Part shown: piece after piece, positions 1 to 64,000 of the stretch
How positions within the stretch are numbered: the stretch's first letter is position 1
Layout of the letters: the number at the start of each line of letters is the position of its first letter
From: Octopus vulgaris
Taxonomy: Eukaryota
NCBI GenBank assembly: GCA_951406725.2
Contig: OX597833.1
Location: 11,532,001-11,596,000, forward strand
DNA length: 64,000 bases
Reading direction: 5' to 3'
Translations under genes and position numbers: made by a program
The notes under the pieces: generated by a model
What the model was told of the DNA's origin: nothing
Databases searched by the model: none
What the model saw: only the letters and a program-made list of their open reading frames with translations

Positions 1-2654
1 CCCTCAAGTGTTCAGTGAAACGGTCGGACAACCGGCGTCCCGTCTGTCCTACATACAGCATCCCGCATAGGTTGCATTTAATGCAGTAAATAAGGCCAGA
101 CGAGGTGCACGTGAAAGAGTGCCTAATGCGTACAGTATGCAGGTTGGAGCCGGTGACAGCGGTGGTGTTGGTGATGAAGGGGCAAGTGTTGCAGCGGGAT
201 CTAGAGCAAGGGAATGATCCGTGGGGGGCTGAGGGGAAGGAGAGAGGGTGCTGTGGACCAGGAGGTCACGCAGATTGCGGGCTCGTTTGAAAGAGGACAG
301 GGGTGGGTTAGGGAAAATGGGGCGGGTGGTGGGATCAAGCTGGAGGCGACGGAAGGCACGTAGTATCTTGCGACGAAGGGGTAGGGTAGAGGGGTGGAAA
401 AGGAGGGGGAAGGGGTGCGGTTGGGGGGTGGGCGGGGGGAAGGAGACAGGGCGGTAGTGCGGTCGATGCGACGGGCGCGGGTGAGGGCATCAGAGAGGAG
501 TATGGGTGGGTAACCTCGGAGTCTGAACATGCGGGCCAGGTATTGAGATTGGGTCTCGAAATCCTGGTCGCGGCTGCACAAACGTCGGAGGCGGAGGAAC
601 TGGGAGTAGGGGATGGCTCGTTTGGTGTGGAAGGGGTGGGAGGAAGAGAAGTTGAGATAGAGGTGGGAATCCGTAGGTTTAAAGAAGGCGGTGGTGGTGA
701 GAGAGCTGGAGGGGTGATCGATGCGGAGAGAGATGTCAAGGAAGTTGACAGAGGTGTTGGAGATGGTGGAGGTGAATTGAAGAGAGGGGTGAAAGTTGGA
801 AAGGAAAGAGATGAATTGGCAGAGAAGTTCACGGGAAAGGGAGGTGGCACCTACGCAATCGTGGATATAGCGACCGTATAGTTCGGGGGTCGGCCCAGAG
901 AACTGGGAGAACACTTGGGCCTCAATGTAGCCAAGAAAGAGATTGGCGAAATTGACGCCCATCCTAGTTCCCATCGCGACCCCGCACATCTGTTGGTACG
1001 TTTCCCCGGCGAACGTGAAGCAATTGAGGGTGAGGACGAGCTCAGCCAAACGGAGAAGGGTGGGGGTGCTGGGGGTGGGGTCGGGACGACGGTCGAGGAA
1101 GTGTTGGAGGGCTAGGAGACCGTCATTGTGGGGAATCACTGTGTACAGGGATTTTACATCTAAGGTGAAGAGGAGGTGTGAGGAGCTGGAAGGGAAGGAA
1201 AAGGAATTGAAGAGACGGAGAGCGTGGTTGGTGTCGTGTATGTGGGATGGGAGGGCTGCGACTAAGGGGGACAGGATGCGGTCGAGGTATAGGGAGATGA
1301 GTTCAGTGGGGCAATTACAGGCAGAGACTATGGGACGGCCAGGGTTAGAGGGTTTATGGATCTTGGGAAGGAAGTAGATGGTGGAGGTGCGGGGTGTGCG
1401 GACGATGAGGTTGGTGGCGGTGAGGGGGAGAGCGGAGGAGGAGATGAGGTCGTGGATGGTGGAGGACACTCGCTGTTGGTAGGAGGAGGTGGGATCGGAG
1501 GGGAGGAGGCGATAGAAGAGGGGATTTTGAAGCCGGTTGAGCGCTTCCTCCCTGTATAGGTCCGCGCGCCACACTACCACTGCCCCGCCTTTGTCCGCCG
1601 GTTTGATGACAATGTCATCACGACGGCGGAGGTGGCGAAGGGCAATGGATTCGGCCCGAGTGAGGTTGGCTCGGCGGGGTCTTGGTTCAAAGTTGAAACG
1701 GTGGACCAAAGCGTTGCAGTCATGTACAAACGAATCTAGGCTACTGAAAAGGCCTGGGGGCGGCGTCCAGATGGATGGACGACGCCCCAGCTCCAAAAGG
1801 CAATCCTGATTGTTGTGACGCTGCGGGGACGCGTGGTAGTATGCGCAAAGTTTGAGGCGGCGCAGGAACAGGTTGACGTCCGCCCGAGTCTCGAACTCAT
1901 CACAGTGGCGCGTGAGCGGCGTGAAGCGGAGACCCTTACTGAGGAGGGAGCGCTCAGCGGCGGAGAGGGGGAGGTTGGGGGTATAGTGACAACAGCGCGA
2001 GGAAGCGGGGTGGTGGGAGGACTAGGGGCAGGCGGAGGGGGTGCAGGGGTGTGAAGGGGAGGGTAGGGGTGGTTGGGTGAACATGGGTTAGGCGTAGGAA
2101 GGTCACGGTGGGGGCGTTTTGGTCCGTGGAAGGGTGGGGTAGGTGCGAAGGAGGGGGGGAACAGTGGGGGATGATGGGGAAGGGGGTGAGGGGTTGAGGA
2201 GGAGGTGGAGTTTTTTGTTTTTTGTGTGTGTGAGGTAGTTGTAGAGTTGGTGGTTGAGATTAAGAATGAACCGGAGGATAGGTTGGGTGAAGAGTGGAGG
2301 GCAGAGGGCGGAGAGAAGGAGGTAGGCCTGGGGAAGTTGATGGTCGAGGGAGTCAAGGAGGGGGCGGGTGGAGCGGATGGTGGCGCGGAGGAGGGAGCGG
2401 GAGGTACGAGCGAGGGTGGCTTCGATGAAGGGGGAGGAATAGGGGGTAGCGTGGAACTTCAAGAGGAAACCGCGGGGTGTGACATGATGGCGGAGGCACC
2501 GGCTAAGAAAGGAAAGATGACTAGAATGGCGGGTTTTCTTAAAAAGCAAGCGGGAAAGTTTTATAGCAGGTGCGGAACATTGTGGGGGGAAGAACGCGAG
2601 GTAGCGGCAGAGGAGGGATTGAAGGTGTTGGACGAACGAGTGCAAGTCAGGCAT
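1..2654 (-). pseudogene. Frameshifted PLE RT/GIY-YIG polyprotein
   Basis: Coding pieces lie in different frames (2103-2672, 201-1796, and below 430). The catalytic YIDD motif reads YIHD. Confidence 0.85.
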
Positions 2655-3066
2655 GATGAGAAGTGGTGGCAAACAGGTAAAGGTGGGTGGTGGCGAAACA
2701 GGAAAAGGAGAGACAACAGGAAAACAACAAAAGAAGAAAAAGGGTGAAGACGGTTTGAAAACAATAGAACAAAGTTGAAAAAAGTCAGGAAAGAGATTTG
2801 AGAGTCAACGGACAGATTAGGTAATGATTTTCAATCACGGTAATGGCGGTACTCCGGAAGAAGGTTGCGGGTGATCCGTAGGTCAGGAAGAATGGTAACA
2901 ATAATCCGTAGGTGCAACAAATCCGGGAATTGGTGTCCAAGGTACAAGGGGTCCGTGTAGGCGCGCAGTGGTATAATTTTAATCCAAACGGGAAACAAAA
3001 AAACAACAACAATGGAACAATTACAGTATTATTATTAATAGGCGCTCAGGAAATGGAAGCAGGGAG

Positions 3067-3101
3067 GTATGACGTTTCGAGCGGAGCTCTTCGTCGGAAA
3101 C
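3067..3101 (-). ncRNA. Minimal type I hammerhead ribozyme of the PLE pLTR (degenerate)
   Basis: The minus strand reads GTTT CCGACGAA GAGC-TCC-GCTC GAAAC GTC ATAC. The core has U4>C and helix I has one mismatch. Confidence 0.7.
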
Positions 3102-3677
3102 ATAAAGAAGGAAGAGAGAGGAAAGAAAGATCCCAGAGCGGGCAACAGGGATAGAGAAAAAAACGACTGGTGTTTACGAGTTACACATGGTGAAAGGCGG
3201 ATGTTTACGATAACAAGGGCAAAGTGGGTTTTTAAAGGCAAAAGAGTGGAGACAAGGTTGGTAACGCAACAGATGTGTGTGTATGTGTGAGTGTGTGCGT
3301 GTGCGTGTGTGTATGTGTGTGTGTGAGGCGAGATAAAAAAACAAAAAATATATGTATGTGTTAGTGTGTGCGTCTGTGTGTAGGCGTGTGAGGTAGGGCG
3401 AGACGGTGGTCAGCATAGCAGATAAAGGTCAGTAGTAAGAAAAATATATATATATGCGACTTCGTAGCGATACCTTACAGTCATTTATCTGAGAAATACT
3501 CCACACACACCAACATGCATGAATGATTACCTACAGGTAGTTAGTTGGGTGGTGTACATTTTGTGATATTTCTGAAGCAGATGATTAATACCTTTTATAA
3601 GACGAGAACGTTAAACTGGATAGGAACCTGTTGATGCGCATTCAGGGCCAACGCAATGGTACATATGGAAGTTATTT

Positions 3678-3709
<32 letters not shown>

Positions 3710-3806
3710 GGTAAACCCCTCATGCATTTTCTGTCCTTTTATGAATCCGAATTGTTAGATTAAAACCGCATAAATTATTACGTGGTTCTCGATTTGCTGC
3801 AGGATG

Positions 3807-3846
<40 letters not shown>

Positions 3847-4961
3847 ATATATAATTGTGCTTATATGTTAGCATTTTGTCAGTTACGTGTGGGTTCCGGC
3901 GGTAAGCCATATACCAGCTTTAAACACACACAACCATAATCATCTTTCCCCTCCAGTCACACTACCACCGAGCACTTCTCAGGACGCACACCACATACCA
4001 TTATCCGCATACACTCCCACAATCTTTAATAGCAGCGCCACACATGCCACTATACAGGCAGTCACGCACATTGTTTCACCTAGTACACACAACATAATGC
4101 ACACTACTGCACCCAGACAGGCGCATAACACATGAATACAGACAATGCATATACACAAACACGCAACGCACATAACCACACGCAGTATGCATACGCACCG
4201 ACAAATTTCGCTCACAATACATAATCAATACACATGCACACTATTTGGTCATTGACACATACATACACAAGTACAGGCTCCACCTGAACAAGGACACATC
4301 ACATTCTACACACAACACGCACACGTTAATCCCACACATACACACACGTCCATAAGCATACTAACACAGATACACATTTCCATACGAACACGCACACACA
4401 TATACACCCAGACTCGCTCATACATATCTACCCACACGCTGCCATTCACATATACACCCTCACACACACCACTCACACACGCTTGAGCACCTTAGTTCGT
4501 TTGGATTACAGTTACACTTGTTATTTTCATACACCCTCAACAAATTAGACTGCTGGAAAAGAAATAATCTTAACATCGATTTGCAATCTCAGATACAAAG
4601 AGGCCCCCAAAGTAGGTCCCTAAGCTGTACCTATTGAAACTGTTTTCTAGAGCCGTACGAATCTGGGTTTTATACCCGTTTCCTATCTCCATCTCTTCTC
4701 ATCTTTCAGGATAGTTCCCAATACACCTCTAAGTACTCCAATACATTTTCCTCTCAAATAGAGACAACAGAAAGGCCAGGTCCTCGTACTTTACTCTTCT
4801 TTCTATACTTCTCCTATTAATGTTTTCATTATTTGGGACTTAAAAGTCAATTGTGTGGACACTTTCTATTCTCTTTATCTACTAATACCAAATCAGGCCT
4901 TCAGGCTTCAATTACTGTGTAGGTCTGAATGTTAAAGACCCACACTATATTATATCTCTTA

Positions 4962-5060
4962 CATTCTACTAATTTACTAGGTTCATGTTCATACCAGTTA
5001 TCACCATGTTCATTCTACTAATTTACTAGGTTCATGTTCATACCAGTTATCACTATGTTC
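4962..5060. repeat. 49-bp tandem duplication
   Basis: cattctactaatttactaggttcatgttcataccagttatcac(c/t)atgtt occurs twice in a row. Confidence 0.85.
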
Positions 5061-5179
5061 AAATAGTAGCTTTCTACATAGCTTCCGGTGGGTTATCTCC
5101 CTAGATTATCATGTCTTTTCTACAATTCCTTCTGTACCAGCATGCAACATTCACTTAGCAAAGGATTAACGCTTTCCTC

Positions 5180-5960
5180 TTTTGATTTCCGTAAACTTCA
5201 TTGGGAATCTACTTTGTTTTTGTCTATTTTGGCCATTATCAAATTAGTCCTCCATGCTTGATCTTATGCCGCAACTAACAAACTTTGTCTTCCGCTCCAG
5301 CTTCCCTTTCTGCAAACATGAGCTTCTCCCAGTACCACAATTTGATGCTACTATCTTTGGGAATCTACCATGCATAGGAGTCTATATCTAATCAAGGTAA
5401 CTCCAAAAAGTCTCCTATTGATATTAACCCTCTTCCGCCTTTCTTTCTGTGTTGATATAATCTTACTACTCCTGCCTTTGTGTGGAGTCATCCATCTGTC
5501 TAAATTTGCAAATACAGTTTTTGTCTAATTTACAAAAGCTGCTGAGTATCTAAGTAATGAGACTGCCTAAGTAAACACGGCCTTCACTACATTTGGACAA
5601 TTTACCTTTGCCTTCATTAGCTTCCTCACCCTCCGATGTACCCCTTCTCCATTTTCGTTTACATTTCTGTATTTAGTACCCAGATTCTAATACTACTAGA
5701 TACTTACAGCTCTCTCCTCCTTCCAATCCTTTAAAGGTCTGGACATCTGTTAATTGGACGTCTTCACTGCTGACTATCTGCCCCTTCTCATAACTAATAT
5801 CTATGCCAAATTCCATGCCTATATCGTTGTTGAAGTGTCTTACAGTCTGTATTATAAATGTAACGTTTTTTTCACTCTTACTAAATGCCAACAGATCCTC
5901 CATGTGGAGCAATTGGTTAATTTGTCGCTTATTAATTCTGAACTGACAGCCTGCCATTGT
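5180..5960 (-). mobile_element. Degenerate R4/Dong-like non-LTR retrotransposon RT fragment
   Basis: Motifs INQLLHMEDL (from INHLLYMDDL), NDIGMEFGID, KYLVVLE and LYQHRKKGGRGLISI. Confidence 0.7.
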
Positions 5961-6139
5961 CTTATATTATTACTATTATTATATGTTTGCTACCTTTCAT
6001 TGGAGCTCTATTTCCAGTTTTGGGGCTATTTTTCCCAAGCATTAAACTAATACATCTGCCCGTTGTTCCTACGCCTGTCTTTGTCATTTGCTCTGTGTAA
6101 ATTTGAACTGTATATATATATTTATATATATATTTTCAC

Positions 6140-6226
<87 letters not shown>

Positions 6227-6312
6227 GTGTGTGTATGTATGTATGTATGGAAATATGTCAAGGTAGAAGATGCTAAAATAATTTTACAAAAAACATTTCT
6301 GTACCGGTTTCT

Positions 6313-6414
6313 GAAGAAGAAGAAGAAGAAGAAGAAGAAGAAGAAGAAGAAGAAGAAGAAGAAGAAGAAGAAGAAGAAGAAGAAGAAGAAGAAGAAGAAG
6401 AAGAAGAAGAAGAA
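6313..6414. repeat. (GAA)n microsatellite
   Basis: About 34 perfect GAA units. Confidence 0.95.
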
Positions 6415-6617
6415 TGCGGGAGTGCCATGATAGTAGTATGTTAAATGGTCAAGTGCCCTGAAAGTGACACGTTGTGGATGGTAGTAGTGTTTGGGACTGT
6501 TTTTGAAAAAACAGTTTTTTTTGCAAAACAGTCCCAATCGCTGCTATAATCCATAACGAGGCACATTTAGGTCAATTGACCATTTAACACGCTACTACTA
6601 TCACACTACCTGCATTC
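6412..6617. repeat. Imperfect palindrome / MITE-like foldback
   Basis: gaatgc..tagtagt..gttaaatggtcaa..ttgggactgtttt is mirrored by aaaacagtcccaa..ttgaccatttaac..actacta..gcattc. Confidence 0.75.
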
Positions 6618-7609
6618 CTTCTTATTCTCCCTTCTTATTCTCCTTCTTCTTCTGCGTCTTCTTCCTCTCCTTCCAACTCCTTCCTAACTTTACCACTATT
6701 GCTGTTTAGAGTAACACCTAGGCAAACTTTATAAAGAAAACATTCAAAAGAGATGTCTCAAGAATTCAGTCACTAAAAACTGCATGGCTGCAGTTTAATG
6801 ACTGAAAATATGTACAGGTGTGGTTTCATTTATTATTCTAGTTGAAGAGCATTTAGGACGTATCTAAGTGGTATGAGATCCGAATATAAGGTGTGGGAAG
6901 TTTATGTAAATATAGGTTAAAAATTGTCACTGAGAGGACAAATAGTCATATTCCAGTCGAATTTTCAAGACTATTTTCCGTGTAAAGTCCATAGACATAA
7001 TAGCCTTATATGTATTTAGCTAAGCAGCATTCTGCGGTGTTTCCTAAGTGGATGTGAAAAGTTATTCATGGGATGGTAACGGAGAATTGAGCGGAAAGAT
7101 CTGCGGATATTGATTTTTGTTAGAGTTGTACATGTGGGAGTAATTCTTTTGTTGTTGTAGCCATTATATATTTCATGATGAGTTTGTAAAGTAGTGTGGT
7201 GCTTCAGTGAGTTTGTCTTAGTTTGTATTATGAATCCGAGTGATTCTTTGAAAAGCCATACGTCTGATATGGTGGCGCCAGTACGAGACTTGCTTGAATT
7301 TTTAAAGTTGCGCGTGAACAGTTGATATCTTTCTGTGATGGTACTTCATTCTAAGGTTTGGTGTATTTGAGACAGTAAAGAAATTCCTGTTAAACTAAAT
7401 ATCATTTTACTTTAAGATTTAAATGTTATGCACAGAACCTTACACCATGATTCTTGGACTATTCGCCCAGGTTTACATTGTTATGCTTTCATATTTCTCA
7501 CAGTCTATCATGTGTTTTTGTTTTTTCGTTTCTTTTTCAACATTTTCTGAAGGCAAGTATAACAAATTATGACTGTGGCAATGGCTCACCAATTAAGCTG
7601 AATACTTTG

Positions 7610-7825
7610 TTGTCCAACCAGTGTAACTTCATAACAACGGCAGGTTCTCGTATAAAACAGACATCGCACAGAATATTATGGTCATGATGGGATTTAGCGT
7701 TAATGAAAGAAATGATTGTATTAGATCTGTATAAGTTTAATTAATATTTACTACGATATAAAGTTGCGGCTTTTTCTAGCTCCGTTGTAAAAGAATAGGC
7801 ACGAATATATATGAAGTAAGACATG
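7610..7825 (-). pseudogene. Decayed exon-4 relic of the C4-like gene family (copy E)
   Basis: Translates IRAYSFTTELEKAATLYRSKY*LNLYRSNTIISFINAKSHHDHNILCDVCFIREPAVVMK, which aligns to copy A IWANY..GSEYQLDLY..FSFANAESIHDHNVPCAVCLTQQPAVVMM. A 3' UTR relic lies near 7350-7425. Confidence 0.8.
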
Positions 7826-7937
7826 CTGAATATGAAATAAGATAAGCATTGTTTCAAAGCAGGCCCTGAAAAGGAACTTTCAACATTCAGATTGCGATGG
7901 TAAAGGACAATGATGAGCTTACGCATGATTTCTATGT

Positions 7938-7971
<34 letters not shown>

Positions 7972-8475
7972 GTGTGTGTGTGTTTGTGTGTGTGTATGTG
8001 AGTGTGTGCGGCTTTAACGACAAAAGCTCATTAAAAGCCGAACAGTATAAAATCTATTGATGTATTGTACACAAGAGATTTGGGGTTTAGATATTCTTTG
8101 TTCTGGTGACGTAAATAAAGGTCGCATGTTCCGTATTACTGTCTCTGGGATAAGAAATATTTTATTGCCTTTCTAAATAAACAGACGTTTCCTTATACGA
8201 TATCGGAATGGAGAGGAATAGACAACAGGATGACGCAGACAAAATTTGAAGGGCCTATGGATCCCCCTAATTTTACTGTCCAATGGAAACCTTTATCATG
8301 CTCCAAACCAATCAGTATATGACCTGAGAAGATATCCAAGCTGAGACTCTTTGTATAAAAATGTAATTTGTAACTTTGGCTTGTAATACTAGAATGACCA
8401 GTTTGTTAATTTGGTGTCACGGTTTCTATCCGAGACAAATACAATTCGGATTTCGTTACTTACATATAAGCCTAC

Positions 8476-8921
8476 ATCCATCCATTCATCCATCCATCCA
8501 TCCATCCATCCATCCATCCATCCATCCATCCATCCATCCATCCATCCATCCATCCATTCATACATACATACATACATACATGCATGCATATATACATACT
8601 TACATACATACGTACATACATACATATATACATACATACGTACATACATACATACATACATACATAATACATACATTCATACATACATACATACATACAT
8701 ACATACATACGTACATACATACATACATACCTACATACATACATACGTACATACATACATAATACATACATACATACATACATACATACATGTATACATA
8801 CATACATACATACATACATACATAATACATACATACATGCATACATACATACATACATACATACATACATACATACATACATACATACATACATACATAC
8901 ATACATACGTACATACATACA
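8476..8921. repeat. (CATC)n/(CATA)n compound microsatellite, one of dozens of (TA)n, (TG)n, (TACA)n, (TAGA)n and (GAAG)n arrays in the window
   Basis: Direct reading. Confidence 0.95.
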
Positions 8922-9400
8922 TAAAGTTCAACATGTTCGACAGTGAGGGCAGGAAGTATGTAAGAAGGCATATAGGCGAAGAATATAATCCAGAATGCGT
9001 CTAACGTACAATTAAGTACGGTGGTGGACGCGTGATGGTATGGGGTGCATGTCTGCAAAAGCGTTGATCCTATGACCCGAATCAAAGGCATTATGGATAC
9101 TAAGTCCTACCTAGAAATATTGCATTAGACTGCTTTCATATGCCCGTAATTCATTTGGGCCGATCTTGGACTTTCTAGCATGACAACGACCCGAAACAAC
9201 GTCGCACTTTGTCAGAGATTACATTAGGTCTAAGAGAGTACGGTTGATGCAGTGGCCGGCGCAGTGACCGGTGCAGTGATCCGACTTAAACCCCATCGAA
9301 AATCTTTGGGAATGTTTGGCTAGAACTGTGCAAAGTAATAAGACAAAGAATAAGGATGATTTTTTTTTTATTATTAGCCAAAATTGGGTAAAATATCTCA
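8922..9400 (+). mobile_element. Tc1-family transposase remnant (catalytic region)
   Basis: [32 protein letters not shown] and WPAQ..DLNPIENLW, with stops. Confidence 0.85.
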
Positions 9401-10272
9401 GGAACAATGAAAAATTATCGCAAAAATTCTGTTTCAGAGATGCAAAGATATACTCTTGAAAATATTCGTAATCCAGGGAAGTGAATCCGGATTTAACCAT
9501 CAGAATAATTACTTCGGGATTGTAAACACTAAGTAATCTTGTTAGCCTTCGTTTATCTGAGAAATATTCGACACACTCCAACAGACAAACATGAATCCTA
9601 TTGGATATAACGTGACGGTCACAACATCTCAGCCTTCTTACACACAGCATCCGTGCTTGCCCTGACTATATTTGCTCTTTTCACTCTCACTTTTATGGGT
9701 GTTGTATTCGTTTCGCATGAAATCTATTCAGCTTCTAGGATTCATCCTTTCTTCGAGTCTGGTATGTTTACGTAGATGAGTGAAAGAAATCGTCGTATTT
9801 GATGTTCTCTGCTGCTGAAATGATGCAATTTTTCTGGTTGATTTCCTTTCTTATTCTTGTATATCAGCGTTTAGTGTATGATGTGAGTGTTCTGTGCATA
9901 GAGTTTCATTTTGTCATAATTTGTGGAAAGGTGGGAAGGTTGTGATTTAGATTTAGGTTATAAGTTATGAGGTAAGAATGGAACGGAAAGCTTCCCTGAT
10001 TAATAAAGGCAAATAAAATGGTTTGTGTAGAAGTAACTGGTTGTTGTTGTTGAAGCGATCATGTGTTTTCTGTGCTAAATAATGTGGTGGTTCATGGTCC
10101 TTTTCAGAATCCGAGGTGTAATTTCAAAAGCAAGACGTCTGAGATAGTAGCGTCAAGTATTAGATTTTCTAAGGCTGTGAAAAAGAAGCTGATATATTTC
10201 TATGTTGGTACTATATTTAGGGTTTTCTGAATAATGAGACAGAAGACAAAATACTGTTAAACGAAATAGCAT

Positions 10273-10278
10273 TTTATT
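10273..10278 (-). promoter_or_regulatory. Putative poly(A) signal of gene A
   Basis: AATAAA about 250 nt after the stop. It is positionally conserved in B (24516-24521), C (40206-40211) and D (61221-61226). Confidence 0.55.
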
Positions 10279-10526
10279 TTAACATTAACTTTGATATATT
10301 GAAATCTTAAAAAAATATTTTCTAGAATTATTTCGAGAGATTTAGATTTTTTCTCAGGATATTTCTGGCTTTCTACGTCGCCTCTTTTGTATGGTTTTTA
10401 ATATATTCTGATATACCAGTTTCTTTTAACGATAGACATACTTGAAAGAAAATATTAGGTAAAAATTTATAAAATTTCTTGTAATTCACAGAAATATATT
10501 TATATGGAACTGAATTTAATTTCTGT

Positions 10527-11026
10527 TCAATATTTACTGCACACAACGCAGGATAATTCTTGACCTCCGACATACGGTGGACATGGCAATGAACCACAAG
10601 AAGCCTGTACAAAATATAATATGGCTCCGTCTTCGTTTCTGTAACCTGCTGGATCAGCTTCTGGTGCATGATCCACACACACATATTCTAGCCGGCCCTT
10701 TTTTTGGTGATGACTGGACATCAAATATCCTGAATATTCAGTTGCCCAACCTTCGTAACACTGTGTCCTGGCTGGTAACATCATAACAACAGCAGGTTGT
10801 TGTGTCAAACAGACAGCGCACGGAACGTTGTGATCATGAATTGATTCAGCGTTAGCAAAAGAAAAGAGTTTATTCGTTGGGTATAAATCTAATTGATATT
10901 CACTGCCATGAATCCAACCTCCATCTTCAACTTTTGCAGTATAATTGGCCCAAATGGGATCGTTAGGTAGACATAAGAGATTACTTCCGCCACCTGGGTT
11001 GTCGTACCATTCTCCACCAGCCACAC
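10527..11026 (-). CDS. Gene A exon 4: short-chain collagen C4-like (spongin NC1-related) domain
   Basis: Acceptor ctag|GT, phase 1. Reads GGGSNLLCLP..GSEY..HNVPCAVC..PARTQCYEGW..EYSGYLM..YVCVD..CGSLPCPPY..CVVCSKY*. Confidence 0.92.
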
Positions 11027-11218
11027 CTAGAATTGGTAAGAATATATCGAGTAAAAAAGATATTAAGCAAAATTATATATGAAATAACGGAAACATTCAT
11101 AACAGTTTGACCCTTAAAAGAATTAATGTTTAGCCACGTGTGAACGAATTGTGGTGTATATATGTTAGTGTAAGCTCTGTGCGTATGAGTTCGCAGCTGT
11201 GCGTTTGTCTTCTCTTCA

Positions 11219-11268
<50 letters not shown>

Positions 11269-11339
11269 TGTGTGTGTGTGTACGATTAGGTAGTCGTGGC
11301 TGTGTTGTGTATTATTATGTATGTTTGCATGGGGTAGAT

Positions 11340-11950
11340 GTTTGTGTGTGGATGTCAATAAACGGTGAAAGGAAAGGGATTTTGTAACGCATGTGGTCGT
11401 GATTTCCCGAAATGGAAAAGATGTCGTTCACGTTTGAACGGGAAAATTGTTGGTGATGAGAATTGCATGTGGTTCGAGTAGAACAATACAATAGACGGCG
11501 AGATGCAGAGAACTGGTGGGTAAGAGGGGATGAAATACTGTTTAGTCGACCATAAGGGGGTGGCTGGCTATATCCATCGGTTTGTCTCGGACGAGTCAGG
11601 CCTACCACGAGACGGGCCTACCACATACTATAATATTATGATCACACAGATTTTATTTCATGCAAAGCATCAACTGAGGTGGGGTGAATTTTGAAGCTCA
11701 TTGGTGGCGTAGTGCTTAAGATGAATGGACAGCGATGTCGGTGACCGATAAAGGACATGTGTAGGGTTTATAGGGAGCAGATTCACAAAGGATGCCAGGT
11801 TGGTTGGAGAAGATGTAGGAAGCAGTAGCTTTGAATTGGAAGTTCCGGCGTTTCCTTACAAAGATATACTGGACAATTAATGAGGGGAGGTGGCGCATGA
11901 AAACAGAAATGTTTCAGGGACAGGACGATTTCGGTAAGGCGAGAAGAATA
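11340..11950 (-). mobile_element. Old Penelope-like 3' (GIY-YIG end) remnant in intron 3, with homologs at ~26700-27000, ~41440-41990 and ~62500-63050
   Basis: Degenerate KRERHLFHFGKSRPHAL resembles the PLE endonuclease C-terminal REQxLIFxLGTLxPxGLN. Confidence 0.5.
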
Positions 11951-12668
11951 GAAGTGCAATATGTACTCACTTGGGTTCTCTCAGTGATACTTAGTCCCTC
12001 CATATTATTCTTAATAAATACAGCCCTTAATTAGTTTTGTCCATTAGTTACAGTGTGTGGTTTTTCCAGTCCACATTGTACATTCTGCGTTCATTTCATT
12101 AACCCTATACACTCATTCATCAATTCTAATTAGACCTTGTTCAATTTAGTCTATAACAACAAGCAATAGACATTCTAGTTAAGGATAGTCAAGTGGACAC
12201 TTTTCAGCTCTGGTCACTCACGTACTATACCACCATCCGTAGCCAGTACACTTGATCACCAGTTAGCAGCCTTAGTATTTGATATCTACATTCCATACAA
12301 GTCAGCCAGGAGTCCTTGATCGCTATACTGGATTCCAGTCTAGTCCCTATCTATAATTTAACGTAGAGATATCAATATTCTGTAGTTAGACAACAATCTT
12401 TTCACCTGGTCCATAGTAGACAACATTTAAATTCTGATTTGACCAAATACCTTCAAAGGAGTAAGCAGTCTTGTGCAGTCTCTATAGGGTCTATAGGTAT
12501 CGTTACAAACGTGATATATCACATGATTTGCTTGAGTGTGCGTGCGTGCGTGTGCGTGAGAGAAGCGGAAAGAGAGGGGGCGACACAAAGAGAAAATGAG
12601 AGGAATAAAAAGAGAAGAAGAGAAAGATAAAGAGAGAAAGAGAGGACAGAAGTATAGCTTATACTAAC

Positions 12669-12743
12669 CGTCATATACAAGGTTTGAATTAGGAGGACAA
12701 GTAGTTCTGCCCCACCGGGTATACAATGATCCGAGACCGGGTT
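12669..12743 (-). CDS. Gene A exon 3 (K)PGLGSLYTRWGRTTCPPNSNLVYD(G)
   Basis: Acceptor ttcacag and donor G|gttagt, 75 nt, phase 1-1. YTRWGRxxCP is the canonical start of this domain. Confidence 0.92.
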
Positions 12744-13072
12744 CTGTGAAATTTAAAATGAAACAATTTAGTTTAAAAGAAAGAATTCTTGAATCCTATA
12801 CAAAGGAAGTTGTTGGCTTGGAAGGAATTGATAGAGAGGAGAGAAATTTAGAATTTAAGAGAGAAAGAATGAGTGAATGAATGAAAATCAGAATGAAAGA
12901 AGTAAATGATTCGCTAAGAATAAATTTTAAACGAAGAAAATTAGTCATTTGTCTATTGAGCCTGTTGTTGACGTTGATGTCAACGAATTGAGAGATTAAT
13001 CTCAGAATATCAGAAAGTGTATTTGTCTTCCTTAAGAACGGATGTTTGTTTTGTAGTTGAACTTGGATGAGA

Positions 13073-13120
<48 letters not shown>

Positions 13121-13639
13121 GACCATAAAAATGATAAAGTTCTTCTTTTATAGATATGTTGGCAATATTATCAATTCTTGGCACCTGATTGGTCAATTAC
13201 GAATATCAGCTTGGTGTTTGGCGCGAAGAGAGTCCGTTTCCTGCCAGAAGACTAGTATGGCCACCCCATTAAGGTGTGTGACGCCATTCCACCCAATCAA
13301 TACTTCTTGCGGTTATCAGCGCCAAAGTGTGCACGGAAGTCTCCTTGTAAGACAAATGACTTTACCCCAAATATATCCAAAGCTGCAGTGACTTTGTTAA
13401 GGAAGCATTTATATAACAGGCAGCGTTTTGTATCGTCCGGTCTTGACAGTCTAATTCTTAATTATGAACGGTTGATCCCTTCTGGACCTGCTTCGGGGTT
13501 TGGAAGACGCATATTTTGTATTCCATCCCAATGCATCTCAGATTGAGTTGGGTGGAGACTGCAATATATTTTCCGAATCGTCTCCTCCAATCAAGATCCG
13601 GAGGCAACTGCTTTTATCCCACTCGATGGATGATGCGGT

Positions 13640-15130
13640 ATGGCTATTCCTTCGAGCCCTTAGCGTACTGTATGTATATGCAGCAAACACCGAGGTCAAA
13701 TACAAATCAATCCTAAGCAAATTCACGTCAGCTTTAGATATATTTGGGGTAAAGTCATTTGTCGTGCATGGTGACTTCAGTGCACACCTTGGCACTGATA
13801 ACCGTGAGAAGGATTGATTGGAAGGAATGTCGTCAGTGAACTTAATGGAGAGATCATAGCAGCCTTCAGTGCAGGATATACACTCTCCTCTCTATGGTAT
13901 AGGTATTATTTTAAGACAGGGATATTTATAAGGGTGCCTGGTATAGAAATTCTTGGTGACAGAGGTTTCTGATAGATTTCGGTCATCTTTCACTCTTTGC
14001 TGAACGTTCGTGTAAAAGGAAGGGGTGGAGTTGTCAACTCGTCACTACCTAAATGTCTAAAAACCTGAAAATTCCTACAGTCTGCCGAACACTGGAATTT
14101 GGTAAGTCCAGTGCGACCTACAGAATACAGTTGGAAGCCGCAGTGGATGCTGGGATCAGAAACAAAAATGTGGAGACATTTCCATCCAAATTGAGAGTGA
14201 CCCTCCTGAATGAAGTTGAACATCGAAATGGATTCGTGATTGTATTATTATTTCCGTCAGGTTCTTCTTCGGTTGAACGCTTATTTGAGCTAAACTCACT
14301 TAAAATTGATAAAGCTGCTGGTGAAAAGCACGTTCGGCTTAATATTTTAGAAACCTTAAATACAGATGGTATTCTCTGAGTGTCCCATGTATGCTAGGAG
14401 GATGGGACCTCTGGAAAAAACACCAAGGCAATGGTAATATGGGGTGACAATCACAATTTTTTCAAACGGAGACCAAAGAGTGTGTTCTAATTATAGAAAA
14501 GTCTACACTAGATGTCAGGGAAATATATGTAGGGAAATTGTCGTGCCTAAGATTACCCTCCGAGATGCAGTACACCGGACCAGATAGTCATTTAAAGACA
14601 GATCTTCCAGCAAAATCTTGAAGCATTTCCAAGAGGAATACGCTGTAAACCACGGAAAGGCACACGATCACGTGCCCTGGGACATGTTGCGGATGGTTTA
14701 CCAGAAAGGTGAGTTTAATGGGAAATACTTGTTGCCATAAAGTACTTATATGGATGTTCAAATGTTTGTATTTATGTAAAAGTCGAAAGTTTTCAACGAG
14801 AAGTTTTCACTTAGTTGAAGTGTGCATTGTTAGTGCCCCTTCTCATATTCATTTTTGTGATCTGGTTGAATATGCACAGCCATTGTGGTAGAGGTATCCC
14901 AATTCATCTCTACCTGATCGGTCGACTGTTATTTGTAGACGACATGCTTCTACCTGATTCGTCTGATGGTCACCAACAACGTGCACTGAATTGGTTGGTT
15001 GCCGAGTACCCCCAAGGCAGGATTGACAAATACGCACTGTGCAGGAAAGTGGAACATCATTATTTCGGGTCTCTATTCACGAATGATTGGAAAACAAGAG
15101 TGGACAGAATGCTGAATTGTAGATATAAAC
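13640..15130 (+). mobile_element. Degenerate RTE-clade LINE (APE endonuclease + RT) in intron 2 of gene A
   Basis: VYAANTE..VHGDFSAHLG (APE), KAAGE..LETLN and LLFVDD (RT), with many stops and frameshifts. Confidence 0.75.
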
Positions 15131-15395
15131 GCAGGTCTTGGTACAATTATCAACGTAGCACTGCATATATACTCATATACACACAATAAATGGCATAGTA
15201 TATTAGAGTAACATTTTATTTAGGAAATTATTGTAATGTAGAATATATTTTAAAATAAATACAGGCAAGTGTCTTAGTATATATTATTGTGGACATATGG
15301 ATAGTATTGTGGAACTAGTTCAAAGTTGGTGAAATTATAAACCATTACTTAAGGAGACACGGGTAAAAGACTTTAGCTATAAAATTAGTTCTTAC

Positions 15396-15447
15396 TTGGT
15401 GTGACATCAGGTTTATCGTCGAGAGATTTCTTAGAGATGAAACGGTT
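15396..15447 (-). CDS. Gene A exon 2 NRFISKKSLDDKPDVTP (stalk)
   Basis: Acceptor ttttttcacag and donor A|gtaaga. The 52-nt phase 0-1 exon exactly bridges exons 1 and 3 and is conserved in copies B and C. Confidence 0.85.
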
Positions 15448-15539
15448 CTGTGAAAAAATAGAAATAGCATCATATAAATAGAACTTCAGGGTATTTATTA
15501 TCGTTTAGAACTTAAAACAATGCAATAGATGACAACATA

Positions 15540-16126
15540 TTCGGACAGGTATCATTGCCAACACTACCATCTCAACCCCTTAGGAATCTTCTAGAAGGCG
15601 CTTCTGAACAATATCAGAGAATACAACTATGCATTTCAAATGACATCGTTTAGTGAATCTAAGAAAATAGATAAACATGAATTTACGCCGACGTCAAAGT
15701 TCAAGGGCAAGTCTATCCCCTCATTGGTTCCCTGGTACCCGCGAATGAACAACCACAGTTCCTCCAAATTTACTCCATGAGTGATGTAGGACAACAAACC
15801 CGACGTGAGGTGTCAAAATTTCCGATGATGGGTCGTGTTAGACACAGGGCACACTGCTGCAAAGGAGGGTATATCCACTGATAGCTTTTCGGTGCGTTCA
15901 AAATTCACACAAACCCCACCTCCAATTTTGCATGAGAGTTTAGGGCCTGAAATACTCCAAACGGACGCATAGCATGTTGCTTAGTCGAATTATCCCAGCA
16001 TTTACTCTACAAATATTTTGTTGTCAATGTTGCACTTTCCCATATCACCTGTTTCAAAAGGACTGGAATATATTATATACCCACTTTGCCATTTTAATCC
16101 CCAGCAATGCCGGGTATGTCTACTAG
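15540..16126 (+). mobile_element. Helitron remnant with 3' terminus
   Basis: NIRxYNxAFQMTSF..KVQGQVY..IGSL..QFLQIY Rep-helicase N-terminal motifs, then a CCCAGC-AAT-GCCGGG hairpin followed by CTAG|T at 16123-16127. Confidence 0.75.
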
Positions 16127-16224
16127 TACACACACAGGAAGATATCTCCTCCAGCTGGCTATAGACACACTATCTGTGTCCTCTCAGTATTTGTGAAGGG
16201 GAGTCATCCTCCCCGTCTTCAACT

Positions 16225-16285
16225 CATGATACACACGGACCCGAGTTTCAAGGTGTTTACCTATCATCAGCGTGTGACAATCATG
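16225..16285 (-). ncRNA. Type I hammerhead ribozyme (inverted arm)
   Basis: Exact reverse complement of 16570-16630. Confidence 0.8.
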
Positions 16286-16569
16286 GTTGTCGACGAGAAG
16301 TCAGCTCCCTTCACAAATACATATACTTTTTCCAGTGTCGATTGACACTGATATTGAAAAAGTGAAATCAAACATTGATAAATCTCAGAGCGAGTTATAA
16401 ACAGTAGCGGTAACACATCATGACGCATATTTGCCATTTGAATATGGCTACTGTTTATAACTCGCTCTGAGATTTATCATTGTTTGATTTCACTTTTTCA
16501 ATATCAGTGTCAATCGACACTGGAAAAAGTATATGTATTTGTGAAGGGAGCTGACTTCTCGTCGACAAC

Positions 16570-16630
16570 CATGATTGTCACACGCTGATGATAGGTAAAC
16601 ACCTTGAAACTCGGGTCCGTGTGTATCATG
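16570..16630 (+). ncRNA. Type I hammerhead ribozyme
   Basis: CATGAT-TGT-CACACG CTGATGA T-AGGT-AAAC-ACCT-T GAAA CTCGG GTC CGTGTG-T-ATCATG, with predicted cleavage after C16617. Confidence 0.82.
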
Positions 16631-16871
16631 AGTTGAAGACGGGGAGGATGACTCCCCTTCACAAATACTGAGAGGACACAGATAGTGTGTCTATAGCCAG
16701 CTGGAGGAGATATCTTCCTGGGGCTACAAACTACAGTAGCATCCACCCTTAGGGGTTAGCCATATTCAAATGGCAAATATGCGTCACGATGTGTTACCGC
16801 TACTGCTTATAACTCGCTCTGAGATTTATCATTGTTATATATATATATACATGTATATATATAGTTAAAAT

Positions 16872-17130
16872 TATCCAAACAAGAAAGCACAAAAAAACAA
16901 CAACGCGATTACGTGGAACAAATATAGTATTATTGGACGCTCAGGAAAGAAGGAGGGTTTAACGTTTCGGGTGGAGCTCTTCGTTAGAAACATACGAGAT
17001 GGAAAGATCCAGAGGAGGAAAGACAGAGGAAAAGAAATCGCCAACGGTACACACGCGGTCAGATTTTGAATGATCGAAGGGAAATGGGTGAAGAAAAGTT
17101 CTTTCAAAGAGAGGAGAGTGGTAGAGGAGG
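16872..17130 (-). mobile_element. Solo pLTR / 3' fragment related to the Neptune-like element at 1-3440
   Basis: Similar to 2980-3200 (ccaaac..aaaaaaacaacaac..cgctcaggaaa..cgtttcg..ggagctcttcgt..gaaacata). Confidence 0.7.
16957..16991 (-). ncRNA. Degenerate minimal hammerhead (Neptune-type pLTR)
   Basis: GTTT CTAACGAA GAGC-TCC-ACCC GAAAC GTT AAAC. The G5>A core change is probably inactivating. Confidence 0.6.
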
Positions 17131-18236
17131 AGGAATGTGTGTGTAAGAGTGGATAAGAGCGTGAGCGGAGGTCTGCGTATGAGTGTGTGTGTATGTGTGT
17201 ATGTGTGCAATGATGACACGTGTGTGCATGTGTGTGTGTATGTGTGTGCTGTTGTGGCTGTTAATCTGCGTGTTGTAAGGCTATTAGTGTTAAGGTCAAG
17301 GAAGAAGGAATTGGGCGTGGCTACTTCCGTCTCTACCACAAATCAAGTAGTAGGTACTGCTAGTTTGAAGTATGTGTGTGTGTGCGTGTTTGTATATGTA
17401 TCGTGTGTGTGTTTTGTTTGTAGTGTGTGTGTGTCGGTATGTATGTTTGAGTTCGTGTATATAGGCGTAGAGTTAGGGTGTGTGGCGAATAACTGTGCTT
17501 TACATAGTGTATGTGTGCGTGTGTGTGTATGTGTGTATGTGTGCAATGATGACACGTGTGTGTGTGTGTGTTTTGTGTGTAGTGTGTTTGTGTGTGTATG
17601 TGTGTGTATGCGTAGAGTTTGGGTGTGTGGCGAATAACTGTGCGTATGTGTGTATTCATGTTTGTATAATTGTGTGCGTGTATGTATAATTGTGTGCCGT
17701 ATGTATGGGACGTATGTGTGGGTTCATTTGTGCGTGTGTGTATGCATGTGCGTGTCGTATGTGCGCGTAGTTGTGTGTGCGTGTACGTGTGCGTTTGTAT
17801 GTGTGTCTGAGCGTATATGGGTGCATATACGTGTATCCGTGGGGTTGTGAGTTTTCGGCGTGTGCATTCGTGTGCGCATGTTTTTGCGTGCGTGTCTGTG
17901 TGTCTGTGTCTATATGTGTATACGGATGTGTATGTGTGTGTGCGCGTGTAGGCATATATTGTGTGTATGTATATGTATCGGTGTGTATGTGAATTTGTAC
18001 ATGCGTGTGTGTGTGGGGGGTTTTGGAGTTGTGTGAGCGTAATGTGCGTGCGTGTGCTTGTGTGCGTGTGTGCGCTTAAGTACGTGTATGTGCGTGTGTG
18101 TCTGTGCCCATGTGTGTATAAGTGTGTGCGTATCTGTATGAGTATCGTAAAATGTATATGTGGGCATCTGTGCTGGTGTGTGTGTATGTACGTGTGTATG
18201 TGTGTGTGTGTGTATTGTGTGCGTATGATACATATA

Positions 18237-18512
18237 TCTCCGTGATCACCGTCACTGAACAGTTGTTGCTACATATCGCTGGTCACAATGCGCTTCGCAT
18301 TGTTTTAGCCTTCAAATGACGCCACCCCGCGGGCTAAGCGAGCAGGCCAACAGAAGAAAGGGAGAATGTTGTAGCGAAAGAGTACAGCAGAGATCACAAC
18401 AACCCGCTCCCTGAGCCTCGTGGAGCTTTAAACACACACAACGCCCAGTCTGGGAATCGAAACCGCGATCCTACAACCGTGAGTCCGCTGCCCTAACCAC
18501 TGGGCCACTGCG

Positions 18513-18516
<4 letters not shown>
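18237..18516 (-). mobile_element. tRNA-derived SINE
   Basis: The minus strand starts GAGGCGCAGTGGCCCAGTGGTTAGG (A box) and has GGTTTCGATTCCC (B box). A head fragment also lies at 19501-19558 (+). Confidence 0.8.
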
Positions 18517-18561
<45 letters not shown>

Positions 18562-19309
18562 AATACATATCAATATATACGTATGCACGGATACTTAGGC
18601 ATACACACCATAAATATCACAAATATACGTATCTACTTATACGCATACACACACACAAACGCACACATATATGTGAGTGGACATACACTGTATAGTGTGA
18701 TTGTTCGTGTACAATTAAGCACGTGTGTCTGTGTGCGTGCGTATGTGTGTGTGTTTGTGTTTATTTGTGCGTGTGTTTGTCCGTGTGTCTGTGTGTATGT
18801 ATTTACATTCGTTCTTACATATTGTCATATATAAAAACCAACGTGAATTACAGTCAAACATTACGAAATTCACCGATCTACATTGGCACTCGCACGTTTT
18901 ATTTTCAGTTGGAAAGAAAATATTAAAAAAACCCGCCTCACTTCCGTTCCTGATGGAGAGAAATAGATAAATGTGTGTAAATATGTACGTATTCCTATGT
19001 GTGCGTGTGTGTGTGTTTGTATGTGTCTGTTTCTGTGCGTGTGTGTAAGTGTACATCTAGATATAATACTTAACACTAATATTAATAGGGCTAAACGTTG
19101 CAGCGACAGGGCATGGCCATGCTAGAACTCCACCATTAGATTTTTTTCATTACGCACTTATTTCCCTCTCCAGGATTATGTCTGGTGAAAGAGCGATCGG
19201 ACAGGAGTACAATTGCACTCTTCTTTGTGTTTCCTCGGGATGTGTGTATATGTATATATACATACATATATATATATACATATACATACATATATATATA
19301 TATTTAAAT

Positions 19310-19371
<62 letters not shown>

Positions 19372-19439
19372 TGATAGTTAGATATGTATGTATATACATA
19401 CGTAACTATATATGTGTGTTTGTATATATGATATGTATG

Positions 19440-19502
<63 letters not shown>

Positions 19503-19560
19503 AGGTACAATGGCCCAGTGGTCGTAGGATCGCGCTTTCGATTCCCAGACCGAGGGGTGA

Positions 19561-19594
<34 letters not shown>

Positions 19595-19598
<4 letters not shown>

Positions 19599-19756
19599 TT
19601 TTGGCAATAAGTTGCTTAAACTACATACCGAAAATGTTAGAAATAGCAGTCAAAGGCCTACCATTTCTATTACAACAATGGTAGAAATGGTAGCCCTTTG
19701 ACTGCTATTTCTAATATTTTCGGTATGTGGTTTAAGCAACTTGTTGCAAAAAACCC
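19595..19756. mobile_element. Palindromic MITE
   Basis: gggttttt..aagttgcttaaa..cataccgaaaat..tagaaatagcagtcaaagg..taccatttcta is mirrored almost perfectly. It abuts (TA)n. Confidence 0.8.
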
Positions 19757-19874
19757 TTATTATAATTATATAAATTTTTACCGTATATGGTCCTTTTCCA
19801 TACCGAAATACTACTAGGTGAAATTTATTGATTTTATTAAATTTATTATACTTCACACATTATCTGTATCTATG

Positions 19875-19906
<32 letters not shown>

Positions 19907-20780
19907 TTACAGTGTCTGTGTGGTAAAACACTTGCTTCTTAACCACAAGGACGAATTGGACGAATGCCTACCACTCTAACCTCCAGCTGACCAGAGCCAT
20001 CTAAGTAGATTTGGTAGATTTAGACTGAAAGAAGGGTGCTATACACACACACACACACAAACACAAACACACACACACACACACATGTGTATGTATGTAT
20101 GTATCTATATATTATGTATGTGTCTGTGATTGTCGCACCACTATTGCTTCTCAACTGATGTCGGTGTGTTTACATCCCCGTTACATAGCGGTTCGGCTAG
20201 AGATACTGATACACTGAGCACTAGGCTTAAAAAGAATAATTCCTGAAGTCGATTTCTCCTACTAAACGCAGTGCTCTAGTATGGCCGCAGTCAAATGACT
20301 GAAACTAGTAAAAGGTTATTTTTATACATAAACATACACACACATATATATATGTATAGAGAGAGAGATAGACAGAGAGATACAGAGATAGATACACACA
20401 TATATATGTTTGTATATTTATATATATGTACACGCACTAATATATTCATATATATGTATATTTATATATACATATATATGTATATTATATATACAAATAT
20501 ATGTATATGTATATATATGTATATACATATATGTATGTTTAGGTGTGTGCGCCTGTGTGTTTTTGTGTGATTACGTGTGTGATGGATCGTATGTGTGTGT
20601 GTGTGTGTGCTCTATAGGAACATATGTACATGGTTAATGCATACATCCGTCCATCCATCCATACATCCATATATTAATACATACATACGTTGATGCATAC
20701 ATGCATACACTCATGCACGTATAAGTACCTATATAAATACATAAAGACATACATATATTAACAAAAAATCCATGACTTAC

Positions 20781-20924
20781 CGTTTTCGATTTCTCTTCCA
20801 TTTTTCCTATTCTTGAATCTTGATGAAGAATCACGATCGTCAGAACGAGAAGAACCCCAAAAGCTATGAGAGAAGAAATGGAATAACGCTGCGAAATATT
20901 CCTGGACAGTTGTGCGAAATCCAT
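20781..20924 (-). CDS. Gene A exon 1: cytoplasmic tail + transmembrane/signal anchor
   Basis: MDFAQLSRNISQRYSISSLIAFGVLLVLTIVILHQDSRIGKMEEKSKT with donor ACG|gtaagt (phase 0). The paralogous exon in copy C has the same length. Confidence 0.85.
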
Positions 20925-21060
20925 TCTGGTGACAGTTGTCGGCCGTAAGTGATACTTCGTGTGGCTTCAACAAAAGATCGAGATGCGAGGTTGAAGCTGA
21001 AAACCTGTAACTGAATTCCACGTATTTATTGAGCGCACAACAACCCAGCTCTGGCATAGA

Positions 21061-21093
21061 TCTTATCGTAAATTTAAGAACCAATGCGATTGG
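21061..21093 (-). promoter_or_regulatory. Upstream motif conserved with copy C (52359-52390), containing a CCAAT box
   Basis: atcgtaaattyarGAACCAAT..gattg occurs in both promoters, within otherwise diverged DNA. Confidence 0.45.
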
Positions 21094-21356
21094 TGGAACT
21101 GTAAAAGCGGGTGTGAACTTCTCTGACAGGTTTAATTACGGGAAAATGATGGTTTGATATTGTCACACAATAATTAGCAAAATATTTTGATGAATGAGAG
21201 ACACGTGTAAAGTGAAATGATTCCTGTTTCTGGATATATTATGATATATTTATTTACTAATGTTGTTATTTTAATTTTATTTGTTATTCTTGGGAAACTG
21301 TTTTAATATTCAGTGTGGGAAGTATTTCGTTCAACCAGCAAATACACAGACACAAA

Positions 21357-21405
<49 letters not shown>

Positions 21406-23082
21406 ACACACACACACACACACACACACACACTGACACACACACACACACTCTTTTAATATTCAGTGTGGGAAGTATTTCGTTCAACCCACACAGTAAT
21501 CGCAAGACTTAATCTAATGAAGTCCGCTGTTCGGATTGGATTCTTCACAACAAGCGTTAATCTGATTAGAAAAGTTTTATGCGAATATCAAAATCAAAAC
21601 CTACCAATTCCCACACACTCATACATACATATATGCATACATACATGCACACATACATACATACATGCATACATACATACATACATACCCCCATACATAT
21701 ATACATACACACACACACACATATATGCATACATACACACATACATACACACATACATACATACATACATACACACACACATACATACATACATACATAC
21801 TTTCATACATACATACATGCATGCATATATGTATACATACATGTATGTATGTATACATGTATGCATGCATGTATGTATGAATGTAAGCATGTATATATCG
21901 ATAGACACATATACACATACATACATACATACATACATACATACATACATCCATTCATCCATCCATACATACATACTTGGTGGCTACCCCCTCGTTATCG
22001 AGTATGGCCATTGCACGAAGCTTAATCAATGTTGTTATCGTGCAATGCCTGTGCATGAAGATTTTTCTTAAAGCAAGGAAAGGCTGTGCACTGAGTCAAT
22101 CCCACTCACTAAGCAACACCAGCCATAATCTGAAAAGAAGAACAAGTCAACATCAACGGTAACCACTGAGCCGCAGGTCTTATATCGGAGTTATCCCAGT
22201 TACCTGAGTTACCTTCTCCTAGAAGGATGCCCTAACAAAGTCGAGGAATCCTTCACTCCCAATGGTTTAACCGCGCGATCGGGTATTCAGTCCGATTATT
22301 TCTATGTCTCCGCGCATGATACAGCCTTAAGACATTTATTGGATGGCCGTTGACTCTGAAGAGTTCCTCCGTCCTTTGACGGCTTTTTTTTCATCCCCCA
22401 GGGTGTCCAATAAACTCCCTCCTCACCAAGCAAGCTTGGTGGGGTTGCCGGCTTAGTCGCCGACGAACCGACAATGCAACAGGTTGTACTGGGTTACATG
22501 TTACCAGTAGCACTCGAAAGTGACCTGACATACATACATGCATACATACATACATATATACATACATACATACATACATTCATACATATATACATACATA
22601 CATACATGCATACATACATACATACATGCATACATGCATACGTACATACATGCATACATACATAGATACATACATACATACATGCATGCATGCATGCATA
22701 CATACATACATACATACATACATACATACATACATACATGCATACAAAAATATCCTGTTCATGGTGTTGAAATTCCAATGAAAGATACTTGGAACTAAGT
22801 TAGAAGCCGTCTCTCTTTCTGTTGGCCAGAAATATTCTATTAAAACCGAATAATGACATACATACATATTTTTAGCTAGTCATTATCACTAGCTTTGAAT
22901 ATGTTTCTTCTTGTTTTATAAATCATAGCAAAACATACAGGTACAGTGTCTCCCATGTGAAACTCAATTCGCAAGTGCACCTTCCGTATGGACTGCATAT
23001 GTACGACGGAATTCCATAGTTATGATTAAATTTTCTTAGATGAAGCATATTAGACCCCTCAGATATAGTTTGACCTAATTTA

Positions 23083-23123
<41 letters not shown>

Positions 23124-23250
23124 CGTGTGTGTATGTGTGTGTGTGTGTATGTGTGTGTGTTGTGTGTGTGTGTGTGTGCGTGCGTGTGTGTGTGTGTATG
23201 TGTGTGTGTTGTGTTGTGTGTGTGCGTGCGTGTGTGTGTGTGTGTGTGTG

Positions 23251-23301
<51 letters not shown>

Positions 23302-24790
23302 CACTCTCTGTTTGGCCCTCGAAATAAGGTTAATTTCAAATAAGCTACAAAATAAATCTTATAGCCATGTCAGATTTCAACAAAGTCCTATAATTTTTCC
23401 TATTGTAATGGCGGGTTGCATATGCAGCTGCGCATGCTCTGTACAGCTTAAACACATGGCGGTCGGTTTAACTGTCTAATTATGCCGCTGAATCAAAAGA
23501 TGAATTTGAAGATCTACCAGCGTCCGTATTCTCTGCAATTGTTTACGATTTACAACCAGGAAAATATTTGTAATCTAGAGAAGCGAATGCAGATTTACCC
23601 ATCAGACTAATAATAGTGGGATAGTAAACATTAATAATCTTTAATCTTTATTGCAGCTTGATGCTGTAAACCGAAACCTTCGTTTATCTAACAAATATTC
23701 GACACACTCCAACATACTGTCATGAATCCTATTGGATATAACGTGACGGTCACAACATCTCAGCCTTCTTACACACAGCATCCGTGCTTGCCCTGACTAT
23801 ATTTTCTCTATTTACTCTCACTTTTATGGGTGTTGTATTCGTTTCGCATGATATGTATTCAGCTTCTAGGATCCATCTTTTCTTCGAGTCTGGTATGTTT
23901 ACGTAGATGAGTGAAAGAAATCGTCGTATTTGATGATCTCTGCTGTCGAAATTTTTCTGGTTGATTTCCTTTCTTATTCTTGTATATCAGCGTTTAGTGT
24001 ATGACGTGTATGTTGCGTGCATCGAGTTTCATTTTGTATCTTATTTTGAAGAGAGGTGGGAATTTTGTGATATAGATTTAGGTTGGCAGGACCAATACTC
24101 ATTTATACTGTCTTTTGAAGGATTGATCGTGTAAATTCCACACTCTCAGAAAGCTTAAATTGAACATTTTGTGATATTTCTAAAGTAGACGATAAATAGG
24201 TTTTATAAGATATGGGGTAGGAATGGAACGGAAAGCTTTCCTGATTAATAACGGCAAATAGAATGGATTGTGTGGAAGTATCTGGTTGTTGTTGAAAGAA
24301 TCAGTTAAGTTCCGTGCGAAGTAATGTAGCGGTTCATGGGTCCTTGTCAGAATCCGAGTTGTAATTTGAAAACCAAGATGCCTGAAATAGTAGCGTCGAG
24401 TATTAGATTTTCTAAGGCTGGGCATGAAAAGCTGATATAATTCTATGGTGGTACTTTATTTGGGGTTTGTTGAATCATGAGACAGAAGACAAAATACTGT
24501 TAAACAAAATAACATTTTATTTCAACGATAAGTTTGATAAACTGAAATCTTACAAAATGTTTTCTAGAATCATTTCGACAGATTTAGATTTTTCTTCTTT
24601 TTGAGGAGATTTCTGGCATTCTACGTCGCCTCTTTTGTATTGTTTGAATATCTTCTGTAAACTAGTACAACAGTTTATTGTAACGATAGACATACTTTAA
24701 AGAAAATATTAGGTAACAAAATTGAAAATTTTATGTTATTTATTGTAATTCACAGACATATTTTCATATGGAACCGAATTTAATTTCTAT

Positions 24791-25287
24791 TCAATATTTA
24801 CTGCACACAACGCAGGTTAATTCTTGGCCATTGACATACGGTGGACATGGCAATGAACCACAATCAGCCTCAACGAAATATAATAGAGCTCCATTTTCGT
24901 TTCTGTAACCCGCTGGATCAGCTTCAGGTGCATAGTCCACACAAACATATTCATGTCTGCCCTTATGACTATGACGCTCGGTCATCAAATATCCTGAATA
25001 TTCAGCCGTCCAACCAGAGTAACACTGTGTCCTGGCTGGTAACATCATAACAACAGCAGGTTGTCGTGTCAAACAGACAGCGCACGGAACGTTGTGATCA
25101 TGAAGTGATTTAGCGTTAGCAAAAGAAAAGAGTTTATTTGAGTAGTGGGATATTTCATATTCACTGCCATAAATGTAACCACCTTCTTCAACTTCAGTCG
25201 TATAATTGGCCCAAATGGGATCGTTAGGTAAACACAAGAGATTACTTCCGCCACCTGTGTGGTCAAAGAATTGTCCACCAACCACAC
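24791..25287 (-). pseudogene. Copy B exon 4 (open C4-like domain exon of a probably disabled gene)
   Basis: Intact 497-nt exon with an acceptor, but the upstream exon 3 is frameshifted and no exon 1 was found. Confidence 0.75.
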
Positions 25288-25493
25288 CTAGAATTGGTAA
25301 GAATAAATCAAGTAAAAAAGATATTAAGCAAAATTATATATGAAATAACGGAAACATTCATTACAGTTTGACCCTTAAAAGTAGTCATGTCTAGTCGCGT
25401 GTGAACGAATTGTGGTGTATATATTAGTGTTTATGTGAGTGTAAGCTGTGTGTTGAGGTATGCATGAGATCATAGCTGTGCATTTGCATTCTC

Positions 25494-25535
<42 letters not shown>

Positions 25536-25537
25536 AG

Positions 25538-26420
25538 TAAGCAACAAGGATATCCAGAGATAATGCAGTACAATTGTTTCATGCAACTCCATTTAATTGA
25601 ACAATACAATCATTGCATCAATTTAAAATATAGAGCAACCTTCAGCTGCACAAATACATAGGATTTAATTAAATTAAAACAGATTGACACATTAGTATAA
25701 TTATACCTAAAATCTCCAAGAAGTTAAGGAGATACACAAAGAACAGTTTGTCTCTACTTCAGCATAGAAGTTAATAAAATTATCAAGAAATTTATGAATA
25801 CTTATGAATACAATAAGTATTCAACAATTTCTATCCTTTTGTTATAATATTCTTCTTAATAATCCTTTGGAAAACCCTAAACTTCAACTGTATTCATAGC
25901 AACATTGTTTAAAATATTTAACTATAATATATGATAAGACCTTCCGTTTCATTGTTAATAGTCTGCCAGTGTGCGACCCCTTAATTATCAGTTAACACCT
26001 CATGGTATTGCTTATAATAATTCTTGATTTTTTTATGACTATACCAACTAGAATGTCTCTCTACCCCCTCAGCCCTTCCCCTATGTTCTCTCAGGCTTAG
26101 ATATACAAGAGATGTGTAAACTAGTCTATAAATTAAAACTGACATCATAAATACAAAAAATCAGTGGCAACCTGAGTCTTCTTGATAATTTTAGTAACTG
26201 CTATGCTGAAGTAGAGACAACATGTTCTATGTAATTTCTTGGGGATTTTAGGTATAATTATACAAATGTGTCCATCTGTTCTAATTTAATTAAATCCTAC
26301 GTCTTTTAGCAGCCGAGGATTGCTCTAAATTTTAAACTGATGTAATGATTGCATTGTTGAATTAAATGGAGTTGCATGAAACGAACGTACTGCATTATCT
26401 CTGGATATCATCGTTGCTTA
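25538..26420. mobile_element. Foldback / long-TIR non-autonomous DNA element in intron 3 of copy B
   Basis: ~250-bp imperfect inverted repeats at 25538-25789 and 26179-26420. It is absent from the homologous intron of copy A. Confidence 0.75.
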
Positions 26421-26511
26421 TTTTAATTTTAATCACCTTAATTTGAAATTGTATGGATAATGCCGTACTAAATTCTGGAGCCTCAACTTAAGTACCATAT
26501 TCATCTGAATC

Positions 26512-26616
<105 letters not shown>

Positions 26617-27792
26617 GTATATATATGTTGTGTGTATACGGGTAAGTATTTGGGGATATGACGTGGATTATTATGTAAGTTTGCATGGGGAAGTGTTTTT
26701 GCGTGGATGTTAATAGAAGGAGAAAAAGAAAGGAATTCGGTAACGCATGTACTCGTGTTTACCCGAAATGGAAAAGGTGTTCACGAGTGAACGGGGATAT
26801 TTTTGGTGATGGAGTCGGCGACCGATAAAATATACGTGTAGGGTTTATAAAGAGCAGATTCAGAGCATTTTTAAGGAATGTGAGGTGGATTGGGGAAGCG
26901 GTTTGTAGAAGCAGTTTTGAATTGGAAGTTTCGGAATTACCTTACAAAGATATACTGGATAATTAATGAGGTGATGTGGTGCATGAAAAGAGCAAGGTTT
27001 TAGCGATAGGACGATTTCGGTGAGTCGGAGAAGAATAGAAGTGCATTCTGTACTCTGTTGTGTTCTCTCACTAATATATAGTCTCTCTATATTTTACTTA
27101 ATGAATAAAGTCCTTAGCTTTTTCCATCAGTTACAGTATGTGGCTTGTCCAATCCTCATTCTACATTGTGCGTTCATTTCATTAATCGTTTACAGTCACT
27201 GTCATCAATTCTAATAGACTCTATTCAATTTAGCCCACACCTACGATCATTGGGCACTCTAGTTAATGATAGTCAAGTGGCCACTATTCAGCTCTGGTCA
27301 CTCACGTACAATACCACCATCCGTAGCCAGTACAATTGATCACCAGTTAGCAGCCTCGGTATTTGATATCTACAATCCAAAGCTGGTCAGCCTGAAATTC
27401 TTGATCGCCATGGTGGTTTTCAGTCCAGCCCTTGTCTGTAATTTAACTTAGAGATATCTATATTCTGTGGTTAGACAACATCCTTTTGACTTGGTCCGTA
27501 GTAGACAACATATAATATTCTGATTTGACCAAATACCTACAAAGGAGTAAGCAGTCTTGTGTAGTGTCTGTATAGTTTACAGGTATATACGTTTGAAACG
27601 TGACATATCATAAGAGGATTTGAGAATGTTTATGTCAGACAACCCGACAAAGGGTGAGTGTGTGTGCGTGTGCGTGGAGAGAGAGGGTGAGAGAGAAAGA
27701 GAGGCAACAAAAAGAGAGAATGAGAGGTATAAAAAGAGAACAAGAGAAAGACAAAAAGAGAATGAGAGATCAGAAATATAAAGTATACTAAC

Positions 27793-27866
27793 CGTCATAT
27801 ACAAGTTTGAATAAGGAGGACAAGTTGTTCTGCCCCACCGGGTATACAATGATCCGAGACCGGGTT
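27793..27866 (-). pseudogene. Copy B exon 3 with a 1-nt deletion
   Basis: 74 nt instead of 75: AAC TTG TAT versus AAC CTT GTA TAT in copy A. Confidence 0.85.
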
Positions 27867-28729
27867 CTGTGAAATTAAAATGAAATAAAGTAGTTTAAAA
27901 GAAAGAATTGGGGAATCATTTACAAAGTAGGATGTTGGATGGGAAGGAATTGATGGAGAAGAGAGAAATATAGAATTTAAGAAAGAACGAGTGAATGAAT
28001 GAAAGTCAGAACGAAAGATGTAAATAATAAGAATAAATTGTAAAGAAAGAAAAAAGACATTTGTCTGTTGAGCCTGTTGGTGACGTTGATGTCAAAGATT
28101 TGAGAGATAAATCTCAGAATATCAGAATGTGTATCGGTCTCCGCTAGGAACGGATGTATGTATGATACGTAAACTTGGGTATGAGTATATATACTTCTCA
28201 ATAGAATAATGATAAAACTCAATAGAATAATGATAAAATATTCGCCAGGTGCGAATATTCATCGGTCAATTACAAATGTCAGTTTGGAGCTCGGCGCAAA
28301 TAAGGCCATCATAACTACAATATAAAAATAACAACAATACCGCATCATTTGTCGATTTAGTTAAAAGACTTCGCATCCGGATCTCGAGTAGAGGAGTCCG
28401 TTCGATAAATGTATAGCACAACACACCCAACACCGGTGCAACCAGCAAATTAATCTGGGGTGCGTGGGGTTGGAACAAAATTGTTAGATATAATCTGCCT
28501 GTAAGATATAATCGGTGTCTCCTGTACAAAATTTCCTTTCTCCGATAGCATACACTTGGATATAGGCTTGAAACTCCACTACGCAACTGTGGTGCCAACA
28601 ATGTCTGCACAGGTGGGATTAGGATACTCTCAATCCCCAGCTTTCGGATTGTATTATGGAGTGAAACCTACTAGGTGTGAGGGTTCACCTCTTGAACTAA
28701 GGCTGAATATGAAAGACCACTGTGGCTGC

Positions 28730-30240
28730 TGTAAATATATGCAGCAAACAGCGGGTTCAAATACAAATCCTTCCTAAGCAAATTCACCTCAGCTTTAGAT
28801 ATATTTGGGGTAAAGTCATTTGTCCTGCAAGGAGACTTCAGTGCACACCTTGGCACTGATAACCTTGAGAAGGATTGATTGGAAGGAATGTCGTCAGTGA
28901 ACTTAATGGAGAGGTCATAGTAGCCTTCTGTGCAGGATACACACTCTCCTCTCTATGGTATAGATATTATTTTAAGACAGGGATATTTATAAGGGAGCCT
29001 AGTATAGAAATACTTGGTGACAGAAGTTTTTGATAGAGTTCGGTCATCTTTCACTCTTTGCTGAACGTTCGGGTAAAAGGAAGGGGTGGAGTTGTCAACT
29101 CGTCACTACCTAAATGTCTAAAAACCTGAAAATTCCTACAGTCTGCCGAACACTGGAATTTGGTAAGTCCAGTTCGACCTACAGAATACAGTTGGCAGCC
29201 GCAGTGGATGCTGGGATCAGAAACAAAGATGTGGAGACTTTTGCATCCAAGTTGAGAGTGACCCTCCTGAATGAAGTTGGACATCGAAATGGATTCGTGA
29301 TTGTATTATTATTTCCGTCAGGTTCTTCTTCGTTTGAACGCTTATTTGAGCTAAACTCACTTAAAAGTGATAAAGCTGCTGGTGAAAAGCACGTTCGGCT
29401 TGATATTTTAGAAACCTTAAATACAGATGGTTTTCTCTGAGTGACCCATGTACGCTAGGTGGATGGGACCTCTGGAAAAAACACCAAGGCAATGGAAATA
29501 TGGGGTGATAATCACAAGTTTTTCAAACAGAGACCAATGAGTGTGTTCTAATTATAGAAAAGTCTACACTAGATGTCAGGAAAAGATATGTAGGGAAATT
29601 GTCGTGCCCAAGATTACTGTTCGGGACGCAGTCCACCCGACCAGATAGTTGTTCAAAGTCAGATCTTCTAGCAAACGTTGAAGCATTTCAAAGAGGAATG
29701 CGTTGTAAACCGCGAAAGTGCACACAATCCCGTGCCCTGGGGCATGTTGCGGATGGTTTAGCAGGAAGGTGAGTTTAATGTGCAAATACTGTTTGCCATA
29801 AAGTACTTATATGGTTGTTCAAATGTTTGTATTTATGTAAAAGTCGAATGTTTTCAACGTGAAGGTTTCACTTAGTTGAAGTGTGCGTTGTTAGTGCCCC
29901 TTCTCACATTCTATTTTGTGATCTGGTTGAATGTGCGCAGCCTTTGTGGTAGAAGTATCCCAATTCATCTCTACCTGATCGGTCGACTGTTATTTGTAGA
30001 CGACATGCTGCTACCTGATTCGTCTGATGGTCACCAACAACGTGCACTGAATTGGTTGGCTGCCGAGTACCCCAAGGCAGGATTGACAAATACGCACTGT
30101 GTAGGAAAGTGGAACATCATTATTTCGGGTCTCTATTCACGAATGATTGGAAGCTCAAGAGTGGACAGAATGCTGAATTGTAGATATAAACGCAGTGAAG
30201 CGCCAGCTCGGGCATTTGATTCTCAGATGAAGAGGGCTTG
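28730..30240 (+). mobile_element. RTE LINE remnant, duplicate of 13640-15130
   Basis: Near-identical ORF fragments (MSKNLKIPTVCRTLEFGK.., LLFVDD). Confidence 0.75.
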
Positions 30241-30495
30241 GTACAATTATCGACGTAGCACTGCATATATACTCATATACACACAATAAATGGCATAGTA
30301 TATTAGAGTAACATTTTATTTAGGAAATTATTGTAAAGTAGAATATATTTTGAAATAAATTCAGGCAAGTGTCTTAGTATATACTATTGTGGACATGTGG
30401 ATAGTAATGTGGAACTAATTCAAAGTTGGTGAAATTATAAACCATTAGTTAAGGAGACACGGGTAAAAGACTTTAGCTATAAAATTAGTTCTTAC

Positions 30496-30547
30496 TTGGT
30501 GTGTCATCAGGTTTATCGTCGAGAGATTTCTTAGAGATGAAACGGTT
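30496..30547 (-). pseudogene. Copy B exon 2 NRFISKKSLDDKPDDTP
   Basis: Same splice sites and 52-nt length as in copy A. Confidence 0.8.
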
Positions 30548-30639
30548 CTGTGAAAACATAGAAATAGCATCATATAAATAGAACTTCAGGGTATTTATTA
30601 TCGTTTAGAACTTAAAACAATGCAATAGATGACAACATA

Positions 30640-30940
30640 TTCGGACAGGTATCATTGCCAACACTACCATTTCAACCCCTTAGGAATCTTCTCGAAGGCG
30701 CTTCCATGCAGTCGAACGATGTTCGGAACAATATCAGACAATACAACTCTGCATTTCAAATGACATCGTTTGGTGAATCTAAGAAGATAGATAAACATGA
30801 ATTTACGCCGACGTCAAAGTTCAAGGGCAAGTCTATCCCCTCATTGGTTCTCTGGTACCCGCAAATGAACAACCACAGTTCCTCCAAATTTACTCTATGA
30901 GAGACGTAGGACAACAAACCCGACGTGAGGTGTCAGAATT
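30640..30940 (+). mobile_element. Helitron Rep-helicase fragment (duplicate of 15540-15830)
   Basis: NNIRQYNSAFQMTSFG motif. Confidence 0.75.
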
Positions 30941-30952
30941 TACACACAGCGT

Positions 30953-31046
<94 letters not shown>

Positions 31047-31649
31047 GTATACTTAAGCATACACACCATAAATATCACAAATAAACGTATCTACTTATAC
31101 GCATACACACACACAAACGCACACATATATGTGAGTGGACATACACTGTATAGTGTGATTGTTCGTGTACAATTGAGCACGTGTGTCTGTGTGCGTGCGT
31201 ATGTGTGTGTGTTTGTGTTTATTTGTGCGTGTGTTTGTCCGTGTGTCTGTGTGTATGTATTTACATTCGTTCTTACATATTGTCATATATAAAAACCAAC
31301 GTGAATTACAGTCAAACATTACGAAATTCACCGATCTACATTGGCACTCGCACGTTTTATTTTCAGTTGGAAAGAAAAGATTCAAAAAAACTCGCCTCAC
31401 TTCCGTTCCTGATGGAGAGAAATAGATAAATGTGTGTAAATATGTACGTATTCCTATGTGTGCGTGTGTGTGTGTTTGTATGTGTCTGTTTCTGTGCGTG
31501 TGTGTAAGTGTACATCTAGATATAATACTTAACACTAATATTAACAGGGCTAAACGTTGCAGCGAGAGGGCATGGCCATGCTAGAACCCCACCATTAGAT
31601 TTTTTTTCATTACGCACTTATTTCGGTAAAATTACAGAATAACATCCGC

Positions 31650-33020
31650 ACGATTTTCACTAAAAAAGAAAACTTCGGATTTTTGCGTGGAATCAAGTAA
31701 CCTGACCTCCTAATATGCTGCAAACCCCATATTTTGGTCCGGAATTGGTACGGAAGGGAGGGGGGCAAGCACAATACTACGTTGGTAATCACAACTCACT
31801 TTATACACTGTGAAAAACTTTTGAAAAATTTTTTCGTTGGCCAAAATTCGGGAGGGGGTGGGGTTCCTCCCTTCTGGACCCATTCCGAACCAAGAAAAAA
31901 TTTGGGAGGAAGTTTTTCCAATAGCGTGCATGTGTATGTAGACAGGTAAAAATTTACTTACCTCTTTGCTGTCAAAAACATGGATCCATTCTCAACAAAA
32001 TACACTTTAAACTAGCTAGTTCAATCAAGTGTTTTACGAAAAAAAAAACTCTTTCGCGCCCAAACTAATTTTTTTTGTAGGTGGAGGCGGTGTGGGGAGA
32101 TAGATGAACGATGTCTCATTCTCTACTATATATATATAATGAACCATTTCTTAAACATACACGATATAGTCTATAAACGTGGGATGTTTTTGAAAGATAA
32201 TATATTTTATCATCAGAATATATATACTTTCTCACATTACAATTAAGATATATTTATTTTAAATCGTTCATCTTTCTCTCCCCACACGCAAAAATTAGTT
32301 TGGGCGCGGAAAACTTTTGTTTTTGTTTTTTCTTAAAACGCTGGTCTCTCCTAGAAAAAATGCATTTTTCTGAAAAAGTTTATTTGGAGTCCTAGGTTTT
32401 ATATGTCAGAATAAAGTTTTTCAGAAAAATACATTTCTGAAATGGAGGTGTGAATTTGCATTAGCCCCATCCCCAAATCTTTTAGTGGGTGCATCAAATA
32501 GCTTTTCTGTCATCCTCAAGAACTTCACGGATGCGAAAATGAAGGACATATATAACAGGTATGTAGAAAATATATTTCTGTACTTTCTGTTTATTCGTAT
32601 AAATCATTGAAATTGTTGTGCGCGCACCGACGCAGACATGAATACACCAATTATACACAATTTCTATGTATATTTAATAACGAACCATGTAATTCACACC
32701 CAGGAAATTTTATTTCTGTAAAATGTTGGCAGTGGGTGAAACTTCCAAGGCTTTCACCTCACAACACTCCATTTCTCGAACCGCAAAAAGGGTTTTCTAC
32801 CTTGTTGGGATGGGTTATGTTAGCATGTCAGGAATTCATTCAACGAAAACAAAAGAAATCAAATTCGCCACCCCCTTTTCCGAACCAAAATAAGGGATTA
32901 GCACATATTAAGGTAAGGAGGTCAGAGTACTTGATTCCACGCAAAAATTCCGAATTTTTGAAAAAAATATTTTTCCTTCGTGAAAATTTCGAGGGGGGGG
33001 GCTGCCCCCTTCCGAACCAT
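31650..33020. mobile_element. Non-autonomous DNA element(s) with nested inverted repeats
   Basis: 31675-31745 pairs with 32878-32955, and 32030-32112 pairs with 32263-32340, as inverted copies. Confidence 0.55.
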
Positions 33021-33576
33021 AATGGTATATACAGGTGCTTACAATTATCAAGTATTCACCCTGAATTTTTATATATATGTATATATATATACACAGGTAT
33101 ATATATATATATTTATACATATATATATATATGTGTGTGTATGTGTGTGTATACATATGCAGTTGCATATATTGAGACATATACACACGTAAGGACCCTA
33201 TCCAATGTAAATTGTATATCCACGATTTCGTTCATTTCCTTTCTTTTCTCTCTTCTCCTTTCATTTCTTATTGTAGAATGTTTACTACGGTCCGCTCAGG
33301 TCCCATAAATAATCAGGATGGTGATCTGTCTACCTTCTGTAGGTTCTGATTTCTGCTTTCCAAATCTAACTCATATCCTCTTCAATTCAACTTTCCTTTT
33401 AGCAAATTCGCTTTGTGGTTCTGAAACAGTCATCAAGCGGGTTAATTAAAATTCGCTCCATACCAATGTGGTTATTTGTTTAATATCACCTGGAAATGGC
33501 AAATTGTTTGCTTGATATCATCGGAATAATCGAAGAATCCGTCAATGAATGATGCTATGGAAATATATACATATAC

Positions 33577-33661
<85 letters not shown>

Positions 33662-33702
33662 CATATATATACATATATATACACACACACACATATATAT
33701 AT

Positions 33703-33767
<65 letters not shown>

Positions 33768-34456
33768 AAAAAAGCAACAAGAATGGATTAAAATCTCGGT
33801 ACGATCGTTTCGTACGAGGACATCTTTAATAAGCTACAAAAAATGCAGTGAATACAGATGGCTCGTACTCGTCAGCCGAAAAAATATCAGAGAATTCCCA
33901 AACATCAAAAGGGGTAGATATAAAAGAGGTTGTAGGATTAACTGCATTGAAGAAAGTTCGATTCATGGAGATCTGATGAAAGGTTTTAAACCTATAATAT
34001 ATGGAGATAGAGAGAGATCTACAATTATGTGTGTGTCTGTGTGCTTATATATATAAATATAATACATATATATTTATACATACATATGCAATTATGTATG
34101 TATGTATTTATGTATCTATGTATGTGTGTGTCTGTGTACGCATGTACGTAGTATGCACATATGTATATAAAATATAAATAAAATTCTGCTGAATTAGGTA
34201 CTTAAATTGAGACACCTCGTTAGGTAGGTATAATTTAAACACACAACACTACTGAGTAAATATCGAACTTGTACCTTAGAACCGGCCGAATGATATCTTG
34301 CAGTGTATGTAGACAATTAAACCCAGCTGAGTGAAGAAATCCGCTCTTGAGCTATTCAGACATGTACATTATATATAAATGTGGTCCATAATGTTTACGA
34401 AGAGCAGATTCCAGGACAGGTGAATAAAATATAAATGAGTAACAGGAGAGGTACAG

Positions 34457-34663
34457 GTGTCAATCCATTACGGCCGTTTCCTACGACTCCTTCAATTGAT
34501 TAATAAACACATTACATCACTGTAAAGCAATTGTTTTCGTCAGATGAATTCACGATTTTAACTTTCATGAATTCATCTGTCAAAAACGTTTTCTTTACAA
34601 TGGTGTAATATTTTCATCAATCAATTAAAGTAGTCGTTAGACACAGCCGTAATAAATTGACAC
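34457..34663. repeat. Imperfect ~205-bp palindrome (MITE-like)
   Basis: gtgtcaat..ttacggc..cagatgaattca is mirrored by tgaattcatctg..gccgtaa..attgacac. Confidence 0.75.
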
Positions 34664-35764
34664 GAAGCTTGCTTCCCAACAATATGATTCCGGGTTCAGT
34701 CCCTCTCCATTGTTGGGCAACCTTCTATTGCCTGGGGCAGACCAACGCCTTGTGAGTGAATTTGGAAGACGGAAACTGAAGGCTGGCGCGGTTTAATGAA
34801 GATATCTACTGACAGATCCAAAGTAATGTTCTCAGATTCCATCTGTGAAGTGGCAGAATAGCCAGGAGTTGTTTCGTTTTTATAAAGCCATCATAATTGT
34901 ATCGACAAAACGCTTCACCTGTCCAATTCACATTGGATGAAACGGCGAAGTGGTCACACGTTTAATAGAGATTTTACAGAATTTTTTGAACTCGTTTGCA
35001 GTAAACCGTGTTCCATAATCTGACACAAGTCTATCAGGAATACCATTTTTGACAAATAATTCGTAGAAAATATTTCTGTAACCCAAGATGTCCGTTTTTA
35101 CACTTCAGGCCGCTTAGGAAGTCTGTCTAACACAAAACAATGTGAACCGTTAAATGGACCAGCAAAATCAACATGCAGTGCGAACCATGTAATATCTGAT
35201 TCTGGCCGTGGCTGCCATCTTGTTGTAAGTGCTTTTGCAGACAGAGCACTCTGCTTGCTTTCACAAGTTCTTCAAACTCTCAATCCATTGTTGGCCAATA
35301 CACATACCTTCTCAACAACGATTTCATTCTCGAAATCCATGGATGAACACTGTGAAATTCTGTTAGCATTCATTTCTGTGGTGTGACCGGTTCTTCGATT
35401 TTTTGTGGGTACAGTCGGACGTTGTCACAAACCCGGAATCCGTGTTGCGTTCTGCCAAACGCATATTTTTATTTCTATTTTCAACCGTCAGGGATCACAT
35501 TTTTCAAATCTGTGTTACAACTGGACGACCTCCATTACGTTTTGATAAAATCTATTTCTGGGTGAATTCCATAATTCTAACAGCACCATCTACTAAGTTC
35601 CAAAAAACCTATTGCAAAAATATCTGTTAAAACAGAACGCACTCTGTGCCACTCGAACGTAGCTACGATTCTCAGCATTCATTGTTCAATAAACGACTGT
35701 TAAACCAACGCACGTCGAACTAACACGCTAAGACAATACGATCGAACTAACACCGTCAATTACC

Positions 35765-35996
35765 TATTTCTTTACTACCCACTTGGGGCTAAACACAGAG
35801 GGGACAAACAAGGACAGACATAGGTATTAAGTCGATTACATCGACCCCAGTGCGTAACTGGTACTTAATTTATCGACCCCGAAAGGATGAAAGGCAAAGT
35901 CGACCACGGCGGAATTTGAACTCAGAACGTAACAGCAGACGAAATATCACTAAGCATTTCGCCCAGCATGCTAACGTTTCTGCCAGCTTGCCGCCT
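35765..35996 (-). mobile_element. tRNA-derived SINE with Nin/Deu-type core and 17-bp TSD
   Basis: GAGTTCAAATTCC B box and GCCTTTCATCCTTTCGGGGTCGATAAA core. TSD taacaccgtcaa(t/c)tacc at 35748-35764 and 35997-36013. Confidence 0.88.
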
Positions 35997-36749
35997 TAAC
36001 ACCGTCAACTACCGATGACTAATCACTCAGTTCCTGTTCATTGCATTCGTTTAGTCCACCTTCAATCACGTGATGGGAATCAGGATTCTCCCATAACATT
36101 TCCCCTTTTCTAGATTTAAACTCTGCTCGCAGTTTAATATCTGTTGCATTTACTATCAATATTGATTAATTTTGTTCGCTTAGTTTTTCTGGAAATTGAA
36201 TGTGTAATTACCACGAATGGTTTACACATAGCTTCTCAACAACGACTTCATTCTTGAAATCTCCGGATGAACAATGTGAAATTCTTTTAGCATTCATTTT
36301 TGTAGTGTGACCTGTTCTTCGATATTTTTGTGTTGACATTCGCAAATTGTCACAAACTCAGTATTGGTTCGAATTCCTGTTGCGTTCTTCCAAACGCATA
36401 ATTTTATTTCTATTTACAGCATTCAGAATTCCTTACATTTTATTTAATAAGTTCATTTTCTGCTTTTAGTTTGTTCTCTTCTAATGTAATTTGTAATTCT
36501 CGTACAACATTAGGTAAAATAGTTTAACATTTTTTCTGCTCGCAACGCTGCAATCACGGTAACCGCAAACGGTTCAAGACATTTTCCTATCAGTCTTGAT
36601 AAACAATCAGCGACTCCTAATTTCTTAGATCGTTTAACTCCATCACAAAATTGTAATTTAGTATTATTGTACCCTAGCGTTGCAAACTAATTGTAGTGTG
36701 GGTAAGGATTCCATTCCTCGACCAATATATACGTTATCATTTCAAATTT

Positions 36750-37135
36750 TAGCCACAAGGGCAGCTTGGAGAAAATGCAGATGAGCCGACTACACCGACA
36801 CCAGCGTTCAACTGGTACTTAATCTATCAACCCCGAAAGGATGAAAGTCGATGTCGACCTCGGCGGAATTTTAACTCAGAAGAAAGCGTCGGGCGAAATA
36901 TCTACTTTTTTACTACCCACAAGGGGCTAAACACAAAGAGGACAAACAAGGACAGACGAGGGGATTCAGTCGATTATATTGACCCAAGTGCGTAACTGGT
37001 ACTTAATTTATCGACCCCGAAAGGATGAAAGGCAAAGTCGACCTCGGCGGAATTTGAACTCAGAACGAAGCAACAGGCGAAATACCACCAAGCATTTCGT
37101 CCAGTGTGCTAACAGTTCTGCCAGCTCGCTGCCTT
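36750..37135 (-). mobile_element. Two adjacent SINEs of the same family (partial ~36750-36900, full 36906-37135)
   Basis: Same head and core as 35765-35996. Confidence 0.85.
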
Positions 37136-40100
37136 GACCCATGTATAGATACTAACAGACGATGGTCAGTCTGTTATCTAAAACTTCTACCGTGAAAGAA
37201 TCTGTGAAATATTTTTACGGCGAAAATAATCCATCGTCGTCTTTACGTAGAATTACTGATCCGATACTGTACTCACTGGCATCTGAAGCTAATATAATCT
37301 CCAATGCAGGATCGAAATATACCAAAGACAAATCTGACGTTAACCCTTTTCTTTTCTTCGAACCCCTTCTGATAATTTTTAAGATGAATTCCACTTTTTT
37401 TATCTTTTTTTAGTAAATTACTTTGTGGAGCTCCTACCTGGTGCATATTTGCCATATGAATCTGATAATCTTTGGCAAATCCCGAGATAGCTTGTAAAGA
37501 AGATATGTTTGTCGGAGGGGCATATTTTTTATCATTTCTACCCTCGACGGATCTGGTCGACCACAATTCTTATCAATAATTTGTCCTAATTACATAATTT
37601 TAGGTAAGTAAATTTCGCTTTTCTCCTCAGCCAGTTTGAAACCGTAATATTTTAGTTTCAAAAACACATTTTACATGTTCGAAATGCTGATCACAGGATT
37701 CGATTTTCATTACTATATCATCCAGACAGGTCATCGCGAAATCACATTCTGCAAGCAACGCATCCATCATTTGTTGGGATGTAGCAAAACAGACGAATCT
37801 AGTGTAATTCTCCACATCCAAAATATTGTTTATTTGTCCGTTTTTCATTCTTAATTTCGGTCGTACCGACTGTATATGGGAGCAGTTCCTTCCTTCAGTT
37901 GCTTCCATATCGTGCATTCTCTGGTATTCCTCAGATATTTCTTGTCGTGTTTGCTTCTCATCCTGCAATAATTTAGTCAATATTCTGTTTCGAATTCCTG
38001 CAACTTTCTTGGCACTTAAACCTTGAGAGAAAATAAATTAAGCATTTAAACATATCTGATGTTGGTTCATTAATTTTAAATCTTTCGCATTCGCTATTAA
38101 GCATTTTTGGTTGAAAATCTTTGATAGAATATTCACCGTTTCTTCAAAACAGATTTCTCTCAGTTTCTTTCATAATATATAATTTCAATATTTCTCATAC
38201 TCGGCTGGTGCCAGCTTTCTCAACAAAAGTCCAGTGATTTCTCGTCTTGCCAGGCACAGCATTCTTCTGTAAAAATGTTCTCATATCTTCTAAAGTAAGC
38301 AGGGAAGGTTGTACCTTCCTCTGGCTTATGTGCGAACCCTCCAATCAAGTTTTGCGACAGGGACAGGGATGAACGAATCAGATGAATTTTCTCATTTCTT
38401 CTGTATCAGTTGTACTAACAATTGATGTTACTTCTCAAATTCCAACAACTGTTGTTGTTGCTGTTTTTATTGCTGTTTTTGCTGTTTCTGTAATTCCAAC
38501 GGCTGTTGTCTTTATCTTTATTGCTTTTGCTGGTTTTGTTGCTGTAATTAAATTACCGAGGCTAGTAAAGCTCTCACGTGAAGAGACAAATCGGTCCGGT
38601 ATGAGCTTCGAATAACTTCGTCGATAAAAATGTTATGACTTAGTTACACACGTCTGGTGTATAATGGTATTAAACAAATAAATTGTTGGTTGTGACTATC
38701 TAAAAGTAACCTATCGCAGAAATATATGTCAACACAAAACGCACTCTGCGCTAGTCGAACGTAAGTCCGATACCCAGCATGCACTGATCCGTAAACGATT
38801 GTTGAACTAACACCACCAACTGTCACTCACTGTTCATTTACTTCCTGTTTACTATAGCCAGTTCCTCCACCTTCGGTCACATGACAGTCAATGATTTAAG
38901 TCGGATTTGGGTATTATCCCCGCATGAGTGAACAGCAAATAGACTCGGAGTGCTGACCTCTTTGGTAGTCTCAAACTTTCTTTAAACCACCTTTTCTCGC
39001 ACCCATTCACCAGAAGGTGAGCAATGCAATGACTGAAATGTGCTGCCCAGTCACTCGGGATGCTGCTAAATACCACCATTATCATACAAGATGAAGCAAC
39101 CAAAAATCCCTACACGCCACATATGACTTAACAATTATAACCTCCCAGCTTTTAAAGCTTCAATCATTCATTAATTTTCCATTGCCCTTCATGTACCGTT
39201 CCAAGGATCCAAGATGATCCTGAATGTAAATTTGCTTTGAGTGGATAAACCGTTCTGCTGTACTAACACCAGTGGGACAAACGAATTGGAGACAACCAGA
39301 AAACCAATTCCACTGCAGGATTATTTTTTATACGACTTCACCTTATTGAAAGATGTTCTAACAACAATTCGTAATCCTTCAATCCCATCGATCAAGAGTC
39401 TTTCGCTCCAAGTTGTTCAATGAACGATGACTCAACTGAAGGAATTTGTCCTTTGACATGATTTTTTTATCGTCCTGTAGCTTCCATTCTTGATTGCATT
39501 GAAGGCCCAGTCCCTGGCTGTCCGATTTCCCAAAAGGTTCATTGGGTTAAGCACACACACATGTATACCTTTAAAGTTGATTCCTATTATAAATGTCTAA
39601 ATACATGCATTTTCTTAATGGCAAGCTTATGGCACTCAATTACTTGCATGAAAGACGTTGTGTCTCCCAAATATCCATCTTCTTCTCTTTAATCTAAGGA
39701 ATATTCAACACTAACACATAGTGATGTTTCTTATTGGATGTGGTGTAACAGTCTCAACATATCACACAGTTTACACAGAGTAACTTTGCTTAGCCTCATT
39801 ATGTTTCTACGTCCTTTTGCTGTCTTTACTCTGCTTTCTATGTATGTGGTAAGTGTTGTAAAGCAAATCTTTGCTCCAATTTACCATTTTTCTGCTTTTC
39901 AGGGAGAGAATTATTCGTATTCGATACTCGCTGGTGATTCCATTCCTGATTGTTGTGCATCAGTGTTTAGAAAATGGTGCAAGGTGTGAGGGTTACGTGT
40001 TCCGGTTATGTGGATGTCAACTAATCTTGTGGCGGGGTCACGAGTTTGTATAGGTACAGGTAAAAACAAAATAGGTGGTGAGAGGATTACTACTTACATT

Positions 40101-40503
40101 CCTGTCAAAAATGATGGAACCATCATATATTTCTATGATATTACTTCAAGTGGGGTTTATTGATATTTAAGACAGAACACAAAATACAGTTAAACGAAAT
40201 ACAATTTTATTTCCACATTTTAGTTTTATGAACTGATCCTTATACAATGTTTATCTAGAATTATTCACTCAGCTTTGCATTGTTCTATAAGCATAATTCT
40301 CACATTCTCTGGCGCCGATTTTCTCTCCATTATAATATTTTTCTGTTAACTAGTAGCGCAGAGTATTTTAACGATTTATATAACTTCGATAAAATATTAT
40401 CAAACAGAATTTAAAATGTCTATATTGTTTTATGATATTATATTATGTCTTGTAATTGGTTAACATAAGTTTTCATAGAGAAGCAAATTCAACTATATTC
40501 CCT

Positions 40504-41000
40504 TCAATATTTACTGCACACAACGCAGGTTAATTGGCGACCATAGACATACGGTGGACATGGTAATGAACCACAAACTCCCTCCACAAAATATAATAAA
40601 GCTCCATTTTCGTCTCTGTAACCCGCTGGATCAGCTTCTGGTGCATAATCCACACACACATATTCATGTCTGCCCTTACTATTATAATGTTCGGTCATCA
40701 AATATCCTGAATATTCAGCTGTCCAACCAGCGTAACACTGTGTCCTGGCTGGTAACATCATAACAACAGCAGGTTGTCGTGTCAAACAGACAGCACACGG
40801 AACGTTGTGATTATCAAGTGATTCAGCGTTAGCAAAAGAAAATATTTTTTTCTCTTGGGAAAATATTTTATATTCACTGCTATATATGTGAGCTCCACCT
40901 GTATATACTTCAGTGTAATTGGCCCAAATGGGATCGTTAGGTAGACATAAGAGATTACTTCCGCCGCCTGTTTCGTTATAAAATGATCCACCAACCACAC
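40504..41000 (-). CDS. Gene C exon 4: C4-like domain
   Basis: Acceptor ctag|GT. Open 497-nt exon with all framework cysteines. Confidence 0.92.
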
Positions 41001-42278
41001 CTAGAATTGGTAAGAACATATCAAATAAATAAAATATTAAGTAAAGTGAAATAAGAAAGACGTGGATTAAAAGAAATCATTGAAAAGGAAATTTCAATTT
41101 TAAATTGGCGATTATATATACACACACATACGACTGTGTGTGTCGATGTGTGTGATTGAGTTTATGTGTGTGTGTGTCTTTGTGTCTATGTGTGTGCGCG
41201 TGTGCGTGCGTCTATGTGTTTGAACATTCACTATGTTTACGTGTGTAGGTTTTGTGTATACAAACTAGTATCGATGCGAGTGTAAGCTGTGTTGCTCAAT
41301 GAATGTTTGTGTCTGAGTTAAGAACTGTATGTGTCTATGATTTATATGTATATATGTTGTAGGTGTACGCCAACGGGTTTGTGTAGGTAATATTTATGAA
41401 TATGTCTAGATACATGGCTGTAGATGGTTGTGTGCAGATGTCAAAAGAGTGCGAAGGGAAGGCCGTTACGTCACGCATTTCCTCTAAAATGGAAAAGACG
41501 ATTTTGTTCAAATTTTAACGGAGATAAAATAGAAGAACGATACAAGGAATTTTTAACCAATATAAAATAGAAGAACCCGGTGAGGTGCAGAGTATTGTTA
41601 GTCGATGGGTAGTTAAAAGTTATTTAACGGAACATCCTGCACAGCGTAGCTGAAACTCTTCGCTAGTCGTGGACAGGTCACGTGAAGATACACGTTATGG
41701 TCACGTTGGCTTTATTTGCTGCATCACTGGGGTTATTTTACGTCTGAAGGAAAGTGAGTGGAGAAAGGATTGTAAGGTTCAGTTTAGGCTGAATTGGGAA
41801 ACCTTTAAGGAAACCGTTAAGGGTTCGGTTATAGACAGGTAAAAGCAAAAGCAAATCTCGTTTAAAAAAAGAAAAGTTGATGGGGAAGAGGTGGAAAATA
41901 GTGTCTTCTGAGTGGAAAGCTCAGAATTGCCTAACCATGAGGCACTAGCGAGATTAAGTGGTGGAATGGTGCGTAGAAAATGCATACAGTCCTTGGGTAA
42001 CTATATTCTGTGGTTTGGTTCATGGGGGTAATTTCGATGATATCCTGTTCGTGTGATCATTCTTGACGGCATTTATACTTCAGCTATGACCAAATAAATT
42101 CAACGGAGAAAGTAGTTTTGTGTAATCTCAAGAGAATCTATAATCGCCGTTTAAAACGTGATATACTATAATAGGACAAACGTTTGTGTAGATCAGAAAG
42201 AAGGAGGGAGAGGGAGAGAGGAAGAGAAAGAGAGAGAAACAAAGAAATAGAGAGAGATTAGAAACAAAATATACTAAC

Positions 42279-42353
42279 CATCGTATACCAGACTGGAATT
42301 ACGTGGACATTTTGTTCTACCCCACCGGGTATACAGGGATCCAGGACCGGGTC
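42279..42353 (-). CDS. Gene C exon 3 (R)PGPGSLYTRWGRTKCPRNSSLVYD(G)
   Basis: Acceptor ttcgcag and donor G|gttagt, 75 nt. Confidence 0.92.
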
Positions 42354-42639
42354 CTGCGAAATTGCGAAGGAAACAATGTAGTTTAAAAGAAAATAGTTGG
42401 TGAACCATGTGGGAGAGAATATCTTGGCTGGGAATTAATGAATTGGGGAGACAAGGATTAGAAGATAGGAAGGAAGGAAAGAAGGAAGGAAGGAAGGAAG
42501 GAAGGAAGGAAGGAAGGACAGATGGAAGGAAGGATAGATGGGAACTTGATAGAGGATTTAAAGAGTTAAGAAAGAAAGAAAGAAAGAAAGAAAGAGAGGA
42601 AGAAAGAAAAAGAAAGATAGAATGAATGAATGAATGAAA

Positions 42640-42691
<52 letters not shown>

Positions 42692-42965
42692 AATTAAAAA
42701 ACAAACAAACAAAGGGTTGTAAATTCTTTTTCCTCTGAACGTAAAGCTGATCCCGAGAAATAGTCCCCCACGCCTGGGGGTGAATGTATACTTTTAGTTA
42801 CTGGTAAAGATTTGCATGATTCATCACTAATTCACTTCTCAGCCGAATTCAATGCGGTTTTTTAGCAATGATGATCGAGTCTTGAGCTAAATTTTTTAAG
42901 ATAAATTAATTCAAGGTTGGAGCATCAAATAAAAGGCAAACCAAAAATTAAATAAAAGGCTAGAA

Positions 42966-45469
42966 AATCTTAATAACAATTGCTTCCCTCTGGAATGGCA
43001 CTCAAAGACAGGTGCATGATTTCTCTACAACCACCAGACTCGCAGAGTTACTGAGCAACAACAATATGTGGATGGTTTTATTGATTCTGTTTCTTACTAC
43101 AACATAGGGTAAACCCTACAATTTCTTATTGCTTACACTAACATTAGATCTGAACTGAAAATATTTCTTACATACTTTTTTCCAGATTATAGACCTACAT
43201 GTACACAAAGTGGCTTTCATTTATTGACGTGGTCCTGCATATAAACTCATATAAACATAGTTAATATCATAGCATAAGAGGATTACATTTTCAAATTCAT
43301 TGAGGCATCCAACTTAAAGTTGTGTATTTCGTTGAGCAGATTGTGTAAGAAATGAAAAACAAAAAAATTGGAAGCCAATAGGTGAGGAGACACATTTATA
43401 TGAATTTAGCTAAAAGAGATTGAAACAGAGATAAATTAATTCAAGGTTGGAGCATCAACTAAAAGGCAAGATCAAAAATCAAATAAAAGGCTAGATCAAA
43501 AGTTAAATAAAAGGCTAGATCAGAAATGGAGGGTAAGGCGAAAATTTCAATTTGAATCAACATACATTGGTTAGTTTTAAAGGAATGTATATAATTAGGT
43601 TTAAAGGAATGTGTTCATATCGAAGGAACTTTTGGTGAAGATTATTAGTTTGGAAAAAGTTGTAAGTATTTAAGTGACGAAGAAAGTGGTAAGTAACCAG
43701 AAAAGTTGATTTTTCATCAGAACATCTCAGCTATTGTTAAAGAAGACGGTACAGTAGCTACGTTCAAATGGAAGTGCTATATGGGATGGAATTTATGATG
43801 AAAACTCGCCAAGAAAATGTCTTACAAAAGTGGTGTGGTTTTAAGGAATCAAGAAAAATAAACATTGTTACAAATTAAAATATTTTTGTTATTTTAAGAT
43901 ATTTAGTGTTATGATATGCATAATCTGATTCCATTGATCACTTAGTTTGAATGTAGACAGCGCTTAAATAGATTCTCTGTACGGGCTGGAAGCCGCTTCT
44001 TTCCGTATCGTGGTAATAGAGCTCTATGAAACGTATCTTATGATGAAAGCTTTGTCAAAAATATTAGCTTGAAAATCATCTATGTGGCTGTAAGTAACGA
44101 AAGGGTACAGGTGATAATTTTAAGAAATTAAATTTTTTTTTTTTTTTCAGAGAAGGAATATATTATTTGAAGTGGAATGAAATCGTTCAATGAGAAAAAT
44201 TTGTTTAGGAAAAGCCTGTCTAAAATTATTTAACAGTAATGAAATTAATTTTTGCGATTTCATATTTTTATTAATTGCTTTTATGCATTAGAATATATAC
44301 ATATAAAAGCATATTGAAATACAAATTTAACTCATTACAACTAATTGTTTAATGATTTAAATAGAATATAACATTATTTCAAAATAAAAATTCTGTAGAA
44401 ATGTATTTATTTGTAACAGATATGCTGCTATTAATTGATTTTTAATTTTAGGTGCAAAGAGAATTTAACATTTGTCTTTAAAATATCTGTATTTAAAAGC
44501 TATTTAGTATAATATCATTTTTTAAATTAGAAAGGTGAATATCATTAATTATAATGAAAGAAGTGTTGCCTTTAAAACTATTTCTAGAATATTCTTAAGT
44601 ATAGGACCTGCAAATGTACAGAACACTAAACCAGAGACACTACGGAACACGAAGGTAAAAGACATTAACTATTGGTGTTGAAGTTAAAATTTCGTGACTG
44701 AAATACTACGACCGAAATTATGCGAATTGCAAGGGATCTCTTGAGCAACGTTATTCGACTGCGATGGTTAATCAGAGATCAGCAAATGTCTCCAGTTCGA
44801 ACTTCTGATTCTCTGCATTGAGAGGTCACAGCTCCGGTACTACGGACATGCGATTTCAATCCCACAGAAAAGAAACAGAAACGAATTCTTCAAACTGGAT
44901 CGGCCGGCGAGGGATCTGGGGATAGACCAGAAAAGAGATGGGCAGATAATACCCATCGGCTCAGATTGGTTACGCTTGTGAACCTAACAGGTAATCTTAA
45001 TAACAATTGCTTCTCTCTGGAATGGCACTCAAAGACAGGTGCCTGGTTTCTCTACAACCACCAGACTCGCAGAATTACTGAGCAACAACAATATGTCATT
45101 GGTTTTATTGATTCTGTTTCTTACTACAACATAGGGTAAACCCTACAATTTCTTATTGCTTACACTAACATTAGATCTGAACTGAAAATATTTCTTACAT
45201 ACTTTTTTCCTGATTATAGACCTACATGTACACAAAGTGGCTTTCATTTATTGACGTGGTCCTGCACATAAACTCATATAAACATAGTTAATACCATAGC
45301 ATAAGAGGGTTACATTTTCAAATTCCATTTAGGCATCCAACTTAAAGTTTTGTATTTCTTTGAGCAGATAGGGTAAGAAATGAAAAATGAATGGAACCCG
45401 AAAAAAATTAGAAGCCAGTAGGTGAGGAGACACATTTAAATGAATTTAGCTAAAAGAGATTGAAACAGA
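42966..45469 (+). repeat. ~470-bp direct repeat pair (42966-43429 and 44993-45469) in intron 2 of gene C
   Basis: aatcttaataacaattgctt..aagagattgaaacaga is present twice with few differences. Confidence 0.85.
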
Positions 45470-45546
45470 ATATTTTATAATATTTATTCCGGCCCCGGAC
45501 GTTTCTTTTACGTTTTTACCTTGCACGATATAAAATTAGTTCTTAC

Positions 45547-45598
45547 TTGGCGTGTGAATAGCTTTGTAATCCAGAGATTTCTTGAAAAGGAAACGGTT
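45547..45598 (-). CDS. Gene C exon 2 NRFLFKKSLDYKAIHTP
   Basis: Acceptor ttttttcacag and donor A|gtaaga, 52 nt, phase 0-1. Confidence 0.85.
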
Positions 45599-47106
45599 CT
45601 GTGAAAAAATTGAAATAACATCATAGAAATAGATTTTCAGAAAATTCATCAATGTTTAGAATTTAAAGCTAAGCAATACAATAATGGCACTTTTGGACAG
45701 CTTCTTTTGAAGATGTGGGAGACAACTTCATTGTTAATTCCACCAAATTTTCATCGTTGTGTTACATCTTGGTGGCTTACCGCTTTCTTGTCTCCTCTGT
45801 GCATCGGGTAGTCCTTTATTTCATGCTTTTATATGGCAAAAACGAACCCATCACAATGAGAGTTAATTAAGCCTAACGAACGAAAACACGCACGGAGAAT
45901 GTTGCAAATGCATTTAGAAAAACTAATCTTCCAGTTTGTAAATCTACAAACAGGTGGGTAGATATCTCAGAACCAATTCATTTCGCTTTCTACGTAACAT
46001 ATTTTCAAAAATATATTTACCTTTCTGTGTACCTTTCTTCAGTTGAAGGCCCCGAGACTTCCAAAATCAACAATGGCGAACAAACATAAATTGAAAATTC
46101 TGAATGTACTTGCACCATTCTTCGTGCGTGTTTACATATATTGAGAGATGCGTGGTTTTGGAATTTCATTCTTCTTTCAATCAAATAGTTACTTACTGTA
46201 CCCTGACTTTTCATATATATTTTTTATATTTCGATTATGTTCGTTGGCCATTTTATCAATAGTTTTTTAAGATAATGATAACTTATTTGAATATAGAATT
46301 TATACTTGCGCGCTAATGTTCGTTCGGATGTGACGGTGCCTTCAGCTGAACAAACGAGCACGAAAAGTTAAATACATTTTTTAAAATAATTTACGTAGTA
46401 AGACTTGCTGATGAGCTTCAGGTGCCAATTCGACACAGAAAGCGAAATCAATTAATACTGGGATATCTACCCTTCTACTTGTAGATTTACAAACTGGAAC
46501 AACTGTTTTCCCAAATGTATTTGCTACATTCTTCGTGCATGTTGGTGTATAGTGAGAGATACACGGTTTTGGAGACTTTTATTTTTCTTTCAATGGAAAA
46601 GATATTTAATTTCACGGAAAAAGATCTGTGCGGAATTCAGCGGTCCAACAATCCGATATATATGCGTTTGTGTGTATCTTTCCGCATGTGAATGCGTGTT
46701 TGTCCGTTTATGTAAGTCTGCCTTATAGGGATAGATGCATATATTTATATACGCTAAAATATTTAAACGTGGTTTAGTGCTTCAGGTTTTAAACTCACGA
46801 ACAAAGGGTTGTACGTTCTTGAGCAAAACTATTTATATTGCACTGCATATATATCGACAACTGATCGTATGGCACATTTCTGGACCTGTTCATTAATTTG
46901 ACGGAGGGAGCTCTGGAAACAAATCATCCCAGGAATTCTTCGGCAATTAAGCACGAAAACTTCATCCGAAGAAACAGACCATAGTGTATGTATCTATATT
47001 TCTGTGCATCTCTGTGTGTGTATGCGTGTGTCATTGTGTCTGTGTGTCTGTATGGGTACATCTATATATGTATGTATGTATATATGTATGTAAGTATGTA
47101 TGTATG

Positions 47107-47140
<34 letters not shown>

Positions 47141-47189
47141 TGGATGGATGGATGGATGGATGTATGTATGTATGTATGTATGTATTATG

Positions 47190-47220
<31 letters not shown>

Positions 47221-48001
47221 GTATGTATGTATGTATGTATGTATGTATGTATGGTGCATCATCATGGACGCAGCTCCGAGCTGAATCTAGCGAGGAAAAA
47301 ATACATCCAGAAATAAATACATACACATATATGTGTGCGTGTGTGTGTGTGTATATATAAGCACATTCGAATATACACATGAAGCGATGCATTCATACAT
47401 GTTCATTTATGTATGCACACGAAAGCGGCAGACGTACATATTTAAGGCCTTTCTATGTAAAATATTTCAGCAAGAAATGTCAATCTCTATCTTACAACAT
47501 GGAACACAATTCATTATTGACTTGTAAACTAACTTACATTTTTGTAATCCTATTTCTTTGCTACGTATAGTAATTGACAAATTCATTGCTTTCTATTTTG
47601 CAACACTATCTATCGCACAACCTTTCTGGGGGCTTTTATAATTGTCATCTACAATACTGAATATTTCAAGATAATGATCAAATTCCGCGTAGTCGCGCCT
47701 TGTCTTTATCCTTTCGAGGTCCATGAATTCAGAACCTGTTCATCACTGGCCTGTAAGGAATCGAACTACAACTTCCTGACATTTATAACCACGAGCCAAA
47801 ACGTCGAAGCAAAATATATAACGTGAATGAAACTATCAAATCAATCAATCTGCCTATGTATGTACGTATGTATGTATGCATGTATGCATGTATGTATGTA
47901 TGTATGTATGTATGTATGTATGTATGTATGTATGTATGCATCTATCTATATATCTATCTTTCTATCAAAACCTCAGTCAGTCTGTCTACCTATCTACACA
48001 T

Positions 48002-48061
<60 letters not shown>

Positions 48062-48209
48062 GCTTATATTTATCGATAGTTCTAACTATCTATCTCTCTA
48101 AACAGTAAAAAGCATCGATCCATAAACATGTCAGTAGATATATATACGAGACATATATTTATGTGTATACATATGTATGTATGTATATGTATATATATAT
48201 GTATATATA

Positions 48210-48499
48210 GTGACGTATTTTTGCCATTTCAATATGGCTAACCCCTAAGGGTGGATGCTACTGTAGTTTTTAGCCCCAGGAGGACACACTCCTCCAGCTG
48301 GCCATAGACACACTATCTGTGTCCTGTGAGTATTTGCAAAGGGAAGTCATCCTTCCCGTCTTCAACTTATGATACACACGGACTCGAGTTTCGAGGTATT
48401 GACCTCTCGTCAGCGTGTGACAATCATAGTTGTCGCCGAGAATTAGATTTCCTTCACAAATACTTATACTTTTTCCAGCGCCCACTGTCGCTGATATTG

Positions 48500-48502
<3 letters not shown>
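48210..48502 (-). mobile_element. Second copy (partial unit) of the retrozyme-like element, embedded in (TA)n
   Basis: Collinear with the reverse complement of ~16497-16788. Confidence 0.82.
48368..48428 (-). ncRNA. Type I hammerhead ribozyme with consensus core
   Basis: TATGAT-TGT-CACACG CTGACGA GAGGT-CAAT-ACCTC GAAA CTCGA GTC CGTGTG-T-ATCATA, with palindromic helix III ACTCGAGT. Confidence 0.88.
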
Positions 48503-48584
<82 letters not shown>

Positions 48585-48659
48585 TATATACATATGTATA
48601 CATGTATATATACATAAATACATGTATAAATATAAATATATATATATACATATATATAT

Positions 48660-48714
<55 letters not shown>

Positions 48715-48771
48715 AGTATGTATGTATGTATGTATGTATGTATATATATATACATATGTATACATATGTAT

Positions 48772-50732
48772 AGAAGAAGGTTAAACGAGAACGTCGACTC
48801 AGAGATATTGCTTGGGCTGAATTCAAAAATCTGGATTCGACTGCAGCTTTTGAGGTGTACAAAACTCAACGAGACCGAGCTGTGAAAATTGAAAAGAAAG
48901 AACGCTTCAGTTATGAATACAAAATCGCGGCAAATGCCAGTAGCAATCCAAAAACCTTCTTTGCCCATGTCCAGCGGAATTCCCGCTTGAACAACCAGAT
49001 TGCAACGTTGGTAGACTCAACAGGCGTATCGATTGAGGACCCTTATCAACAGAGTCAATTATTTGCCGAGGCTTTTTCAACTATTTTCAAACAAGGTGAT
49101 GGTCGTGAACCCCCTCCATTTGATAGATCGGTACCTCCAATGCTTCGATTGGTCATCACGCGGGACGAAGTCAAACGTGTTATTCAAGGCCTCGATGTCA
49201 ACAAGGGTCACGGCCCTGACGGCATACACCCACGGGTTATCAAAGCGTTGGCTCCGGTCATCTGCGAGCCCTTAACACGACTATTCAATATGTCATTGGC
49301 GACGGGTGTTATACCTGCAGACTGGAGAACAGCGATAATCTGCCCAATTTTCAAGAAAGGGAGCCGCGAAGACCCGCTTAACTACCGACCGGTTTACCTT
49401 ACATCAATAATCAGCAAGATGTTCGAAACCATCCTTAAGAAAAGTATGATGTTCCACCTCCTAAACACAGCCTCTATCTCTGATTCCCAACACGGCTTCG
49501 TGCCGAAGAGATCATGCTTGACCAACTTACTAGTAATGGAAGAATTGGTGACGCGCATCCTCGATGATAGTGATGCTGTTGACATCGTTTTATTGGACTT
49601 TGCCAAACCTTTTGACTCGGTAAACCACCGCCTATTACTTGTCAAGCTTCAAGCATATAGTTTCCATCCGGATATTGTACGATGGGTTGGTGCCTTCCTC
49701 TCAGATCGCTCCTTCCAAGTCCAAGTTAATGGTTCGCGGTCCGACGTCTCCAGTGCGAGCAGTGGCGTGCCTCAAGGTTCAGTGCTTGGACCCTTGTTGT
49801 TCTTAGTCTTCATAAATGACTTGCCCGACGACCTCACGCAACACACCCTTCTATTTGCCGACGATATCAAACTGGTCGCTCCTCGCGGTAATATAGAGGA
49901 TCTTCGTCGATGCCTCCACCAAATTTGGAAGTGGTCTAACGATTGGGACCTGTGTCTGAACGTGTCAAAGTGCTGTCATCTGCCTGTCGGCTCTACTCCT
50001 GCAACTCAACTTGATTTCGAGCCGGGTCGTCTGCTGCTGGAGAGGACCGATCAGGTAAAGGACCTGGGTATCTTGGTGGATTCCTCCTTTTCGCCTTCGG
50101 CCCAGTGCGTCCATGCTGCCAACAAAGCACGCGGAATTCTGTTCTTGATTCGACGGTCATTCGGAATGCTCACAGCAGCCATATTCCTACCACTCTATGT
50201 CACGCTGGTGAGACCCATATTGGAGTATGGGATTCAAGCCTCTTCTTATCTCCTCAAAGACATACAGCATCTCGAAAGAGTCCAGAAGCTGGCTACCCGC
50301 ATGGTTCATGGTCTCAAAAATTTGTCCTACGAAGAAAGGCTGAGGACGCTCGACCTTTATTCTCTTGAAAAACGCCGCCGCCGGGGTGATCTCATTCTCG
50401 CCCACAACATCATAAGCGGAAAGTGTAACCTCTCGAAAGAGCTGTTCTTCACTCCTGCTCCAGAGCGTCGGCTGCGGGGTCATTCCGAAAAGCTCTACCT
50501 GCGACGATTTCATCTCAATCGAAGGAGAGGAGCTTTCTCCGTCCGGGTTGCGGATCCGTGGAACAAGCTGCCAGACGAGATGGTGAAGATGCCGACGACC
50601 GCTTTGTTCAAAGCCTCCCTGGACCTCAAGTGGCCTGAACTCTTTACATGAACACCACCCTGTACTTAACTCCATGTCCCCCTACATGGCCTTGCTATTT
50701 GCTTTTGAGTCAAATTAACTAACTAACTAACT

Positions 50733-50735
<3 letters not shown>
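48772..50735 (+). mobile_element. 5'-truncated young CR1-clade LINE, antisense in intron 1 of gene C
   Basis: RT ORF, 3' stem-loop ccatgt-ccccct-acatgg and (TAAC)n tail. Flanked by TA-rich microsatellite. Confidence 0.92.
48855..50651 (+). CDS. CR1 ORF2 reverse transcriptase (N-truncated, lacks endonuclease; frame open from ~48773)
   Basis: [58 protein letters not shown] and RGH motifs. Confidence 0.88.
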
Positions 50736-50778
<43 letters not shown>

Positions 50779-50781
<3 letters not shown>

Positions 50782-50960
50782 CACGACTACTTTACCTCAA
50801 CCGGTCCAGGTCTCTTTAATATTATAGCACAACATTTTAAAGCGAAAACAGATCCCATAAAATTCAAAGGTTCTCAGGACAAATTTCTCCCTAAAAATCC
50901 TGGAACAACCTCCATCACCCGGATATGTCTCCAACAATAAAAGTCTCTGCTAGAGTGGGC
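50779..50960 (+). mobile_element. Old LINE 3'-end remnant (duplicate at ~55219-55390)
   Basis: FTSTGPxLFNII..KF..DKF..QPPxPGY C-terminal motif typical of CR1/L2-group ORF2. Confidence 0.5.
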
Positions 50961-51285
50961 CACGGGGTTTCACATATGACTGAGATGTAAATCAAAATCT
51001 AAAAGGCTTCATCAGGTGGTGCTATAAGTTATATATACCCTGGGCCTATACTGGGCGAAACGTTTCAGAATTATGTGTCTACATGTTATATGTACACACA
51101 TATAATTCCTAGCTCTCGTTCAGTCGGTCAGGGTTCGATTACCGGAATAGGAACAATTTTTTAGGCGCAGGCCTTGCTGCAAGGTAAGAATCTTCTGTCC
51201 TAAATGGAACCCTTCTACTTTAGCCGCAGACCAACCAATGTAATCTGAGTAGATTTGGTAAACAGAAGCTGAAATAATGCGTTAG

Positions 51286-51362
<77 letters not shown>

Positions 51363-51387
51363 TAATAGATAGATAGATAGATAGATT

Positions 51388-51477
<90 letters not shown>

Positions 51478-52031
51478 AAGAAAGAGAGAGAGAGAGATAA
51501 ATAGATACATAGCTCGATGGATAAATAGATAGATAGATTACAGAAAACAAAAGACAAGGACAGGTGTAGAAACCACAAGCAAGTGCATTAAGTTCAACGC
51601 TCGGGTAGAATGGAAGAGTTTTTTGTCTTTCGACCGCACGCTTTTCGACAGAAAGGATAAAAAGGATTAAGAGGATAAAAAGGATTAAGAGGATAAAAAG
51701 GGAGAGAGAACCGAAAAGAGAGAAGGGAATGTGTAGAGATGATGTGTGTTTGTTTGTGTGTGTATGAATATATATATATATATACATAGATACATATACA
51801 CATATATAAACATGTATATATACACACATACACACACGCACACACACACACACATATATATTTATATATAAAACCATACATATATATACGTGTGTCTATA
51901 CATGTATGTATGGATCGATGGATCGATAGATGGATGGATGGATTAATGGATGGATGCATGGATGGATGGATGGATATACGTATACATTTCTTGCAACTAA
52001 AATATAGAAACTTCAGGTGTCCTGTACTTAC

Positions 52032-52175
52032 TGCGGTTGATTTTTCTTCTATCTCTCTGGTCCTTGCATCGAAATGAAGAATCGTGATGGTCAACACGAG
52101 ACACAGTCCAAAAGTTATGAAAGAAGAAACGGAAAACCGCTGCGAAATGATCCGCCACACCTTAGCGATTTCCAT
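52032..52175 (-). CDS. Gene C exon 1: tail + transmembrane/signal anchor
   Basis: MEIAKVWRIISQRFSVSSFITFGLCLVLTITILHFDARTREIEEKSTA with donor GCA|gtaagt, 144 nt as in copy A. Confidence 0.85.
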
Positions 52176-52875
52176 TGCGGTTTTCGGTCGTCCGTGAAGC
52201 CTGTTATTTCGTTTTGGTTTAATGATAAATCTGAAGTTGATGTAAGCTGGAGTTTATAAGTGTGAGCTTCTCGCTTTGGGATCGTAACTGAAAATTGTTG
52301 ACGTGTGATTCTCAATCAATGATATTGTTCACCCCCCACAACCCAACCCCGCCGAAAATCTAATCGTAAATTCAGGAACCAATCAGATTGATATTACAAT
52401 AATTGTGGGTGTCACCTTTTAAATGACACCTTTTGTGATTGGATGGAGATGAGCCACGATTAACACAGAACAGTCAGCAGAATATTTTACTGACTTCAGC
52501 ACAAATTTGTAAACTGAAAACAAATGCCTATTTGTTGGAGAATTCTTATTTATTTATTTATTAATGTTTACTTCTTTATTTTTGCGAAACTGCTGTAATA
52601 TTCATGTAGGGGACTACATTGTCCGTTCAACATCTGTACAGACTGTAACTGCAAAGCTTTATTTAATGCAGTCTAGTGTTTTTATTGGTTACTTCATAAC
52701 AAACATGATGTTAAAGATTATTCGATTTTATTTACACTGAATCTTATTAAAATATTTCTGCTGAGGAAAAATTTATGATTATCAAAATATCTTCTATGAC
52801 TCTTTGTGTGTGTGAGTGTGAGTGTGTGTGTGTGTGTATGTGTGTGTGCTTGCATGTGTGTGTGTGCGTGTTGTT

Positions 52876-52913
<38 letters not shown>

Positions 52914-53509
52914 TGTGTGTGTGTGTGAGTGTGTGTGTGCGTGTGTGTGTGTTAAGTATCATATAATTCCAGAATCCGTTAGAAAGCAGGTATTCCAATA
53001 TGCAGGACTCCGAGAACAGCCGGGTGGGGGCCTCACTGTATATGAGTCGTCGTCGGTATTGACTTGTACCAATCTGTAGCGAGCGACACTGACTGAAAGA
53101 TGATTTTATTTTGAGTGGACCATATCCAGAGATTACAGCGCTCCCGCACGTAGTCACCTGCCCTCATCAGTGGCACAATAGGGATTGGGGATGAACTAGA
53201 TTTGGTTAGGGTGGATACATCAGATATAATGAAGGTCTGCACGCCAGATCCAGCGCTACAGTGGTTTTAGGTCGAGGATTTATTTTGCTAGACTAGGATC
53301 CTAGCTGGGACCTTAACATGTGCAACTACCCTGGGTCAGGTTAGATCTGGGAAAACCAGTCGGTAAGATGTGCTTCCACATCCCTCAAATCACAGGAACA
53401 TTCGTTCCATGTTTTCTCACTCCCGGATGCAGTTTATGTACATATATATAGGTGTGAGTGTGTGTGCATGTGTGTGTGTGTTTGTGTATGTGTCTCTGTG
53501 TGTGTGTTT

Positions 53510-53569
<60 letters not shown>

Positions 53570-53779
53570 CTGTGTGTGTCTGTGTCTGTGTGTGTATCAA
53601 TTCATCCCATAAGATCTGTCCGATTTTTCTGTTTTAAATTGAATGAAATTTAATATTTTAGAATGCCTAATGGAATTTAAAAGTTTCTTTTTTATGCATT
53701 TGTGTATTAACTAAATAAATATTATTTTACAGAATAATAGAATTAAAATTTCTTTGGTTAAAACCCTTTCTAACTTGGA

Positions 53780-54232
53780 AGTATCCAAAGTACATCTGAA
53801 GCACCAAATTCTTTATGAGTACAAAAAAAAAAGAAAACTCTGCAGACGAAGCGACTCGAAACATACACTCGGTTTATGGGAAAGAATGCTTGAATGAAAG
53901 AACTTGCAGAAGATGATTTGCAAAATTCAGAAGTGGAAATTTCAGCCTAGAAGATGTGGATCGAACACGACGTCCAGGTGAGTTTAATGATAAGCCCCAT
54001 GAGGCCTTACCTGAAGAAAATCCTGCATTATCAGTTGAAGAATTGGCAATAAAGCTTAGTACAAGCCAGACAACTGTTCATCGTCATCTTCAACAACTTG
54101 GAAAGGTTCCGAAAGTTGGAATATGGGTGCCTCATGAAGTGTCCGAAAGCAACCGCAAATGCCCAGTTGACAGCTGATCTTCTCTCTATTCTCGCGAACT
54201 CATTTCACCCTTTTTGGATAGACTTGTGACAT
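53780..54232 (+). mobile_element. mariner transposase N-terminal remnant
   Basis: FAKFRSGNFSLED..SVEELA..SQTTVHRHLQQLGK..WVPHEV (WVPHEL motif). Confidence 0.85.
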
Positions 54233-54330
54233 CCATTTGTTTCGTAGTTTACAGAATCATTTGAATGGATGGATGTATGGATGTATGTATGTATGAAAGC
54301 ATGTATGTATGTATGTATGTATGTATGTAC

Positions 54331-54361
<31 letters not shown>

Positions 54362-54404
54362 TGTATGTATGTATGTATGTATATGTGTATGTATGACCCC
54401 GGGC

Positions 54405-55640
<1,236 letters not shown>

Positions 55641-55827
55641 ATAGAGATATAATTTTTATAATTTTTATAAGTTTTTTATATATATATACATATATTTTTG
55701 ACCTTTTTGTTTATCGCTCGAAGATTGACCGTTTTTTCTAAAGGGCCAATCAAACAAGTCCATTTCTTTTTAAAGGTGTAGCGTTTGTAAGAGTATAGAT
55801 TGAATTGATATATTAGTTCCATTCTAG

Positions 55828-55877
55828 CAAAAACTGTCTGATGAACGGCAACGAGAAACTCAGAGTTACAGATTTTG
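55828..55877 (+). ncRNA. Minimal type I hammerhead in the 5' pLTR
   Basis: CAAAAACTGT CTGATGA A-CG-GCAA-CG-A GAAA CTC-A-GA GTT ACAGATTTTG. Confidence 0.72.
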
Positions 55878-56042
55878 TTAAATTTTCTGCTGCTTAAAAT
55901 AAAGCATATTACTCTACCACTGGTATTTGAGTACTCTTTTTTCCACCTTGTTTCACATTTATGTGTTTACTTCGGTGTAACCCGCTCCTTAGAAAAGTTT
56001 GAGCGACTCTGCACAAGTAGGAAGAACAAACAGCTGAAAAAG

Positions 56043-58177
56043 ATGGAACTTTACCCGCTGGATTTTTCTCAGAAAAATATACCCATCCCTGCACGGAAAC
56101 AATATCTCAAAGGTCTTATAGAGAAAACGGAAGTGTTTATTCGAAGATTGAGATGGAAAGCCTTCTTCTTTGATAATAAGCAGAAAATAGAAGGAAACAA
56201 ATATGGATTTAAATCTCCCAGAAACCCGCCACCGATTCCGGAATTAGAAGCCTTCGAGAAAGACCTTTTCGAGCTTATTAGTAAAATTAAATTCCGCAAA
56301 TATACCAACCAATTGCAGAGAAATATGAGAGAAAAAATTAAGGAAATTAGCGACTCGAATAAGATCTTCGTTAATTCTGATAAGACAAGGAACTTATATG
56401 CACTTGATAAGGACGTTTATAAGCGCCTGATTTCGAATAGTGTCACGGACACATACAAAAAAGACAACACGAATATATACAAAGAGGTGAACTTAGAAGC
56501 AAGAGGAATAGCTAACGATCTTAAGATTAGCGATAGGATTGAATATCTTTCACCACGACCAGCTTTTATTACTCTGAAAGACCATAAAGCCAATTTTAGT
56601 AGAAACCCCAAATGTAGATTGATAAATCCGGCTAAAACTGAGATAGGAATTATTAGCAAAAATATTTTGGACCGTATTTTAGTTAAGTTAGATAGTGAAG
56701 TAGACTTGAGAATTTGGAAGAATAGTAAGTCAGTCATAGAGTGGTTTAAAGGTATTAGCTATAAAAATAATTGTAGTTTCACACAATTCGACATTATTGA
56801 CTTTTACCCGTCAATATCTAGGACGTTGCTCCTAAGGGCATTGGACTTCGCCAAGCAGTATGTCAACATCGATAGCTCGGAAATTGAAATTATTATGCAT
56901 GCGAGGAAATCGCTTCTTTTTTTCGAGGATTCCACCTGGATTAAGAAGACTGAGGATTCTCTTTTCGATGTACCGATGGGGGCATACGACGGGGCTGAAT
57001 TATGTATGCTCATAGGAGCCTTTATTCTCCATAATCTAAAAATAGAATTCCCATTTATAGATGCAGGTTTATATAGGGATGACGGCCTTATAGCCACGCA
57101 TAATCTAAACGGCCATGAATCAGATAGACTTAGGAAGGACCTTATAGCTTTCTTTCAAAGGATGGGCTTACGGGTTACGATAGATGCTAACCTGAATAGT
57201 GTAGATTTTTTAGACGTAAATTTTAATGTAAGATCGGATAGATTTAAACCTTTCCGTAAGCCCAATGAAAAGCTATCGTATATTAGCAAAGATTCGAACC
57301 ATCCACCAGTTATCCTTAGGAACTTAGTCAGCAATGTAGGTAGAAGAATATCTTCAATTTCTTCGGACGAGGCAGCATTCCATAATGCTGCACCTTATTA
57401 CGATAGCGCATTAAAGAATAGTGGATTCTCTGAGAAGATCCAGTTCAACCAGCTTAATGCTGGTAATAATGCTGCACGAAGAACTAGGACCAGGAAAGTT
57501 TTGTGGTTCAACCCGGCTTTCAATTTGGCCGCAAAGACTAATATAGGTAAGGAATTTTTGAGATTAGTCTCTAAGCATTTTAAGCAGGGTCATAAATTCT
57601 ATAGAATATTTAATAGAAGAACCCTGAAGGTTAGCTATTCTTGTTGCAGAAATTTCGCCTCTTACATTAGCCAACATAATAGGAAGCTAATTGAGATTAG
57701 ACATGGTGCCGAGCCCATTAAGAAATGTAATTTCAAAAACGAAAGCTCCTGTCCGTTAGAAGGGAAATGTCTTGTGAAAGGAGTAGTTTATAGAGCCAAG
57801 GTGCAAGTGGAAGGCTCATCGGAATACAAGACATACACAGGGCTTCAGAAAATTCATTTAAAACAAGATTTTATTCTCATAAAAATTCATTTAAATACCC
57901 AGAGAATAGGAAGAAAACCAGCCTAGCAAAATATGTCTGGGAACTAAAAGAAAAGGAAGCCCCACCTTTCAACGTGACATGGAGCATTCTGGACAGGGCG
58001 GCACCATACAGGCATGGAGCTTACAAAAATAATTTCAAGTGCAAGCTTTGTCTATTAGAAAAAATGTACATCTTATTCAAAGACAATAATTCTTTGAATC
58101 AAAGAAGTGAGCTAATGAACTTATGTAGGCACGCGGCTAAATTTAAAATGTCGAATATAAATATACCATATGGATAG
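56043..58177 (+). pseudogene. PLE RT-GIY-YIG ORF with a single frameshift at ~57840
   Basis: ATG at 56043. Adding one G at ACAGGGCTT restores YTGASENSFKTRFYSHKNSF..SLAKYVWELK, which joins the 57974-58177 frame. Confidence 0.85.
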
Positions 58178-59207
58178 AGTATATATTTTGTATTTTTGAT
58201 TTTGATTTTGACTCTTGAAGGATGAGCGCTACGATGGATTTTGTTTTGTTTCAAAACTATGCGGATCTTAATCCGTATAGCAAAGTCTTATGTTTCTACA
58301 TATATATTAGGAAAAACCTACAAACTTTGTTTTCATGTTATTGTATTGCATAGGATTACCTTGATTATTTATATTACCTTGATTATTTATAAATGACCCA
58401 AAATAGGATGCTATATTTTATTTTATATGCCTTTCGTATATATTTTTATTAATGCACGCATTTTTTAAAAGCAGTGTTTTTAAAAAAAGCAATGTTGTCA
58501 AAATTAGAATGTTTATATAAGTATGTGTATAGCAAAGCATATATTTGTAAGCATGCGTATCTGTGTATGTGTAAGTGAAAGTATGTTTGTGCTTAAGCAC
58601 ACATATACACAACTGTATGTATATGTATCCATCCAAACTTGTATGTATACTGGTCTATATATGCCAATAATACCGTTACACTGCTTGTATACATAATTTT
58701 TATTTTTTTATTTTTTCTTATTTCGTTTTTTCCCCACCCCTCCTTCGTTCCTTTTTCTCTCTCTCCCTTTCTTTCGTTCCCCCTCCTTGCTCAGTATATG
58801 AGAATTGCTACATAGATGCGTGCGAGACGGTTTGCGTGAATATATGTATACATGCTTTTATGTGTATATTTAGATTTATATTCAAACGTCTGTATATGGA
58901 TATATAGCGTTTACGCGCATCCTTTTGTGTATGTTGATAGATATATGTAGATTTTAATATAAATATGTATTGCAGTATTTATAACAGGGAATGCTACTGA
59001 GATTCATTAACGTCAATAGGTTTTTCCTCCGATTTTATAATTTTTATAATTTTTATAAGTTTTTTATATATATATACATATATTTTTGACCTTTTTGTTT
59101 ATCGCTCGAAGATTGACCGTTTTTTCTAAAGGGCCAATCAAACAAGTCCATTTCGTATAGATTGAATTGATATATCAGTTCCATTCTAGCAAAAACTGTC
59201 TGATGAA

Positions 59208-60741
59208 TGAAAGGAGTAGTTTATAGAGCCAAGGTGCAAGTGGAAGGCTCATCGGAATACAAGACATACACAGGGCTTCAGAAAATTCATTTAAAACAAG
59301 ATTTTATTCTCATAAAAATTCATTTAAATACCCAGAGAATAGGAAGAAAACCAGCCTAGCAAAATATGTCTGGGAACTAAAAGAAAAGGAAGCCCCACCT
59401 TTCAACGTGACATGGAGCATTCTGGACAGGGCGGCACCATACAGGCATGGAGCTTACAAAAATAATTTCAAGTGCAAGCTTTGTCTATTAGAAAAAATGT
59501 ACATCTTATTCAAAGACAATAATTCTTTGAATCAAAGAAGTGAGCTAATGAACTTATGTAGGCACGCGGCTAAATTTAAAATGTCGAATATAAATATACC
59601 ATATGGATAGAGTATATATTTTGTATTTTTGATTTTGATTTTGACTCTTGAAGGATGAGCGCTACGATGGATTTTGTTTTGTTTCAAAACTATGCGGATC
59701 TTAATCCGTATAGCAAAGTCTTATGTTTCTACATATATATTAGGAAAAACCTACAAACTTTGTTTTCATGTTATTGTATTGCATAGGATTACCTTGATTA
59801 TTTATATTACCTTGATTATTTATAAATGACCCAAAATAGGATGCTATATTTTATTTTATATGCCTTTCGTATATATTTTTATTAATGCACGCATTTTTTA
59901 AAAGCAGTGTTTTTAAAAAAAGCAATGTTGTCAAAATTAGAATGTTTATATAAGTATGTGTATAGCAAAGCATATATTTGTAAGCATGCGTATCTGTGTA
60001 TGTGTAAGTGAAAGTATGTTTGTGCTTAAGCACACATATACACAACTGTATGTATATGTATCCATCCAAACTTGTATGTATACTGGTCTATATATGCCAA
60101 TAATACCGTTACACTGCTTGTATACATAATTTTTATTTTTTTATTTTTTCTTATTTCGTTTTTTCCCCACCCCTCCTTCGTTCCTTTTTCTCTCTCTCCC
60201 TTTCTTTCGTTCCCCCTCCTTGCTCAGTATATGAGAATTGCTACATAGATGCGTGCGAGACGGTTTGCGTGAATATATGTATACATGCTTTTATGTGTAT
60301 ATTTAGATTTATATTCAAACGTCTGTATATGGATATATGGCGTTTACGCGCATCCTTTTGTGTATGTTGATAGATATATGTAGATTTTAATATAAATATG
60401 TATTGCAGTATTTATAACAGGTTTAATTTCTATGCATTAATTTGCACTGTCTTCATTAACGTCAATAGGTTTTTTCCTCGGATTTTATAATTTTTATAAT
60501 TTTTATAAGTTTTTTATATATATATACATATATTTTTGACCTTTTTGTTTATCGCTCGAAGATTGACCGTTTTTTCTAAAGGGCCAATCAAACAAGTCCA
60601 TTTCTTTTTAAAGGTGTAGCGTTTGTAAGAGTATAGATTGAATTGATATATCAGTTCCATTCTAGCAAAAACTGTCTGATGAACGGCAACGAGAAACTCA
60701 GAGTTACAGATTTTGTTAAATTTTCTGCTGCTTAAAATAAA

Positions 60742-60742
<1 letters not shown>
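59208..60742 (+). repeat. Tandem 5'-truncated copy of the PLE 3' end (equivalent to 57775 onward)
   Basis: Identical ORF tails at 57974 and 59407, offset 1433. Confidence 0.92.
60666..60715 (+). ncRNA. Minimal type I hammerhead in the 3' pLTR
   Basis: Identical to 55828-55877. Confidence 0.72.
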
Positions 60743-60800
<58 letters not shown>

Positions 60801-61518
60801 TACATATATATATATTTATATATATATATATGTATGTATGTATGTGTATATATATATAAATATATATATCTCTCTCTATATAAACGGCAGTTTGTCTCTG
60901 TGTGTTTCTGTGTGTCTGTTTGGTTGTACCCTCACTCGATACTCGCTGGTGATTTAATTTCTTATTGTTGAGCATCAGTGTTTAGGAAATGGTGCAAGGT
61001 GTGAGGGCTACGTGTTCCGGTTATGAGGATGTCAACTAATCTTGTGGTGAGGTCACGAAGATGTATAGACACAGGTAAAAACAAAATAGGTGGTGAGAGG
61101 ATTACTACTTACATTCCTCTCAAAAATGATGGAACCATCATATATTTCTATGATATTACTTCAAGTGGGGTTTATTGATATTTAAGACAGAACTCAAAAT
61201 ACAGTTAAACGAAATACAATTTTATTTCCACATTTTAGTTTTATGAACTGATCCTTATACAATGTTTATCTAGAATTATTCACTCAGCTTTGCATTGTTC
61301 TATAAGCATAATTCTCACATTCTCCGGCGCAGATTTTCTCTCCATTATAATATTTTTCTGTTAACTAGTAGCGCAGAGTATTTTAACAATTTATATAACT
61401 TCGATAAAATATTATCAAACAGAATTTAAAATGTCTATATTGTTTTATGTTATTATATTATGTCTTGTAATTGGTTAACATAAGATTTCATAGAGAAGCA
61501 AACTCAACCATATTCCCT

Positions 61519-62017
61519 TCAATATTTACTGCACACAACGCAGGTTAATATGCGACCATAGACATACGGTGGACATGGCAATGAACCACAAATTCCCTTC
61601 ACAAAATATAATACGGCTCCATTTTCGTTTCTGTAACCTGCTGGATCAGCTTCTGGTGCATAGTCCACACACACACATATTCATGCCTGCCCTTCTCAGC
61701 ATGACCCTCGGTCATCAAATATCCTGAATATTCAGCTGTCCAACCAGCGTAACACTGTGTCATGGCTGGTAACATCATAACAACAGCAGGTTGTTGTGTC
61801 AAACAGACAGCGCATGGAACGTTGTGATCTTGAATTGATTCAGCGTTAGCATAAGAAAAGATTTTTTTCTCATTGAAATAATGTTGATATTCACTGCCAT
61901 ATATGTGACCCCCATTTGCATCTCCTCCAGCGTAATTGGCCCAAATGGGGTCGTTAGGTAGACATAAGAGATTACTTCCTCCGCCTGTGTCGTTATAAGG
62001 TGATCCACCAACCACAC
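61519..62017 (-). pseudogene. Copy D exon 4 with a +2 frameshift in a coding (GT)n run
   Basis: 499 nt instead of 497. TAT GTG TGT GTG TG GAC at ~61663-61680. The downstream frame still reads DYAPEADPAGYRNENGAVLYFVKGICGSLPCPPYVYGRILTCVVCSKY*. Confidence 0.88.
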
Positions 62018-62156
62018 CTAGAATTGGTAAGAATAAATCAAATAAATAAAATGTTAAGTAAAGTGAAATAAGAAAAACGTGGATTAAAAGAAATCCTTGA
62101 AAAGGAACTTTCAATTTTAAATTGGCGATTATAAATAGACACACATACGCGCGCGC

Positions 62157-62187
<31 letters not shown>

Positions 62188-63341
62188 AGTGTGTGTGATT
62201 GAGTTTATATGTGTGTGTATATCAGTGTGTGTTTGTGTGACTTTGTGTCTATGTGTGTGCGCGTGTGCATGCGTCTATGTGTTTGAACATTCACTATGTT
62301 TACGTGTGTAGGTTTTGTGTATACAAACTAGTATCGATGCGATTGTAAGCTGTGTTGCTGAATGAATGTTTGTGTATGAGTTAAGAACTGTACGTGTCTA
62401 TGATTTATATGTATATATGTTGTAGGTGTACGCCAACGGGTTTGTGTAGGTAATATTTATGAATATGTCTAGATACATGGCTGTAGATGGTTGTGTGCAG
62501 ATGTCAAAAGAGTGCGAAGGGAAGGCCGTTACGTCACGCATTTCCTCTAAAATGGAAAAAGACGATTTTGTTCAAATTTTAACGGAGATAAAATAGAAGA
62601 ACGATACAAGGAATTTTTAACCAATATAAATGGAAGAACACGGTGAGGTGCAGAGTATTGACAGTCGATGGGTAGTTAAAAGTTATTTAACAGAACATCC
62701 TGCACAGCGTAGCTAAAACTCTCGGCTAGTCGTGGACAGGTCACGTGAAGATACACGTTAGGGTCACGTTGGCTTTATTTGCTGCATCACTGGGGTAATT
62801 TTACTTCTGAAGGAAAGTGAGTGGAGAAAGGATTGTAAGGTTCAGTTTAGGCTGAATGGGGAAAACTTTAAAGAAACCGTTAAGGGTTCAGTTGTAGACA
62901 GGTAAAAATCTGTTCCATCGTATTTTAAAGCAAAAACAACTCACGTTTAAAAAAAGAAATGTTGAAGGGGAAGAAGTGGAAAATAGTGTCTTCTGCCTTA
63001 CCACGAGGCACTAGCGTGATTAAGTAGTGGAATAGTGCGTAGTTAATGCATACAGTCCTTCGGTAACTATATTCTTTGGTTGGTACTTTCGATGATATCC
63101 TGTTCGTGTGATCATTCTTGACGGCATTTATACTTCGGCTATGAGCAAATAAATTCGACGGAGAAAGTAGTTTTGTGTAATCTCAAGAGAATCTATAATC
63201 GCCGTTTAAAACGTGATATACTATAATAGGAAAAACGTTTGTGTAGATCAGAAAGAAGGAGGGAGAGGGAGAGAGGAAGAGAAAGAGAGAGAGATAGAAA
63301 GAAAGAAATAGAGTGAGAGATTAGAAACAGAATATACTAAC

Positions 63342-63416
63342 CATCGTATTACAGACTGGAATTACGTGGACATTTTGTTCTACCCCACCGGGTATACAGG
63401 GATCCAGGACCGGGTC
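63342..63416 (-). pseudogene. Copy D exon 3 with an in-frame stop
   Basis: CTG TAA TAC GAT versus CTG GTA TAC GAT in copy C (stop at 63349-63351). Exons 1-2 would lie beyond the window. Confidence 0.88.
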
Positions 63417-63805
63417 CTGTGAAATTGCGAAGGAAACAATGTAGTTTAAAAGAAAATAATTGGTGAACCATGTGGGAGAGAATTTCTTGGCTGGGAATTA
63501 ATGAATTGGGGAGACAATGATTAGAAGGAAGGAAGGAAGGAAGGAAGAGAGGGAGGGAGGAAGGAAAGAAGGAAGGAGGAGAGGATGGAATGAAGGAAGG
63601 AGGGAAGGGGAGGAAGTAAGGAAAGAAGGAAGGAAGGAAGGAAGGAAGGAAAGTGTGGAATGAAGGAAGGAAGGAAGAAAGGAAGGAAGAGAGGGAGGGA
63701 GGAAGGAAAGAAGGAAGGAGGGGAGGAAGGAAGGAAGGAAGGAAGGAAGGAAGGAAGGAAGGAAGGAAGGGTAGATGGGAACTTGATAGAGGATTTAAAG
63801 CGTTT

Positions 63806-63848
<43 letters not shown>

Positions 63849-64000
63849 AAAAGAGGAAGAAAGAAAAAAGAAAGATAGAATGAATGAAAGAAAGAAAGAA
63901 AGAATGAATGAAAGAAAGAAACAAACAAACAAACAAAGGGTTTGAAAATTCTTCTTCCTCTGAACGTAAAGCTGATTCCGAGAAATAGTCCCCCACGCCT

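What the first reader, a model, noticed from the sequence alone, without database searches (positions are those of the whole stretch)
16135..16836. ~352-nt non-coding hammerhead retrozyme-like unit
Seen in the sequence: no ORF, and a type I HHR whose helix I extends into a long rod (gtatttgtgaaggg at ~16535 pairs with cccttcacaaatac near 16668). There are extra hairpins (cagtgtc-aatc-gacactg, gccat-attcaa-atggc) and terminal redundancy with a 352-nt period. Established knowledge: metazoan non-LTR retrozymes are short HHR-bearing repeats that produce circular RNAs and are thought to use Penelope RT in trans. Inference: more-than-unit-length integration fits reverse transcription of a circular RNA or a PLE-type tandem. 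I do not know of this family being described in cephalopods. Two candidate helper PLE clades lie in the same window.
Basis: partly seen in the sequence, partly recalled or inferred. Interest (0 to 1): 0.75.

Follow-up and report, generated by a model that had tools for sequence, protein, structure and literature searches.

The report
Octopus hammerhead retrozyme with Penelope scars
This is a very abundant 352-base non-coding repeat of octopus that carries a predicted self-cutting hammerhead RNA and here sits as two head-to-head copies with the insertion marks of Penelope-like retrotransposons, so it likely borrows their enzymes to spread; it is a new member of a known class.

Summary
The hammerhead, rod, hairpins, 352-nt period and lack of ORF are real. 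A third copy (48502-48210, 87% identical) matches Rfam Hammerhead_1 (E 2e-6). Neighbouring exons match an Octopus vulgaris protein at 100%. Thousands of contigs from two DNA runs lie on the unit; they show paired changes in the ribozyme, a palindromic helix III, recurrent 3' ends at 16787 and about 16834 running into (TA)n, and other inverted joints. Inverted copy, tail and TA targeting are Penelope-like element (PLE) hallmarks, while the ribozyme is the canonical retrozyme type. Best reading: a non-autonomous, PLE-mobilised non-LTR retrozyme. Not shown: tandem arrays, cleavage, circular RNA, or the helper. Neptune-like and Hydra-like PLEs are in the window but share no sequence with the unit. 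This locus is probably a dead copy. No cephalopod description turned up in the held literature, but the class is known from mussel, coral and axolotl.

The parts
16447..16798 (+). Copy A: one 352-nt non-coding unit, 43% GC
   Evidence: Period from 38-nt direct repeat; fold z -7.3; ORFs; GC
16799..16836 (+). Overrun (tail) of copy A into a second unit, 37 of 38 identical to 16447-84, ending at (TA)n
   Evidence: contigs of X15 and X20 also end at the equivalent 16481/16483 into (TA)n
16135..16450 (-). Copy B: inverted, circularly permuted copy (unit 16757-16798 joined to 16447-16720), 314 of 316 identical to A
16447..16450 (.). Head-to-head junction, 4-nt microhomology GCTA/TAGC shared by A and B
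   Evidence: Sequence
16579..16623 (+). Type I hammerhead of A; U.U at base of helix II, helix III CTCGGG (both minority alleles); predicted cut after 16617
   Evidence: population alleles
16232..16276 (-). Identical hammerhead in copy B
   Evidence: core starts at 16270, minus strand
16535..16668 (+). Long rod extending helix I
   Evidence: pair 16570/16630 changes C-G to T-A in copy C and in the population
16505..16522 (+). Hairpin upstream of the rod
   Evidence: compensatory change 16508/16519 in copy C
16680..16787 (+). 3' hairpin cassette shared with more diverged relatives; 16787 is the commonest listed 3' end
   Evidence: Summed depth peak 9-11 times the body median; loose ends at 16787 in 19 (X3) and 20 (X2) contigs
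48210..48502 (-). Copy C: 87% identical, 5' truncated, ends at the 16787 equivalent, flanked by (TA)n on both sides; canonical hammerhead with G-C helix II base and palindromic CTCGAG
   Evidence: Rfam RF00163 32.2 bits, E 2.1e-6, gathering 34
16837..16865 (.). TA-rich target tract at the right end; (AC)n at the left end (16127-16134); no target-site duplication over 4 nt
16866..17340 (-). Decayed solo pLTR of the Neptune-like family, tail-to-tail with copy A in the same TA tract (neighbour, not part of the unit)
   Evidence: Aligns to 2972-3380 including a mutated minimal hammerhead
15394..20924 (-). Host context: intron of a short-chain collagen C4-like gene (exons 20924-20781 and 15447-15394)

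Best explanation
This is a high-copy, non-coding 352-nt hammerhead repeat of Octopus, present here as a head-to-head pair, and it is most likely a non-autonomous non-LTR retrozyme that a Penelope-like element's reverse transcriptase/endonuclease copies in trans from a predicted circular RNA. Inferred cycle: (1) tandem master loci elsewhere are read through; (2) two hammerheads pair through the palindromic helix III and cut after GUC, releasing 352-nt monomers that a host ligase closes; (3) PLE protein nicks (TA)n DNA and starts reverse transcription at set sites (16787 or about 16834), running past unit length; (4) at this locus two cDNAs, one from each target strand (390 and 316 nt), would have annealed by their complementary 4-nt 3' ends. 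Shown: anatomy, abundance, covariation, recurrent ends, TA targets. Inferred: all RNA steps, the helper, and twin priming. This locus is probably a dead offspring: it has one hammerhead per strand, and a transcript through it would fold into a 274-bp duplex that buries the ribozyme. I put the identity (non-coding, PLE-mobilised hammerhead unit) at about 0.8 and the full cycle with a circle at about 0.5.
For: Both copies cross the unit junction and the cut site, so the template was a circle or an uncut multimer. A and B differ at 2 of 316 sites and share minority alleles, while only 825 of 4270 contigs in X3 are 99% alike or better, which fits one template copied twice. Hammerhead geometry (helix I 6 bp, helix II 4 bp, palindromic helix III) is the canonical retrozyme type of PMC4209133; both PLE hammerheads in the window have the extra base after A9. 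Population: 16614 is A in 91% of depth in both DNA runs, giving a perfect palindrome; 16592 is A or G in 76% (X3) and 86% (X2) with 16605 C in 24% and 58%, i.e. A-U or G-C pairs; 16570T (66%, 84%) goes with 16630A (97%, 87%). Helix III self-duplex -8.9 (A) and -10.7 (C) kcal/mol. 3' ends recur at 16787 (copy C; 19 and 20 contigs) and 16833-36, 46-49 nt apart, like the two start sites behind the PLE tail. 6 of 9 listed joints change strand. Inverted 5' copy, tail and (TA)n bias are PLE hallmarks. The anole PLE protein nicks and extends both strands. Mussel retrozymes are 350-390 bp, and an axolotl retrozyme has the same U.U mismatch.
Against: No tandem array was seen: only 1 contig (X20, depth 4.9) shows the 352-nt step back, and neither DNA run lists it. 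Copy A has no Rfam hammerhead hit. In the predicted minimum fold the core is paired away, and the open-core fold costs 4.6 (A) and 4.4 (C) kcal/mol. 13-21% of depth carries a U4C core change. In A versus C, 6 of 88 predicted pairs are broken, against 2 double and 6 single changes kept. No similarity to either PLE end (87 to 189 of 200 shuffles score as well). The anole PLE uses uncut RNA and needs no hammerhead cleavage; 8 of 9 Xenopus retrozyme dimers did not cut in vitro. This locus's own inversion joint is not among the listed joints.
Confidence: 0.5

Rival explanations
1. Non-autonomous mini-PLE copied from linear, uncut tandem read-through RNA; the hammerhead is conserved but no circle is the template, and the inversion arises by self-priming (fold-back at the same 4 nt) with later trimming of one arm.
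For: Uncut RNA is the main substrate of the anole PLE. Head-to-head palindromes in rotifer PLEs were read as self-priming. Non-autonomous PLEs with head-to-tail insertions exist in Chlamydomonas. Contigs bridge the cut site in both runs guessed to be RNA (X15 record 3, X20 record 19).
Against: Selection on helix II pairing and the helix III palindrome argues that cleavage matters. Near identity of A and B needs a homogeneous array. Simple fold-back predicts equal arm ends, but they end at 16720 and 16836.
Confidence: 0.3
2. The unit is the pLTR region of an autonomous, ORF-bearing PLE not seen here, and A/B is a truncated or internally deleted insertion.
For: All insertion marks are those of PLEs. 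Xenopus retrozymes match PLE pLTRs. Summed depth peaks over the 3' cassette, as 5' truncation would give. 362 loose ends were not shown. Hydra PLEs carry canonical hammerheads.
Against: In A and B the tail runs straight into the unit with a 352 period. Depth does not drop after the tail (16473-85 vs 16486-98: 361k/408k in X3, 513k/380k in X2), and none of the 24 loose ends shown leads from the tail into non-TA sequence. Loose ends around the cassette look like diverged versions of the same hairpins.
Confidence: 0.12
3. The inverted pair is a DNA-level rearrangement or an assembly fold-back of one ordinary copy.
For: Arms are 99.6% identical; this joint is not listed in the runs laid; no genome or raw reads were held to check it.
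Against: B contains a permuted 42-nt piece from the far end of the unit, has 2 private differences and a unique flank, which a mirror artefact would not give. Other strand-switch joints with different breakpoints exist.
Confidence: 0.05

Closest known systems
Metazoan non-LTR retrozymes (Cervera and de la Pena 2020, PMC7229834), especially the 350-390 bp Mytilus and 353 bp axolotl units
   Same: Canonical type I hammerhead with weak palindromic helix III, unit size, GC under 50%, no ORF, strong self-pairing, co-occurrence with PLEs; U.U at the base of helix II as in axolotl HHR_Amex2.
   Different: Seen here as dispersed 0.8-1.1-unit copies and a head-to-head pair, not as a tandem array; circular RNA and cleavage untested; cephalopod host; PLE-type tail and inversion ('inverted' occurs 0 times in that paper's main text).
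Retrozymes as non-autonomous PLE derivatives (Li, Clavereau, Pollet 2026, bioRxiv 10.64898/2026.07.22.740005)
   Same: Same model: a hammerhead unit mobilised by PLE machinery; solo monomers read as non-transposing offspring.
   Different: That study used co-occurrence and pLTR homology in vertebrates; here no pLTR homology was found and the link rests on insertion scars. This locus fails their 'active' criterion of two tandem hammerheads.
EN+ Penelope-like elements (Penelope/Poseidon, Neptune, Hydra; PMC8557442, PMC3846280, PMC11167929)
   Same: Head-to-head inverted 5' copy with a short overlap, optional tail from two start sites, (TA)n targeting, 5' truncation, hammerhead upstream of the 3' end.
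   Different: No RT-GIY-YIG ORF; 352-nt period; hammerhead lacks the extra base after A9 seen in minimal PLE hammerheads; end spacing 46-49 nt against the 30-40 bp usually quoted.
Rfam RF00163 Hammerhead_1
   Same: Copy C aligns over all 45 model positions (32.2 bits, E 2.1e-6).
   Different: Below the gathering score of 34; copy A gives no hit.

Membership tests
Non-LTR retrozyme | Canonical type I hammerhead | tested here: met
   Motif in 3 of 3 copies; Rfam hit for C only; paired changes in the population
Non-LTR retrozyme | Short unit (150-450 bp), GC under 50%, non-coding | tested here: met
   352 nt, 43% GC, longest ATG ORF 56 codons; no tRNA gene in 15000-18000
Non-LTR retrozyme | Stable, highly self-paired RNA | tested here: met
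   z -7.3 for A, -5.8 for C; prediction only
Non-LTR retrozyme | Head-to-tail tandem with two or more hammerheads on one strand (family level) | tested here: inconclusive
   Absent in this window (1.11 units; head-to-head), so this locus is at best an offspring copy. A and B both cross the unit junction; 1 contig shows the 352 step back; no genome held
Non-LTR retrozyme | Self-cleavage as monomer or dimer | not testable with these tools
   Helix III self-duplex predicted; needs in vitro transcription
Non-LTR retrozyme | Expressed as unit-length linear and circular RNA | not testable with these tools
   Only contigs were available, which cannot show ends, strand or level
Non-LTR retrozyme | Loop 1-loop 2 tertiary contacts; absence of PBS/PPT | not tested
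   Not examined
Non-LTR retrozyme | High copy number, PLEs in the same genome | tested here: met
   4270 and 3820 contigs laid in two DNA runs; 3 copies and two PLE clades in 64 kb
PLE-type insertion | Inverted copy head-to-head at the 5' end | tested here: met
   6 of 9 listed joints change strand, one on the rod's own axis
PLE-type insertion | Optional tail from two 3' termini | tested here: met
   Ends at 16787 and 16833-36; the second end rests on copy A and 2 contigs
PLE-type insertion | Microsatellite/AT-rich target | tested here: met
   (TA)n at A and C, (AC)n at B; loose ends
Autonomous EN+ PLE | RT plus GIY-YIG ORF between pLTRs | tested here: not met
   No ORF in or next to the unit
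Derivative of the window's Neptune-like or Hydra-like PLE | Sequence shared with the helper's pLTR | tested here: not met
   Local alignments no better than shuffles for 4 of 4 PLE end regions; nhmmer finds only A, B, C

The most novel reading that the evidence does not exclude
Octopus carries thousands of copies of a viroid-sized circular ribozyme RNA that a (TA)n-targeting Penelope-like enzyme, possibly of the Hydra clade, copies directly as a circle from two fixed start sites, priming from both target strands at once. The head-to-head pair would then be a genomic record of one circle copied twice, and direct evidence for the so far only hypothesised PLE mobilisation of retrozyme circles, with no shared pLTR sequence needed.
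Probability: 0.25. Interest if true: 0.7.

Novelty: new member of a known kind. Interest (0 to 1): 0.45.

Why it matters
How animal retrozymes integrate is open: a 2020 review says their repeats show no motif that reveals the helper (PMC7761336), and the 2026 preprint leaves the mechanism unresolved. This family carries PLE insertion scars (tail, head-to-head copy, TA target) on a unit with no ORF. Its 352-nt RNA with mapped candidate start sites is a small ready substrate for the existing in vitro PLE assay, which could test circle against linear template and twin priming against self-priming. It also extends the class to cephalopods, as far as the held literature shows, and flags an abundant octopus repeat that a 2026 O. 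vulgaris repeat annotation does not call a ribozyme element. If no circle exists it is an ordinary non-autonomous PLE family.

Tried and rejected
No whole genome is held, so copy number, tandems and ORF linkage could not be counted. Rfam at gathering score: 0 hits in 64 kb; the MIR9481 and sau-59 matches to A (E 0.06, 9.7) are read as chance hairpin matches. Pattern scans found nothing: viral contigs 0 in 2 scans, metagenome contigs 0 in 2, prokaryote genomes 0 in 1. Earlier findings of this scan: none in 3 look-ups. Expression: no RNA holder listed; runs X15 and X20 are only guessed to be RNA, so their 105 and 102 contigs are not used as proof of transcription. One variant looks enriched in X15 over DNA run X3 (16553 G>A), but most DNA contigs fail to align across 16548-56, so I rejected the comparison. 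Summed depth divided by the depth of 1-2 long contigs gives about 4,700-5,400 for the body and about 50,000 for the 3' cassette; the tool warns this is no copy number and overlapping contigs inflate it, so only 'thousands' is claimed. Pfam gave no family for either PLE ORF; clades rest on homologue searches and motifs. My first label 'Naiad' for the 55.8-kb element was wrong (strand misread) and was corrected to Hydra-like. No target-site duplication over 4 nt; no tRNA gene; the bacterial promoter scan is irrelevant and at chance. A relaxed hammerhead scan gives 0-3 hits per shuffled window, so the hit at 46408 is treated as chance. The supplement of PMC7229834 could not be read, bioRxiv supplements are closed, and Lunse 2017 (PMC5785218) is not held; any of these may list cephalopods. 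Repbase and Dfam were not searchable, so the family may already be deposited under another name.

Full report
Observation. A type I hammerhead lies at 16579-16623 with predicted cleavage after C16617, and 30 block-shuffles of the window gave 0 strict hits. Helix I extends into a rod closed by 16535-48/16655-68, and both named hairpins form in the predicted fold, which is more stable than all 100 shuffles (z -7.3). 16447-84 repeats at 16799-836 (37 of 38), giving a 352-nt period. The longest ATG ORF on the circularised unit is 56 codons.

The 702 nt hold two copies head-to-head. Copy A (+) is 16447-16836: one unit plus 38 nt. Copy B (-) runs from 16450 to 16135 and matches the circularised unit at 314 of 316 sites, starting at the 16757 equivalent, crossing the unit junction and ending at the 16720 equivalent. 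This makes 274-nt inverted arms around a 38-nt spacer. The two copies share 4 nt at the junction. A ends in a TA tract, B in an AC tract, and no target-site duplication over 4 nt is seen. A third copy, C (48502-48210, minus, 87% identical), lies in (TA)n and ends at the 16787 equivalent. C matches Rfam Hammerhead_1 over all 45 positions (32.2 bits, E 2.1e-6, gathering 34). A gives no hammerhead hit at E <= 10, which I put down to its U.U at the base of helix II and a G in helix III (inference). A profile search finds no further copy in the window.

Host. An exon at 10575-11024 is 100% identical to an Octopus vulgaris short-chain collagen C4-like protein. Further exons at 20924-20781 and 15447-15394 place A/B in an intron of that minus-strand gene; C lies between exons of a paralogue. 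A transcript through A/B in either direction folds into one long duplex (about -572 kcal/mol) that buries the ribozyme, and each strand has one hammerhead. So this locus probably cannot release a monomer (inference).

Family evidence. No genome is held. Of 24 runs listed, 20 hold the unit or part of it, from 10 studies and four coded organisms; none is on record as RNA. I laid 4 of the 24, all contigs: 4270 (X3) and 3820 (X2) contigs from DNA-type runs, 105 (X15) and 102 (X20) from runs guessed to be RNA. Summed depth over the body is thousands of times that of long flank-bearing contigs, and 9-11 times higher again over 16680-16770; this is not a copy number but points to thousands of copies. 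In both DNA runs 16614 is A in 91% of depth, which makes helix III a perfect palindrome. 16592 is A (59%, 34%) or G (17%, 52%) while 16605 is C in 24% and 58%, so A-U and G-C pairs dominate and A's U.U is a minority. 16570T (66%, 84%) accompanies 16630A (97%, 87%) in the rod (40 of 70 variant rows were shown, and linkage between sites is inferred from frequencies and from copy C). Between A and C, of 88 predicted pairs 74 are unchanged, 2 change on both sides, 6 on one side, and 6 break. Loose ends behind 16743 show relatives with a hairpin GCCAC..GTGG in place of GCCAT..ATGG. Helix III is predicted to self-pair over 8 bp in both A and C, the basis of dimer cleavage (PMC4209133). Against activity: the minimum fold closes the core (4.4-4.6 kcal/mol to open), and 13-21% of depth has U4C.

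Ends and joints. Among the 24 of 386 loose ends shown, 19 (X3) and 20 (X2) contigs leave the unit at 16787 into TA-rich sequence, exactly where C ends; single contigs of X15 and X20 leave at the 16833 and 16835 equivalents into (TA)n, next to A's end. Two termini 46-49 nt apart mirror the two reverse-transcription start sites that create the PLE tail (PMC11167929). Of 9 joints listed, 6 change strand (one on the rod's own axis, perhaps spurious), 2 are skips, and 1 steps back 352 (X20, depth 4.9). The window's own inversion joint is not listed. Depth does not fall where the tail runs on into the unit, and no shown loose end leads from the tail into other sequence.

Helpers. 204-2804 (-) is a broken PLE ORF of Neptune type by my reading of its motifs and linker (clade label from recall; homologues carry RT and GIY-YIG domains), with a minimal hammerhead at 3097. 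A decayed solo pLTR of it abuts copy A across 29 nt of TA. 55845-57926 (+) has RWK and DKT motifs and a C-terminal endonuclease, the marks of Hydra, a clade that inserts in (TA)n (PMC8557442); it carries a hammerhead-like motif at 55838 and 60676 and ends in (TA)n. Neither shares sequence with the unit: 87 to 189 of 200 shuffles score as well in 4 of 4 comparisons. The helper is unknown.

Mechanism. Shown: a non-coding, covarying hammerhead unit, abundant, with recurrent ends in TA tracts and inverted insertions. Established: an inverted 5' copy, an optional tail and microsatellite bias mark PLE integration, and metazoan retrozymes form circles after hammerhead cleavage and ligation. Inferred: A (390 nt) and B both span the cut site and the unit junction, so the template was a circle or an uncut multimer. 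Their near identity in a heterogeneous family favours one template used twice. Two cDNAs primed from opposite target strands would end in TAGC and GCTA, which are complementary; the anole PLE protein nicks and extends both strands. Fold-back at the same 4 nt with later loss of 116 nt from one arm fits too, as does a linear tandem template, since the anole enzyme needs no cleavage.

Comparison and novelty. It works like the non-LTR retrozymes of mussel, coral and axolotl and meets their sequence features; the tandem, cleavage and circle features are unproven, so membership is likely and not established. It is not an autonomous PLE. A July 2026 preprint already argues that animal retrozymes are non-autonomous PLE derivatives. 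Searches for octopus + hammerhead ribozyme, cephalopod + retrozyme, cephalopod + self-cleaving ribozyme, non-autonomous Penelope and octopus + Penelope gave no description of this family in the listings; the 2026 O. vulgaris repeat paper has 0 mentions of ribozyme or hammerhead in text and supplement. Unread supplements, subscription papers, Repbase and Dfam may hold it.

What I saw of each paper. 10.64898/2026.07.22.740005: parts 1-3 of 5 (abstract to discussion). PMC7229834: parts 2-4 of 6 and a term search; supplement unreadable. PMC11167929 and PMC4209133: parts 1-2 of 4. PMC8557442, PMC3846280, PMC7761336, PMC5680766, PMC8490949, PMC8967140: passages. PMC13282606: passages and a supplement search. 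PMC5785218: nothing.

Verdict. Real feature; new member of a known kind. Its value is the PLE insertion signature on an ORF-free retrozyme-type unit. Interest 0.45.

Noticed in passing
window 55648-60742 (+): Hydra-like PLE (RWK, DKT, C-terminal endonuclease) in partial tandem, ending in (TA)n, with a hammerhead-like motif at 55838 and 60676 whose helix III (CTCAGAG) resembles the unit's (CTCGAG). The passages read of the paper defining Hydra name Mollusca as hosts; I did not check cephalopods.
   Followed up: partly
window 204-3400 (-) and 16866-17340 (-): Broken Neptune-like PLE with a minimal hammerhead carrying U4C at 3097, and a decayed solo pLTR of the same family directly beside copy A.
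   Followed up: partly
window 48210-48502 (-): Copy C has an intact canonical hammerhead in sense orientation within an intron of a collagen C4-like paralogue; it could cut the pre-mRNA if active as a monomer. A 5'-truncated LINE RT ORF (48774-50651, +) sits in the same TA tract.
   Followed up: no
window 16135-16720: The 274-bp near-perfect intronic hairpin is a likely substrate for A-to-I editing or small-RNA processing (inference).
   Followed up: no
window 16085-16134: The left flank weakly resembles the unit's continuation (16731-16777): score 29, reached by 4 of 2929 random 70-mers; found post hoc and unexplained.
   Followed up: partly
window 16680-16787: The 3' cassette is about tenfold deeper than the hammerhead body, and loose ends show diverged relatives keeping the same hairpins: a larger superfamily or 5'-truncated copies.
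   Followed up: partly
window 7588-62018 (-): Tandem cluster of at least four short-chain collagen C4-like paralogues (main exons near 10575-11024, 24794-25288, 40507-41001, 61522-62018).
   Followed up: partly
window 13668-15821 and 28729-30941: Duplicated 2.2-kb stretch (92%); its end translates to a fragment I recall as Helitron-like (label from memory). The second copy lacks everything up to the 18516 equivalent, including the hammerhead pair.
   Followed up: no
window 6358-6673, 19574-19775, 34457-34663, 25535-26423: Other self-inverted elements (77-85% arms) that look like MITEs; no hammerhead motif found in them.
   Followed up: no
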